Part shown: positions 1 through 57,039 of the stretch, piece after piece
How the letters are laid out: the number at the start of each line of letters is the position of its first letter
Numbering within the stretch: the first letter of the stretch is position 1
Assembly (NCBI GenBank): GCA_049999805.1
Contig: JBNGIO010005929.1
Coordinates: 1 to 57,039, forward strand
Reading direction: 5' to 3'
DNA from: Folioceros fuciformis
Lineage: Eukaryota
Length of the DNA stretch: 57,039 bases
Position numbers and translations under genes: made by a program
The notes under the pieces: generated by a model
The model's input: the letters and a program-made list of their open reading frames with translations, nothing else
Told to the model about the DNA's origin: nothing
The model's database searches: none

Positions 1-268
1 TGAGCTTCCACCACCGCTTGCACACAGTAGAGAAGCGAGCTTGCACGACGGCTGGAAGGAACAGCAGCACATTCTCCATCACAGATTCTGGAAGTTCCGC
101 CCAAATTTCACTCATCGCTATTGCCGGGGCTGGAGTAGAAAATGCCTCCTCCAGCAGAGTTAAACACATCATCGGCTGCTGTTTGGTATGGCTCTGAGAG
201 CGTGAAACCCCTTCGCGTCCTCCTGAGGCCACCACACTCGGAACAACAGCCCCCGGGACATCTGCCAT
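1..268 (-). CDS. F-box protein, 5' portion (runs off the window edge)
   Basis: Manual translation of the minus strand from ATG 268 (in-frame TGA just upstream) gives MADVPGAVVPSVVASGG...AMSEIWAELPESVMENVLLFLPAVVQARFSTVCKRWWKL, matching the F-box consensus LP.E....IL..LP......r...VCK.W. Absent from the ORF track because there is no stop inside the window. Confidence 0.85.
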   Translation of the reverse strand, partial: MADVPGAVVPSVVASGGREGVSRSQSHTKQQPMMCLTLLEEAFSTPAPAIAMSEIWAELPESVMENVLLFLPAVVQARFSTVCKRWWKL

Positions 269-875
269 CGTCCCGGTTCAAAACCCAAGCCGCAGAGTCT
301 CCGGCGCTGAGGCAGGGCTCTTCTGGAGCGAAGACCCTCGAGGCTTAAACGATTCTGCAGCACAGCGAGAGAGAGCAGGAATCGATACCGCTCAAGGCGG
401 ACACGCAGCAAGACCAAGATAGTTCCAATGAAGTGCCCAGGTCGCCATCGCAGATGAATGCGGGGCACAGGCGGCTGTCCTCTTGCAAAGCAAAGAAGAC
501 GGTAGACGGGGCACCTTAGGGGAAACCCATCAGTCACGGGGAAGGCGTCCGTTTCAGACGTACATACCAGCCTGCAGTAGCATAATCAACCCGCACTCCA
601 CGGAAATGAGCACTTGCGGAGGACACAATGGAGATTCAAAATTGCTGACTTTATTTTTTTCCAATTACAGAGGATGAATAGGGCAATGGAGCGTCCCCAA
701 GAAGGACACTGGTGGAAGCATTGTATGGGATGGTTGAATCAACAATCTGAAGTATATGTACACTCTTTGAACAGAAGCAGCCCCTGTGTTACCAACTGTG
801 GATGAAACGCATCCACGAGATCTCTTGCCACAGGGGGGACAATGGTGAGCCCCATGAAGAACTCGAGGAAATAGC

Positions 876-3800
876 CTAATCCAGCACGGGGGCCAATCCT
901 GTACATAGGTGTGCTAGCAATCTTTGGTACTGACCGTAGTATTCACAGACGGCTTGCACATCTTCCCGCTGTCTATTCAAGTCTCCGGGCAAGTCTAGCA
1001 GATCAGCTCCAGCTCCACCGCCGCTGGGATCACCACTAAATAGTTCTGTTCCCTTCAACTTTGCCGCTGTGGACGATCGAGCAATGCCCTTCCCCTCATG
1101 GCAAGCAAGCAAGAACATGGCTGCTGTGTCTGGCAGCTGAGCATTGCGTAGAGTTGCCAAGGCCTCCGAAAGAGCCCCAGCAGACACGAATAGTGTCGTA
1201 GCCCTGCACAGGTTGGTAGGTGGAATCAGCATGTAGATACATAGTGGTCTGCAGAGGGATCCGAGACAAGGCCGCGAGCTTACCTCCATAGGTTGTGCTC
1301 ATTATGAAGAACATGCTCTCCCCACCTCTCCAACACCCTGCACACAGACCACTTAAGTTCAGGCACACGTCACATGGAATACCACACAGATGGATCACTT
1401 GGAAAACTGGGTGTCAACACCAACCTGGCATGGTCCGATCCACTGAGATGGGCAGCTGCAAGAGTGGCAGCATCAACCCACCGTCCAGCATCTTGAAGCT
1501 ATATACCAAGTCGTGTCTGCATTAGGGTAGCGTGAAACAAATCAAGACGAACATTGAGCAAAAACTTCAGTCAGATCTGTGTAGCTAACCTGAGAACATG
1601 CTTCCTGATAACGGCCGACAGCACAAAGGAGATGGGTGCCTGACAATGAGTCTGGCGTGGCCACCATGTTTGCTGCCACCACCTAGGCATCCACAACAGA
1701 AATCCCTCATGAGGACACTCAGGACCAACCACTGACGCCATCAAGCTGTGGGTAAAAAAGTGCTAATGCAACGCTAAAGTCACTCTGAGCACTGCGGTAT
1801 CCCATCTACCTATGGGACATTACCTTAACTGCAAGCTCATGCATTGCTGGCGAAACGGCTGATGCCAGAGCAACTGCTCGAAGGGCATCCACATAAAAAT
1901 GAGTGTTGTCCGGAGGAGTTGCTAGCAAAAGTGTAACGGCATTCTCAAAATCTCCCACAGATACGTACCTGTAAAGAAAATATTTGACCATGTCAGGATT
2001 ATGAGATCATATTCCTTACATGCGTTGTCACAACATCCCTTTGCCCCTAAACCATGAAGCCCTGCCCCAGCAGAAAAGTATACTTTCAGCACCCTCTACC
2101 AAACAAATTATTTGGACAGTCATACTCGTGAATTCTCTTCTGAGCAGCTTCATCACCCACAAGCTTGTCATGCCACGAAATGCGCTCCCGAGCAACAGTA
2201 CAAACAGCACCTTGCTCACTTGGTACCGCGGCCGCAAATCCGGAAGGCTGTCCAAACCAGAAAGAATTAGTGGTTGAGAGGACAGTGCTCAGTCACTGTA
2301 ACACCAGACAATATCACCAACATCCAATATGACTCTCTACACATGGACACAGAGAAGGTAAAATGGAAAGAGAGAGGGCCCTACGAGTTTTAGTAATGAG
2401 GAAGGTGTGGAGATGACTGCTGGTTTGGTTGCGGTCGTATGCCCCTTAAAGGCAGAGGCACCGTGGATGTTGTTGCTGCCATTCATGTCATGAGATGGAC
2501 TCCCTGGGCCTGAATCTTCTTGAGGAGAGGCAACAGGGGACTTGACCCAAAAAGCGGCGGGACCAGCAGACCCCGCACTGAGAAGGGCTAATGCCTTTGG
2601 AAGTTGAAGCCAGAACATGGCTTCCTGATAATCTCCGAAGTGAGCGGCAACAAAAGCAAACCGTGCTGCACATCCCTGTCCGCATACTGCAGCATACGCG
2701 ACTGCTCTTTCGTAATCCATTAACCGAGCTGGTAACATATACAAAGATTAGCACCTTTTGAAATAAACGAACTTTAGCTCCACTCATCTGACAGGAGTAT
2801 TAAGGGCAGAACATGCTTGCCAGCCTTCCGATATGGCTCCAGGGCTTTCAGTAACACTTCTGCAACAACTGTCTCTCCAAGAACAGGAAGCGATGTATCC
2901 AGCAAGAACTGTCGAAGATCCCCTGCATGTGGATCTGATGATCGGCCACCATTGTCACTGTCAAAAGCTGAAGAAGACGCATCAAACCAGAAAGGCTGCA
3001 CCCCTTGCTGCAGAAGCATTCGTAAAGCCTGAAGCCAAATACCATTCTGTTAATTCATACCAATGCAGAGAGTAAAAAATCTTAAATAAAAATTTCAAGA
3101 CTCCCACTGTCTCTAACTTCTATCGTTCCTGTGGGAATATCCTGGACAGGGAGAGATTGGAGTACCAAAGCATGAGGAGGTGGAAGCAATGCTGGGGAGC
3201 ACAGGGGCATGGGACGATATCGCTCCCACACTGTCAGAGGTCCGGCTCCCTGGCTGGATTTCAGTGAAGCTGTAGGAGAACTGCACAGCAGAGACACAGA
3301 TTGGGCACTTGATAGTGGGAAATCTGGAGACTGCAGTTATTTGAGCTGCTTCCTTACTTTTGAACCTCAAGAAGGCGAAAACTGCCATCTGCACCAGCAA
3401 CACACAAAAAGAGTGGTTCCCGCTTATCAAAGCGGATAGGCAGCCAATCAAGCTCAAGCACAAGAATGCCTGCAAGCTGGGGTTGTACAAGTGCATTCGC
3501 TAGAGGATCTTGTGAATCCTGCAGTAAGACATAAAAGTCAATACTCCATAACCAAACAAAGGCACGGATTTTCCGGAAAACAAAACCCAGGAAGACTTTC
3601 ACGTACAAGATCATAAATTGCAAAATTGTGCTCATTGAAGAGAACAGCAATTCGTCCTCTGCTCTGGTCCCCAATAGAGACGGGGGCAAATTTTATGCGC
3701 CTGACACCACCTTGGTGAGTGCTAAACCAAGAAGACAGGCCAGTTGTAACGTCCCACCAACGAATATTACCTAAACGATCTCCCATAACCTAATATACGG

Positions 3801-6800
3801 AACACCTTCAAACTGACTGTTATCAAACTCGCAGAAATAGGTGCCAGAAGCCAACTTTTCAAGCAATCTGGAGGAGGAAAAACGAGGTCATAGACAGACG
3901 GTAAAATACCACATGGGGCATACGATAGGCCATTGCAGTGACTAAGACTTCTGCAGATGCGAATGAGGATGCTGCTTTAGGCCTGCAAGACATCCAAAAA
4001 CAGACAGTTAAACATTTTCGATTTCAACAAGTGCCGCACTGGGTCGGGTAACCAGCTGAAACAAGCACGCATTATTTTTGCTCACATACTACAGAACGAC
4101 AAAGTGCTCTTAAAGTGCAAGTCTACAGCAAAACGAACAAGAATCAAAGCACTGCACCTGAAATCTCTAACCCTTCTTCCTCGCAACTCAAACACCCCAA
4201 GAGAACCATTTACCAACGCAAAAGCAAAGCTCTCGGCAGTTTCATCAGGCACAGCATCTGATGGTGCACAGTGGGTCAAAAGTGGGCACTAGAGGGACAG
4301 AAAGGAACAAGAGACTCTAAGACGTACAAGTGCATAAAATTTGCTCATCCACGAGATAGCAAACAGACCTGCTCCAGTACTCGGTGCTCCAGGGCTAGAT
4401 GGAGCATTAGCAGCGGCAACTGTAGATGCAACGGTTGGCCGCTCACGGTAAGTGAGTGAGACTCTGCGGCCTGAGGTTGTGCCACCTGTGGTGGATGGGG
4501 CCTTTGGTGCTGGAGGAAGGGCCCATTCCATCACAGTGAAAGGGAGCGCCAAAGATCGAAGCTAAACAGAATAAACTGGTTCAGGAATACATATCCGAAG
4601 AGGCAAGCCACTGAGAAGTTCAGCAAGGAAAAAACACCGTTATTCAGCAGGAAAGAGCTGATTGGACGGAGGCATGGATCCATGTCAGCCTACCATCTGT
4701 GGCGTCCTTGTCATGGCCCACACCTCAGCTGGTGCTTCTCGAAACAAGATCAGCAGATACCTGCCCTATCGCAGACATATAATACGAGAAAGAATTGATA
4801 CACATAGCGCCTAAACAGATTCTTGCCACCCAACATGTGACAAAAGAAGTTAATCAAACCACCTGTACCAAGATTGCAACAAAATCTACAGTTCTCTACC
4901 TTCCAGAAGGAGACGTCCGTAAAGCACGCATTGGTGCACGCTCAGGCTTCAGCAAAACTCGAAAAGCTTTGCTTTGCCCACTCCGTACACACGTTACCAT
5001 TAGCTTATTGATGAATCCACCACCCTTACCTTTCACCTGCAAAATCGAACACCCCCATATTTCAATTTGTAGGGCATTGCGTCCTGCAAGCAGTGAATCA
5101 CAGTTTTGATCCTGCAGCACATGTGCACGAAGAGCATCAGAGATCTTTTTTAACGTAACCTCAGTATAGGAGAAAGACACAAGCCGGGAGTTCCCCAGCC
5201 ACCGAACACCCCGCACGATGGTGGTGTTGTGCACAGCAAACGAGGCTGTTATCGCATTTGCCGCTGGGTCCACTAACTCTAGGGTCCCTGCTTGAGTAGC
5301 CAATGCTACAAGGGGTGCTGCTACTGCCCCAGCATTAGAACCACCTGAGCCATAGAAATAATGGTCGTGTGAGAAGGCGTTTTGGATCAGCTGTGAAGCA
5401 CAACAACTCAACTGGATGTTTCAACAAGCTCTGGGTTTACCAGGAGTTGTGGCAAGGAGGGAAGGCACCGGTACTGCCAAGGTGGTTATTGCAGAAGCCA
5501 ACAGATGTAGCTGGCCTGTCAGCTCCAGCTATTGAGAAGATCAGATAATTGTGAGAAAGGAGCAAACTAAGTAGTGCTGTAGGATTACCCAGTTATAAGT
5601 CCTGAAGGCCTACGACATTGAACAAGAGCAAATTCTGCATTGAAGAAAGACAACGTTTCCAACCACACCTTGAGCACTGGATCAGGACCAGAAGAAGAAC
5701 CACTGCCATCCTGCTTATTTTGCTGCCCGGTCCCCTCACTTGATTGTGCAGAAGACGCAACAAGATCCTTCCCACTACCAGTCCTTCGGACTTGTGCACT
5801 CTGCGGCATAGTGGCAGTCATGGCCCAATGCCATAGTCGTCCATCATCGGAAATCGACACGAACGTAACTTGGCTGATGATGCTCGTTTCATCTGTTTGA
5901 CCCGATGTAGCAGAGTCCAGTTTGTCGTCCGATGTATCAGCAGGAGATTTCCCTGAGGGAGACGAGGCATCGCCAGTGCGTGGGTGCATAAGCTTCAGCA
6001 CAGGCACACCGTCAGGAGCGTTGACATTCTGCACGCGAAGCTGTACTGGGCAATTAGCCACAGCAAGCACAACTGGAGCGGGAACCGACGTGCCCAAAGA
6101 AGGCATCAGGGACTCCATCTGGCAGAGCGAAAAGACTTGCCTCGCCCTGCAAGCGAGGACACACAAACATTTAGTGGGGACACCATCTCAGAATAACCCC
6201 ACCAACTGAGCACGTGAAAGCTTTCACAGCAGCGATCATACAGAACTCCGTCTAAGGACAGGCAAGCCAAGTCAGCCCATCAGGTCCTTACTCTTTCCTT
6301 CTCCAGGCACTGATCTTTCCATCAACGTGGACGCAGTAGAGGATCTCATCATCCACAATTGCGAACAAGTCAAGGAGCTTCCCACATCCTCGTGGCATTC
6401 CCGTAGAACCGAGTGGCAAGAAGAAGTGCAGATCAAAGACGATGATCTCCCTTGCATGCATGATGTAAAGGAGACCTCTCGTCCTCTCAGAGAACAAACA
6501 GCGTACATATACACCGGGAGTCGATGCCAAAGCCGGGGCTCCAGACGACGAGGACCCCGAGCTAGAACCACCCGAGGTACTCGCATCCTTGCCTCCTCTG
6601 TCCTTTTCACNNNNNNNNNNNNNNNNNNNNNNNNNNNNNNNNNNNNNNNNNNNNNNNNNNNNNNNNNNNNNNNNNNNNNNNNNNNNNNNNNNNNNNNNNN
6701 NNNNNNNNNNCCCACACCACCCCCAGTACTCCGCTCCTCGATCGTCCCAAGAGGATATTGCTTCACAGACACCTCCCCATCAGCCGGAGCGTTGAGAAAA

Positions 6801-7387
6801 ATAGACAGCAGCAACCCCTTCAACCCCAAAACGCAGATCTGCCGGGCATCCAGCGGGTCGCACCGCATACAGCCTAAAACCTCTGGAGCAGCATCGAACT
6901 TCCACAGCGAGCGCCCAGACCCTGGATCCCACAGCACGACGAGCGAAGGGCCATGAATGGCCATCACAAGCCAGGGATGCCCGAACACCCACCGAATGTC
7001 CTGTATCCCGAGCTTGTTCTTCTCCTGGTCGACCCCGAGCCAGGTCACCACTTCCCCCAACCCGACATCCCAAATGGCGATCCTGCCCTGCCTGTCCCCC
7101 GCGGCCACCCTCGTATGCATCGAAACTCCATCGTGCGTCAGATCCCTGGCAATCCCCTCCGGCGTCCACTGCACGGCGGTGACGTAAGCGGCGGGCGCAG
7201 AGGGCGTGCTGCGGGGGGGAGGCATCGGCAGCACCGTCACCAGCTGCATGGAGCGGACATCAATCACCACCACAGAGCTCCCGGCCGCGTACGCCAGCAG
7301 CCCGTGCGAGCTGCAGTGAGCCGCGCCACCGTTCTCCTTGCTCGCCGGCGCGGCCAGCCCTGCCCCGGCGCCTAGGCTGCCAGTCAT
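876..7387 (-). CDS. WDR11: WD40-repeat protein, WDR11 homologue (multi-exon)
   Basis: Successive minus-strand exons with GT/GC-AG borders: GLLAYAAGSSVVVID..AAGDRQGRIAIWD; VRGVRWLGNSRLVSFS; MGDRLGNIRWWDVTTG; LVLELDWLP; ERISWHDKL..KRIHE; AVTLLLATPP..FYVDALRAVALASAVS; LPDTAAMFLLAC. ATG 7387, TAG 876-878. Exon 1 contains an assembly gap. Confidence 0.9.
6611..6710. other. Assembly gap (100 N) inside WDR11 exon 1
   Basis: Run of exactly 100 N. The apparent frame change across it is a placeholder artefact. Confidence 0.99.
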
Positions 7388-8474
7388 CCTTCCAGACCCG
7401 GATTCCGATTCCGCCTACCGCCGTGGCTCATAGAATCGCGCTGATCCTGAGACGCGGACTCGGCGAGCTCGGATTCGCCCTCTCCTCTCGCCTGACGCTC
7501 CGTGCAGACGACATTGAAGGATTCAGGAACAAGAATCTGCGCGCCGGGCAGTTGCGAGAACCCGCAATCCCAAGCGTCTGGCTTGGATCCCGTCTCCTCC
7601 CGATGGCCAAAGCTGGGAAGCCGGAGGTTGCTCGGAAACTGCCGCGAACCTGCCAGCAAGGCCCGCTGTTCATCATCCCCTCACCAGGCTTCCTGGCTCA
7701 CTTCATCCTGCTCCTAGGAGGCTCGAATCCACGGCTTTCCTGAGATCCAGAGAGACAGAGGCCAGCCAGCTCCACCGTTACGCTCGACGCGTACCTTGCC
7801 CTAGGACGCTCCTTGAGGGACCCGGAGTCTCCATGATTGCACGGCTTACCAATTCCATTTTCCCTCTGCCATTTTCTTCCCTCCCGCAAAAATTCCAAGT
7901 GTAGCGCGGAATTGAATTGGTCAAGGCAAGGTGCTTTCCCGACACACGTGTGTCCCAGCCCAGTCCCAGGCCCAGGAGATGGAAAAACAAACGTCCTAGT
8001 CTCCGCCAAAGAAGGGTACAGTACAGTACTGTTTGTAACACCCGACCATACGTTTTAGGATATCTAGGTTACAAAGAAATTACAATACACCACAACAGAC
8101 TGGACATCATCAGGCGGAATAACGTCAAACCACATTGGACAGTTAACACGATTCTCTCCTATCGTTGGCATATGAAGTTTTCTTTCCGACCCATGTTGCG
8201 TACCAACTTCTTACAGGACGGAATCCTCGCACCACCCAGCAGGGTTGACTGCAGTATAGCCACAAATGACCTACCCTGACATCTAGCTTCACCACCATCC
8301 TAATAGTAAGTAAACTACCACAATGCCCATACACAGCTAGACTCCTACACTCGTACACCTCTGCAACGTATAAATTAATTTCGACAAATTCCATACTTCC
8401 AAAGAATGATGAAGAACACGTACACGCCTTCGGGACCTCCAACGGTCCACCTGCCGATCTGAGACACGCCGGCC

Positions 8475-10464
<1,990 letters not shown>

Positions 10465-11143
10465 GGCGGCACCTCCCGTGCGGCAACCGCACGTCATACA
10501 GCCGCAACAGGACTACCAATCCTCCAAAATTCTCCCCCTCCCGTTGCACGCAAATCAGAGCTGCATACACAACCAGCAATCGAGCTGCGCTCCAAGGCCA
10601 GAACACCTTCAAATGAGATCTCCAGGAGCGCCGATCGCTCGCCCTGCCACCCGCCACTGCCCGAGGAAGAGACCTGGCCGGGAATGCAAGATTGTCAAAC
10701 ACAGCACGCCCGAGGCGGCCCCGAAATCACTAAGAGTCACATCGCGCCTGCTTTGCGAAGCGGCAGCGCCGAAGCCCAGAATTCCTTCCCTCGCAAAGCC
10801 CGGAGCAGAGAAGCAAGGCCGTGACCGCGCGAACGAGGCCGCGGCAGTCCAGACAAGCCGTGGGCAATCCGTGAAGACGACAGTAAGGCTGCAAAGGCAC
10901 AAGACATGGAAATTTACCTCTGAAACGAATTTGCCAACAGTCTAAGAAATTTCTCGCCAACTCACGCTCACACATGGCAGAACATTTCAGTCCACTAGTT
11001 CTTTATCAAAAAGACAACACTAAAATACATATATATTTCTTCCTGTGGGTACCACATATAGACGTAACTTCTAAAAAAACAAATTCAGTGAATGCCATCA
11101 GGCTCTCCACGGAGTAAATCACCGACGGTCAAAAACGCACGTG

Positions 11144-11251
11144 GGAAGCACGCCATCCCAAGGAAGCACGCCATCCCAAGGAAGCCCGCCATCCCAAGGA
11201 AGCCCGCCATCCCAAGGAAGCACACGACCACAAGGAAGCATGAGATCCCAG
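11144..11251. repeat. 18-bp tandem minisatellite, 6 copies
   Basis: Unit GGAAGC(A/C)CGCCATCCCAA four times near-perfect (11144-11215), plus two degenerate copies. Confidence 0.95.
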
Positions 11252-11681
11252 GCAAGCAGTGATGCCTGTCGAGGAAGTGAGAAAATTACGCGTCCTTAGC
11301 TGGAAGCGGAGACAGAGGGAGTTCCTCTTGAGGCTTCAAGGTTAGGTGCAATACGGGCCTGAGAAACTTGACAAGTATTTGCGTCCCGCCTGTGGTTGCG
11401 GCAGATCGACCTCTGGCCAGGAGCAGCCAGCGCTGATGATCATCTGTGCGCGAGGTGCAGAGCCCTGCACTTTTCAAGTGTCTCGACTCAGGTGATGCGC
11501 AGCCCTGACGAGAGCCGTACACCATAAACCTTCCAACCATTTCCCTGTTCATGCCGTGACTCCTGCGTCTGCTCACATCACTTGCCGGTGAGCTCGAAGG
11601 TAGCTGAAGCTTGCGCATGAATGGACGCAAGGCAGGTCTGTACAAGATTGTTCTCGGCATGTATGGCACATTACAGTAGTT

Positions 11682-14600
11682 CTATACTTTGGGCAGCTCC
11701 TTATTTAGGTTCCTTACGGTTTCGTAAATTCGGGCACTGTGACGGTGTCTTGAGTCGCGTACCATGAACGAATGTACTTCCTGTTCATGCTCGATCCAGC
11801 TTTGCCCAGGCCTCTTCCACGTACCCCAGAGTCGTCTCAACTCATCCACCTCCTCGGCTGACTCCCACATTCCAGCATGGGCGTAGATATTCGTCATGAG
11901 TACATACGGCGCAGCTTCTTTGGGCTGTAGCTCCAAGGCAGAATCAAACGCTTGTCTTGCGAGGGAGATGTTGCCATGTTTGCAGCAGGCACCAAGTAAG
12001 GACAACCACATGGACCAATTAGGAGGCATGGGCATTTCCGATAACAAAGAAGCTGCCTCGCTCAGCAGACCTGCCCGACTGAGGAGGTCGAGCATGCTCG
12101 CATAGTGCTCTATTGCAGGAGTGACGTTGTACTCTTTGGTCATCAGTTTGAAGTAATCAAGGCCCTGATCCACCCTGCCAGCGTGGCTGCAGGCAGACAG
12201 GAGTGAGACGAAAGTGATTCCATCTGGTTGGAGGCCATCCTTTTGCATCTGCAAGAAGCATGCCACTGTCATGTCTGCGTCCCCTTGCTGCGCATATCCG
12301 GTGACCAAAGCATTCCAGGACACCACATCGTGTTGGGGCATTGAGTCGAACACTGCGTGCGCATCCAACATGCTCCCGCAGTTGGCATAGGCGTGTATGA
12401 GGGCAGTTGCCAGAGCGAGGCTCGATGTGCATCCACCAGCAGCAATATCACGATGAATTTGCACACACATATCCAGGGCTCCAGTATTGCTGCAAGCTTT
12501 AAGTATGCCAATGAATGTGAACTCATCTGGGCTTACACCTTCTAACTCCATCTGTCGAAAGAGCAGCCCAACCATGTCGTCCTGATTCTGCTCGGCGTAT
12601 GCAGCAATCAGGGCATTCCAACATACCACGTTCCTCTCAGGCAGCCTGTCAAAAGCGTGTTGGGCATCGACCACGCTTCCACACTTGGCATATGCATTGA
12701 TGAGTCTGCCAGCAACAGACACATCTAACTTGTTGCCCCAACGACTTGCTTCGGCATGAATGGCCTTCCCCCGTTGAAGAGATTCAACCTTGAAGGCTTG
12801 CCCATCTATTTTGGTGCTCTCTTCCCTTTCTGAAAGGCTGCTGCATGCCTGGAGGACACCTGCGAAGGTGCGTTCGTCTGGCCAGAAGCCGTCATCCAGC
12901 ATTTGAGCAAAAAGGTCCAGAGCGATCCCTTCTTGATCCTGCTGGGCGTAACCTGTGATCAAGACATTAAATGATACCACATTACGTTGCAACAGCCTGT
13001 CAAATACAAATTGTGCATCTTCGATGCTGTTACACTTGGCATACAAACTGATGAGGCTGTTACCCACGAACGAGTCATTTTCGTAAGCCCTCCCAGCAGC
13101 TTCTGAATGGATGGTTTTCCCCTTTTGAAGTGATCCTACTTTGACAAACCGCCCATCTATCAGCACCCCATCATCCAAATTGGTTAGGCTCGCAAACGCT
13201 TTCAGCACAGAAGCAAATGTCCTGTCATTGGGTTCAAGGCCTTGATCCAGCATAACGCTAGATAGCTCCAACACTTCCTTTGCCTGTCCGGCATGGGCAT
13301 ATCCTGCAAGCAACGCATTCCAAGACACCACGTTCTGCTGGGACAATTGGTCAAACAACTGGTGCGCTTGGGAGATGCTCCCACACTTCGCATAAATGCT
13401 CACGAGGGTATTACCTACAAAGATGTCTGATTCAAAACCTCTTGATGCGGCTTCAGCATGTAGTTCCTTCACTCTTCGCAGCCACTCAACTTTGATGGGT
13501 TGTCCATCCAAGGAAGTGCCTTCATCCATATCTGCCATATTTCCACAAGCTTGAAGCACACTGACTATTGTCCGTTCATTTGGACTGGTTCCTTCCTTTA
13601 GCATCTGGCCGTAGCATTCTAACGCTTTCTCTCCACTAGACTGTTGAGCATACCCTGCGATCATTGCATTCCACGAAACCACATCTCGTTGGGACAATGA
13701 ATTGAACACTAACTCTGCATCTGTTAGGCTGCCGCACTTGGTGTACAAACTAACCAGCGTGTTACCAACTAAACCATCCCACCCATATCCCTGCACAACA
13801 GCTTCTGCATGGATTGCCTTGCCCCTCTCCAGTGAAGTCAACCTGATACTTCGCCCCTCTACAAGCGCGCTTTCCTCCTTGCCGGCAAGGTTGCTACATG
13901 CTCTCAAGATGCTGACAAAGGTACAAGGATCTGGTTTGACATCCTCCTTTTGCATTCGGAGGAACAACATCAGGGCATTCTCGTGTTGTCCCTGCTGTAC
14001 ATACCCTGTAGACATTGCATTCCATACTAGTGTAACGTGCCGTGGCGATGCATCAAATACATGCCTTGCATGATGAATGCTACCACAGTTGGCATACATA
14101 CCAATAAGAGTGCTGTAGAATACTACAGAATTCGCGTCCATCCCTACAGTAGCGGCCGCTGCAGCAGCGGCATGTATTGCCATCCCTGTTTGAAGCGACG
14201 TCACTTTGATGGACTCCCCATCTATGGAAAGGGATTCCTCCTTCTCTGCAAGACTATTACATGCTTGAAGGGCGCCGACAAAGGTCCAGACATCTGGAAG
14301 CACAGCTTCTTCTTGCATCTGGTTATACAGTAGCAAAGCCTTCTCCGGCTGGGCCTGATGACAATAACCTGCAAGCATCGCGTTCCATGTTATTACATCG
14401 GTTTCGAACAATTCGTCGAATACATGTTGAGCATCCAAGATGGCCCCACACTTTGCATACATGCTAACAAGAGTGCTACCAACAAAGACATCTGTTGTAT
14501 AACCCCACACAGCAGCTTGAGCATGAAATGCCTTGCCCTTTTGTAAAGAGAATAGTTTGGTGGCGCAACCATTCACAAAAACTTCTTCTTCTTTGTCTGC

Positions 14601-15821
14601 AAGGCTACCACATGCTTGGAGCACACTCACAATCGTACGATCATCTGGGGCAACACCCTCCTCTAGCATATCTGCATACAGGCGCAAAGCTTTCTCTCCC
14701 TCGCCAAGTCGCGCATATGCTGCGAGCATCGCATTCCATGAAACTACATCTGGTTGCACTACTGTCTCAAACAGCTGCTGCGCATCCAAAAGGTTTCCAC
14801 ACTTTGCATAGGCACTAATGAGAGAATTAGAAACAAACACTTGGGACTGATAACCCCTGTGAACAGATTCAACATGAAGAGCCTTCACCTTTTCTAGAGA
14901 CACCAGCTTGAGGCGTCGACCATTGAGAAGCACGCCTTCCTCCATCTCTGCCATACCAGCACAAGCTTTCACCATGGTGACCAGGGTGCGATCATCTGGA
15001 GAGATACCCTCCTCCTGCATCTTGTGGTAGAGGTGCCAAGCCTTGTCCCCCTCTTGCCGTAGACAATATCCTGCAAGCATTGCATTCCATGAGACCACAC
15101 TCCGCTGTGACATTCTGTCAAACACATGGCGGGCATTTACAATGCTTCCACACTTCACATACATATCGATTAGTGCGGTAGAGACATACAAATCAGTCTC
15201 AAATCTGTATCTCACAGCCTGGGCATGAATCCGAGTGCCTTGTTCCAAGTCTGCCAAGCTGGAGCAAGCTTTGAGCAAGGGGACGAAGGTGTATTTGTCT
15301 GGCTGCATTCCTCCTTCTTGCATCTTCCAGTACAAACTGAGAGCCTCCTGAGCCTGCCCAGATTTGGTGTAGGAAGAAATGAGGGCATTCCAGGAGAAGG
15401 CAGTTCGGTACGACAAACGATTGAACAGCTGGCGGGCATCCTGAAGCCCACCACACATGAGCAGCGCCTTCACACTCGATTCCCCCAAAAATACATCATA
15501 CCCATATCCATTGTCTGCCAGATGGGCATGCACTCGCTTTGCCTCAGCCAATGACTTGTTCCTTACGCAAGCCTGCAAGAGATGCCAGTACAGGTTTCCT
15601 GAAGGCATCTGGTTCTGCTTGTCCATCCACTCCAACGCATCATGCAGCTGGCCTGTGTCGCAGAGCTGTCTCAGCTCAAAGGTCCCGTCCCCTGTAACAT
15701 CATTGTGTCGCCAGCCGCAGGTCACGGCCACTCCGTTCAGCCTTGTAATCTCTGTCTCTCTCCCGGAAGACGCGTAGCTGGCCACGGACTGCCAGCCCGC
15801 CAGGGTGGATAGTCGCAGCAT
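11682..15821 (-). CDS. Very long PLS-class PPR protein with E1-E2-E+ end and no DYW domain (organellar RNA-editing specificity factor)
   Basis: Single long ORF of P-L-S triplets (VVSWNAM..GY; TFV..L.AC; LVSMYAKCG), P2-L2-S2 (TFVSLLSACSHAG; EHYASMLDLLSRAG), E motifs and PG box KRPGQSWIE, then a stop before any HxE/CxxC. First true ATG is 15821 (MLRLSTLAGW..., presequence-like); the track start 15845 is GTG. Confidence 0.93.
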   Translation of the reverse strand: MLRLSTLAGWQSVASYASSGRETEITRLNGVAVTCGWRHNDVTGDGTFELRQLCDTGQLHDALEWMDKQNQMPSGNLYWHLLQACVRNKSLAEAKRVHAHLADNGYGYDVFLGESSVKALLMCGGLQDARQLFNRLSYRTAFSWNALISSYTKSGQAQEALSLYWKMQEGGMQPDKYTFVPLLKACSSLADLEQGTRIHAQAVRYRFETDLYVSTALIDMYVKCGSIVNARHVFDRMSQRSVVSWNAMLAGYCLRQEGDKAWHLYHKMQEEGISPDDRTLVTMVKACAGMAEMEEGVLLNGRRLKLVSLEKVKALHVESVHRGYQSQVFVSNSLISAYAKCGNLLDAQQLFETVVQPDVVSWNAMLAAYARLGEGEKALRLYADMLEEGVAPDDRTIVSVLQACGSLADKEEEVFVNGCATKLFSLQKGKAFHAQAAVWGYTTDVFVGSTLVSMYAKCGAILDAQHVFDELFETDVITWNAMLAGYCHQAQPEKALLLYNQMQEEAVLPDVWTFVGALQACNSLAEKEESLSIDGESIKVTSLQTGMAIHAAAAAAATVGMDANSVVFYSTLIGMYANCGSIHHARHVFDASPRHVTLVWNAMSTGYVQQGQHENALMLFLRMQKEDVKPDPCTFVSILRACSNLAGKEESALVEGRSIRLTSLERGKAIHAEAVVQGYGWDGLVGNTLVSLYTKCGSLTDAELVFNSLSQRDVVSWNAMIAGYAQQSSGEKALECYGQMLKEGTSPNERTIVSVLQACGNMADMDEGTSLDGQPIKVEWLRRVKELHAEAASRGFESDIFVGNTLVSIYAKCGSISQAHQLFDQLSQQNVVSWNALLAGYAHAGQAKEVLELSSVMLDQGLEPNDRTFASVLKAFASLTNLDDGVLIDGRFVKVGSLQKGKTIHSEAAGRAYENDSFVGNSLISLYAKCNSIEDAQFVFDRLLQRNVVSFNVLITGYAQQDQEGIALDLFAQMLDDGFWPDERTFAGVLQACSSLSEREESTKIDGQAFKVESLQRGKAIHAEASRWGNKLDVSVAGRLINAYAKCGSVVDAQHAFDRLPERNVVCWNALIAAYAEQNQDDMVGLLFRQMELEGVSPDEFTFIGILKACSNTGALDMCVQIHRDIAAGGCTSSLALATALIHAYANCGSMLDAHAVFDSMPQHDVVSWNALVTGYAQQGDADMTVACFLQMQKDGLQPDGITFVSLLSACSHAGRVDQGLDYFKLMTKEYNVTPAIEHYASMLDLLSRAGLLSEAASLLSEMPMPPNWSMWLSLLGACCKHGNISLARQAFDSALELQPKEAAPYVLMTNIYAHAGMWESAEEVDELRRLWGTWKRPGQSWIEHEQEVHSFMVRDSRHRHSARIYETVRNLNKELPKV

Positions 15822-15913
15822 GGCATCTGCAACACTACCCTCCACAACCTTGCATGGGATGAGGCAGCTACATTATGTGCCCGTTTCTAAAACTCCTCTA
15901 CCTCATTTGATCT

Positions 15914-18244
15914 ATGTGGTGTGACTGGGCTGGATCCGCTTGTGCATATGTCTCTGCCATGCCAGTGGCCTGTGCAGAGTACACACCATGTCGCACTGTG
16001 GTCAATCTCTGCAGGGAGGGACATCTGGACAAGGCCATGCTGGTCCTACTGCGAATGGACCAACAAGGTTGCGTCCCTTCAGCTGGAATGTTCAAGACGC
16101 TTCTTCAGGCCTGTATGCAACAGAAAGCCCTTGCGCAGGCCAGGCGGGTGCAAGCTCACTTGGCAAGACATGGGCTGGAGACCGATCCATGTCTGGGCCA
16201 GCTTGTGGTGTCCACTTTGGTGAATTGTGGAGGTCTGAACTATGGGCTCCAACTGTTTCGAAGATTGCCTCACCGAACTGTTTTCTCCTGGACGGCCGTG
16301 ATTTCAGGGTATTGCAAAGCAGGAGATGGTCGTCGGGCTCTCTCCTGCTACGAGCAAATGCAACAGGAAGGAGTTCATCCTAACAACTACACGCTTGTTG
16401 CCCTGCTCAAAGCCTGCACCAGCCTGCGAGACCTAAATGAGGGCAAGCGAATGCACGCACATGCTCGGCACCATGGGTTGGAGTCCGACGTGTTTGTTGC
16501 CACAGCGTTGGTGAGTATGTATGCAAAGTGCAGGAGCTTGGAAGATGCACACCACGTCTTTAACCAGCTGTCTGACCGAAATGTAGTGTCATGGAATGCT
16601 ATCCTTGCAGCATATACACAGAATGGCCAAGGGGAACAGGCATTGAACATTTTTTGGAAGATGCAAGAAGAAGGCGGGATTCCAGATGCTCGCACCTGTG
16701 TTGCTGCCCTCCAAGCGTGTGGGATCATGGCGGAACAAGAGGAAAATGCAACTGTTGGTGGCCTTGATATAGTTAAACTGGACTCATTGCACGCGGGGAA
16801 GACAATTCATGCCCAAGCAGCTGGAAGGGGGTTGGCATGCAACATTTTTGTGAGGAATGCCTTGGTAACTATGTATGCAAGATGCGGGAGCATTGAGGAT
16901 GCCCAACGACTGTTCGATCAAACGGCAGACCGCACTGTTGTGTCCTGGAATGCATTGGTTGCAGCATATTCGCAACAGGGACAAGGACAAAAGGCCTTGC
17001 GCATCTACGCCGAGATGCAAGAGAAAGGTGTGGAGGCAGATGACCGAACGTTTGTTAGTGCTCTCCAAGCATGCGGCAGTCTTGCGGAAAGGGAGGAAAG
17101 CACAGAAGTGGATGGGCAACACATCAGAGTGGAGTCTCTGCGAAAGGGCAAGGAATTACATGAGAGAGCTTCTCGTGTTGGCTATGATGTCTTTGTTGGT
17201 AACACATTGGTTAGTATGTACGCGAAGTGTGGGAATATCAAGGATTCAGAATATGTTTTCGACAGAATGTGTCTCCGAGATGTGATGTCCTGGAAAACAA
17301 TGATTGCGGCATATGCTGAGCAGGACCAGGGAGAAAAGGCTTTGCACACCTATGGGCTAATGCAGACGGCATCTGTCCAGCCGAATGAGCCTATCTTTCA
17401 GTCGGTACTGGAAGCCTGTAGTAACATGGGACTCTTAGAGATCTGTCGCCAAACCCACCGCAAAATCATCGAGTGTGGATTAGAAGGCAGACTATCCGTG
17501 GCAAACAGTCTGATACATGCTTTTGGGAAGTGTGGCAGCATGGTAGATGCTCAGTTCGTATTTCACTCATTGGCTTCTCCTGATGTCGTGTCCTGGACTG
17601 CCCTAATCGCTGGGTACGGACGCCAGGGAAATTGTGAGGCGAGTCAGAAATGTTACGAGGATATGCTTCTGGCAGGCGTCAGGCCTAATGAAGTGACATT
17701 TCTGGCTCTTCTGGCTGCATGTGGTCATGCTGGCATGGTGGACAGAGGACTGGAGCTCTTTGTAAGCATGACCAGAGATCATGGCCTTATTGCGGGGCCG
17801 GAGCATTACGTTTCCTTGATCAATCTTCTGTGCCGTGGTGGGTTGTTCACCATAGCCGAGGGTCTGGCTGGTAAGTTGCCGATGCAGCTCGCCTTGCACG
17901 GATGGCTCTGTTTGCTTAGCGCTAGCCAGAGACACGGGAAGGTGAGTGTGGGAAGGCGTGCCTTCGACTGCGCTGTGGCTCTGGAGCCCAAACAAGCTGC
18001 GGCCTATGTCGTCATGTCGAACATCTATGCTCAGGCTGGCATGTGGGAGTGTGCACGTGAGATAGATGGCATGAGGCAAACAGCGAGAGCATGTAAGAAG
18101 CCCGGGCAGAGTTGGATCGAGCACGAAAAGGAGGTGCACACATTTCTGGTGGGGGACCAAAGGCATCAGCAAGGGAAACTGCTGTACGGACTGTTGAACG
18201 AGCTTCGTTTAATTCTGGGGCAGCGGCCAAAGCTTGGTGGATAG
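15914..18244 (+). CDS. PLS-class PPR protein with E1-E2-E+ end and no DYW domain
   Basis: P-L-S triplets, TFLALLAACGHAG, EHYVSLINLLCRGG, PG box KKPGQSWIE, stop at 18242-18244. The true start is uncertain because of an acceptor-like TGTGCAG ending near 15977. Confidence 0.92.
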   Translation: MWCDWAGSACAYVSAMPVACAEYTPCRTVVNLCREGHLDKAMLVLLRMDQQGCVPSAGMFKTLLQACMQQKALAQARRVQAHLARHGLETDPCLGQLVVSTLVNCGGLNYGLQLFRRLPHRTVFSWTAVISGYCKAGDGRRALSCYEQMQQEGVHPNNYTLVALLKACTSLRDLNEGKRMHAHARHHGLESDVFVATALVSMYAKCRSLEDAHHVFNQLSDRNVVSWNAILAAYTQNGQGEQALNIFWKMQEEGGIPDARTCVAALQACGIMAEQEENATVGGLDIVKLDSLHAGKTIHAQAAGRGLACNIFVRNALVTMYARCGSIEDAQRLFDQTADRTVVSWNALVAAYSQQGQGQKALRIYAEMQEKGVEADDRTFVSALQACGSLAEREESTEVDGQHIRVESLRKGKELHERASRVGYDVFVGNTLVSMYAKCGNIKDSEYVFDRMCLRDVMSWKTMIAAYAEQDQGEKALHTYGLMQTASVQPNEPIFQSVLEACSNMGLLEICRQTHRKIIECGLEGRLSVANSLIHAFGKCGSMVDAQFVFHSLASPDVVSWTALIAGYGRQGNCEASQKCYEDMLLAGVRPNEVTFLALLAACGHAGMVDRGLELFVSMTRDHGLIAGPEHYVSLINLLCRGGLFTIAEGLAGKLPMQLALHGWLCLLSASQRHGKVSVGRRAFDCAVALEPKQAAAYVVMSNIYAQAGMWECAREIDGMRQTARACKKPGQSWIEHEKEVHTFLVGDQRHQQGKLLYGLLNELRLILGQRPKLGG

Positions 18245-18304
18245 CTAGCTTCCGGCACAGATCTGAATACGGTAACGTCAAGTTATGGTGGCCAGCGCTA
18301 CCAG

Positions 18305-21300
18305 TCAGTGGTGATCACCACACGAGCAAAACCCATTCACAAAATGGTGAACACGGTGGGCATCTCTGACTATTATTTCTCGCCTTTCAATCTTGGACAT
18401 CATCTTAGTGCCAGTGTGGCAGTCATTGCACATTCGCAGATTTTTGGTCACCACCAAAGTGGTACCAGCTGGAGTGTTCAACAGGCCGTAAGCCAATGCT
18501 AGTTTCTCAGCATGTCCACAAAGAGCATCTTCCTTCTCCGTCTGCCCCAACTCCACGTTTGGCATCCGCCCTCCTTCTCCATGTAGAAGTGCATTCACAC
18601 TCCTTAGCTTGGAGGATATGTCATCCCTTTCATCCCCCACAGTAAACGTCTGCACCTTGTTGTCAACCTCGATCCAAGCCCTTGCAGACTTCTTGCAAGC
18701 AGCCCCAGACTTCCTTAGACTTTCGATCGATTCTGCATCCTTGGACCGATCTGCGTTCGTATAAATGTCTTGCATGAGTGCGTATGGAGCACCTTTCTGT
18801 GGCTCCAATGCAATAAGACGGTCGAAACATCGCCGTCCACGCTCCACGTCGCCGTGACTTCTACAGGCACCCAGCAAGGATGTCCAGCTAGCAACAGAAT
18901 CTTTAAGGGGCAACGTCTGCAACATGTGTTCTGCCTCATCTAGATGACCTGCTCGCCCCAGAAGATCAACCATGCAAGTACTATGATACACAGTGGGTGA
19001 AATGCCATGGTCGTCAACCATCATCCTGAAATAGTGCTTGCCTTCATTCACTAGCCCCTGGTGACTACATGCAACAAGAAGAGAGAGAAAAGTCCCATCG
19101 TCTGGTTCAGTACCATGGTCCTGCATTTCTTGAAAGCACTGCAAAGCACGTTGCACATCATTATGCAGGCAATAGCCATTGAGCAGAGCATTCCACGTAA
19201 CCGCAGTTTTTGTAGGCAACTTATCAAGCACTTTGCGGGCGTCCTCCAGATTGCCGCATTTTGCATACATGTCCACAATGCTGCTGCCTACCACCACATC
19301 AGCTTCCTGACATCTTTTCTGAACTTCGTAATGCAGCTCCTTTCCTTGTTGTAAAGCTCCTATGCTGGCACACGCTTTCAGAAGGCACGCTATCGTATGA
19401 TTGTTTGCTGAGGTGATCCCCTCCTGCTGCATGGACGCATAAAGGGCAAGTGCTTCGTGACCAAGCCCCTGCTGAGAACATCCATCAATCATGGCAGTCC
19501 AGGTCACTACATCCTTTGTGGGTAATCTGTCAAATACTCTTTTCGCATCCTCCAAGCTCCCACATTTTGCATACATGTCCACCAAGCTGTTACCCAGAAC
19601 CGACTCCAGTCCTTGTTCCTCTATCTGCAAATGAAGCTGCTTCCCTTGAAGGAGCTCACGTTCACTGGCACATGCTTTGAGGAGGCAGACAAATGTAACC
19701 CGGTCAGCTGCTGTGGTGCTGTCTCCCTGCATGAGTGCATACAGATCGAGGACTTCTTGACCCAGCCCATGCTGAGCATATCCTGCAAGCATGCTATTCC
19801 ATGTGACGACATCCTTGATGGGCAACTTATCGAAGACATCACGAGCATCTTTCAGGCTCCCACATTTACAATACATGTCTATCACACAGCTGCCGACAAT
19901 GTGGTTAGCTTCAAGCCCCCTTTCTTGGATATGCAAATGAAGCTCGTTCCCCTCGTTTAACGTTTGCATGCCAGCACAGGCCTTCAGCACACATACAAAC
20001 GTAATATCATTGGGCAAGGACATGCCTTCCTCCTTCATACTCTTGTAAAGCATAAGCGCTTCTTGACCAAGCCCATGCTGAACATATCCAGTGAGTAGGG
20101 CATTCCACGTTACCACATCTCTTGTTGGCATTCTGTCAAACACCCTTCTAGCATCCACTAAGCTCCCACACTTCGCATACATATCCACCAGGCTATTGCC
20201 CAAAACCAGATCAGCTTCCAGGCCCCGCTTCTCAATCATTGAATGGATCTCCTTGCCCTCATCTAGGGCACCCGTGCTAGCACATGCCTTCAACATGCAC
20301 AAAAATGTTGCATAACTGGCCGTAATACCTTCCTGCTGCATGCGTGCAAAAAGTGTAAGGGCTTGAGTACCAAGCCCCTGTTGTGCATATCCTGCAATCA
20401 TGGCATTCCATGTCACCACATTTTTGTTTGGCAGCTTTTCAAACACTCGGTAGGCATCCTCCATGCTTCCACATTTTGCATACAGGTTCACCAGGCTGGT
20501 GCCAACAAATACACTCGGTTGAAGGCCACTTCCCAAAATATCCGCGTGAACTTGCTTGCCGGATGGTAGATCTGCAACTGTGGCACACGCCTTAAGGACT
20601 GCCACATATGTGTGGCTGTTGGGGTCCACACTTGAGTGTCTCATCTCCTGATACAGTTTGATCGCCTGCATGGGCTGACCATGCTCGGTGTGTGCTGATA
20701 TAATGGAATGCCAAATGCATGAGTTAGCCACAGCCAGCTTTGACAGGACATTGGTTGCTTCCTGCAACCTCCCATGAGAGGTATACATGCGGATAATGTG
20801 GCTGGCCAAAATTATATTGTTCTCATATCCACACTTCAGAGTTAGAGCATGAACGCGTCTGCCAACACTCAAATCCTTCTGTGCAATACAATGCTTGAGG
20901 GTTGAGCAAATGCTAGACTCGGGAACGATTGATCTTTGCTGCACTAGGAGCTCCAAGGCTTCGACAGTCGGAACCAGCTGCTTTTCTCCAGATTCCTTTT
21001 TCCAGATCCCCAGTCTCAGATTCCCTTCCGACCTACAAGATTACGACGCTGTCAAACAAGTGACTGGGGTTCAGACAAGACATGATGCTCAAGCACTAGA
21101 TGCTGACTACTTGTCGCTCGAAACAACACAACTGCGGAAATGTGTCCAGTTAAGGGAAGTCGAACCTCTGAGAGACCTCATGGACTTTCACTCCTCGCTG
21201 CAAATTTTCCTTCATCCATGCATCCTGTGAGTCATACAATGCATCCTCAGTGGTGCTGTACATGAAGTTCCTACACTCGACCTTGGTCTGCAGCGTTGAT

Positions 21301-22047
21301 AATTTTAAAGTTTGCATGATTAATTGCACCACAAGACCCTCCCTTTGTCGTGTTTCTGGTGACCATCAACTGATGGGCAAAGATAGCAACTGAAGGCCGG
21401 AGAATTATTACCTTGTTGAACGTGCCGTCCCACAAGGAGGTAGGATTGCCCAGAAAATTCTGCCACAAGACCTGCCGACCGCTGGGTTCCACTGCATGCC
21501 AACTTCACGATCACACTCTGAGAAGCTTTTCCACGGCAAGTCCACCAGGAGAAACAGAAAACAACTCCGAAACACTAGAAACGCAGAAACAGTAACTGAC
21601 CAGGTCCTGCTGCGGATTTCCGTCCATCTCCTAACCCCACCGAGGCATGTTGTGCGAGACCAAGCCACCTTGGTGGCCAGTCTTGATGGCTGCTGCTCCG
21701 CTTGGATGTCTGCAACATGACATTCATTTACCAACTCTCCCAACCCGAACCCTGGCCTAGAATGCATAGCAAACGCTGGCCAGAAGCCAAGGCCAGAGCA
21801 ATGTTCACTACCTCATCCGACCTGGATGCCCACCACAGAGAAGGATCGGCCAGAAATCTCTTCCCACAGTCTCCATGCTGCACCTGATTGCAAGCTGATC
21901 CAGCTGCCAATGACACCCACCATCAGCAGCAACCCATAGCAAGCAACAAAGTTAACCAAATGAAGGTCAGCACTTACGGATGCCAGGATTTCCTTGCTCA
22001 GCTGCCAGGCGCAACGGTGACACACGCCTCAACTTGGCCTTCTTCAT
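18305..22047 (-). CDS. PLS-class PPR protein with C-terminal DYW:KP-type deaminase-like domain (putative U-to-C editing factor), with spliced N-terminal exons
   Basis: Main exon 21032-18305 holds about 20 PLS motifs, E1/E2, then KKSARAWIEV...LCGHAEKLALAYGLLNTP...KNLRMCNDCH...RDAHRVHHF..GFCSCGDHH*. Upstream GT-AG exons 21883-21812, 21709-21601, 21491-21412 and 21287-21166 join in phase. Exon 22099-21978 (ATG 22047) joins only with a 1-bp frameshift near 21863-21865, so the 5' end is uncertain; the next in-frame ATG is 21263. Confidence 0.88.
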
Positions 22048-22424
22048 TCGGGCTGCACCAGAATTGCCAACCCACCATCCCGCTACATGTCCTCCTCGCC
22101 TACAGGCCCGAATCAAGGTACCACAATGAAGACCCTTGCACAGATCGATCACAAAGCAACAGAGCAGAACAGGGCCGAACGATTTGACTCACCTTCGGAT
22201 GAATTTGGGATTGGTGCAGTGCTTTCGTGACGTGACTTTCTCACGACCTAATGGGACGTCTTTAGGGCCGAGTACTTCATGTTGGGGATCTATGTCAGCT
22301 GGGACAGAATGAGAGTTGGGGCGGAATTGGAATTTTGAGGGTTACTGCTCATCCCACATGGAACCCATCAGAGGACGCATGCAAATTTGGAGCTCTCAGG
22401 CGAGCAGCGTTGGGTTGGGCTGAA

Positions 22425-23195
22425 ATGGGTCAAACATTACGCAAAGTCGTGGGATCTGTACCTCCTCGTGCCTCTCCCCGTGCTGCTCCACCGGCCTCAC
22501 TCCCTGCCAGCCGGGAGCCTGTGCAAGCGAGTCCAGCATCTGTCAAGCCAGGTTGGGACTCCAGACTCTTCCGCTGAGAGCATTCTCCGAGGTCTGAATT
22601 ATGGCTTGCTGACGGTGGTCTGGTCTGGTCCTCCTAATCGTGCAGGTAAGGCTGTGGAACGCGAGCAGAACCTGGGTGAATGGGATCCCAAGAACCCAAA
22701 TTACCAAACCCTGGTGCACCAGGTGGCCGGGGCGATCTCTACCAGGCCGGGAGGGTTTCAGGAGATGGGTCCGGTAGAGTGACTCCAATTCTGCGTCGTC
22801 TTGGTCTTAAGCAAGCTTGATTCCGGACTCACTGGGATTTGGTGTTTCGATTCTTGTAGGCCAAATTGACAGATCGGGAGCGTACCAGGCCGATGCCCAA
22901 GGATCGGCACACTTCTGTTGCGTCGGGGCCTGATGAGGAGCAGGTAGTAAAGGCTGGCACTCTGAACGTCGCCCAGCTGAAGCAGCTATTTGCTCTGTAC
23001 AGCAGAGAATTGGAGGGCCAGGAGAAGCCAGTGGACGCGCAAAGCTTGGCCGAGAAGTTTACTGTGGATGTCATTCTGCTGAGGAATGTTTTGAAGCATT
23101 TTTGGCTCCATGCAGCTCACCGTCGACGGCTGCAACTGGAAGATCCCGAGCAGAGGCAGGAGGTGAGAGAACGTCAAGCTGCTAGTGGGGCATAG
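22425..23195 (+). CDS. Small conserved protein, NDUFAF4-like (putative complex I assembly factor)
   Basis: Three in-phase exons 22425-22551, 22646-22773 and 22860-23195. N-terminal MGQ; Y..LV.QVAGAISTRPGG..EMG; RPMPKDR; GTLNVAQLKQLF...LAEKFTVDV.LLRNVLKHF resemble the plant family related to NDUFAF4 (from memory). Confidence 0.6.
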
Positions 23196-24774
23196 TTTTG
23201 TCCATTAACGTCAGTTGCCATGAACCTCTGTCCATCAGGAAAGCATAAACAACCCTCCGGAAGTAGTTTCTCGTCCTACATGAGTTGGTAGCGAGCCACT
23301 GGTTTTGTAGAACAATGCGCAAAGTAGGTAGCACAGACGCCATTCTAACAATATACAAGAACATTGCATGTATCTCAGTTGGTGCTATTGTTCGATTAGG
23401 CCTGGCCTGCGCGGTGGCTTTCCTGAGATATCCTCTTCTGGGTGACCTTTCTGTTCAAGCTCCAGACAGCTTGTCAAACCGGGCTCTTCTCATACGGACA
23501 CCCTTCACATTTTGTACAGTAGTGTGTGTTGCGGCCTGCAGGTGCTTTATGAGAAGCCATTGAGAATGGCGTAGTAGATTGTTGTCCACATCTGACCTGT
23601 CGTCAAGGAGATCTGACAACTTGAGACATCGAGGTAGGCACCTCGAAAGAAATACTACACGTACGTACCTTTGGTGCTGTGATCACAGGTTCCCAGTAAA
23701 GCCCCTCCGTGTCTGCATCAGCATTATCCCGTCGTCTGTACTGATGCGAAGTGTTACCATGGCTCCACAAGCCTCTGATCCAAGTTAGTTGAGCTGTTCC
23801 AGGTGATGCCGCAGCGAGAAGGATTACCATAGAGAAGGAAATGAATTTGCATCTATCCTGATGCCCCATGCTTACACGGCATGATGCTGGGCTGACAGGC
23901 CCCATCCCCCGCTCCGCGGTTTCGATTTCGTCATGCTCTACAACTGGTGCGCAGAATATGTTTCATGAGGCCTCACCATACGACTTCAGCCTCATCCCTC
24001 ATCTCTCGTGGGAAGAAGAAGCCTGACAGCTCTCACTCATGGACAATACTTGCCAACACTCCAAGCATCGGAATCTCGCCCCGCCTCGCCTCCTGAGGTA
24101 AGCTACACGGAAACTCTGATTGCTGTTCACACTTGCGGACCCAGAAAGGACATGCTCCCTCGTGAAACATGTCCTCGAGGCTGGACGATGCAGACTGCAC
24201 TCCTGTTTCACGATTCACGCTCCGTGTAGAAATTGTCTTGTCTCGATTCGGCCATGCCAGCTAATCTTTGCAAGCGACCCATGAGGATCCCAGTCAAACA
24301 GGAGGTCACCGCAAGTACATGCGCGAAGTTATGAAGCGGCCGTAGATGATCCGAATATGCCTCGCTCCCCGGATGGTTGCACGCAGCACGATCCCCATCA
24401 GCTCAACGCGGTTGGCATTGGCGGAGCGAAAGTGCAGCCTAGCAAGGGCCGGGCCGACTGGCAATGCGCATCAATTAGGGAAGAAAACAGTAAAGCTCTG
24501 GTCGTCCAGTCTAGGTAACAGAAAACAGGCTCGCCACGCCCTGCCATCCCCACGCTCCGCTCCAATCGGACTCGACTCCCGCCTCCCCCGGTTCTTTCTT
24601 GCTCTCCTCTCCCACGCAGTTGCCTGCGCCTTTTGTGGATCTTGTTTATAGCCCGGCCTCCAGCTCTCCGATTGTGAGGAGACGACGCGCTTCCGGAATC
24701 GGATTCGTGAGTTCCCGGAGGCGGGCGCTGGAACACCGATTGCGGATTGATTGAGCTGTGAGCAGGGAGAGACG

Positions 24775-25398
24775 ATGGCAAGCACGACGGCAAACAATGG
24801 CGCTTCCAAGGCGCCAAGGAGGCTCCTGTCGTCCATGTACAGGAGATCGGTGGCAGCGCATCCGTGGCACGATCTGGAATTGGGGCCGGGAGCTCCGGAG
24901 GTGTTCAACACAGTGGTGGAGATCAGCAAGGGGAGCAAGGTGAAGTACGAATTGGACAAGAAGACAGGGCTGATCAAGGTGGATCGCGTGCTCTACTCCT
25001 CGGTGGTGTACCCGCATAACTACGGCTTCATCCCGCGCACGCTCTGCGAGGACAACGATCCCATGGACGTGCTGGTGCTGATGCAGGAGCCCGTGCTTCC
25101 GGGATGCTTCCTGCGCGCCAGAGCCATCGGGCTCATGCCTATGATAGACCAAGGTGAGAAGGATGACAAGATCATTGCAGTCTGTGCAGACGATCCCGAG
25201 TTCCGCGTCTACGAGGACATCAACCAGCTGCCCCCTCACCGCCTGGCGGAGATCCGCCGCTTTTTTGAGGACTACAAGAAGAACGAGAACAAAGAAGTTT
25301 CTGTCGAAAATTTTCTTCCAAAACAAAGTGCCATTGACGCAATCAGACACTCCATGGATTTGTACTCTTCCTACGTGCTGGAGACCCTGAGACAGTAG
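24775..25398 (+). CDS. PPA: Soluble inorganic pyrophosphatase (family I), intronless CDS
   Basis: [48 protein letters not shown] (active-site signature), [27 protein letters not shown] 24775, TAG 25396-25398. Confidence 0.97.
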
Positions 25399-28389
25399 GC
25401 CCTGGCCCTGGCCCTGGGCTGGGCTGGAGGTTGGCTTCAATCAGTTCCGTGCAAGCAGATGCTGAGTGCGCACTTTCCTGTCAGGCATTCTCTTCCCTGG
25501 ACCATCTGAAGCCGCTTGGACGACCTGGCATATGCGACCGTTAATTTTGTTAGTTTGATTCATCCTCCTCATGCATGCCGATCATACGGTTTGTGTGAAT
25601 CCAATTACTGTATAAATGCTTGCGAGTAGGATTTCATCTCTTAATCGTACCTATCCAGATCTTGTGACTTGTAGTCACACATATGGAGAGCCTACACACG
25701 CCATGTCTGGCTGGCTACATAGACCACTACATACTCTGTGTATCCCATATGGGATGAGGATGCGTGGTGTGGAATTGTCCCATACATACTTCTTCCTCTT
25801 CTGCTCCTTGAGCTCGGATGCTACTCTTGCTTTGCGTTCAAGCCAACATCCTGATTCGTGTGGCTTGGTCTTTGTGAAACTTTCGGCTGTCACACGCAGC
25901 ATCAACAAGTGATGTGTATGTATCCTACTTTTTCTTTGCGAACTGGTCTGATTGGCCCCACCTCCACCTGCTCGTGATGGGGAATCCCCGCGCGTTCCCA
26001 AGTCTGTGGGAGTGTCCGGGACGCTTGCTTCGACTCCAAGTGTTGACTTGCATCATTGAACTATTCCACCAGCAGGCTTCCTTGTGAGTTCAAATTGGCA
26101 CTCGTTCTGATCCATGTGCGGCATGTTTGGGCAGGGCTAGCCACTCCTTCACGTGAGTGGAACTGGCCAAATGTGTTTGTGGGCGGCTACTGCTAATCAC
26201 GCTCTTAGGCTGCCTGATGCAGTGTTGCAAAAGCTTGCACGAGCTGACACGAGAAGGCCCTGGCGAGACTGTCCGTGACCTCAGATGTACAAAAACTCCA
26301 TAACTATGTCCAGAAAGAACTCAGCACTGGCCCGGCGAGGATACTGTGAACCTCACATCCGTTTGGATCTGGAGGCCCTGCGTTACAGGATAGGGAGGGT
26401 ACAGTGACCTAGCTTTCCAGCGAATGAGATGCATTTCTCGTTCGCTTGGAAGTACTTACATAACACACCAAGCTTCATGACACGGTCTCGTCTGCCGACA
26501 GTTGTCTTAACCCTCTGTTTGCTGACGTCTCCCAACTGTTGGAGAACTCAACCAGAAAGCACAAGCTGGCAAGCTGAAACGCTTTCAAAAGCTCTGTCTC
26601 GCCGGCAGAAAGGTTCAAAGGTCGTCATCACCCTCCGGATTACTGTCCCCATCCCTAACAAGACAACCCCAGAACCGTCTGCACCAGTTTCACGACTACG
26701 AAACGGGACCGAGTCTGCTCTGCACGTCTGTGAGAGAGACTCTTGCTCAACACGGTCTGTCACCAGCCTCTCAGCCGAACCCACCATAGTTGCAGCACTC
26801 CATCCCTCCACAATGTGGGGCACCGGACACCGCATGCATCTGTACCGGTCAGTTAAGCGGATGTGAACGTGGAGCGGTTGCATCCCTCCCCACTCCCCAC
26901 CTCCCTCACCCAACCCACGTCTCCCCATCAGTGAGCTGGTTCACAGGTCCACCTCCATCCCCACTGCAGAAGACGACGCTCTGCCGGCCAGAAAAGGATC
27001 CTGTCCGAGCAAAACAAGCTCCATCTCCCTCCGTCGGCATCCGCATCCGCATCCTCACAGCAGTGCTACAGAGTCCGCGATCCGACCTCCTCGTCACATG
27101 AGCCCCCGACGTACACTCCCAGTACATCCACCCGTCCCGTCCCATCCCATCCCGTCCCGACCCGAGCCAACCCGTCCCCTGCCCACGCTTCCCTTCCAGA
27201 CTCCCCGCCAGGCCGCCCCAGATGCTTGCCCGAAGCTCCGGCCCCACAGCACGAGTCACCAAAAGCTGCCGCGGTTCGAACCCCAGTTCGGGCCCCAAGC
27301 TCACAAAATCCGCCGACAAAGATCCCCTTCCTTCTTACCCCACGGTAAGAACAGCGAGTAAAACCACACCGAACCCTAACTGGGACTGCAGCGGGGCGCC
27401 GGGGCCGGGGGTCACATGGACTTGGGTGCTGCACATCAGCGACAGCCTGGCCCACGCGCGCGGCCCAGACAGCAAGGGCTCATGGGCTCCGGGAACAGTG
27501 GCTCGGCGGGGCCCACCTTCCCCGCCCCTTCCTTCGCAACTGCTTCTCTCCGCTTGTTCCCCTTGTTGCCCACTCCCTTTGTCGCCACCGAACCGAATCG
27601 TTCAGAAACGTTCCTTCCAGAACGTACCCCACAACGCAACTGCGTCGTTCTTGTCCAGCCTGTTCCTGCAGGGTCCTTCCCCCAGGCGCCCAAAAAGCAA
27701 GAAACAAAGCCGGATGGGCTGGCCTGGGCTGGGATGGATCGCTGGATGGCTGGATGCTCTGATCTTGAAATGCGTGGTGCCGGCTGCCCCGGGGAGAAGA
27801 CTCGGGACGCTTCGTCTGCATTGTATGCACCTGCCTTTTCCCGTGTTGCAAAATATGTTATTCATTTCACGATTGCTTCAACTCTTCATTGGGACGCCTT
27901 GTACTGTATTCTATTGTATTGTTTGATGCTCTCTTTCTCTTCCAATATGCAGATGCAAAAGAGAAGTAGAATCGTCCTTTGAGGGATCCACTTCTCTTGT
28001 AGAATTATTTTTTGTACGTACCTACTTTGTGGTGACAGAGAGAAGAGATGGGGGTTTCATGCATAGTACGAATTGGGAGCTTCATAGCAATACCTTGCTA
28101 GAACAATAGCTTCACCCAATAGCTTCCCAACCCCAACCATGTGAGTTTTGTCATACCCACCGTCGTAGAGTAGACTGCTAGGAACCTTGGTAATGAGTAT
28201 GTCTTGTAGCCATTTGGAAATGTGGTTTCTCAATCGATGCAAGAGTCTCAGCAAAAAAAACATTCTATGTTAGGATCAGCAGCTTAAGGTGACGAAGACA
28301 AGGTCCATGCTAGGTAGGTATAACTGTGTGGCATACAAGCTCAAGTTTTCTCTGTAGTATGTCAGCAGACAAGAGAAGCTTACAACTGT

Positions 28390-29170
28390 CACCAACTCTT
28401 TCCACTTTGAGGTACCAGACCCATGTAATTGCTTGCTTGAATGGGCAAGTTTGGTTACTTCTTGGAGCTACGTATTTATCCAAGATTGGGTAAGGTCTAG
28501 TGCCACAATTGACGGGCACCAACTTTGTCCACTAAGAGGTGTGTGCCATGGCAAACCCATGTCATTGCTTGCTTGATCAGGAACTCAGACCCATCAACTC
28601 CTTCCACTAAGAGGAATGTACCAAGTGGATCTGTTTGCGTGCATGAACGGAGTTGGACACATAAGCTTGTGATATTTACAACTGCCCACCAACTCCTTCC
28701 ACTTAGAGACATGTACCAAGTGGATGTGATTGCGTGCATGAACAAGCATTTGGACACACAAGCATGTCAGATGCATTCAAAATGTCCTTGCACTAGATTT
28801 CGAATCTTTGTGGGCCGAAGCGTCCAATGCATACTCTCTTTGTCAACAGTTTTAAGAAGCTGCACGATTGGAGACATGTGGCTCTCACTTTGTCCTTCCT
28901 CATGAGAATCAACAATGTCTAGAACCCAGTACTGTAGTAGAGTTCATAAATAGATACACACACTCATTCTATCCATCCGTTCATAGGAGGTTCATATCCC
29001 TGGAACAGAAGAGGCTGCACTCATTTTATCTCTTCATTGTCAGGCGAGTCCACGACTGAATCGCACTCATTCTATCCCTTCATCTAACTTGAGCAACGTT
29101 ACATCTCTACTACACTCATTGTGGGAGTGGGAGAGCTCTAGGACAATGGTCTACCCAAACCATCTCCTTG
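28390..29170. repeat. Degenerate repeat patch, probable transposon remnant
   Basis: Diverged copies of AACTCCTTCCACT...ATGTACCAAGTGGAT...GCGTGCATGAAC..TTGGACACA (about 28596 and 28691), ACCCATGT.ATTGCTTGCTTGA (about 28419 and 28554) and CACTCATT.TATC (about 28961, 29018, 29064). No credible ORF. Confidence 0.5.
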
Positions 29171-30398
29171 TTGAGAGAATGTTTGCCGGATATTTTGCAT
29201 TATGTAGATGTTTGCTCTAATTTTGTATTATCTTGTCACCCAAGTCGGTGTTTGTGAAGCGGTGTGACTCTTGTCCGGATTTACTGCCAAGGTGGATGGA
29301 CTGGGGAACATGGCCGTGGTTGAGTGTGAAGGGAGAGTGGCGGCCCACTCTCCACTCCCCCTTCCGAACTACTCCAACCCACGGAAAAGGAAACTGCGGG
29401 AATAGCAAAACCGCGTACCCAAGTCCTTCACGGCCCGCGTTGCAGCTTGGGAATCTGCAAGTGAGGAGACCGCATGCGTCCCTCCCTAGCTGGATACATG
29501 TGTATGTACACAGTAAATGCGCAGAGAGGGTAAAAGAAACCGACTGCAAGAATATTCTCACCCCGAGGAAGAGGTCGGTAATTACGGTTGCCGCCGGAAT
29601 CGCATTACAAAAGTGTTGTTAACCCCAGAGTGGCGAGATCTGGAGGCGGATCTGCGACGGGGATTGAATCATGCAGGCAGGCACTGCACTGCGGGGGCTA
29701 AGCCGGGGTCGGACACGGACTTGGGGGCGCCGCCGTGAAAGTGAAAATAGCAGAGTGGAATGGTGGTGGGGCCGCGGGCCTGCAGGCGCAGGATCGAGAC
29801 CCGTACGCGCGCGTTCAAATGCAGTTGTACATAATAGTATTGAATTATATGGCAGAGGCGGGTCACGGTAAGCCTAGCAGGAGTAAATGGTGGAAGCGCG
29901 TGGACCGTGCGGGTTTCATGGCCGGAGCTAACCTGGGGTTAAAATGCGGCAATGTGCCTCTGCAGCCGCGCCATTTGGGGGCCTGACCACGGTTGGCCGG
30001 GCTTAACCGGACAGCTGGAACAACTGCCTCTCTCTCTGCTGGCTGCCTGCCTGGCAGGCCGCGCTGCGTGCACTGCGCTCGCCTGTGGTTGCCAGATCTG
30101 CACTCTGATTGCAAGCTGGGAAGCGGGCAATGTTGGGGGAGGGGAGCGAGGATCGAGTGCGGCTGCTTGTCTGCGCGCTGCAATTTTGTGCGGATAGTTG
30201 CGGGTTGCGGTCGTAGGTGCTGCGGGAGGCCGGAGATTGAGGAGGCCGCTGGCTGACGGCTGGGCGGGGTCGGGGATCTGGCGACTTTCTGAGTGTCGGG
30301 TGTTGCGATTCAACGCGCAGCTCGATTGGTGCAGGCGGGATTGAGTAGGCCGAATAGGCTGAGAGCGGAATAGGCTGAGATTGATCTGCTTTGCCTAA

Positions 30399-30419
30399 GA
30401 GGAGGAGGAGGAGGAGGAG
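30399..30419 (+). repeat. (GAG)7 microsatellite within a purine tract upstream of the GATL CDS
   Basis: Direct reading of 30399-30419; the purine tract continues to about 30450. Confidence 0.9.
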
Positions 30420-30936
30420 GAAGAAGAGGAGAGGAAGAGGGAGAGGGAAGTGGTGAGGAGGAAGGTTTTGTGGTGTGGCGTGGAGTGAAATAGAGTGGAG
30501 TAGAAGGAAACAGAGCAGGAGAACTGTGAGGCTTGCCGTTTGTCTTCTCAGTTTGGAGCGGCCTGGTGTTGTTGTATGCGGTGTGCATCCTTCGGTTGTA
30601 TATGAGACACAGAGCGGGGAGTAATCTGCGCGATTTGAGCGCCGGTAGCGCGTCCACGGAGCGGGGGACGGGAGAGGATGCAGTTGCGCGGCTGGGAGAG
30701 TCGGCAGAGCTGAATTGGAGGCACTGGAGGTTTCGTGGTCGAGCGTAGAGAAGCTGAGGTTGAGCGGGAGGCGGAGCGGAAGCTGAGGCGGTAGCCTCGT
30801 CGCACGGGCTGGGGCCTGGTTTGGGAGGAGGAGGAGCAGGTGGTGGAAGCCTCCGGCTCTGTTGATCCTGGCATCGCGTGTCTTGTTCAGGCGCAAGTCG
30901 GCCTTGCTGATCCGGCACAGGGACAGGTTGGATATA

Positions 30937-32055
30937 ATGGTGTGGACGCTGCGGCTATGGGGAATGGCTTCCGCAATTATAATGTCAGTCATGTTGTTGC
31001 CGTCGATGCAGTCCTGGTCCCCTGCGGAGGCCAGGTCCACACGGTTTGGGGGTGATGACTTCGCATCTTTGCTGCATGATCCGGCTCTAAGATCGCCGGG
31101 GGACATTCCTGTTTTCCGCGAGGCTCCGGCTTTTCGCAACGGCAAGGAGTGTTTTATTCTGGAGCAGTCCAGTGAGGTGGCCGGTGTTTGTGACATCAGT
31201 GCTGTGCATATTGCTATGACGCTTGATGTGGCTTACTTGCGGGGTTCCATGGCTGCCATTCTGTCCATCTTGCAGCACGCAGGGTGTCCGGAAAACTTTG
31301 TCTTCCATTTTTTGGTGTCGGACAGGGATGCAGAGCTGAGAACTGTTGTGCGCTCTACGTTCCCGTTTCTCCGTTTCAAGCTGTATCATTTTGATGAAAA
31401 TCTGGTGAAGTCGCGTATCTCGTCTTCTGTGCGGGAGGCCCTGGAGCAGCCACTCAACTATGCACGCAACTATCTCGCGGACATCCTGGAGCCTTGCGTG
31501 CAGAGAGTGATCTATTTGGACTCGGATTTGGTTGTGGTGGATGACATTGCTAAGCTTTGGGGAACTAGCTTGGGCTCATACGCCATCGGAGCGCCCGAGT
31601 ATTGCCACGCCAACTTCAGCAAGTATTTCACTGCGGCGTTCTGGGCGGACGAGAACCTGGCCAGGGCTTTCAACGGGCGCACCCCTTGCTACTTCAATAC
31701 GGGAGTGATGGTTATTGACTTGGCCAAGTGGCGACGGGAGAGTTATACCAGGTTGATTGAGGTTTGGATGGACATTCAGAAGGAGAAGCGCATCTACGAC
31801 TTGGGGTCACTGCCCCCGTTTTTGCTTGTGTTTGCTGGCAGTGTGGAGCCCATTGAGCACAGGTGGAACCAGCATGGTCTTGGGGGGGACAATCTAGAAG
31901 GCCGCTGCCGTGCGCTACATCCGGGCCCGGTTAGCTTGCTGCATTGGAGCGGGAAGGGAAAGCCTTGGATGCGATTGGACGCTAATAGACCCTGCCCGTT
32001 GGATAGCCTGTGGGCACCCTATGATCTATTATTGACCGCCGTGGCCTACCAGTGA
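30937..32055 (+). CDS. GATL: Galacturonosyltransferase-like protein (GT8 family), intronless
   Basis: Hydrophobic N-terminus; [53 protein letters not shown] (DxD); [49 protein letters not shown]. First ATG 30937 (track start 30862 is TTG). Confidence 0.96.
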
Positions 32056-33476
32056 CCGAAGTGACTTCAGGTCCACCGGGGACCAGGTCGCAATAACCGC
32101 AGGTGTTGGAAATCTGGAGGTGCAATGAGCAAGGGCACCGGTAAATTCCCCTTTATCCTGAAACAGGGGTCTGGAATCCAATCATCTGGGCCGCTGATTA
32201 ATTCTTTACAGCCAACAGAATAAGCCATCCAGGATCTGGCACCTGAGTCAGGCCCTCGATGTGCAGCCCCACCCCTATTGGAACCCGTCCACCACTTCGG
32301 CCAATCTTTCCTGTGTTCCACAGTAGCAACCACATGCATGAATTACCTGCATGTGTTTCCAATCGGCAGTGGATTGTTTTGGATTGCAGGAAGTTTTGGC
32401 AAGTAGGTGCTCGTAACATGAATTCGATTATGTTCTCGGAAGGCCTTGGGCCCTGCAGTGCAACTGTCAAACGCCAATAGGCTGACGGTGATGAGGATTG
32501 TGAAGGGGGAATGATGCCCGCTGGTCACTTTCTCTTGCCCTTGTGCGTGCTGTATCCATCCTCAAAGGGCCTGCAGGTGACATGAAATTTCTCCTTGCGG
32601 GAGCAATGGTATTTAGACTGGGTCCAGGGCCGTTTCCCAGACTGTCTTGCTGAAGAGCGTCTTCATCTCGACCTGGATGGTTTGCACGCCGTACCATGAT
32701 TGTATGCACACATGTCTTAAGGTTTTGAGTACACAAGAAAACATAAAGAGTTTGCCTCAACTCCTGTTGTGGATATATATATTCTGTTGTAGCGTGTACG
32801 ATGAGACCTCGCATCTTGTCACCACCTCTGGCTGGTGGAACACCCGCACTGTGTGAGGTGACTTTGGAGACGCCTGTGCACCGACGACATGATAACAAAA
32901 GTTGTTGTTGGCGGCCACTGCGCATTGACAAACGAACCGCAAAGAAATACCATTTAACATGGTTGGAATACACTATGAAGTTGTATCACTTCAAGATTGG
33001 TTTACTATGCTAGACCTCTCTCCAAAATTCGGAGGATAGTTGAAGGTCCACACGGGCAGAAGCGTGACACACAAGAAAACAAAAGTTCCTAGAGCTCAAA
33101 CCGTTCACAAGCTGTAGTGACAGCCAGGACACGGTTTCCAGCTGGCTTCCGCTTCCGACTCGTAAGCATCTCAATTTTGTTACTGGCATCTACATGTGCG
33201 TGATATTCATAAGGTGGCTTCTGGAACACTCCAACTTGAATCCCCAAGTCCACCTGACTTGCAGGGTACAAGTAACACCAGGATGGCTCCTGTTCCGCTT
33301 TAGAGTAAAGCCGCTACCAAAACCATGAACATACCATAAACCCTAAACCATATGTACATACAAACGAAGCTTCGCCAACACCATGATTGGTCCTGAAGTC
33401 CATCCATTCACAGCTGCAATCTCAGCTGGCACATTCGCTCTGTGGCCTCTGGCAGGCACATGCGTCCAAATGGTTG

Positions 33477-36400
33477 CTACCGGCAATTGCTCCCAATGGG
33501 CCCCACCTTCTGACGTGCTCCAATGTCGGAGAGAGAATGAGAACTGTGGTCATAAAAGAAGCTGCACCTGTAGGTCAGCGAGGCATGTCCTGGACAGGGT
33601 ACGGTGCCACAGGAGGGGTCAGGTTGCTCCATCGTGTGGGTGCTACAGTAGGTCTGATTGCCGGTCTCGAACATCACATTGACTTTTCTCAAAAGACAGC
33701 TGATCTGCATGAGGTACCACGATTTCAAGCCTGTTAGTGAACTCGCACTGAATCAACCATTCGGCCTAGTGGTGAGACGCGGCCTCACCGGCAAATCTCT
33801 GAAGTCGTTTGACCCAAACAGTGCTCCTTTTTGGTAGCAACGGTACTTTGTTTCAGATGGCCAGAAGAACTTCCTGCATCTCATGTGAGTCGGACTACAA
33901 ACAGAACTTAACGAGCCACCATCTCCCGCTCTGATCACCACCGGCGACCACAGAGATTCAATGCGAACCACCTGGGACATTGCTCTTTGGTCTTCAGAGA
34001 GCGACACCTGGAAAGATAAATTTTTAGGAATTTTGGATGTGGCTGGTCGACCCTTGGAGGTTCAACCAGCAGCCCAATCGCAAGGCGACATGACCACAAC
34101 TTGCCACGAAGAAATCGAAATTTCAGTATTCAATCCGAGCTCCCCGGAACTCTAGCCAATCTTTCATACCTCCACAATATCACCGACGTAATACTCCACA
34201 TCATCCAATCTGCAAGCTTCATAGAACAAGTTGTTCTAAAGAGATGCCCGACAAGAGTATGCATCTGGAAAGAAGTCGGCAATCTCCTGTATAGACTGTG
34301 GTACAGTGGCAGGTGACCTAAAACAACTTCCTTTCCCCACACAGTGTGGTCTTTGAGGAGGCTGTGCAGAGACAGCATCAGCAACGATACGTTTTGATCT
34401 TTTCTTCCTCACCACAAGAAAATCAGTAGAGCATGCCACGTCACACAACTGCAGTGGATCACCCCTTGACTCTGGCAAGGGGAGAAGGCTGTGGGAGAGC
34501 AAACTTTGCACTAACCACTCTGCAGGCTGCACAACAAAGCATAGAATAAGCTGTCTAGGGCCCTCTAACATTTTGAGATTGCTTGGACTGAGACACATTT
34601 AGCAAAAACTAGAGTTACAAGGGTTGCAAAAGGGGAGCACAAACCACAATCGGCATGTTGAACTTGAGGGCCAAGGCTCTCTGTCTCTGAGGTAACTCCT
34701 TGAGATCCTCAACAATGAGAACATCCAAAAACATAGGTCCACTTCTGCTTGCCTGCTTCAAGCTCGTCAGAGTCTTCAGCACTCGGCCTCCACCATGCTG
34801 AACCAAGAGTCCATTCAACATTGTCATCTACTGCAGAAACAACAAAACTATGCCTGTTTGACTAGCGGGGTACCTCAAGTAGAGCTGAGAGCCTCAAACG
34901 GAAGGACAATTGGCCATACAAGACAGCCTGCAGGCCGTCAAGAATCGGTTTCCCACATCTGTTCATGAGATTGTTCTTGCTTGGCAGCTTGAATCTGTAC
35001 TCGTATCTGTCAACCGTGTACAATATTTTTCAAAGACTCTAAATGTGCAAGTCCACTTGCACAAGCATTCCGTTGGCCTGGTCCAGCCAAACACAAGGCA
35101 GCACAGTATTGAACACACTTGAAGGTGAGAGGCTTACTCACTGTACGGCAGGCACTGCCCTCTAGCTATTGAGGAAGATATCCAATCAGGCTTTAGAGGC
35201 GGGCAACCTATTGCACAGCCATACAAGAACTTGGGGGTGCGAACCTAAGCCACACACGATAAGACCCTGTTACTTACGCCGAGTGCTGGTAGAAGATGAC
35301 AAGGATAGAGGGAAAAGATGAACCTGCTGTGGGGCAATCACAATTGGTGGTCGGTTTTGAACCCTTGATGTTGACCTCAGCATCTTTACTTGCAAGATAG
35401 ATGGTGGAGGAATCTCTTGTAGGACTGAACCGCCGTGGTCTTCAATTATTTGTTCGACCTCACTCCTTTCCTGAGGCTTGTATCCCGTGAGAAGAAATTG
35501 AAGGCCCCTGAAAAGGTATCTAGATGAAGCTGTTTTGTTGACCATTCTTCTTGAAGAATGGTCAGGGCAAACTCCAGCTGCTCCTCGGCTCTCTTTCGCT
35601 GAGAAATGCTTGTCTAACGTTTCATACAGCCGAGGAGCTTCAGGGCACTTTTTTCGTCTCTGATCTTCTAGTCAGGAAACATGGGAAACTAAGTCAGCTA
35701 CAACTTCACCGCGATAAGCTCTAGTCCATTCCCTGAGATTGATTTCAATTTGTCAATACTCTGCTTTTTTCCATTAAGGAATTGATCACCACGCCATTTC
35801 AACAAAGTCCAGAAATAGATTCATGCATCTGCTAAGATCAAACGTTCCTCAGCGTACTCACATGTTTTGACCTTCACTACCATACAAGGTGGTGTCTGTC
35901 CATGGGCCTGAATAGTTGGGAGATGTGCAGATGCAACGTGATCTGCACCTAACCATCCGGCATTGAAAACTGACTGAGAGTTGTTGTCAGTTGGGGATTT
36001 TGTAGTCTGAGAATCCACAACTCTGCGAGAACGCAGATGAGCTACATTTACGCCCGGCCATAACAAAGGTGGAGAATCTGCACAGTTATCATGCTGCAAC
36101 GAAGAACGACCCTCGACTTCCACTGGGCAGCCCCTGTTGACTGGTTCCCCACTGAGCATGGTTGGACGCCTGCTTTCACCCGATGTCAGCTGTAAAGTAG
36201 AGAGATGGATGTCAACATGATCGGAAGGTGTGCTGTAAGGCCTAAGTGATCGATTTCTCTTCCGCTTAACCCCATTAACGCTACTCTCTTTGTCTTGGCA
36301 CTCTCGTAGGGACTGCATGACCTGGGCAAGAACCATGTCATGAGTTGCCAGCAACATTGGCAGCATCACGAGAGTCCGAACCATACTCATGTTATTGATA

Positions 36401-38030
36401 CATCTGTGAATATGTGCTAGTGGGATTAGCTATTCTGGAAGGCACAGGAGAACGTACCGGATCTTTGGCACACATAGTGGAGCACGACACTGAGCATTGC
36501 GATGGAAATGTCCGGAGGTTCATCTCGGCACTAGAGTCGACCACATTTGGCCTCCTCGTTTCTGGAATCCCTGCCTTCCCTCCAGCCAATCCCTTACAGT
36601 CCGGATCTCGTCCTGAAAATATACCTCGACACACTATGTCACCTGACTCTGTTAGATTGCTGTATTCCAGCTGAACTTTCTTTGGAACTGGTCCTAGGAC
36701 TCTTGGCCTACGGCCTACTTGTCTCAGCTCCTGATAATAGTCAAAACCAGCGGTTTCTCTTGTCAGATGGATGCGTTGCATAGAAAAGCTTCTGCGCAGC
36801 TACACAAAACTGCGTGGCGGAAGGCCTATCGATAACAGTGCACGCCATCGGCCCTTGTACAAATGGGAACACAAGCTCACAAGCGAATTCTCTGACCGAT
36901 TACCTCAAGCAGAGTCTGCTTCCAGGGTGTCGAGGATGCAGCTCCCTTCCCGGACGCCGCCTGTTCATCCCTATGAAGGTTTGGTCCATCAGCAGATAGA
37001 TGCGACGCATGAAAGCGCTCCCGAACCACTATGCGACACTATGACATGCCAGAAGGCATATCGGCAAAGTACAAGCCCTAGTATCGCTCCACGTTCAAAT
37101 GAATTACGAGCTCACAAGCGAATTACGTATCTGGCCGGTTACCTCAAGCAGAATCTTCTTCCGGGATACGGAGGATGCAGTGCCCCTTCCAAAACCATCC
37201 TCTTCATCCATACAAAGGTCTGGTCCATCAGCAGACGTATCGGTAACACTAGTTTTGGTCATCCGGCCACAGTCCTCAGGTGAGGACCGACATAATTCTG
37301 CAGCAGACCTAGAATGGAAGGTCTCAGTCTGACCTCTGGCATCCACAACACCGACAGAGACCTCATGAGGAACAAGAACCGAAGCCCCGACATCACACAG
37401 CTGTTTCCTTTCTTCACCCTCCCCAATATCGCCAGCGATACAGAGTCCAACATCAATAAAAGCTTCATTCGCAACCGATTCATCCAGATCCGCCATAGGA
37501 GTCTTATCCTTCGAGCCAGGTGCATCTTCCAACGTAAACAGATACTCCAGACCAAGACTTCTACGCGCATACTTCATCCGATACGCGGCGTCCACAATTG
37601 CAGATCTTGAAAGCGTATTTCCCATCAGCTCCGCGACCACAACTCCCTCTTCGGCAGCCACCAGATAGTCCACTATAACCTCCTCCTCCAAAACAAGCAG
37701 TTCAGAAGTGGCCCTTGCCCGCTTGTTGCTCATGATTTTACTCCCGGCCCTTACAGCGCCATCGGATATCTCCGCAGCAAGGGCGACCTCATCAGAAGAC
37801 AAAGACCTCTGCCCCTTCTGAAATTTCACCCTCGAGGGGCCGCCACGGAGCCCACTGGGCGGCAAGTACGGTTCTGTAGATGGAGTGTTGACAGAGTCCT
37901 TCATCTTCCCTGCAAGCAAGCAACTTCCATAAGGCACATTGAGACCCGAATTTGGGACCTGCTGCTGTCCGAGACCATTATCGGTCGCCTTCTGCGCACA
38001 AACAGTACGTGCTCCCTGCACCACGCTCAT
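33477..38030 (-). CDS. Multi-exon protein: long low-complexity N-terminus, tandem BRCT (53BP1/Crb2-like) and C-terminal BAH domain
   Basis: BRCT1: LFRGLQFLLTG..IIEDHGGSVL..RTPKFLYGCAIGCPPLKPDWI. BRCT2: ILDGLQAVLYG..LLEHGGGRV..MPIV|PAEWLVQSL. BAH: FYEACRLDDVEYYVGDIVE|V..VVRIESLW..CRKFFWPSET..LFGSNDFRDLP|ISCLLRKVNV..YRCSFFYD. One junction (about 35880-35670) is unresolved, and a further 3' exon near 33250-33089 is possible. Confidence 0.75.
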
Positions 38031-38459
38031 AGTTGTCTACGCGCTGGACAACAGTCCACACAACAACCCATATTACGTCCACCCGCACATCCCACTCAGG
38101 TACTGGAGCCGCAGTGTATACATGCAGTCCAGGCCAGAATGATATAAGCCTGTCGCGTGAAGAGGACATGAATCGATTCGTCACGTCTCGTAGTCTCGGG
38201 CTTGCAAGCGCCTACTGTCGAGTCACTTCACAATCCAAAACGCGGGAACCCTCGACCAACTACCTGATATGACATGGCAGTGCAAGTGATCACATTCCAC
38301 CTGGAACATTTTTTGTTGTTTGAGATACATTATTGAAATGTATTCGGAGGAAGAAAGATATATGATATATAGGGAGACTTTATGACAAGGGAAAGAGACG
38401 GGAAACCATTTATCCAATGAAATGTAGGGTTTGGCACTAATGTCAAGCATATCATACTA

Positions 38460-39650
38460 TGTGGTGTGAGCCACCTCTTAAGACTACCCTCTTACTTATG
38501 GAGTGCCTTTTCAATCCTTAAGGCTACCTTCTTACTCCTTAGTGCTCCTTCAATCCTCAAGGCTACCCTCTAACTCCTTGAGGCACCTTCTCCTTAGAGT
38601 GCGCTCTCACTCCTTTAAACTATCCTCTTATTCCTTAGAGGCTCCTTGTCCTTGAGGGTCCGCCTCCCTCATTGAAGAGCTCTCTCCTTGATAATTGAGG
38701 GTGCTTTCTCCCTCTATGGGGGTACCTTCTCCTTTGAGGATGCTTTCTCCTCAAGGGTGCCCTTCTATTAAGGGCACCATCAAGACATAGTGAAGATTGA
38801 TTATATCCATCGATTTAGGGTTTATAATATAAGATAATGCATGGTATGGCACTCTCAAATCCAACAATTCCCAAATCTATAGGATATAGTAAAGCATCAC
38901 TACGTTTTAAGACTTTTCATTTAGAGAGCTCTCTACTTGATTCTTGAGAGCACTCTCTCCTTCAATGTGCTCTCTTTTATGTGCCTTTTATGAGGCTCAT
39001 AAAAGGTGTTGTCTTCTTAATTACTAAGGACTAGAGCACCTTCTTCTTAAGGGTGTCTTTTTATTGAGGGCACCATTTGAACATGGTGAAGTGTGACTAT
39101 ATCCATTGGTTTAGGGTTTATAGTATAAGATAATACTAGGTTTATGAAATGGACTTAAAGTTTGTTACCAAAATTGTTGTAGAGCACGCTCAAATCCAAC
39201 AATTCCTAAAACTATTAGATATAGTCGAACATAACTATATTTTGAGACGTCTTATTTAGGGCGCTTTCTCCTTCATCCTTGAGGGCCCCTCTCATTGAGG
39301 GGGCACTCTTCTTGATTCTTGAGAACACCCTCTTCTTCACTCTTGAGGCCTAGGGCGGCTTCTTCTTAAGGGTGCCCTTCTATTGAAGGCACCATCAGAA
39401 CATGGTGAAGTTGGACTATATCCGTTGGTGTTGGTTTGGGTTCCATTGAATAAGATCATTTCAGGTTTATTAAATGGACTTTAAGGTTGTTACCAAACTT
39501 GTTCGAACACCACTCTCAACTCTAGAAATTCTGAAAACTATTGCATATAGTCGAACATCACTATGTTCTAAGACTTCTCATTCAAGGAGCTCTTTCCTCG
39601 ATCCTTGAGGGGGCCCTCTCATGGAGGACGCTTTCTTCTTAGTTCTCGCT
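38460..39650. repeat. Degenerate tandem array (about 300-bp unit x3 plus short sub-repeats), probable transposon or satellite remnant
   Basis: GGCACCAT..(G)AACAT(A/G)GTGAAG...TATATCC recurs at about 38773, 39069 and 39388, and TCAAATCCAACAATTCC.AAA.CTAT.(A/G)GATATAGT recurs downstream in each unit. No ORF. Confidence 0.8.
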
Positions 39651-39814
39651 CGTGGGTGGAAGGATGTTGAAGAGGAGGCCGGCTAGGAGCATAAGCATAG
39701 GACGTGGGATGAGTGAGAGCAAAATCACTGCTGCCACTTGTGCTGGACGTGCATTTGTGGGCAGTCCTACGTTATGGTCGTAGGTGGAAGGTGTGTAGTG
39801 TCCACTTACAGTAT

Positions 39815-39930
39815 CTCAGAAATCCACTCCCATCAAAGGAGGAAGAGTGATAGGGGGGAGAGGGAGGTCGACCTCAGAAATCCACTCCCATCAAAGGAGG
39901 AAGAGTGATAGGGGGGAGAGGGAGGTCGAC
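39815..39930. repeat. Perfect 58-bp direct tandem duplication
   Basis: CTCAGAAATCC...GGGAGGTCGAC at 39815-39872 and again at 39873-39930. Confidence 0.95.
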
Positions 39931-41409
39931 CGCCTTCTATAAGGCTCTATTGTGCTTATGCATTAACTAATGTCTGTATGAAATATGTCTACCAATCACC
40001 CAACCACTGCTTGTAAAAACTATTCAACAATGTCGTCCCCTAAAAATGCACCCGATCTTTGTAAGCATCGCTCTCTTCATCTTCTTATTGGGAATCCTAC
40101 CGATAACAAAGACTGGCTTAAAGAGGTGACGTCGGCTCCCCTTCTTCCGGAAACCTTCACAGGAATGCTAGTGAGTGTGCCACCGCAGGCCAACCTGCGA
40201 TCGCCGTTACCTCCTACTCATCTTGAGACCCTGCACTCTTCGCCAAGCTAGCTGTCAAGGCCATGTGCCTCCTCATAGCCGGGCTGGAAAGTAGGCCCCC
40301 ATTCCCAGTGTATTTTCAGTTCCTGTAAGCAGGTGTTTCCCTTGTGTTGACAAAACACCCGATTTGAGCGGGCTTGACAAGCCCACCACCTTCATGCAAC
40401 TATTGTCGGGTTGACAGGCGATGTGGGATTCGTGCATGTTCAGCTTCTGTTAGGCAAGAACTTCACACAGCTCTTGCCGCCTAATAAGCACCATCATGGT
40501 TGCACTGTCGTAGGGGCTATGAGAGCACGTTAGTAGCCTGCGCTCGCCATCTAGTCACACATGAAGAGCCCCTGAATGCTGGGCCATGTTCCACTTGCTA
40601 TCTGCAACGTCTAAGTTGCCTTACCCACTGTACCACCCATACTTGCCATCTCCACAATAGGAAGCCACCAATCATTCTCTCTTGACCTAGGGACCCTCCT
40701 CCTTTGGTTCACAGTCTCCAGGCTTTGTCACTTCGCCTCAGAAGCCGCCGGTTGGATATTCTTGCCTCCGGAGTCAGGCTTCGCGCATACCCTAAACCCT
40801 AACCATTCCACGGCCGTTTATGCTTGCAACTATCTCTTAAACATGTTTGGAAAACTAAGTTATATGTGGTGGGACCCATGGCCTGTATTATTTTCCACGT
40901 GTCATTCTTTTGGCAATCACACGTTCCTACATACATACCAGGTAGCATACAATGTATAATAGTCTTATTAGGTTAATAGTATGTATAATAGTATTAGGAG
41001 GTGTGTATACATACCGGTCATATACTGTATATAATAATATTGATATTAGAGTAGTGAGTAACCCTAGAAAACCAAGATGTGCTTTGAAGACCACTCTAGA
41101 TGCAAGGGTAACCTTGCCTTTGCCAAATTTTGCATTCTTGATATAGGCCAACATTTGAGGCTCCCCCAACCACTATGACACATTCATGTCCCAAATTCGG
41201 CATTCCACCCCCAACTCAATCATGATAGCAGAGACATCATCTAGTCAATGACACATCGTACTAAGTCTTTTATCTCGGAGAGACATTCTTATGGTGTGCT
41301 CATCAAGCCCCAATCCCCCTGAATCATGCCCATAGCTCTCAACTTGACTGCATCCCAAAGAGAAGGTAAATGGTCGAGGCCCCTAGTTGGAAGGAACGCA
41401 TAGGTAAAG

Positions 41410-41509
41410 NNNNNNNNNNNNNNNNNNNNNNNNNNNNNNNNNNNNNNNNNNNNNNNNNNNNNNNNNNNNNNNNNNNNNNNNNNNNNNNNNNNNNNNNNNN
41501 NNNNNNNNN
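41410..41509. other. Assembly gap (100 N)
   Basis: Run of exactly 100 N. Confidence 0.99.
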
Positions 41510-41599
41510 TCGTTGGCATGTAGTAATAATATGTTTTCTCCACCTTCTTCCGCCTGAGCACACAAACCTTGTTGGTTGTGCGTGCTACCCCTAAGAAAA

Positions 41600-42650
41600 A
41601 GTTGCTCTAAACTTTGCTAGCCCAATGTCATGTTTCGGAGTTAGCCCTTCATGACTTCTTCATGACCCCTTTATGTCGTGTTTCGGAGTTAGCCCTCCAT
41701 GACTTCTTCATGACCCCTTTGAATCTAGGCAATGGACCAAATTGAGTCACCTCTGATTTATCGCTGCTACCTCCAACTCCTAAACAAAGCGGACAAGCTT
41801 GGTTAAGGTGATTTTGTAGGCCACAACCCCCGCACCTAATAGGTAGGTTTGGGTAGTCAAAGAGTTGGGTGTAGCATTTGGAGGAATCCTCTGGATCACG
41901 AACAACAGCACCTGCAAGCAAAGATGAGAGGCTATATACTCTCACACCAAATCGTGGTGGTTTGCTTTTGTTGAAGAAATGAGAACCCACCTTGGGCACC
42001 TCCACCACTTGACCAATTGTCTCTAGAATTTTGCGAATCCTTGGGGCAAGTTGGATAGGCACGGCGGAAAGTCCCACCCATAGAAAATGTTGCTTGATTT
42101 TGGATTGCATGATTGTCTTCCTAAGAGACCACGCCTCCACCAACACCAAGATGGAACCTCGGAAGGACAACGTCGTTTGTAAGAGTGCTTGGGCTCCTGC
42201 TGCCTCGTCACATTTAATCTGGAAGGAACCATTGTCTTTCAGGAAGAGATATGCTTGGGGACATCCCGTAACTTGTGCCACCTAGTCCTCTAGCTCCCCC
42301 ATGGTAGGAGGACCTCCGGAAATTAGCCACCCCACCACCGAGCTGACCACAAGCTTGTCTTCCTTCTTCTGAAAGTATCTCTTCTCAGTGAGAACGTTCG
42401 CCAAAGGACCCAACTGTAGACCAGTACCCTCATTCGCTGAACTTGAGGCATATCCTTGACTAGGGTCCACGTTTGGCCTCCCAAGGGCAGAGTCCACCTC
42501 AAGCATCTGTACCTATTACTCCTTCTCCACCTTTGCCTTCTTCCGACTAGGGTCACTAGAACTAGATGTTGTGGCCATTGTGTTAGGCCCCCACACGTTT
42601 TGCTCATCAAAGCACATACTGAGCACCTTAGCCCATGTGCCAACTTTTCA
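41600..42650 (-). mobile_element. Degenerate LINE (non-LTR retrotransposon) ORF1/gag-like fragment
   Basis: LVEAW...LWVGLSAVPIQL..ILETIGQVVEV...FDYPNLPIRCGGCGLQNHLNQACP has the plant LINE ORF1 layout with a CX2CX4HX4C knuckle. In-frame TAG at 42282-42284 and a 48-bp internal duplication at about 41632-41720. Confidence 0.75.
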
Positions 42651-42755
42651 TTCCCCTAGCAGGGGGCTCACAACCTCCATTGTACCTCCAAGCTAGACCA
42701 TCATTCCATATCCAACACACTTACTTCCCGCACCTCCCATGTTCCCCGCCCCAAT

Positions 42756-44337
42756 TCGTATATTCTCATCTTTGTTGATAACTTCGCACGGAAGGTATGG
42801 ACTTACCTCTTGAAGGAGAAATCTTAGGTGTTTATGACCTTAAAGGAGTGGAAGGCTTTGGTCGAGAAGGAATGTGGCGACCAACTTAAGATACTTCGTA
42901 GTAACAACAAAGGCGAATATGTATCTTTTCTTTTCCAGAATTTTTGTAAGGCAAACAGCATTATCCAGCAACTCACAATTCCGCACAATCCTTAACAAAA
43001 TGGAGTGGCAAAGTGCAAAATATGGAGCCTTGTTGAAGCCGCTAAGTGCATGCTCCATCATAGTGCCTTGCCTGTACGTTTTTTGGGCGAAACTATTATG
43101 ACAACTACCTTTGTGTTAAATAGAGTTCCAACAAAGGCAGTACCTGACATGACTCCGGAGGAAGCGTGGTGTGGCATCAAGCCTGACATTAGTCATTTAC
43201 GGATATTTGGTTTTACAACTTATGCTCATGTTCCGAAGGCCAACCAAACCTAGTGGGATTTGACAGACATAAAATGCCTTATGCTTGGTTACTCAAATGA
43301 AGGTAAATGGTTTCGATTATATAATCTTACCACAAAGAAGATCATTTTCAATTGGGATGTTGTATTTCATGAGGTTGTCGACCCTACCAAAGGAGTAGGA
43401 GGTCTATCTACGACTCCACTCTTTCCTTAGCAGACTTCTCCTCTGTATGGTCCTAACCCTATTGAGGATTCTATGCCTAGTATCAACCCGATGCCACCCA
43501 CTTCAATACATGTCATATCTTCTCAACTTTGTGACATAGAGGGGGGAAACTCTTGATGTCCCTGCAGTTGGAGAATTAGATGAAGCTCTTGGAAGCATTG
43601 TAGCTGAAGACATCACAGCATTCTAGAGACATTGCCTATCTTACATAGATCAACGAGAGAAAGCAAACCTTCACAAAAGCTCTTAGACCTCATCAATGGC
43701 TGTGTGCAGGAGAAGTTGGAATATTTTGCAGATGCTACAAAACCATGAAGCTTGAAGAAAGCCTTCGAAGGTCCAAGGCAAAGGAATGGAAAGAGGCTAT
43801 GGACAATGAATACCACTCACTTATCAAAAATAAAACTTGGACAATCACTCTTCTACCCCCTAGAAGGAAAATCTTAGGGTCCAAGTGGACATTCAAGTTC
43901 AAGCGAAAGGCCAAGAGTAGCATAGAGGGCTACACAAGGACGAAACACATTGAAGTTAAGCATCACTTCATTAGGAAGAAAGATCTATTTAAAGAAATAG
44001 AATTAGCTTATTGCCCTTGCTGATATTCTTACCAAAGGTTTAGCCTTAGAAAAAGCATATAAAGTTTAACAAGATAATAGGTTTAACTGAGTAAGTCTTA
44101 TAGGTTAGCTTGTAGATGTGTTGAGTGAGAGTGTTACAAAACCCATCAGCTTGTGCAACGCATCTAAACTAGAATATGTAGAGTATATCCCAAGATATGT
44201 AGGATAATACCTGGGTTGAGGGATTCCTTATCCTCATGGGGGTATTGTTATGCTTACAGGCTATAGATGTAGGTGTGGGCTATCAATTTGAACGTAATCA
44301 ACCAGGGATAGATTTTGGGACTCATTGTTTTCTAACA
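42756..44337 (+). mobile_element. Truncated, internally deleted Ty1/copia LTR retrotransposon
   Basis: Integrase (LIFVDNFARKVWTYLLKEKS*, LKILRSNNKGEY, QNGVA, TPEEAWCGIKPDISHLRIFG), RT start (WKEAMDNEYHSLIKNKTW..LPPRRKILGSKWTFK) and RNase H end (RTKHIEVKHHFIR..DILTKGL), in copia INT-RT-RH order. Contains stops and frameshifts. Confidence 0.92.
44132..44337 (+). repeat. Putative 3' LTR of the copia remnant
   Basis: Purine tract TTGAGTGAGAG immediately before TGTTA (44132); matching inverted end TAACA at 44333-44337. Confidence 0.65.
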
Positions 44338-47003
44338 CGCAGCGAGCAGCTAGTGCAACGGGATGTGTGACAATTCTCATCTCACCTTGAACTAAACCTT
44401 CAATAGGGACCTTGCTGTCACCTTCGGTGTCAAGGCCTGCAAAAATGGATCCAAGTAGGGCTGGGGGAGACCTCGGATGCAAACAATAGACCAACTACCA
44501 CATTCAATTTTCCCCAAGTATAACGAGCCAACAGACGGATCCCAGGCCACTGCCACACCACTAAAACCACATACAAAAGTTCAAAACTCGTGGTACTCGT
44601 ACCTGTGATTGACTGAAGGAGATTTGAATGAGCGCACAAAGGTCTGTTCATCCCTACGGTCAGCCCATGACACGTAAAGACCGTGTCGGAACATGTAGAT
44701 TATCATGCCTTGCAGGAATTGCCAGAAGTCGAGCCTACACATCAATCAATCCTCACAATTCTATTGATTCTCACAGTTCTAGAACTTGTGCTCTACCGGA
44801 TAAGAATACACAGGCCAGGCGACAAGGAAATGCAGAGTGCGTGATATTCAACTCCATTCAATGGCAAATAACTTCACACATCAACAAAGCAGACAGATCG
44901 TTAGTTCAATTCCATTCATGGCAAACCCGCGTGGAGGTCAGATCACGACGTCGTGACTGCAAGCACACAGACTCCGAACAAAACAAGACAGAGATTAGAC
45001 ACGCAGACAAAGATTGTGACAAAGATTCCACGTAACACATCTCCTTCACAGGCGCGAGCACCCTAGGCAAATGACGCCGTCTGCCACCTGCCATGTCCAG
45101 ACCTCCTCATCAAAGCAGCAACGATCTGGCATATATCAAGCAGAGTGCGGCGGACGGCACACTTACCAGCTCTTTCTTGCTTTACGGCATATTTTCACTC
45201 CAACCATAAGTGTCCGGGCGTCTGGTGACTCCCACCATCCTTTGTTTCCGGAAGGCGCGCAAATCTGCTGGATCCCGAGACTCACAGCCTGATATGGGCC
45301 GCGGCTCGCAGTTAGTACCAGTCATATAGGCGCCATCATGAAAGGATTTGCACCGCCTGCCTCCTCATCCATTCGCCCACGACAGTCTCTGCACGCCTGG
45401 CACCACATCGCACCAATCACAGGCGTGAAACCTTACAGCTCAGCTCAGACGGGCCGCGGTTGCAACAGCCTCCCGTGACTCCACGCCTCCGAGTTACCGC
45501 CATCGTTTTTACCCTGGGTGTCTCCCCTCCCTGTCGGTTGTTGGTACAACATATAGTGGAGCTTGCGCCCCGATGCTCACTCGCTCGCTCCTGCTCTTGT
45601 CGTCAGCCACCGAGGGTCCGTGCAGCGTGCGGCTGCGGGCTGTGCTATCGCTATCGCTCTTGGTCGTGAGCCGCAAGCGCCTTCCGACTGCCTTGGTCCC
45701 GACCACTTGCTGCATTTTTTGAGCCCTCGCGTAAGTTGTGCCGATCGACGTCCTGTTACAACGTTCCTCTCTCACGAATGCGTGACGCGCTATGTGCATA
45801 TGTTTCGGTTCTGTGCCGAACTGTGTCTGTGCCTAATGCATGAATGTCAGTGTCAGAGTCCCGAGCCTGCCAGCTGCATTCGTATGTTCACGATTCGCGG
45901 AGTGAGCTGCTAAGCGTGCCGTCCGCCGCCAGCCGCACTGCGATTTTGATCCACGCCACATCGCTGTTGCTTTGCTGATCTGATAAAGAGGTCTGGATCT
46001 GGCAGATGGCAGACAGCTTCATCTGCCTTGACTGCCACTCGCCTCTGAAGTAGATGAGTCTACTTGAATTCTTTGTCTACGTGTCTGAACGATTTTTTTT
46101 CTGTTCGGAGTCTGTGTGCCTGTAGTTACGAGGTCCAAAGCAGCGCGTTTCACCGGAATTTGCATTCCTGGATGAGTAGTTCAATGTCTTGCTTGTCCTC
46201 GAATTGAAAGATCTGACCTGAACTCACCGCGGGTTTGCCACGACCGTCAATTGAACTAACGATCTATTTGCTTTCTTGGAGTTGTGGAATGATTTGTCAG
46301 TGCCTGGAGTTGAAATCAAGAGACATCCACTTGAACGAGTGTCCGAATCTCTGGATCCATGAAAAGATCTTCTGAACATATGGCTTAGAAGTTGGGAAAG
46401 TTCTGGACCTCGTGTTTCAAGTTAGCTTTCCGGATTGCAGACTGCGTTCCTGCACTTGAGATACGTCATTTGTAATCAGCTTCATTGCGCTTACTGTTGT
46501 CATCCCGGATAGTTAAACTTTTTGAGCTTAAGCTCGGTTGTCCGTCATCCAGATGCTGTGCCTGCACGCTCTCCGCATCTTCGCGTCGCCTGGCCTTGCC
46601 TGTAATTTGCTTCTTGATCCGGTAGAGTCCAGCTGGAACTGTGAGGATTGATGTGCAGGCTGCATTTACGGCAATTCCTGCTATCCATGATCCGCTACCT
46701 GTTCCCGCAGACCTTTACATTTTGTAGTGTGCCATTGGCTGACCCTAGGACCGAACGGATACAAAAAAGTGCGCTGCTGCAGGTCGAATGATTTGTCAAA
46801 GTCCGAAAACTTCGTTGACAGTCTATTCCACGGGTGAAGAACACTGGAATAAGTGCACAACGGCTAAAATCATCTTGCTGGCTATCTTGAAGATGTGATT
46901 GTATGTAGCTTTGCGTGCCCATTTTAAGTTGATCGCGGTCCCATGCTGTGTGCGCAGGTGCAGAGTAAGTAGTACGCGCGAGCTGGGAGCACCTCAGACG
47001 CTT

Positions 47004-49149
47004 ATGGATATGTCGAAAGCTCTGGCAGCAAACATGAACTCAGCCAACTGCAACTCAGTTATGCTGAATGACCTGCAGCAGCTTGAATTTGCTCTGCAGT
47101 CTAATCTTTTCAAGTCGGATTCTGCGAGCTACTGTGCCCGATGTGACCCGGAGATTCGAAGGCTCGAGGCGCAGCTGCATGAAAGCCTGGCTAATCAAGA
47201 TGCTCTTGGGGCAGAGCTCCGGTGGGCACTGGAGAGCAAGCTTGCAGCTGAGCTGTCTCTTGCCGAGCATTTGACACATACTAGGTCCCTTATTGACAGC
47301 TTGGGCAATACAACACCACGAGGTCCCCTTGGCTGGATGCCTGCAACTTCACCACCTGATCAGGACGAGGATTCTCTTAGCCTCTTTTCTCAGCCGCTTA
47401 TTTCCTCTCCAATGAAGGATGATTATCGCCATGAGAATGGGAAGCACTGCGATGAAGTAACCAAGGAGCTGGAGATGCAGCTGGCGAGAATGTCTTTCCA
47501 GTTTCAGACACTAGCGGAATGCTATAGCCTGACTGCCCATCGTCTGCAGCAGGCACAGACTGAAGTTTACAAGCTCAACCGTGAGAATCTTGAGCTCCAA
47601 GCTGCAAATGGAGAGCTTATAAAGGGCTATCGCTTGAAGGAACGACAGCTGCAACAAGTTCTGCTGGACAGGACTGCGTTCGACATGCCTGGGACAGAAT
47701 TCAGCATGTCGGCTCTGCCCCTAAGTTATGGCAATACTCCACCGATGAGCGAGGAAACATTCAGCCATGTGAACTCGCCAGAGCTCAAACAGGGTATGCG
47801 CCATTCAGATGCTGCCGACAATGCTCCGTCCAAAGGTGGGCCAGGCTCCTATTCCGGAGGTCGAGGTCGTGAGCACCAAGACCAGACAACCGCTTTGTCT
47901 CAGCTGTCCATTGCCGACAACTCTACTGCAGCTGATACCAAGACCTTGCCACCTTCTACACTCCAGCATGGGAGGGTTCTCTCTGAAAGAACGAACATAT
48001 CCAATCTGGTCATTCCGAAGCGAGACTTCAAGACATGGTATTTGCCAAGCAAGTTTCCTTCTCGTGACCATCAGCAGTTTGATTCCCCTGGTGCCGCAAG
48101 TGTATGTGCCATGAAAGCCAACGCAGAATCTGTTCCAACAGTTGCAACGTTGCCAGCAAGATCCTTGTGTGAGGATTTGACTCAGTCAACAGATTGCACA
48201 GTTGTGCTGGATACTGATCCTCTGATCCTTAACTCGAAGCCTGCAACTATCAGCGAGGGGAGTGGCAGCAAGGTCCATGGATCCGTCATGTTGCCTAAAA
48301 GCATCTCGATTCGTGCCAGTGGTACGTCTGTTGTGACAGTGATGGCCAATTTATCTTGTCAGACCAAGAAGAAGAGATCAGTCTCTCCTGAGAGTACTGA
48401 CAGCATCCAGAGTCTTGTTTTGTCACCAGTCTCTCCACTTCGACCTCATCGACTTCGGCTGTCGCCAATGATGGGCAGAGAAGTATGACGAAGTCATTAC
48501 CTTCAATCAGGAGTAGCCCAGGGCATGCACGTTCATGACTGATGATGTCAGATCCTCAGTTAGGGATGCGTTAGTCCGGTCCACCCTGTTTGCGCTTGAT
48601 CCTGTAGCCTCGTAGACTTGCAGTCTGAAGTCTCTGACAATGCTGGTGATGTTCACCGACTTGGTGCTGGCTTTTAGGTTTATCTTGGAGTCAGTCTGTA
48701 TGGATCATAGCAGGGGGCGGTTTGTCACAAGGAGAACATCGTATAACAAAGGATGAGTCGGTTGTGCCACCATGCACAAACTGTCTGGTCTATATAATAG
48801 AAGTCTGTGCGATTCTGACCTCAAATGTATCATGTGAATGCAGGAACTGCTTACTTCAGATTCTGCAGGAAAGGAAGGAAGTGATAACGACCAAGTGGAG
48901 TGCGATGTGTTCGATCAGGGCATGTACAAAACAGAGCTGTGCAACAAGTGGCAGGAAGGTGGGCATTGTCCGTATGGAAATCGTTGTCAGTTTGCACACG
49001 GCGTCGATGAGCTCCGTCCTGTACTTCGCCATCCCCGATACAAAACTGAGCTGTGTCGTATGGTTGCTAATGGCGACAAGTGCCCCTATGGACATCGTTG
49101 TCATTTTCGGCATTCAATGACGAAAGAAGAGCGAGCCTCTCTGCTGTGA
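47004..49149 (+). CDS. Tandem CCCH zinc-finger protein (TTP/ZFP36 type, AtC3H14/15-like) with long N-terminal coiled-coil/low-complexity region
   Basis: Large exon to 48482 (GAA|GTATGA) joins in phase 0 to exon 48844-49149, which encodes [27 protein letters not shown][27 protein letters not shown]. Start uncertain; ATG 47004 is the first after the acceptor near 46957. Confidence 0.8.
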
Positions 49150-49512
49150 ACCTGCGAGGAACAAGCAAGCGTCTCTTATATATAATATTTCACCTCTATG
49201 TGAGTTAATAGTCGTCTATTTCTTTATAGGACCCTATTTCTTTATAGGAAAATCTGTAGTTTCCCTCCAGAAATGGAGGTTTAATCTCTTTATGTTGTTG
49301 CCCACTTACCTACTCGGGAAAGGCCCCCACCCACCCCTAGATAACTTTGGTAGTCTACTTAGTAGTCTATATACTTTAGTTGCTGTTTTATTGGCACATC
49401 TTTTTAGGCATTCCTCGAGATCCCAATTTGTAAACAAATCAGAGAGTGCTATGTATGTCCAGGATCCGTTGTAGGTGATGTCAGCCCTTTCTAATCGGCA
49501 TCATGTCGTACA

Positions 49513-50075
49513 TATAAAACCGGGTGAACCTCCAACATAGGGTTCTTCTGTACTTAAGGCCCAAGCGCGTTTGTCTCTGTCTTTCTCGAGTTGGAGTCCC
49601 TGCGAGAGCCACCGGCGATAGGTTTTGGCGCTTGGGTCTTCGATTGCCTCAGGCCGGTCGTAGTGAATCTGGAGTAGCCATGGTGCACGTTGCTTTTTAC
49701 CGGAATTATGGGAAGACGTTCAAGAAGCCGCGGAGGCCGTTCGAGAAGGAGCGGCTGGATGCGGAGCTGAAGCTGGTCGGCGAGTATGGCCTGCGCAATA
49801 AGCGTGAGCTGTGGCGTGTTCAGTACGCCCTGAACCGTATCAGGAACAATGCCCGCATGCTGCTAACATTGGATGAGAAGAGCACGCGCCGCATCTTCGA
49901 AGGAGAGGCTTTACTCCGGCGCATGAACAGGTAGATCTCTGATGGATGGGATCAGGAGAACTGCGATGGATAGGGATCAGCAGACCTCTGATGGATTGTA
50001 TCTAACTGAAGAAACACTTCCCTGCAACTCCGCACCCTAACGGATGCTCATGCTGGGTCCGGGCGATTAGGGTTT
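49513..50075 (+). promoter_or_regulatory. Candidate RPS9 cis-elements: TATA, site-II-like motif, intronic telo-box
   Basis: TATAAAA at 49513-49519, GGCCCA at 49558-49563, TAGGGTTT (reverse complement AAACCCTA) at 50068-50075. These motifs are typical of plant ribosomal-protein genes but are short. Confidence 0.4.
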
Positions 50076-50527
50076 TATTTTGTTATGGACCGCGGTTCAG
50101 GAATACTGGCTGGGTCTTTTGTCGTCTGTTTGTGTGTTGTTTTGGAGCTGAGCACATTTTCCAATTTTTTTCCTTCTGCAGGTATGGCTTGCTGGATGAG
50201 AGCCAGAACAAGCTCGATTACGTGTTGGCCCTGACGGTAGAGAACTTTCTGGAGCGACGGCTGCAGACCTTGGTGTTCAAGTCTGGTATGGCCAAGTCAA
50301 TCCATCATGCCCGTGTGTTGATCAAGCAGAGGCACATCAGAGTCGGCAAGCAGATTGTGGATGTGGCCTCGTTCCTTGTCCGCGTGGATTCTCAAAAGCA
50401 CATCGATTTTGCTCTGTCAAGTCCGCTGGGTGGTGGGCGACCTGGGCGAGTGAGGAGGAAGAACATCAAGGCTGCCTCCAAGAAGGCCGCCGGTGGCGCC
50501 GGAGACGAGGAGGAAGATGATGAGTAG
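49680..50527 (+). CDS. RPS9: 40S ribosomal protein S9 (uS4)
   Basis: Exons 49680-49930 and 50182-50527: [43 protein letters not shown]...[25 protein letters not shown]...acidic tail. Confidence 0.98.
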
Positions 50528-52059
50528 GTTGGACCCTAAAGGGTTTAGCTCGGGGTTTGTTTCAAGCAACTTGTGTTCTGTGCAAGGCTGCTTTTTCCAT
50601 ATGAGATTTTTCTCTTATTAGCGAATTGTAAGCCCGCTACGTGGGTGGATTGTCTCTTCCCTTCGGCATTTGTTTCCTCTGTTTTAAGGGGAAGTCGGAT
50701 GAGTCAATTGAGCATCCCGGATATCCATCTTGTATTTTCTTCCTCTCATTCTGTAGCTTGCGAGCCATCCCGAGGCAGGAAAAGAGCCATGCCATGATGG
50801 CCAATGATCGTGAAGGGCAGTCTCAAGAGCCAAGCCATGGTCTGCGTCTATGTGTAAGGAGCTTGTCTCTGAACAGGTCGATGTCCGCACTGGCTCGTAA
50901 AGACCAAGACCCGACTCGACATAAGATGCGCTCAGAAACGCAAGGTAGGCACTATCGAGGAGACGCATCCAATCAGGAGAACTTTGATGTCGCAAAACCT
51001 TGTCTCCATGGTTGCAGCTCACTTGGCAATGACAGGGCTGCTAGTGGTCGGACCTGAGGTTGGCACACCATGAGTGCGGCTTTGACATGCAGCTACGCAT
51101 GAGGAACAAGCGATTGTAAAGGGTTCTTCTTGCAAGTTAAGCGCACACACACATAATATTTAATGGTGAGGTTGGTACTTTAGAACATGGTTGGTTAGTC
51201 TCAACTTGCATGACAAAGATATAACGATATTCTTTCTCTCAAGAATCATCAAAACTCATTATGGAAATAGCTAACCCTTTGTCATCCCCATGATATTGAG
51301 TACATACACTATAATGAATATCAATCATCCCAACTATAAAACATGAAAACCTCATCTTACAAGTGGGGTCTATAAGACAGCTATGATGTCTTAATAGAAG
51401 GGTTTAAGACATAGGTGTGGAGGTTGCCTAACAGCTTTAGTGAAGAGTGTGTGTTAATGGTTATTTTAGAATCCGTTTATATTATATTGCATCTTGAATT
51501 TATTGTCATACGTGCAAAGCCATTTTTTTAGCTTACAAGAAGTTTTTCTTATCATAAGGGTTGCCATCATAGCTATCTAAAGAGATTCAACCAAATGAAG
51601 ACATACTCACAAGAATGGCATGATTAAGCATCCTAAGCTTAATACATACACTTGGATCAATACTTACATGGGTCCCCAAAGGGAAAGATGCTCTTCATGC
51701 AAATTGACAACGTTATGCAAAGCTTTTATTATGTTTGTGTGATCTTAGCTATCTCTATCATGTTATTAGTTGTTAAGTATCTTAGTCGGGAGGCAGCTAG
51801 GTTCACCATGCTACAAGTTGTTAGGTATTGAGTCCAATGATAGAAATCCATTAATAGTGGACTGTAATAAATGTCTTCACAATGGTACAAGTTGTTAAGG
51901 TTTCAAATCCTTTCATAGAAATCCATCAGATGGCACCCATGCCACATGGCTTATGCCCTTGATGCAGGTAGCATATTGAAGCTCTTACTATGTTGTTGTG
52001 ATCCTAGCATATTCCTATCATGGTAATAGTCGCAAAAGTATATACCAAGTCCCATGATG

Positions 52060-52620
52060 CAAATGCATCCTTCATGGACTTCGATAAATCGCAAGCTTGG
52101 CTTGTCTGTAGAGATCCGTCCTCAGTGGACTTCAATACATGGCACAGGTGACCTACCTACCTACACAAATAAATTCATCCTTCATGGACTTTAATGGATG
52201 GCATGAGTGACCTAACTACATTCAAAAATCTGATCTTCATGGACGTTTGATGGATAGCACACGTGACCTACCTACATAAAGAATTCGGTCTTCATGAACT
52301 TGGATGGTTGGTAAGTGACTTACCTACATAGAGAATCCGGCCTTCATGGACTTTTTATGGCTGGCACCAATGACCTACCTACCTACATGAAGAAATTCAT
52401 CCTTGGTGAACCTGAATGGAAGGCACCAATGGACTATTTTAAATCCATCTGAATGGAAGGCACCAATGGACTATTTTAATCCATCTGAATGGAAGGCACC
52501 AATGGACTATTTTAAATCCATCCTTCCATCCTTACTCAACTTCTATGGAAGACACTAATTGCCTACCCATGGGAATCAATCCTTAGTGGACTTTGGTAAA
52601 CAAAAATGGTGTAAGCCCGT
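52060..52620. repeat. Degenerate 50-60-bp tandem array with an embedded near-perfect 36-37-bp triplication; probable transposon remnant
   Basis: Recurrent ATCCTTCATGGACTT..ATGGATGGCA...TGACCTACCTACA. CTGAATGGAAGGCACCAATGGACTATTTTAA(A)TCCAT occurs at 52412-52448, 52449-52484 and 52485-52521. Confidence 0.85.
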
Positions 52621-53317
52621 TCTTGGTGGACATTAATAAATGATGGGCTACTTGCATTATTACTGCACACATGCCTTTTTGTCTCTCTAATCACAATATG
52701 GGAGTGGGAGAGGTATGTGAAGGGGCAATGGTTATCTAAGGCATTACAGGCTATTAAAATTCAGGTATAATATCTCTCCACTTAAAAAGGATGATAAGAC
52801 TAAAACAACCTTGCCTTTATTATTTTACTTAAATTATTATAATTTCTGACTCCATTCCAGACGCTAATGTATGGTCTGAACATGCAAACCGGACCCGAAG
52901 AGCCCGTCTTATTAGGCCTACTACTGATGCAGTGGGCCCACATTCATCAGTTTGTAAGGCAGTGTAGCCTTTGGCAGTCGGACACCTTTGAGAGGACAGT
53001 CGAGATACGAACCGGCGTATGGGTCAGGTATAGGTGCCAAATTGTTTCAAAAAGTGAAAAGCGTCCCATTGCAGCCCCAATTCTCGACCACAAACCTTCC
53101 ACTTATGTAACTTCATTCATAAACCATGACGTTAACTGTGGGGAACAAGTCATCACAACATCGCGTCACCATGTCCTAAAATCCTACAACCACTCGTCAC
53201 CCAAATTCCTAGACTGCTGAGCGGAAAGTGCCTTCAAAACCCAACACTTTCTCCTCCGTGTGCGGGTACAGCTGAACCAGCACAATTTGTCACCTAATGT
53301 AGTTTGCCGAATTTCGA

Positions 53318-56300
53318 CTATACTGATGGGCAAAGAGCACGTTGGATGTCCTCCAAGGACTTGCCCTTGGTCTCCGTCACGAAGTTGGAGACATAGAGGA
53401 CGGCGAGAAAGCACACAACGGAAAAGCATAAGTATACGCCGGACACACCCACCAGCTCCACGAATGGCAAGAACAACAATCCAATTCCAAAGTTCACGAA
53501 CTGCACAAAGAAACAGATGATCAGGTCAGTTGCTGTATCACGTGAAAGGAAGATGGAATTCAACAATACAGGAGGTGATATGTCTGGTGAGGAGAGTACC
53601 CAGTGTACTCCCAACGACAAGGAAACAGCCTTCGCACGGATTTTTCCAGGAAAGATTTCAGGCAGCAGTAGGGCTGGAACTGGACCGGCTCCCAAAGAGA
53701 AAGCCAGGATATAGCTAGACGGGGAAGCAAAGCATTAGCATTAAGCTAGCATCATAGCAGATTCTCACAAACTAATATTCCACGCCCCTGATTGACAGGG
53801 ATTTGACAAGCAGGAGCAAGCAATACTTACAACACTGTCCCGATAATCGCAAGATATCCTGAATATGATGCGAGAGCAGACCAAGAAAGTCCCAAGGAGA
53901 GAACAAGCATTGAGACAGCCTGAATTCACCGACACCATCAGTACTACCCTTACAAATAGCAGACGCCCTCCTACAGGGACAAGCCAAAGGACAGCGGTGA
54001 GATAATCAGCGAATGAAAACTCTGGAGGGATCTTCACTCACCATTCCCGAGAAGCTTGTCAGCAGCAATGACTTCCGGCCCTGCTTATCCATCAAGTAAG
54101 AAGCGACAAGAGTACCTGCCCACACATTTGACACACACAACAGACCAAGGGTGTAGTAAAACCTATTAACATGGGCTTTGTGGTCAGAGGGAGTAGAATG
54201 CTGTGTGCAGCGAAGCAAGCAGTCTTACCAATGACATTAAATGCCCCCACGGCAGCACTGGCTAGGACATCAGAGGTGATGCCCGCACTCCTGAACACCG
54301 TGGTAGAAAAGTACACCACCGCATTGATGCCTGCTAATTGTTGAAGAAGAAATAGGAATATCCCGACACTGACAACTGCTCGCACACAAAATGAAGAGGA
54401 TATCATGAAAAGTTCTGTAAACAGCACCTTGTAGCAAAACTGTGTGGAGTGCAAAGGGACTAGTGGGAAGAGTGAAGGTGCTAACAAGAGACCTTTGCGA
54501 TATCGTGTACTTGCAAGATCTGTCCAGCTAGCATCCTCATTGCCGTCAGCAGTGCCAGATGCCGTCAGCTCTGCCATGGCTTCTTCTACCCTAGAGCTCC
54601 CCCAGAGCCGTCCAATTGCGTTTTCAGCTTCAGGAAACTTTTTAGCCTGTACGTACAGTGGGGACACATCAGAATTCAAACTAGTTCCCCCATGAGTGGC
54701 ACTTGCATTTTAAAGCATTGACACAAGAGCAGGCACAATTACCTTGTACAGCCAGTGTGGACTCTCCGGACACCAGGACATTCCCACAGCAAGCAGAACA
54801 GCTGGTACAACAGCCAGTGCAAACATGCCTCGCCACCTGAGACAGAAGCACAAAGTCAAATCATCTACAAGGCTCACAGGTCCCAAATTCAGGGAATCAT
54901 AGTTCAAGCTGTGGAAAAACACTCACAAAACAAGTAAAAGAGAAAACAAATGTTCTCAAAAGAAGAGAGGGGAATGTACCAGGATGGACTTCCTGCGAGG
55001 GGTAAACCAGCAACAAGTGCAAACAATATGCCAAAACAGATGCAAAGCTGGTTCCACGATCCAAGTGTTCCACGAATGTCTGTAGGAGAAATCTGGATTG
55101 CAACAACAAGCAATAGGTACAACACCATCAATTCTAGCTGGATGTGCAAATGTGACACATATGAGCACAAAGAAGAGAATGACAAAGCATGTGCACCTCA
55201 GAGATGTACAGTGGCACAATAGCAGAAGAAACTCCGATCCCAAGCCCCGCAAGAGTCCGTCCAATAACCATTGGGACCCAATTGCTTGCAGTCGCACTGA
55301 AGCGAACTTCATCTTAGTGCAGGCACGTCAGACAAAGCAACAGCGAACCATAAAATCCACTAACCAGGATATCTATACGTATAAATGACATCTTCAGCAC
55401 GAAAGAACTGTCGAGATAATATGCAAGTAACAGGGACCGACTCATACCTGAGAATGGTGCCAACGATAAGAGGGATTGCATTTAGTTGAAAGGTGCGTGT
55501 GCGACCAAAGTTGTCTGCCAAATTGCCTCCTATCAAGGAGCCAAAAAAAGCTCCTGCCAGCGTTGAGCTGACAACGGCCCCTGGTTGCCAGCAGGGTGAG
55601 CCAAAGATAAAGCTTCAGTCAGCACATCAACATTCACGCCGAACCTCAACACGAATAGACATCACACAAAGAGCAATGTCCTGCAACAAAAACTCTGAAA
55701 ACATGTACCTTTAATCAGAGTGCTACCAGAGAAGCCAAGGTCCTTAGCAAGGTAGTCCATGGCACCGTTGACTACCCTGAATACGCAGACGTAAACGAGA
55801 TATCATTCCTAGGACTCAGTAGTCCTTGATGACTGATTAAGCATGCAGGCATTTCGGCAGCACCCAAAGCCAGTGGCTGCAAAACTGTGGCAACCCAGTG
55901 AAAACATCCGGGTCAATCACTTCACCGATGAAAACTCACCCAAGGTGATAGCCAAAAAGGACAGCTCCCAAACAGGCCACGATGACCGGAGGATAGACAG
56001 ATGCTCCTGTTGACCGCTTTCTTGCAGTGACCAACTCTCCATGTTCCTCTGCAAGATGATGGAAGTCAGATCTCCACAAACTGTGTCAAGTGCACACAAA
56101 CTAGTCCACGAACAATCATGAATGACCCAATGCTCGTCTAGTCCATTTTTGACATAATCGTGTTTCAGGCCTGGGGCACTTGGGGATGCTGTCTAGCAGA
56201 AAACCATGTTAACGACACCATGACCAGCATACGGGGCCGCGGGGACGACTTTTCTGCCTCCTTCACCTGCTAACTTTTCCGGTTCTACCTCACTCCAGAC

Positions 56301-56719
56301 GTCCGCACAATCTCACAACCTCCATCAGTAGGTGGAGCAACAAGAAGACGGGCAATCAGGGACTTCTCGCAAGGCGTAAAATACGAGGCCTTCTCACTAC
56401 ATGCAATCCTCCTCGTGAGGTGTTATAGGTAGAGACCAGCAGCAGCCTGCGCGACGATAGTTGAGACGCGCTTATGCGATAACTTTCTTGATGCGATTAG
56501 CCCCCCCTCCGACATCCCGATGCCCAGGGGGACCCCCAAATGCGATGCTCTAATCGGACTCCCTTCCTTGCCCCCGACACTCTGTACTAGCAGAGGTTTG
56601 ACATGAGAGCTGCTCCTGCTCACTCGAAAGCGGATACGACCTGCTCCCCAAGCACGGTGATGTAACAGGCTCGCAGTCGGTCCCAAATTGGCCGCGCTGC
56701 TGACGGACAAAGTCTGCAT
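53318..56719 (-). CDS. pGlcT: Plastidic glucose transporter (MFS sugar porter), multi-exon
   Basis: S/A/R-rich transit-peptide-like exon 1; GAVLFGYHLG; GGNLADNFGRTRTFQL; EISPTDIRGTLGS.NQL.IC.GIL; CPESPHWL; FLLQQLAGINAVVYFST; LMDKQGRKSLL; GAGPVPALLLPEIF; ETKGKSLEDI. ATG 56719, TAG 53318-53320. Confidence 0.93.
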
Positions 56720-57039
56720 TGCGTCGGGTGTGCCTGGTCACCGGCGGGCAGGATGCTTAGACGCAGTGGAAGAAGATAAGCAAATCTTTCCGCCTCCTGA
56801 AACGCACACGTGCGCACCACAACATGCATGAGCACGCTAAGTTTAGCAAAGCAAGTACGGACTCAGACTGGTAGCAGGAGGAGGAAGGAGCTGAGACACC
56901 ACTTCCGGTGCGGGAGCGAATGTCAGGAAAAGCGCAGACCGGGCAAAATGGCTAAGGAACAAGCGATTGACGAGTATGCGAGGCAGCAGAGTCCTGCAAG
57001 ACCTCAAAACAGCTAGTAAAGCCACAACATCAACAAATC

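Follow-up and report, generated by a model that had tools for sequence, protein, structure and literature searches.

The OSB proteins are a described system to which the present locus can be compared, and the accessible literature treats their PDF motif as a hallmark of these genome-maintenance proteins. OSB proteins lack PPR repeats; they have an OB-fold/SSB domain and, C-terminal to it, PDF motifs of ~50 residues each. According to the available text of the sources, the PDF motif of OSB1 is sufficient for ssDNA binding (PMC6963530, citing Zaegel 2006), and the number of PDF copies varies from one to several (PMC13393729); PPR proteins are absent from the available part of this latter source, a 2026 survey of OSB evolution. 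A further system comprises the hornwort-type PPR-DYW:KP proteins, for which the available text of PMC9478123 gives an HAE active site, a changed PG box, and DRH or GRP ends as class features. Synthetic PPR-DYW:KP proteins edit U to C in bacteria and in human cells, and in the same available text U-to-C activity is demonstrated for designer KP proteins only, with a design comprising a PLS array, C-terminal domains, and Trx and His tags, and with no PDF module listed (PMC9478123). The accessible literature on the DYW:KP class describes only a PLS array and C-terminal domains, and no N-terminal PDF module was found in it. A full-text literature search retrieved no publication in which PPR proteins are connected with the PDF motif or domain, although an earlier mention may exist in supplements.

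Our analysis of the window (the whole 57,039-nt stretch of contig JBNGIO010005929.1 from Folioceros fuciformis) reveals a minus-strand gene in which two eroded stretches resembling the OSB-type PDF motif precede a PPR array and a KP-class deaminase. In particular, the main exon (18305..21032, with the stop codon at 18305-18307) encodes a PLS-type PPR array, an E motif, and a DYW deaminase of the KP class, as assigned from Pfam (PPR, 1.2e-99 over 15 stretches; E_motif, 7.4e-8; DYW_deaminase, 3.2e-33) and from the nearest relatives. The active site has HAE in place of HSE (...CGHAEKLA...), and RMC is present. The nearest database relatives are KP-type and end in DRH or GRP, and the 32 of them that share CGHAEKLA...RMC are 52-70% identical over the last 142 residues. 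The window protein shares with the hornwort-type PPR-DYW:KP proteins the PLS array, the E motif, and HAE. Its PG box is likewise changed and its end is non-DYW (GDHH, with ...DHH close to DRH), but both fit the KP box and the DRH or GRP triplet of the class ambiguously: the box reads KS here (KKSARAWIEV) and KP, KV, or KL in the relatives. Judged by these features, the gene most likely encodes a nuclear PLS-class PPR-E-DYW factor of the DYW:KP class, DRH-like subgroup, and is a candidate U-to-C editing factor of organelle transcripts.

The PPR exon contains no ATG ahead of its first repeat, and a spliced contig joins it to a series of small upstream exons. Specifically, one 3739-nt contig from public run X1 has six GT-AG introns removed with 0 mismatches (22100-22192, 21904-21977, 21710-21811, 21492-21600, 21225-21411, and 21033-21165, minus strand); the splice dinucleotides were checked again for five of the six introns. 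The transcript evidence thus consists of assembled contigs from a single run, which is itself presumed to be RNA. The contig covering the small exons continues into a neighbouring plus-strand gene, and it therefore merges more than one transcript. The original prediction had placed four small exons between 21166 and 22099, joined to the PPR exon by GT-AG introns in phases 0, 1, 0, and 2. Re-reading of the sequence locates the predicted peptides on the minus strand at the positions given, and the spliced contig bears out the splicing and the phases and identifies both outer coordinates as genuine exon ends. Every junction of the four exons was placed correctly except the acceptor of the last (exon D), which is at 21224 in the contig and had been put at ~21288.

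The 5′ end of the transcript is formed by a leader exon, e0, which has its 3′ end at 22193 and is shown to 22500, the contig continuing past 22500 (joint 22098->22192, cut +1, CT..AC). The following exon, e1 (21978..22099), contains an ATG at 22047 that is taken as the start codon from the contig joints, its position, and the open spliced frame. From this ATG, 1045 codons are open in the spliced frame, ~137 of them upstream of the PPR exon, where the chance of the frame staying open is roughly estimated at p ~0.001. No in-frame ATG was found in the spliced frame upstream of 22047. Translation probably starts at 22047, although this start is unproven in view of two out-of-frame upstream ATGs in e1, one at 22088 with a stop directly after it and one at 22078 whose 26-codon uORF overlaps the start.

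The remaining small exons contain the PDF-like stretches. Exon A (21812..21903) encodes the first ~21 residues of PDF copy 1 (...FLADPSLWWASRSDE) and ends at a phase-0 intron; exon B (21601..21709) encodes a 36-codon linker in which shuffle tests and the motif profile reveal no PDF remnant; exon C (21412..21491) encodes the first ~20 residues of PDF copy 2 (...VLWQNFLGNPTSLWDGTFNK) and likewise ends at a phase-0 intron; and exon D′, the last small exon as expressed (21166..21224), supplies 19 codons plus 2 bases, followed by a phase-2 intron whose GTTCGA donor is weak. As had been noted from the sequence, the intron lies at the equivalent motif position in both copies; this position is eight residues past the WW/LW pair. 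The observed mRNA keeps only the first ~20 residues of each PDF copy, encoded in frame and N-terminal to the PPR array.

Homology of the two stretches to the OSB-type PDF motif is supported by profile searches. Among 2903 six-frame pieces of the window, the half-motifs of exons C and A rank first and second, with modest window-wide E-values of 0.004 and 0.01, and the next piece is at 2.7; each of the two scores only 13-15 bits, and the search profile consists of PDF motifs from PPR homologues, mostly from one lycophyte, with an effective sequence number of ~1.1. The spliced N-terminus scores 18.4 bits in its short form and 29.5 bits in a long form that includes the core of copy 2, and none of 2000 shuffles scores as high as the real spliced N-terminus. 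A profile built from PPR-linked copies only (A1) retrieves the named proteins OSB1/2/3 at E 1e-30 to 1e-58, indicating that the profiled motif is the OSB PDF motif, and at E<=0.001 it retrieves 1090 cluster representatives among 1.84 billion. A Pfam search of the four small-exon peptides returned nothing meaningful (single match, E 0.59), Pfam having no PDF model. The similarity that the original prediction had recognised exceeds chance, and it has the predicted shape: clear in the first halves and eroded in the second, with the PDF tripeptide lost (RNF in the copy 2 core). Neither copy retains the eponymous Pro-Asp-Phe triplet and KHK.T.EALW core. Typing of the copies against the "first" and "second" PDF motifs of 24 double-PDF PPR proteins is not discriminating (13.9 versus 14.8 bits and 17.4 versus 19.6 bits).

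The two copies have decayed differently. In copy 1, exon A scores 14.0 bits, aligned to profile positions 2-22, and a profile scan detected no trace of the second half in any frame of 21492-21811. Removing any one base at 21857-21865 lifts exon A from 15.8 to 18.4-20.5 bits, with the alignment then starting from profile position 1, which points to an old frameshift in this interval, one extra base putting the upstream "LW" out of frame. A 1-bp frameshift had been proposed near 21863-21865; the score gain on deletion argues weakly for it, and it would be ancient, the present reading frame being intact. The proposed out-of-frame SHNMPRW relic, on the other hand, is not supported: when every frame of 21492-21811 was compared with the profile, the best score was 0.6 bits and fell on an unrelated stretch. 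Exon B was tried as the C-terminal half of copy 1 ("WPPRW") and rejected, 232 of 2000 shuffles reaching its added score.

In copy 2, an eroded core of 21 codons (21225..21287), reading RNF for PDF and ...TTEDALY..., is still present in the DNA. Adding it lifts domain 2 from 8.6 to 18.5 bits over profile positions 1-36, and only 3 of 2000 shuffles score as high; exon D′ alone gives no profile signal, 1631 of 2000 shuffles reaching its score. Because the contig uses the acceptor at 21224 (joint 21223->21411, cut +1), the core is intronic in the observed isoform, and it would be exonic only with the acceptor at 21288. This earlier-proposed acceptor (CAG, 21288-21290) is plausible and in frame; the run's contigs have no depth over 21262-21409 and so say nothing on it. 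Since assembled contigs give no isoform ratios, a long isoform that keeps the copy 2 core could be made as well.

The retention of the same half in both copies could also be read as function, with the W..F...P..WW segment still making a contact, be it to nucleic acid or to a partner protein, while the core was removed on purpose, through deletion in copy 1 and through splicing in copy 2. We consider this unlikely. Consistent with it, the ~20 residues retained are the same in both copies, aromatic positions included, the frame is open across all five junctions, and at least one KP relative (P0242, domain E 4e-4) likewise has the first half only, with a weaker trace in another (P0265, E 0.38). 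In an AlphaFold2 model of the intact motif (24-row alignment; pLDDT 83.8), which comprises a helix, three short strands, and a helix, the retained segment corresponds to a helix and the first strand. In the same model, however, the first strand pairs with strands of the missing core, so that the half alone is unlikely to fold. Moreover, invariant positions are partly lost (no in-frame W1 in copy 1, LW for WW in copy 2), D13/R15 and the PDF triplet are missing from both copies, and neutral decay is expected to leave the most conserved residues recognisable longest. A Foldseek search with the model gave no match in the PDB at E<=0.001 (best 5.9), and the best Z from VIA-align over 48161 chains was 2.6; these searches identified no solved relative, which shows neither novelty nor absence.

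Two further readings are very improbable. That the resemblance is a chance match in a low-information leader would fit the low bit score of each piece and the empty result from Pfam, which has no PDF model, but the two best pieces of the entire window are neighbouring exons of one gene, on the right strand and in the right order, the half-motifs lie exactly at the motif site of the homologues, the intron position is identical in both, and shuffles reach the scores in 0 of 2000 and 3 of 2000 cases. A view of the small exons as leftovers of an independent OSB-like gene upstream would fit the occurrence of PDF motifs in OSB proteins and the merging of transcripts in the contig, but the intron linking exon D′ to the PPR exon (21033-21165) is removed in phase with the joined frame open, no start codon precedes the first repeat within the PPR exon, and no OB-fold/SSB match occurs in the window region.

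Proteins with the same order of modules occur in other plants. A pattern search finds the motif in 24 of the 120 best homologues of the PPR ORF, in every case ahead of the PPR array. A set of 424 proteins contains 69 PPR proteins with PDF, 25 with a single copy, 35 with two (the commonest state), and 9 with three; the motif is N-terminal in 68 of the 69. The order PDF-PLS-PPR is frequent in Diphasiastrum, Calypogeia, Sphagnum, Ceratodon, and Adiantum, mostly with a PG-type DYW domain or with no DYW domain. Specifically, hypothetical proteins of Diphasiastrum complanatum, Calypogeia fissa, Sphagnum jensenii, Ceratodon purpureus, and Adiantum capillus-veneris resemble the window protein in having a leader, one to three PDF motifs, and a PLS-PPR array with or without E and DYW domains. 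They differ in having intact motifs and, if a DYW domain is present, one of PG type, whereas the window copies are eroded and the window deaminase is KP-class.

Intact PDF-PPR-KP proteins, on which the original prediction depended, also exist. In particular, 3 of 45 KP-like relatives, most of them ORFs called on contigs and possibly lacking 5′ exons, have an intact PDF motif by profile (P0246, P0247, and P0253; domain E 7e-16, 1e-21, and 6e-14), and four further KP-like relatives have a partial or weak one (P0242, at the E-value given above; P0045, P0265, and P0239, E 0.04-0.9). By a crude classification of tails in biased samples, PDF occurs in 1/20 "HAEK" KP-like, 0/9 "HCEK", and 11/72 PG proteins. 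Because PDF motifs ahead of PPR arrays are common in PG-type proteins, the architecture is not specific to KP proteins. The proposed descent from an OSB-PDF::PPR::DYW:KP fusion therefore stands in part: the exons belong to the PPR-DYW gene, their PDF homology is supported, and intact KP examples exist, but the frequency of PDF on PG-type and DYW-less PPR proteins indicates descent from a PDF-bearing PPR lineage rather than a KP-specific fusion with an OSB gene. None of the three outcomes that had been named as refuting the original prediction was observed. The window gene differs from OSB genes in having its motifs N-terminal to a PPR array, both eroded, and in having no OB fold (Pfam reports no SSB match, PF00436, in the small exons or the PPR ORF). 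As a PPR protein it shares a motif of the same ~50-residue type, in variable copy number, with the OSB proteins and is not itself an OSB.

We thus regard it as highly probable that the gene is a DYW:KP gene starting at 22047, descended from a PDF-bearing PPR lineage, with both of its PDF copies now decayed and its small exons acting as leader and spacer. The ancestral lineage would have carried one to three OSB-type PDF motifs between transit peptide and PPR array, an arrangement that is common in seed-free land plants. From 22047, the coding sequence would cross five short exons before entering the 2.7-kb PPR exon. Copy 1 would have lost its leading W through the old 1-bp insertion, leaving the first ~21 residues and an undetectable second half, and copy 2 would retain its first ~20 residues in exon C, with a core kept in the DNA and skipped through the downstream acceptor in the observed mRNA. 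With the conserved residues missing, the relics have probably lost the ability to bind single-stranded nucleic acid; the small exons would now supply only a start codon, an organelle-targeting leader, and a spacer. The PDF of the window gene is most likely a non-functional relic within the N-terminal leader.

The motif of the OSB proteins is now found before the PPR arrays of editing factors in lycophytes, ferns, mosses, and liverworts and in hornwort-type KP proteins, which raises the question of what an ssDNA-binding motif does on an RNA editor. One speculative answer, which we put forward tentatively, is that PDF arose early and is widely distributed as an accessory module of PLS-class PPR editing factors in seed-free land plants, present in one to three copies in both PG (C-to-U) and KP (U-to-C) enzymes and lost repeatedly. 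It might provide a sequence-independent grip on ssRNA 5′ of the PPR footprint, or on nucleoid ssDNA, thereby linking editing to transcription or to the nucleoid, and the window gene would be a snapshot of its loss. Tethering of U-to-C editing to DNA or nascent RNA by PDF, as originally proposed, may occur, and the window module, in its eroded state, illustrates it poorly. The value of the window relic lies mainly in pointing to the PDF-PPR architecture and in its evidence for the dispensability of the module; natural paired material is offered by paralogues that are intact, half-decayed, or PDF-less. For annotation, PPR genes of these plants can carry several short 5′ exons that single-exon calls overlook. 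Against the reading of the copies as relics, the same half of the motif is kept in both, which could reflect selection rather than slower erosion of the most conserved residues.

A minus-strand frame at 18305–21040, uninterrupted over 911 codons, codes for an array of PLS-type PPR repeats, an E motif, and a deaminase domain of the DYW type (Pfam E-values 1e-99, 7e-8, and 3e-33, respectively). No ATG precedes its first repeat, so the protein must begin further upstream. The peptides on which the original prediction was built are present upstream of this frame on the minus strand, spread over three frames. In particular, a peptide ending in KRFLADPSLWWASRSDE is followed by GTAGTG, a peptide ending in QVLWQNFLGNPTSLWDGTFNK is followed by GTAATA, and a peptide beginning with TKVECRNFMYSTTEDALYDSQDAWMKENL is directly preceded by CAG. 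Comparison of 20300–22500 with assembled contigs from the single public run covering this region (X1, presumed to be RNA) reveals a 3739-nt contig that aligns with no mismatches and skips six segments, each CT..AC on the plus strand and GT..AG on the minus strand: 21033–21165, 21225–21411, 21492–21600, 21710–21811, 21904–21977, and 22100–22192. Only spliced RNA can therefore be the source of this contig.

The joints define seven minus-strand exons: e0 (3′ end at 22193), e1 (22099–21978, with an ATG at 22047), A (21903–21812), B (21709–21601), C (21491–21412), D′ (21224–21166), and a PPR exon starting at 21032. The splicing of the small exons to the PPR exon, predicted from sequence, is borne out by these GT-AG joints, as are intron phases 0, 1, 0, and 2 after exons A, B, C, and D′, and positions 21166 and 22099, the predicted outer limits, coincide with real exon boundaries. 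One junction differs: the last small exon has its acceptor at 21224 in the contig instead of at ~21288 as predicted, so that 21 codons ("TKVEC...YDSQ") are intronic in the contig's isoform. With exons joined by coordinates, the spliced frame is open for 1045 codons using the 21224 acceptor and for 1066 codons using the predicted one; the contig represents the short form, and isoform ratios cannot be read from assembled contigs, so that the long form may occur as well.

The contig extends 2391 nt past 22500, unspliced from the 5′ exon, into a plus-strand neighbour, indicating that more than one transcript is merged in it, with the joints unaffected. Either the PPR gene and this neighbour, whose frames at 22339–22782 and 22860–23195 have no Pfam match, give rise to head-to-head overlapping transcripts, or the assembler merged them. 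The 5′ leader contains two out-of-frame upstream ATGs (22076–22088, minus strand): one at 22088, with a stop codon immediately after it, and one at 22078, which opens a 26-codon uORF overlapping the main start at 22047. Translation may be limited by these ATGs, or may start elsewhere than 22047.

The DYW domain has HAE for HSE, the segment ...TKNLRMCNDCH..., a changed PG box (KS), and a GDHH end, residues that assign it to the KP class of putative U-to-C editors. Its nearest relatives, which over the last 142 residues are 52–70% identical to it in the 32 cases sharing the CGHAEKLA...RMC signature, terminate in DRH or GRP, described as the two hornwort variants of DYW:KP in a report that gives KP domains as confined to hornworts, lycophytes, and ferns (PMC9478123). 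Taken with short introns and closely packed genes, these features suggest a hornwort-like genome.

A Pfam search of the small exons returned no match, Pfam having no model for PDF, the ssDNA-binding motif of OSB proteins. Of the 120 top-ranking relatives found for the PPR frame, 24 carry the pattern W..F...P..WW ahead of the PPR array, and the consensus of the full motif in these relatives, which comprise proteins from Diphasiastrum, Calypogeia, Sphagnum, Ceratodon, and other records, is WxEFFSDPSQWWDNRxxKxNxKxPDFKHKxTxEALWIxxxxNPPWVxAxLA. Of 8000 candidates scored with a profile (A1) made from an alignment of 13 PPR-linked motif segments, 1231 proteins match at E ≤ 0.001; against 1.84 billion cluster representatives, A1 finds 1090 at the same threshold (460 at E ≤ 1e-10). 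The A1 matches include proteins named OSB1, OSB2, and OSB3 (E 1e-30 to 1e-58), many of which contain an SSB domain (PF00436). These matches to named OSB proteins show that what the PPR proteins carry at their N-termini is the OSB PDF motif.

The window was translated in six frames and cut at stop codons, and the resulting 2903 pieces were all scanned with a profile of 28 PPR-linked copies that come mostly from one lycophyte. The top two pieces, 21274–21504 (E 0.004) and 21731–21922 (E 0.01), both on the minus strand, are exactly the two stretches in which PDF resemblance had been predicted; the third has an E-value of 2.7. In the spliced protein, copy 1 (starting in exon A) and copy 2 (starting in exon C) score 14.0 and 8.6 bits in the short form (18.4 bits for the whole) and 13.8 and 18.5 bits with the long exon D (29.5 bits for the whole), where copy 2 is aligned over profile positions 1–36. 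In 2000 shuffles of the 137-residue N-terminus, the real score is never reached. With shuffling restricted to the second half of copy 2, 3 of 2000 shuffles (13.3 ± 1.6 bits) attain the real 22.3 bits, so that the eroded copy 2 core can still be detected. Exon D′ by itself has no PDF signal (1631 of 2000 shuffles reach its score), and exon B in its real frame gives a score gain no better than shuffles (232 of 2000).

The PDF profile matches no frame of 21492–21811, which leaves the "SHNMPRW relic" of the original prediction unsupported; as judged from these scans, the second half of copy 1 is gone without trace. The string "WPPRW", considered as a remnant of this half, was rejected for want of a match in the same interval. 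The "LW" with which copy 1 should begin is found 7 nt ahead of the F codon, in a different frame. With any single base at 21857–21865 deleted, exon A scores 18.4–20.5 bits instead of 15.8 bits and its alignment runs from profile position 1, while single-base deletions elsewhere in exon A give up to ~17.4 bits. These scores make the proposed 1-bp frameshift plausible, if weakly so; it would plausibly be an old event. The frame as read today, which is fixed by the ATG at 22047 and by the phase-1 intron ahead of exon A, is unbroken.

A profile scan of 45 KP-like proteins finds a full-length PDF motif ahead of the PPR array in three, P0246 (E 7e-16, ending in DRH), P0247 (E 1.3e-21, ending in GRP), and P0253 (E 5.9e-14, ending in GRP), and partial or weak matches in four, P0242 (4e-4), P0045 (0.04), P0265 (0.4), and P0239 (0.9). 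These 45 proteins all derive from ORF calls on contigs, and many are clearly incomplete at the N-terminus, so that three of 45 is a lower bound. Intact PDF-PPR-KP proteins, as expected from the proposed fusion ancestry, do exist. Among 424 collected proteins, a biased set with PPR status assigned by a crude repeat pattern, PDF matches occur in 69 PPR proteins (25 single, 35 double, and 9 with three or more), being N-terminal in 68 of these, and in 204 non-PPR proteins, where the motif lies mostly elsewhere than at the N-terminus, as in OSBs. The DYW domain of PDF-PPR proteins, where present, is mostly of the canonical PG type with a DYW end. The predicted fusion thus stands as an architecture but not as a KP-specific one, and the PDF module is not a speciality of reverse-editing enzymes.

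Several carriers are unusual. P0121 from Kingdonia uniflora has 13 PDF stretches in 1160 aa, P0216 from Coptis also contains a kinesin motor domain, and P0184 from Striga is named ICR2; these angiosperm annotations may reflect genuine expansions or fusions, or else gene models that were merged. P0130, a record bearing the name of the snow alga Sanguina aurantia, has five PDF stretches (E 3e-64), and P0207, a eukprot record with prefix Skav, has three (E 2e-33). Both lie outside land plants by label and reflect either a wider PDF distribution or contamination; for Chlamydomonas, no OSB gene is reported in a 2026 OSB paper (PMC13393729).

The gene most likely encodes a nuclear, organelle-targeted editing factor in which the big exon would supply catalysis and RNA recognition, the small exons would provide the start codon along with a basic leader and a spacer, and both PDF copies would be relics of an ancestral PDF-PPR arrangement. 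The OSB1 PDF motif is reported to bind ssDNA (PMC6963530, citing another paper). In the contig's mRNA each copy keeps only ~20 residues; the missing invariant positions are W1 in frame (copy 1), the second W (copy 2), D13, R15, and the PDF triplet. An AlphaFold2 model of the intact motif (m52d956d099e2; 24-row alignment, pLDDT 83.8) shows, with good confidence, a small helix/three-strand/helix unit. The segment that survives in the gene makes up the first helix and the first strand of this unit, while the remaining strands come from the core that the relics lack. From the lost invariant positions and this missing core, we infer that the relics would no longer fold or bind. Searches for a solved structural relative of the modelled motif gave none that is convincing (lowest E 5.9 with Foldseek, highest Z 2.6 with VIA-align). 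The PDF module appears dispensable, because designer PPR-DYW:KP proteins, in a design described without it, carry out U-to-C editing both in bacteria and in human cells (PMC9478123), and because PDF decay is seen in several KP relatives too.

A full-text literature search found no link between the PDF motif or domain and PPR proteins, although an earlier remark may exist. The word PPR does not occur in a 2026 paper on how OSBs and the PDF domain evolved (PMC13393729), and "OSB", "PDF", and "ssDNA" are absent from a 2026 survey of editing factors. PDF-PPR proteins sit in public databases under "hypothetical protein". The motif and the enzyme class are each known, and their combination seems to have gone unremarked; the window's gene is a decayed example of PDF combined with DYW:KP.

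The KP gene is clustered with two further PLS-type PPR frames, each with an E motif and no DYW match: 11682–15872 (minus strand, 1396 codons) and 15911–18244 (plus strand, 777 codons). The window-wide scan gave no PDF profile match near either frame. The plus-strand frame and the KP gene are arranged tail to tail, with 60 nt between the end of the former and the stop of the latter. Other features of the window are a WDR11-type beta-propeller (6272–7414, minus strand), a soluble inorganic pyrophosphatase (24751–25398, plus strand), a family-8 glycosyltransferase (30787–32055, plus strand), and two N runs of 100 bases each (6611–6710 and 41410–41509).

Follow-up and report, generated by a model that had tools for sequence, protein, structure and literature searches.

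An in-frame TAG lies between the tandem BRCT domains and degenerate BAH exons of a land-plant gene in Folioceros fuciformis

We showed that a minus-strand gene in the window (the whole stretch of DNA analysed here, 57,039 nucleotides of Folioceros fuciformis contig JBNGIO010005929.1) belongs, by its sequence, to a family of orthologous tandem-BRCT proteins conserved in land plants (the Ginkgo Gb_23942 family), and that its BRCT and BAH-like exons belong to one gene. The two parts are separated by an in-frame TAG, and the gene rather probably makes a BAH-less protein of 900 residues. An earlier note on this DNA had proposed a candidate 53BP1-like adaptor able to read two chromatin marks, with a BAH domain in the place of Tudor. 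The combination of tandem BRCT and BAH is indeed found in Ginkgo and in a locus recovered from metagenomes (L001), but the window copy keeps the TAG and has lost the methyl-lysine cage.

The gene comprises 11 exons, from an ATG at 38030 to a stop at 33477, as defined by the joints of RNA contigs and, for one junction, by comparison with L001. Its introns span 76-197 nt. Codon 901 (TAG, 34238-34236) is the sole internal stop; the full frame read through it has 1071 residues and the product up to it 900. The features of the gene, all on the minus strand, are as follows.

37143..38030, minus strand: exon 1 (RNA contig piece 37142-38223; open reading frame)
about 37682-37443, minus strand: conserved N-terminal motif of the family, in exon 1 (matches Ginkgo, E 7e-11)
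36960-36904, 36730-36458 and 36321-35862, minus strand: exons 2-4 (GT-AG joints in RNA contig)
35664-35324, 35244-35138, 35006-34874, 34797-34645 and the start of 34526-34170, minus strand: BRCT exons
34479..35518, minus strand: tandem BRCT, residues 609-820
35488, 35241 and 35232, minus strand: putative pocket residues Thr619 (from the BRCT beta-1 motif), Arg675 and Lys678 (by alignment)
34170..34526, minus strand: 357-nt exon with the end of BRCT2, the linker, the in-frame TAG and the first BAH strands
34236..34238, minus strand: premature TAG, codon 901; the next exon junction follows after 66 nt
33789..34007, minus strand: degenerate BAH core exon, 219 nt
33477..33704, minus strand: last BAH exon, up to the ancestral stop (aligns to the Ginkgo and L001 C-termini)

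Exons 2-4 (35862..36960) form a middle region with poor conservation, and no Tudor or other significant Pfam domain was detected in those of its ORFs that were scanned. Positions 36891-36996 and 37130-37235 form a 106-nt direct repeat (77% identical), as if exon 2 (57 nt) and the first part of the intron behind it had arisen by tandem duplication of the exon 1 end together with the adjoining intron start.

The RNA evidence comes from contigs of one run of one study (X1), possibly prepared from the same clone as the genome; contigs of this kind lose rare variants. The run contains 67% of the words of the region and provides two contigs on the gene; two other runs, X2 and X3, provided none. It is not recorded as RNA, and we treated it as a transcriptome because of nine GT-AG joints on the minus strand. 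Contig 2, on the BRCT side, has eight of these GT-AG joints and passes the TAG with nothing skipped; over 34526-34168 it is a single piece with no gaps and no other letters. Removal of the intron 33788-33705 is likewise seen in a contig (joint 33704/33789).

The BRCT exons are on one contig, the BAH core and the last exon on another. None of the contigs listed bridges the junction 34170/34007, whose position was deduced from the contig ends and from L001. The BAH exons might thus represent a separate gene or transcript. This is highly improbable, since the first BAH strands sit on the BRCT contig and the orthologues are single genes. Moreover, the contig ends, 34168 and 34009, both reach exactly two shared letters into the intron 34169-34008, a pattern which would fit a fork between spliced and unspliced forms. 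A ten-fold gap in depth between the two contigs was dropped as evidence, contig 1 continuing into a convergent glycosyltransferase gene.

In the model of the earlier note, the TAG would be removed with a 69-nt intron (34304-34236), and the resulting protein could recognise both gamma-H2A.X and a methyl-lysine mark. This intron is absent from the RNA contig. Its donor, correctly described in that note as weak, agrees with the consensus at 4 of 9 positions (5-8 for ten other donors of the gene), and the L001 counterpart of window exon 34526-34170 (8696-9106, 411 nt) is open and uninterrupted. A transcript that keeps the TAG, named in the same note as the outcome which would count against its model, is precisely what the contig of this single RNA run represents. 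The BAH-less form had been foreseen as a by-product of intron retention; such a form does exist, but as the one observed in RNA and not as a side isoform.

The sequence ahead of the TAG resembles coding DNA of the family. The orthologues carry a sense codon opposite the TAG, and the peptide encoded by 34346-34239 is similar to the orthologue linker in the frame of the gene (p 0.002, 1000 shuffles), the other two frames giving p values of 0.67 and 0.83; for the 69-nt stretch by itself the value is 0.04. On the simplest reading, the TAG would have arisen inside an ancestral coding exon (34526-34170).

Alternatively, the TAG might mark the end of an optional, lineage-specific intron, excised from a minority of transcripts to give a tandem BRCT-BAH isoform, in which the BAH would have a structural or protein-binding role without methyl-lysine reading. 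The best in-frame donor for such an intron is at 34412, not at 34304: it is in phase 0, agrees with the consensus at 6 of 9 positions and would define an intron of 177 nt, within the size range of the gene. Further points in favour are the strong pyrimidine tract ahead of the TAG (15 of 20 positions, as against 8-14 in ten real acceptors; 9 of 226 exonic AGs attain this value), the open frame, and the retention of 35 of the 61 conserved BAH positions. However, the donor at 34412 is also unused in the contig, which has no such joint and no break within the exon. There is no intron at the L001 counterpart, and the part that would be skipped is homologous to the coding linker. We therefore consider splicing of this kind unlikely.

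The full protein of 1071 residues could also be produced by ribosomal read-through of the TAG, or if some transcripts had CAG in its place as a result of editing. The TAG lies exactly in the BAH frame, opposite the sense codon of the orthologues, and the window encodes a PPR-DYW protein (see below), all of which would suit this explanation. It is nevertheless very unlikely, considering that the RNA contig contains no changed letter, that the RNA structure around the stop is in no way unusual (z -0.01), and that U-to-C editing is described for organelles in the portions of the literature available to us. The bases following the TAG are AAC AAC, which is not a known leaky context. With a junction 66 nt behind the stop, nonsense-mediated decay would be expected; the TAG form is nevertheless the one that was assembled.

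Past the TAG the frame remains open for 170 codons, a length reached in 3 of 5000 nucleotide shuffles. In a simulation of neutral decay, for which the indel rate was assumed, the share of runs in which neither a stop nor a frameshift appeared was 58% with 0.01 changes per site, 7% with 0.05 and 1% with 0.08. It is therefore unlikely that the BAH exons are an old relic: either the TAG arose recently, or some BAH continues to be produced in small amounts.

The three BAH-like exons (34235-34170, 34007-33789 and 33704-33477, of 66, 219 and 228 nt) have the coordinates, phase (0) and motifs reported in the earlier note ([sequence]...VVRIESLW...CRKFFWPSET...[sequence]...YRCSFFYD), with AG/GT ends. 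Joined by coordinates, they match a profile built from two orthologues (Ginkgo and L001) with 84.8 bits (E 6e-26), the best of 200 shuffles reaching 3.6 bits, which corroborates the proposed BAH homology. Exon 34007-33789 alone gives a weak match to the Pfam BAH model (E 0.046, under the curated cut-off). ETV6 fusion constructs, which the window BAH exon matched in the PDB, were rejected as linker artefacts, and a single-sequence fold of the Ginkgo C-terminus (pLDDT 32) was unusable for cage geometry.

The BAH protein SHL binds H3K27me3 via Tyr41, Trp63, Tyr65, His88 and Asp90, none of which can be mutated without abolishing binding, as stated in the available part of PMC6013494; the general mode is set out in the corresponding part of PMC13068663. 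The five positions were mapped by alignments (the first Tyr through that with BAHCC1). In the window they are occupied by Gln (33974), Lys (33872), Phe (33866), Asp (33806) and Arg (33800), in L001 by Y/W/Y/H/D and in Ginkgo by Y/W/Y/C/H, i.e. 0, 5 and 3 of the 5 residues are kept, respectively. The Tyr-Trp-Tyr cage is consequently missing from the window BAH and present in both L001 and Ginkgo. The His/Asp pair for H3 S28/P30 is replaced by Asp and Arg in the window and kept in L001; Ginkgo has Cys and His there and lacks the pair in register. Being changed at all five positions, the window BAH would not read methyl-lysine even if it were made.

These substitutions bear on the dual reader that would result from the 69-nt intron. 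The occurrence of tandem BRCT plus BAH in orthologues and the retained BRCT pocket residues are in its favour, but with cage Tyr and Trp changed to Gln and Lys, His and Asp changed to Asp and Arg, any one such mutation being sufficient to abolish binding in SHL, and with the intron itself missing from the RNA contig, it is extremely unlikely that the organism makes a reader of this kind. Of the BAH readers named in the earlier note, ORC1 (H4K20me2) is not among the nearest solved relatives of the intact BAH, which are EBS and BAHCC1 (H3K27me3). The best PDB matches of the L001 BAH exon are EBS (E 5e-5) and BAHCC1 (E 2e-4), followed by TNRC18 and SHL. Unique changes in the BAH number 26 in the window and 11 in L001 (p 0.02), and those in the tandem BRCT 26 and 18 (p 0.29); the contrast in rate between the two domains does not reach significance (Fisher p 0.36 and 0.22).

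The tandem BRCT itself is well supported, in agreement with the earlier note. One window ORF matches the Pfam BRCT model (E 9e-6), and the window protein, with X at the stop, forms an unbroken alignment with the tandem BRCT, linker and BAH of Ginkgo (29% over 504 columns, E 3e-58). The phosphopeptide pocket of 53BP1 comprises Thr1737, Lys1773, Arg1811 and Lys1814; from the BRCT beta-1 motif we take Thr619 to be the pocket threonine of the window protein. The best PDB sequence match of the Ginkgo orthologue is 53BP1 (E 2.7e-4), and its R-T-T-K motif (R-T-x-K pattern) aligns to R1811-T-R-K1814 of that protein. In 53BP1 it is Arg1811 and Lys1814 that bind gamma-H2AX, at its carboxyl end and phosphate (PMC4688034, available part). 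The equivalents of both residues are kept in the window, L001 and Ginkgo; among the other readable homologue rows the pocket Arg is found in 2 of 30 (3 of 33 rows were unreadable).

A structural model was obtained for P0026, a homologue of the window protein (pLDDT 79). VIA-align placed 53BP1 at the top of its matches (Z 17.7, rmsd 2.6, 182 aligned residues), followed by BRCA1 (Z 16.5) and MDC1 (Z 16.2); by Foldseek, BRCA1 and BARD1 were just ahead of 53BP1. The profile of 33 family sequences gave a weak match to MDC1 (E 0.03), and the ESM Atlas gave generic BRCT clusters only (under 0.9), with no usable match. The modelled tandem BRCT would thus appear closest to 53BP1, by a small margin, and the family protein may work like 53BP1.

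When the first BRCT exon served as the query of an index-free search, 42 matches were obtained. A Pfam scan covered 29 of them, the other 13 being fragments of 94-172 aa. Three of the scanned matches were unrelated RCC1 or LRR proteins. Word-indexed searches with single window exons found no homologue among 56 and 51 candidates. A BAH was detected in one of the 29, P0004, which is Ginkgo Gb_23942 (Pfam BAH E 1e-12), and this is also the only one of the 33 aligned homologues with a Pfam BAH match. None was present in the named angiosperm orthologues scanned, in agreement with the earlier note. In Cryptomeria (LOC131031267) the linker and the first BAH strands are followed by the end of the protein; according to the protein models, 6 of the 9 listed isoforms reach this point and none extends beyond it.

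A scan of metagenomes with the BAH alignment produced 156 pattern matches and one confirmed locus, L001. In its homology-based model, the six introns over the tandem BRCT and BAH correspond to those of the window gene and share their phases, and three exons are of identical length in the two (107/107, 153/153 and 219/219 nt). The intron following exon 7817-7988 of this model needs a GC donor at 7989. Apart from the gene itself, no match between the window and L001 was found in a comparison of synteny. A tandem BRCT tree with a midpoint root was built from 19 rows, namely the window, L001 and 17 seed plants with names (unnamed fragments left out). It splits the window and L001 from the seed plants (100/98) and follows plant relationships, both of the former branches being long; by this placement the window probably comes from a non-seed land plant. 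The N-terminal motif, the tandem BRCT and shared intron positions together place the window gene in the Gb_23942 family.

The distribution of the BAH is read from two intact examples and from named orthologues that were all retrieved from seed plants, with none from moss, liverwort, fern, lycophyte or Arabidopsis. Because a BAH occurs on both sides of the seed-plant split in these two intact examples, a tandem BRCT-BAH ending of the EBS/SHL/BAHCC1 type is probably ancestral in land plants.

A different C-terminal feature was noted in 26 of 32 homologue rows (without Ginkgo and Cryptomeria; e.g. P0010, P0034 and P0075), which end in S-x-E-I/T, in 14 cases exactly in SQEI; these rows are related and not independent. 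The tail is not present in Ginkgo, L001 or the window. It fits the definition of an SQEF-like H2A.X tail in the available part of PMC11014961, and may act as a self-ligand for the tandem BRCT.

Human 53BP1 and fission yeast Crb2 share with the family a long, poorly conserved N-terminal part followed by a tandem BRCT (the fold being supported by Pfam and by the model of the P0026 homologue), as well as a methyl-lysine reader module, which is found in the intact orthologues. In contrast to these proteins, the reader of the family is a BAH located after the BRCTs, and Pfam detected no Tudor domain in any of the 33 homologues or in the N-terminal ORFs of the window. The family also lacks the S/T-Q-rich N-terminal region typical of 53BP1, Crb2 and Rad9: there are 4 S/T-Q sites in the 1071 residues of the window protein and 8-12 in four seed-plant orthologues. 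Because of the missing Tudor and S/T-Q features, we do not class the family as 53BP1.

Arabidopsis BCP1-BCP4 (BCP3 being XIP, At4g03130 according to the available part of PMC9792525) are likewise plant tandem-BRCT proteins, and act in the DNA-damage response. In BCP1 the tandem BRCT is joined by a PHD finger, a chromatin module at the C-terminus (PMC11014961, available part). Unlike BCP1 and BCP2, the family has one tandem BRCT pair, and no PHD or acetyltransferase domain was matched by Pfam in any of the 33 homologues. The SQSQ and DWD motifs of BCP3 and BCP4, the counterparts of MDC1, are described in the same part of PMC11014961; an exact-word search found neither in five family sequences, and DTQ in one of the five. 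The family is thus set apart from BCP1-BCP4 by these descriptions of domains and motifs. With regard to EBS, SHL and BAHCC1, the L001 BAH has the same Tyr-Trp-Tyr and His-Asp residues, but the former proteins join their BAH to PHD or silencing regions, not to BRCT. The uncharacterised proteins Ginkgo Gb_23942, Cryptomeria LOC131031267, Amborella LOC18427133 and Nelumbo LOC104607858 share the N-terminal motif and the tandem BRCT with the window gene; the BAH is full in Ginkgo, partial in Cryptomeria and absent from the named angiosperms.

Returning to the BAH-less protein of the window, which we favour, its end would lie 80 residues after BRCT2, much as in the BAH-less angiosperm orthologues. 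Its tandem BRCT may bind a phosphoserine C-terminal peptide, e.g. that of gamma-H2A.X, through Thr619, Arg675 and Lys678, and the protein might serve as a scaffold at damage sites. The BAH would have lost methyl-lysine reading first, while it was still translated. The TAG would have cut it off more recently, leaving the BAH exons in what is now the 3' untranslated region.

A broader scenario, which we put forward tentatively and regard as possible though doubtful, is based on the full reader kept in L001 and the cage kept in Ginkgo. In early land plants, a 53BP1-like adaptor would have read gamma-H2A.X with its tandem BRCT and H3K27me3 with a BAH of the EBS/SHL type, linking break signalling to Polycomb chromatin. 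The BAH would then have been lost at least three times, through a stop ahead of it in the window, a stop within it in Cryptomeria, and deletion in the angiosperms, whose protein has instead an H2A.X-like SQEI tail, possibly its own phospho-ligand. If this is true, readers of a damage mark and of a Polycomb mark would be combined in a way that is new. The Gb_23942 family is a concrete candidate for the 53BP1 role in plants. For intact orthologues it predicts that the L001-type BAH binds H3K27me3 and the tandem BRCT a phosphorylated SQEF tail. The window copy, a record of one BAH loss, is the wrong copy in which to look for dual reading.

Arabidopsis has 21 BRCT proteins, none with the domain order of 53BP1, according to the available part of PMC11014961; the word "BAH" does not occur in the main text of that paper as available, and its orthogroup source data may contain the family. 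For moss, one unnamed, induced gene with a C-terminal BRCT is mentioned in the accessible part of PMC4990234. A phrase match for BRCT-BAH in PMC2993927 proved, from the portion available, to be unrelated. Among the titles and the beginnings of abstracts searched we found no description of a BRCT-BAH fusion or of a plant 53BP1 of this family. The tandem BRCT-BAH architecture is therefore apparently an undescribed variant of tandem BRCT chromatin adaptors.

The surroundings of the gene provided several further observations. An intronless glycosyltransferase family 8 gene (30787-32055, plus strand, Pfam E 8e-54) is convergent with the BRCT gene. The RNA contig that holds the BAH exons continues through 33476-32300 and further towards the glycosyltransferase gene, which suggests that the 3' ends of the two genes overlap. 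Upstream of the BRCT gene, the segment 38470-39930 contains degenerate repeats of about 330 nt and about 40 nt as well as, at 39815-39930, a tandem duplication of 58 nt without mismatch; these are probably remnants of repeats or transposons. Fragments resembling retrotransposon proteins (zinc knuckle, integrase and reverse transcriptase pieces) were recognised by eye at 41649-44023.

Three long intronless PPR-like ORFs adjoin one another at 11682-15872 (minus strand), 15911-18244 (plus strand) and 18305-21040 (minus strand). The last of these contains PPR, E and DYW domains in a Pfam scan and terminates in DHH, not DYW; such an ending presumably resembles the DYW variants of plants that edit U to C. 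The window also encodes WDR11 (6272-7414, minus strand, Pfam E 5e-74) and, as identified by eye, an S6-kinase-like gene (9721-10512, minus strand), a soluble pyrophosphatase (24751-25398, plus strand) and an exon of ribosomal protein S9 (50006-50527, plus strand).
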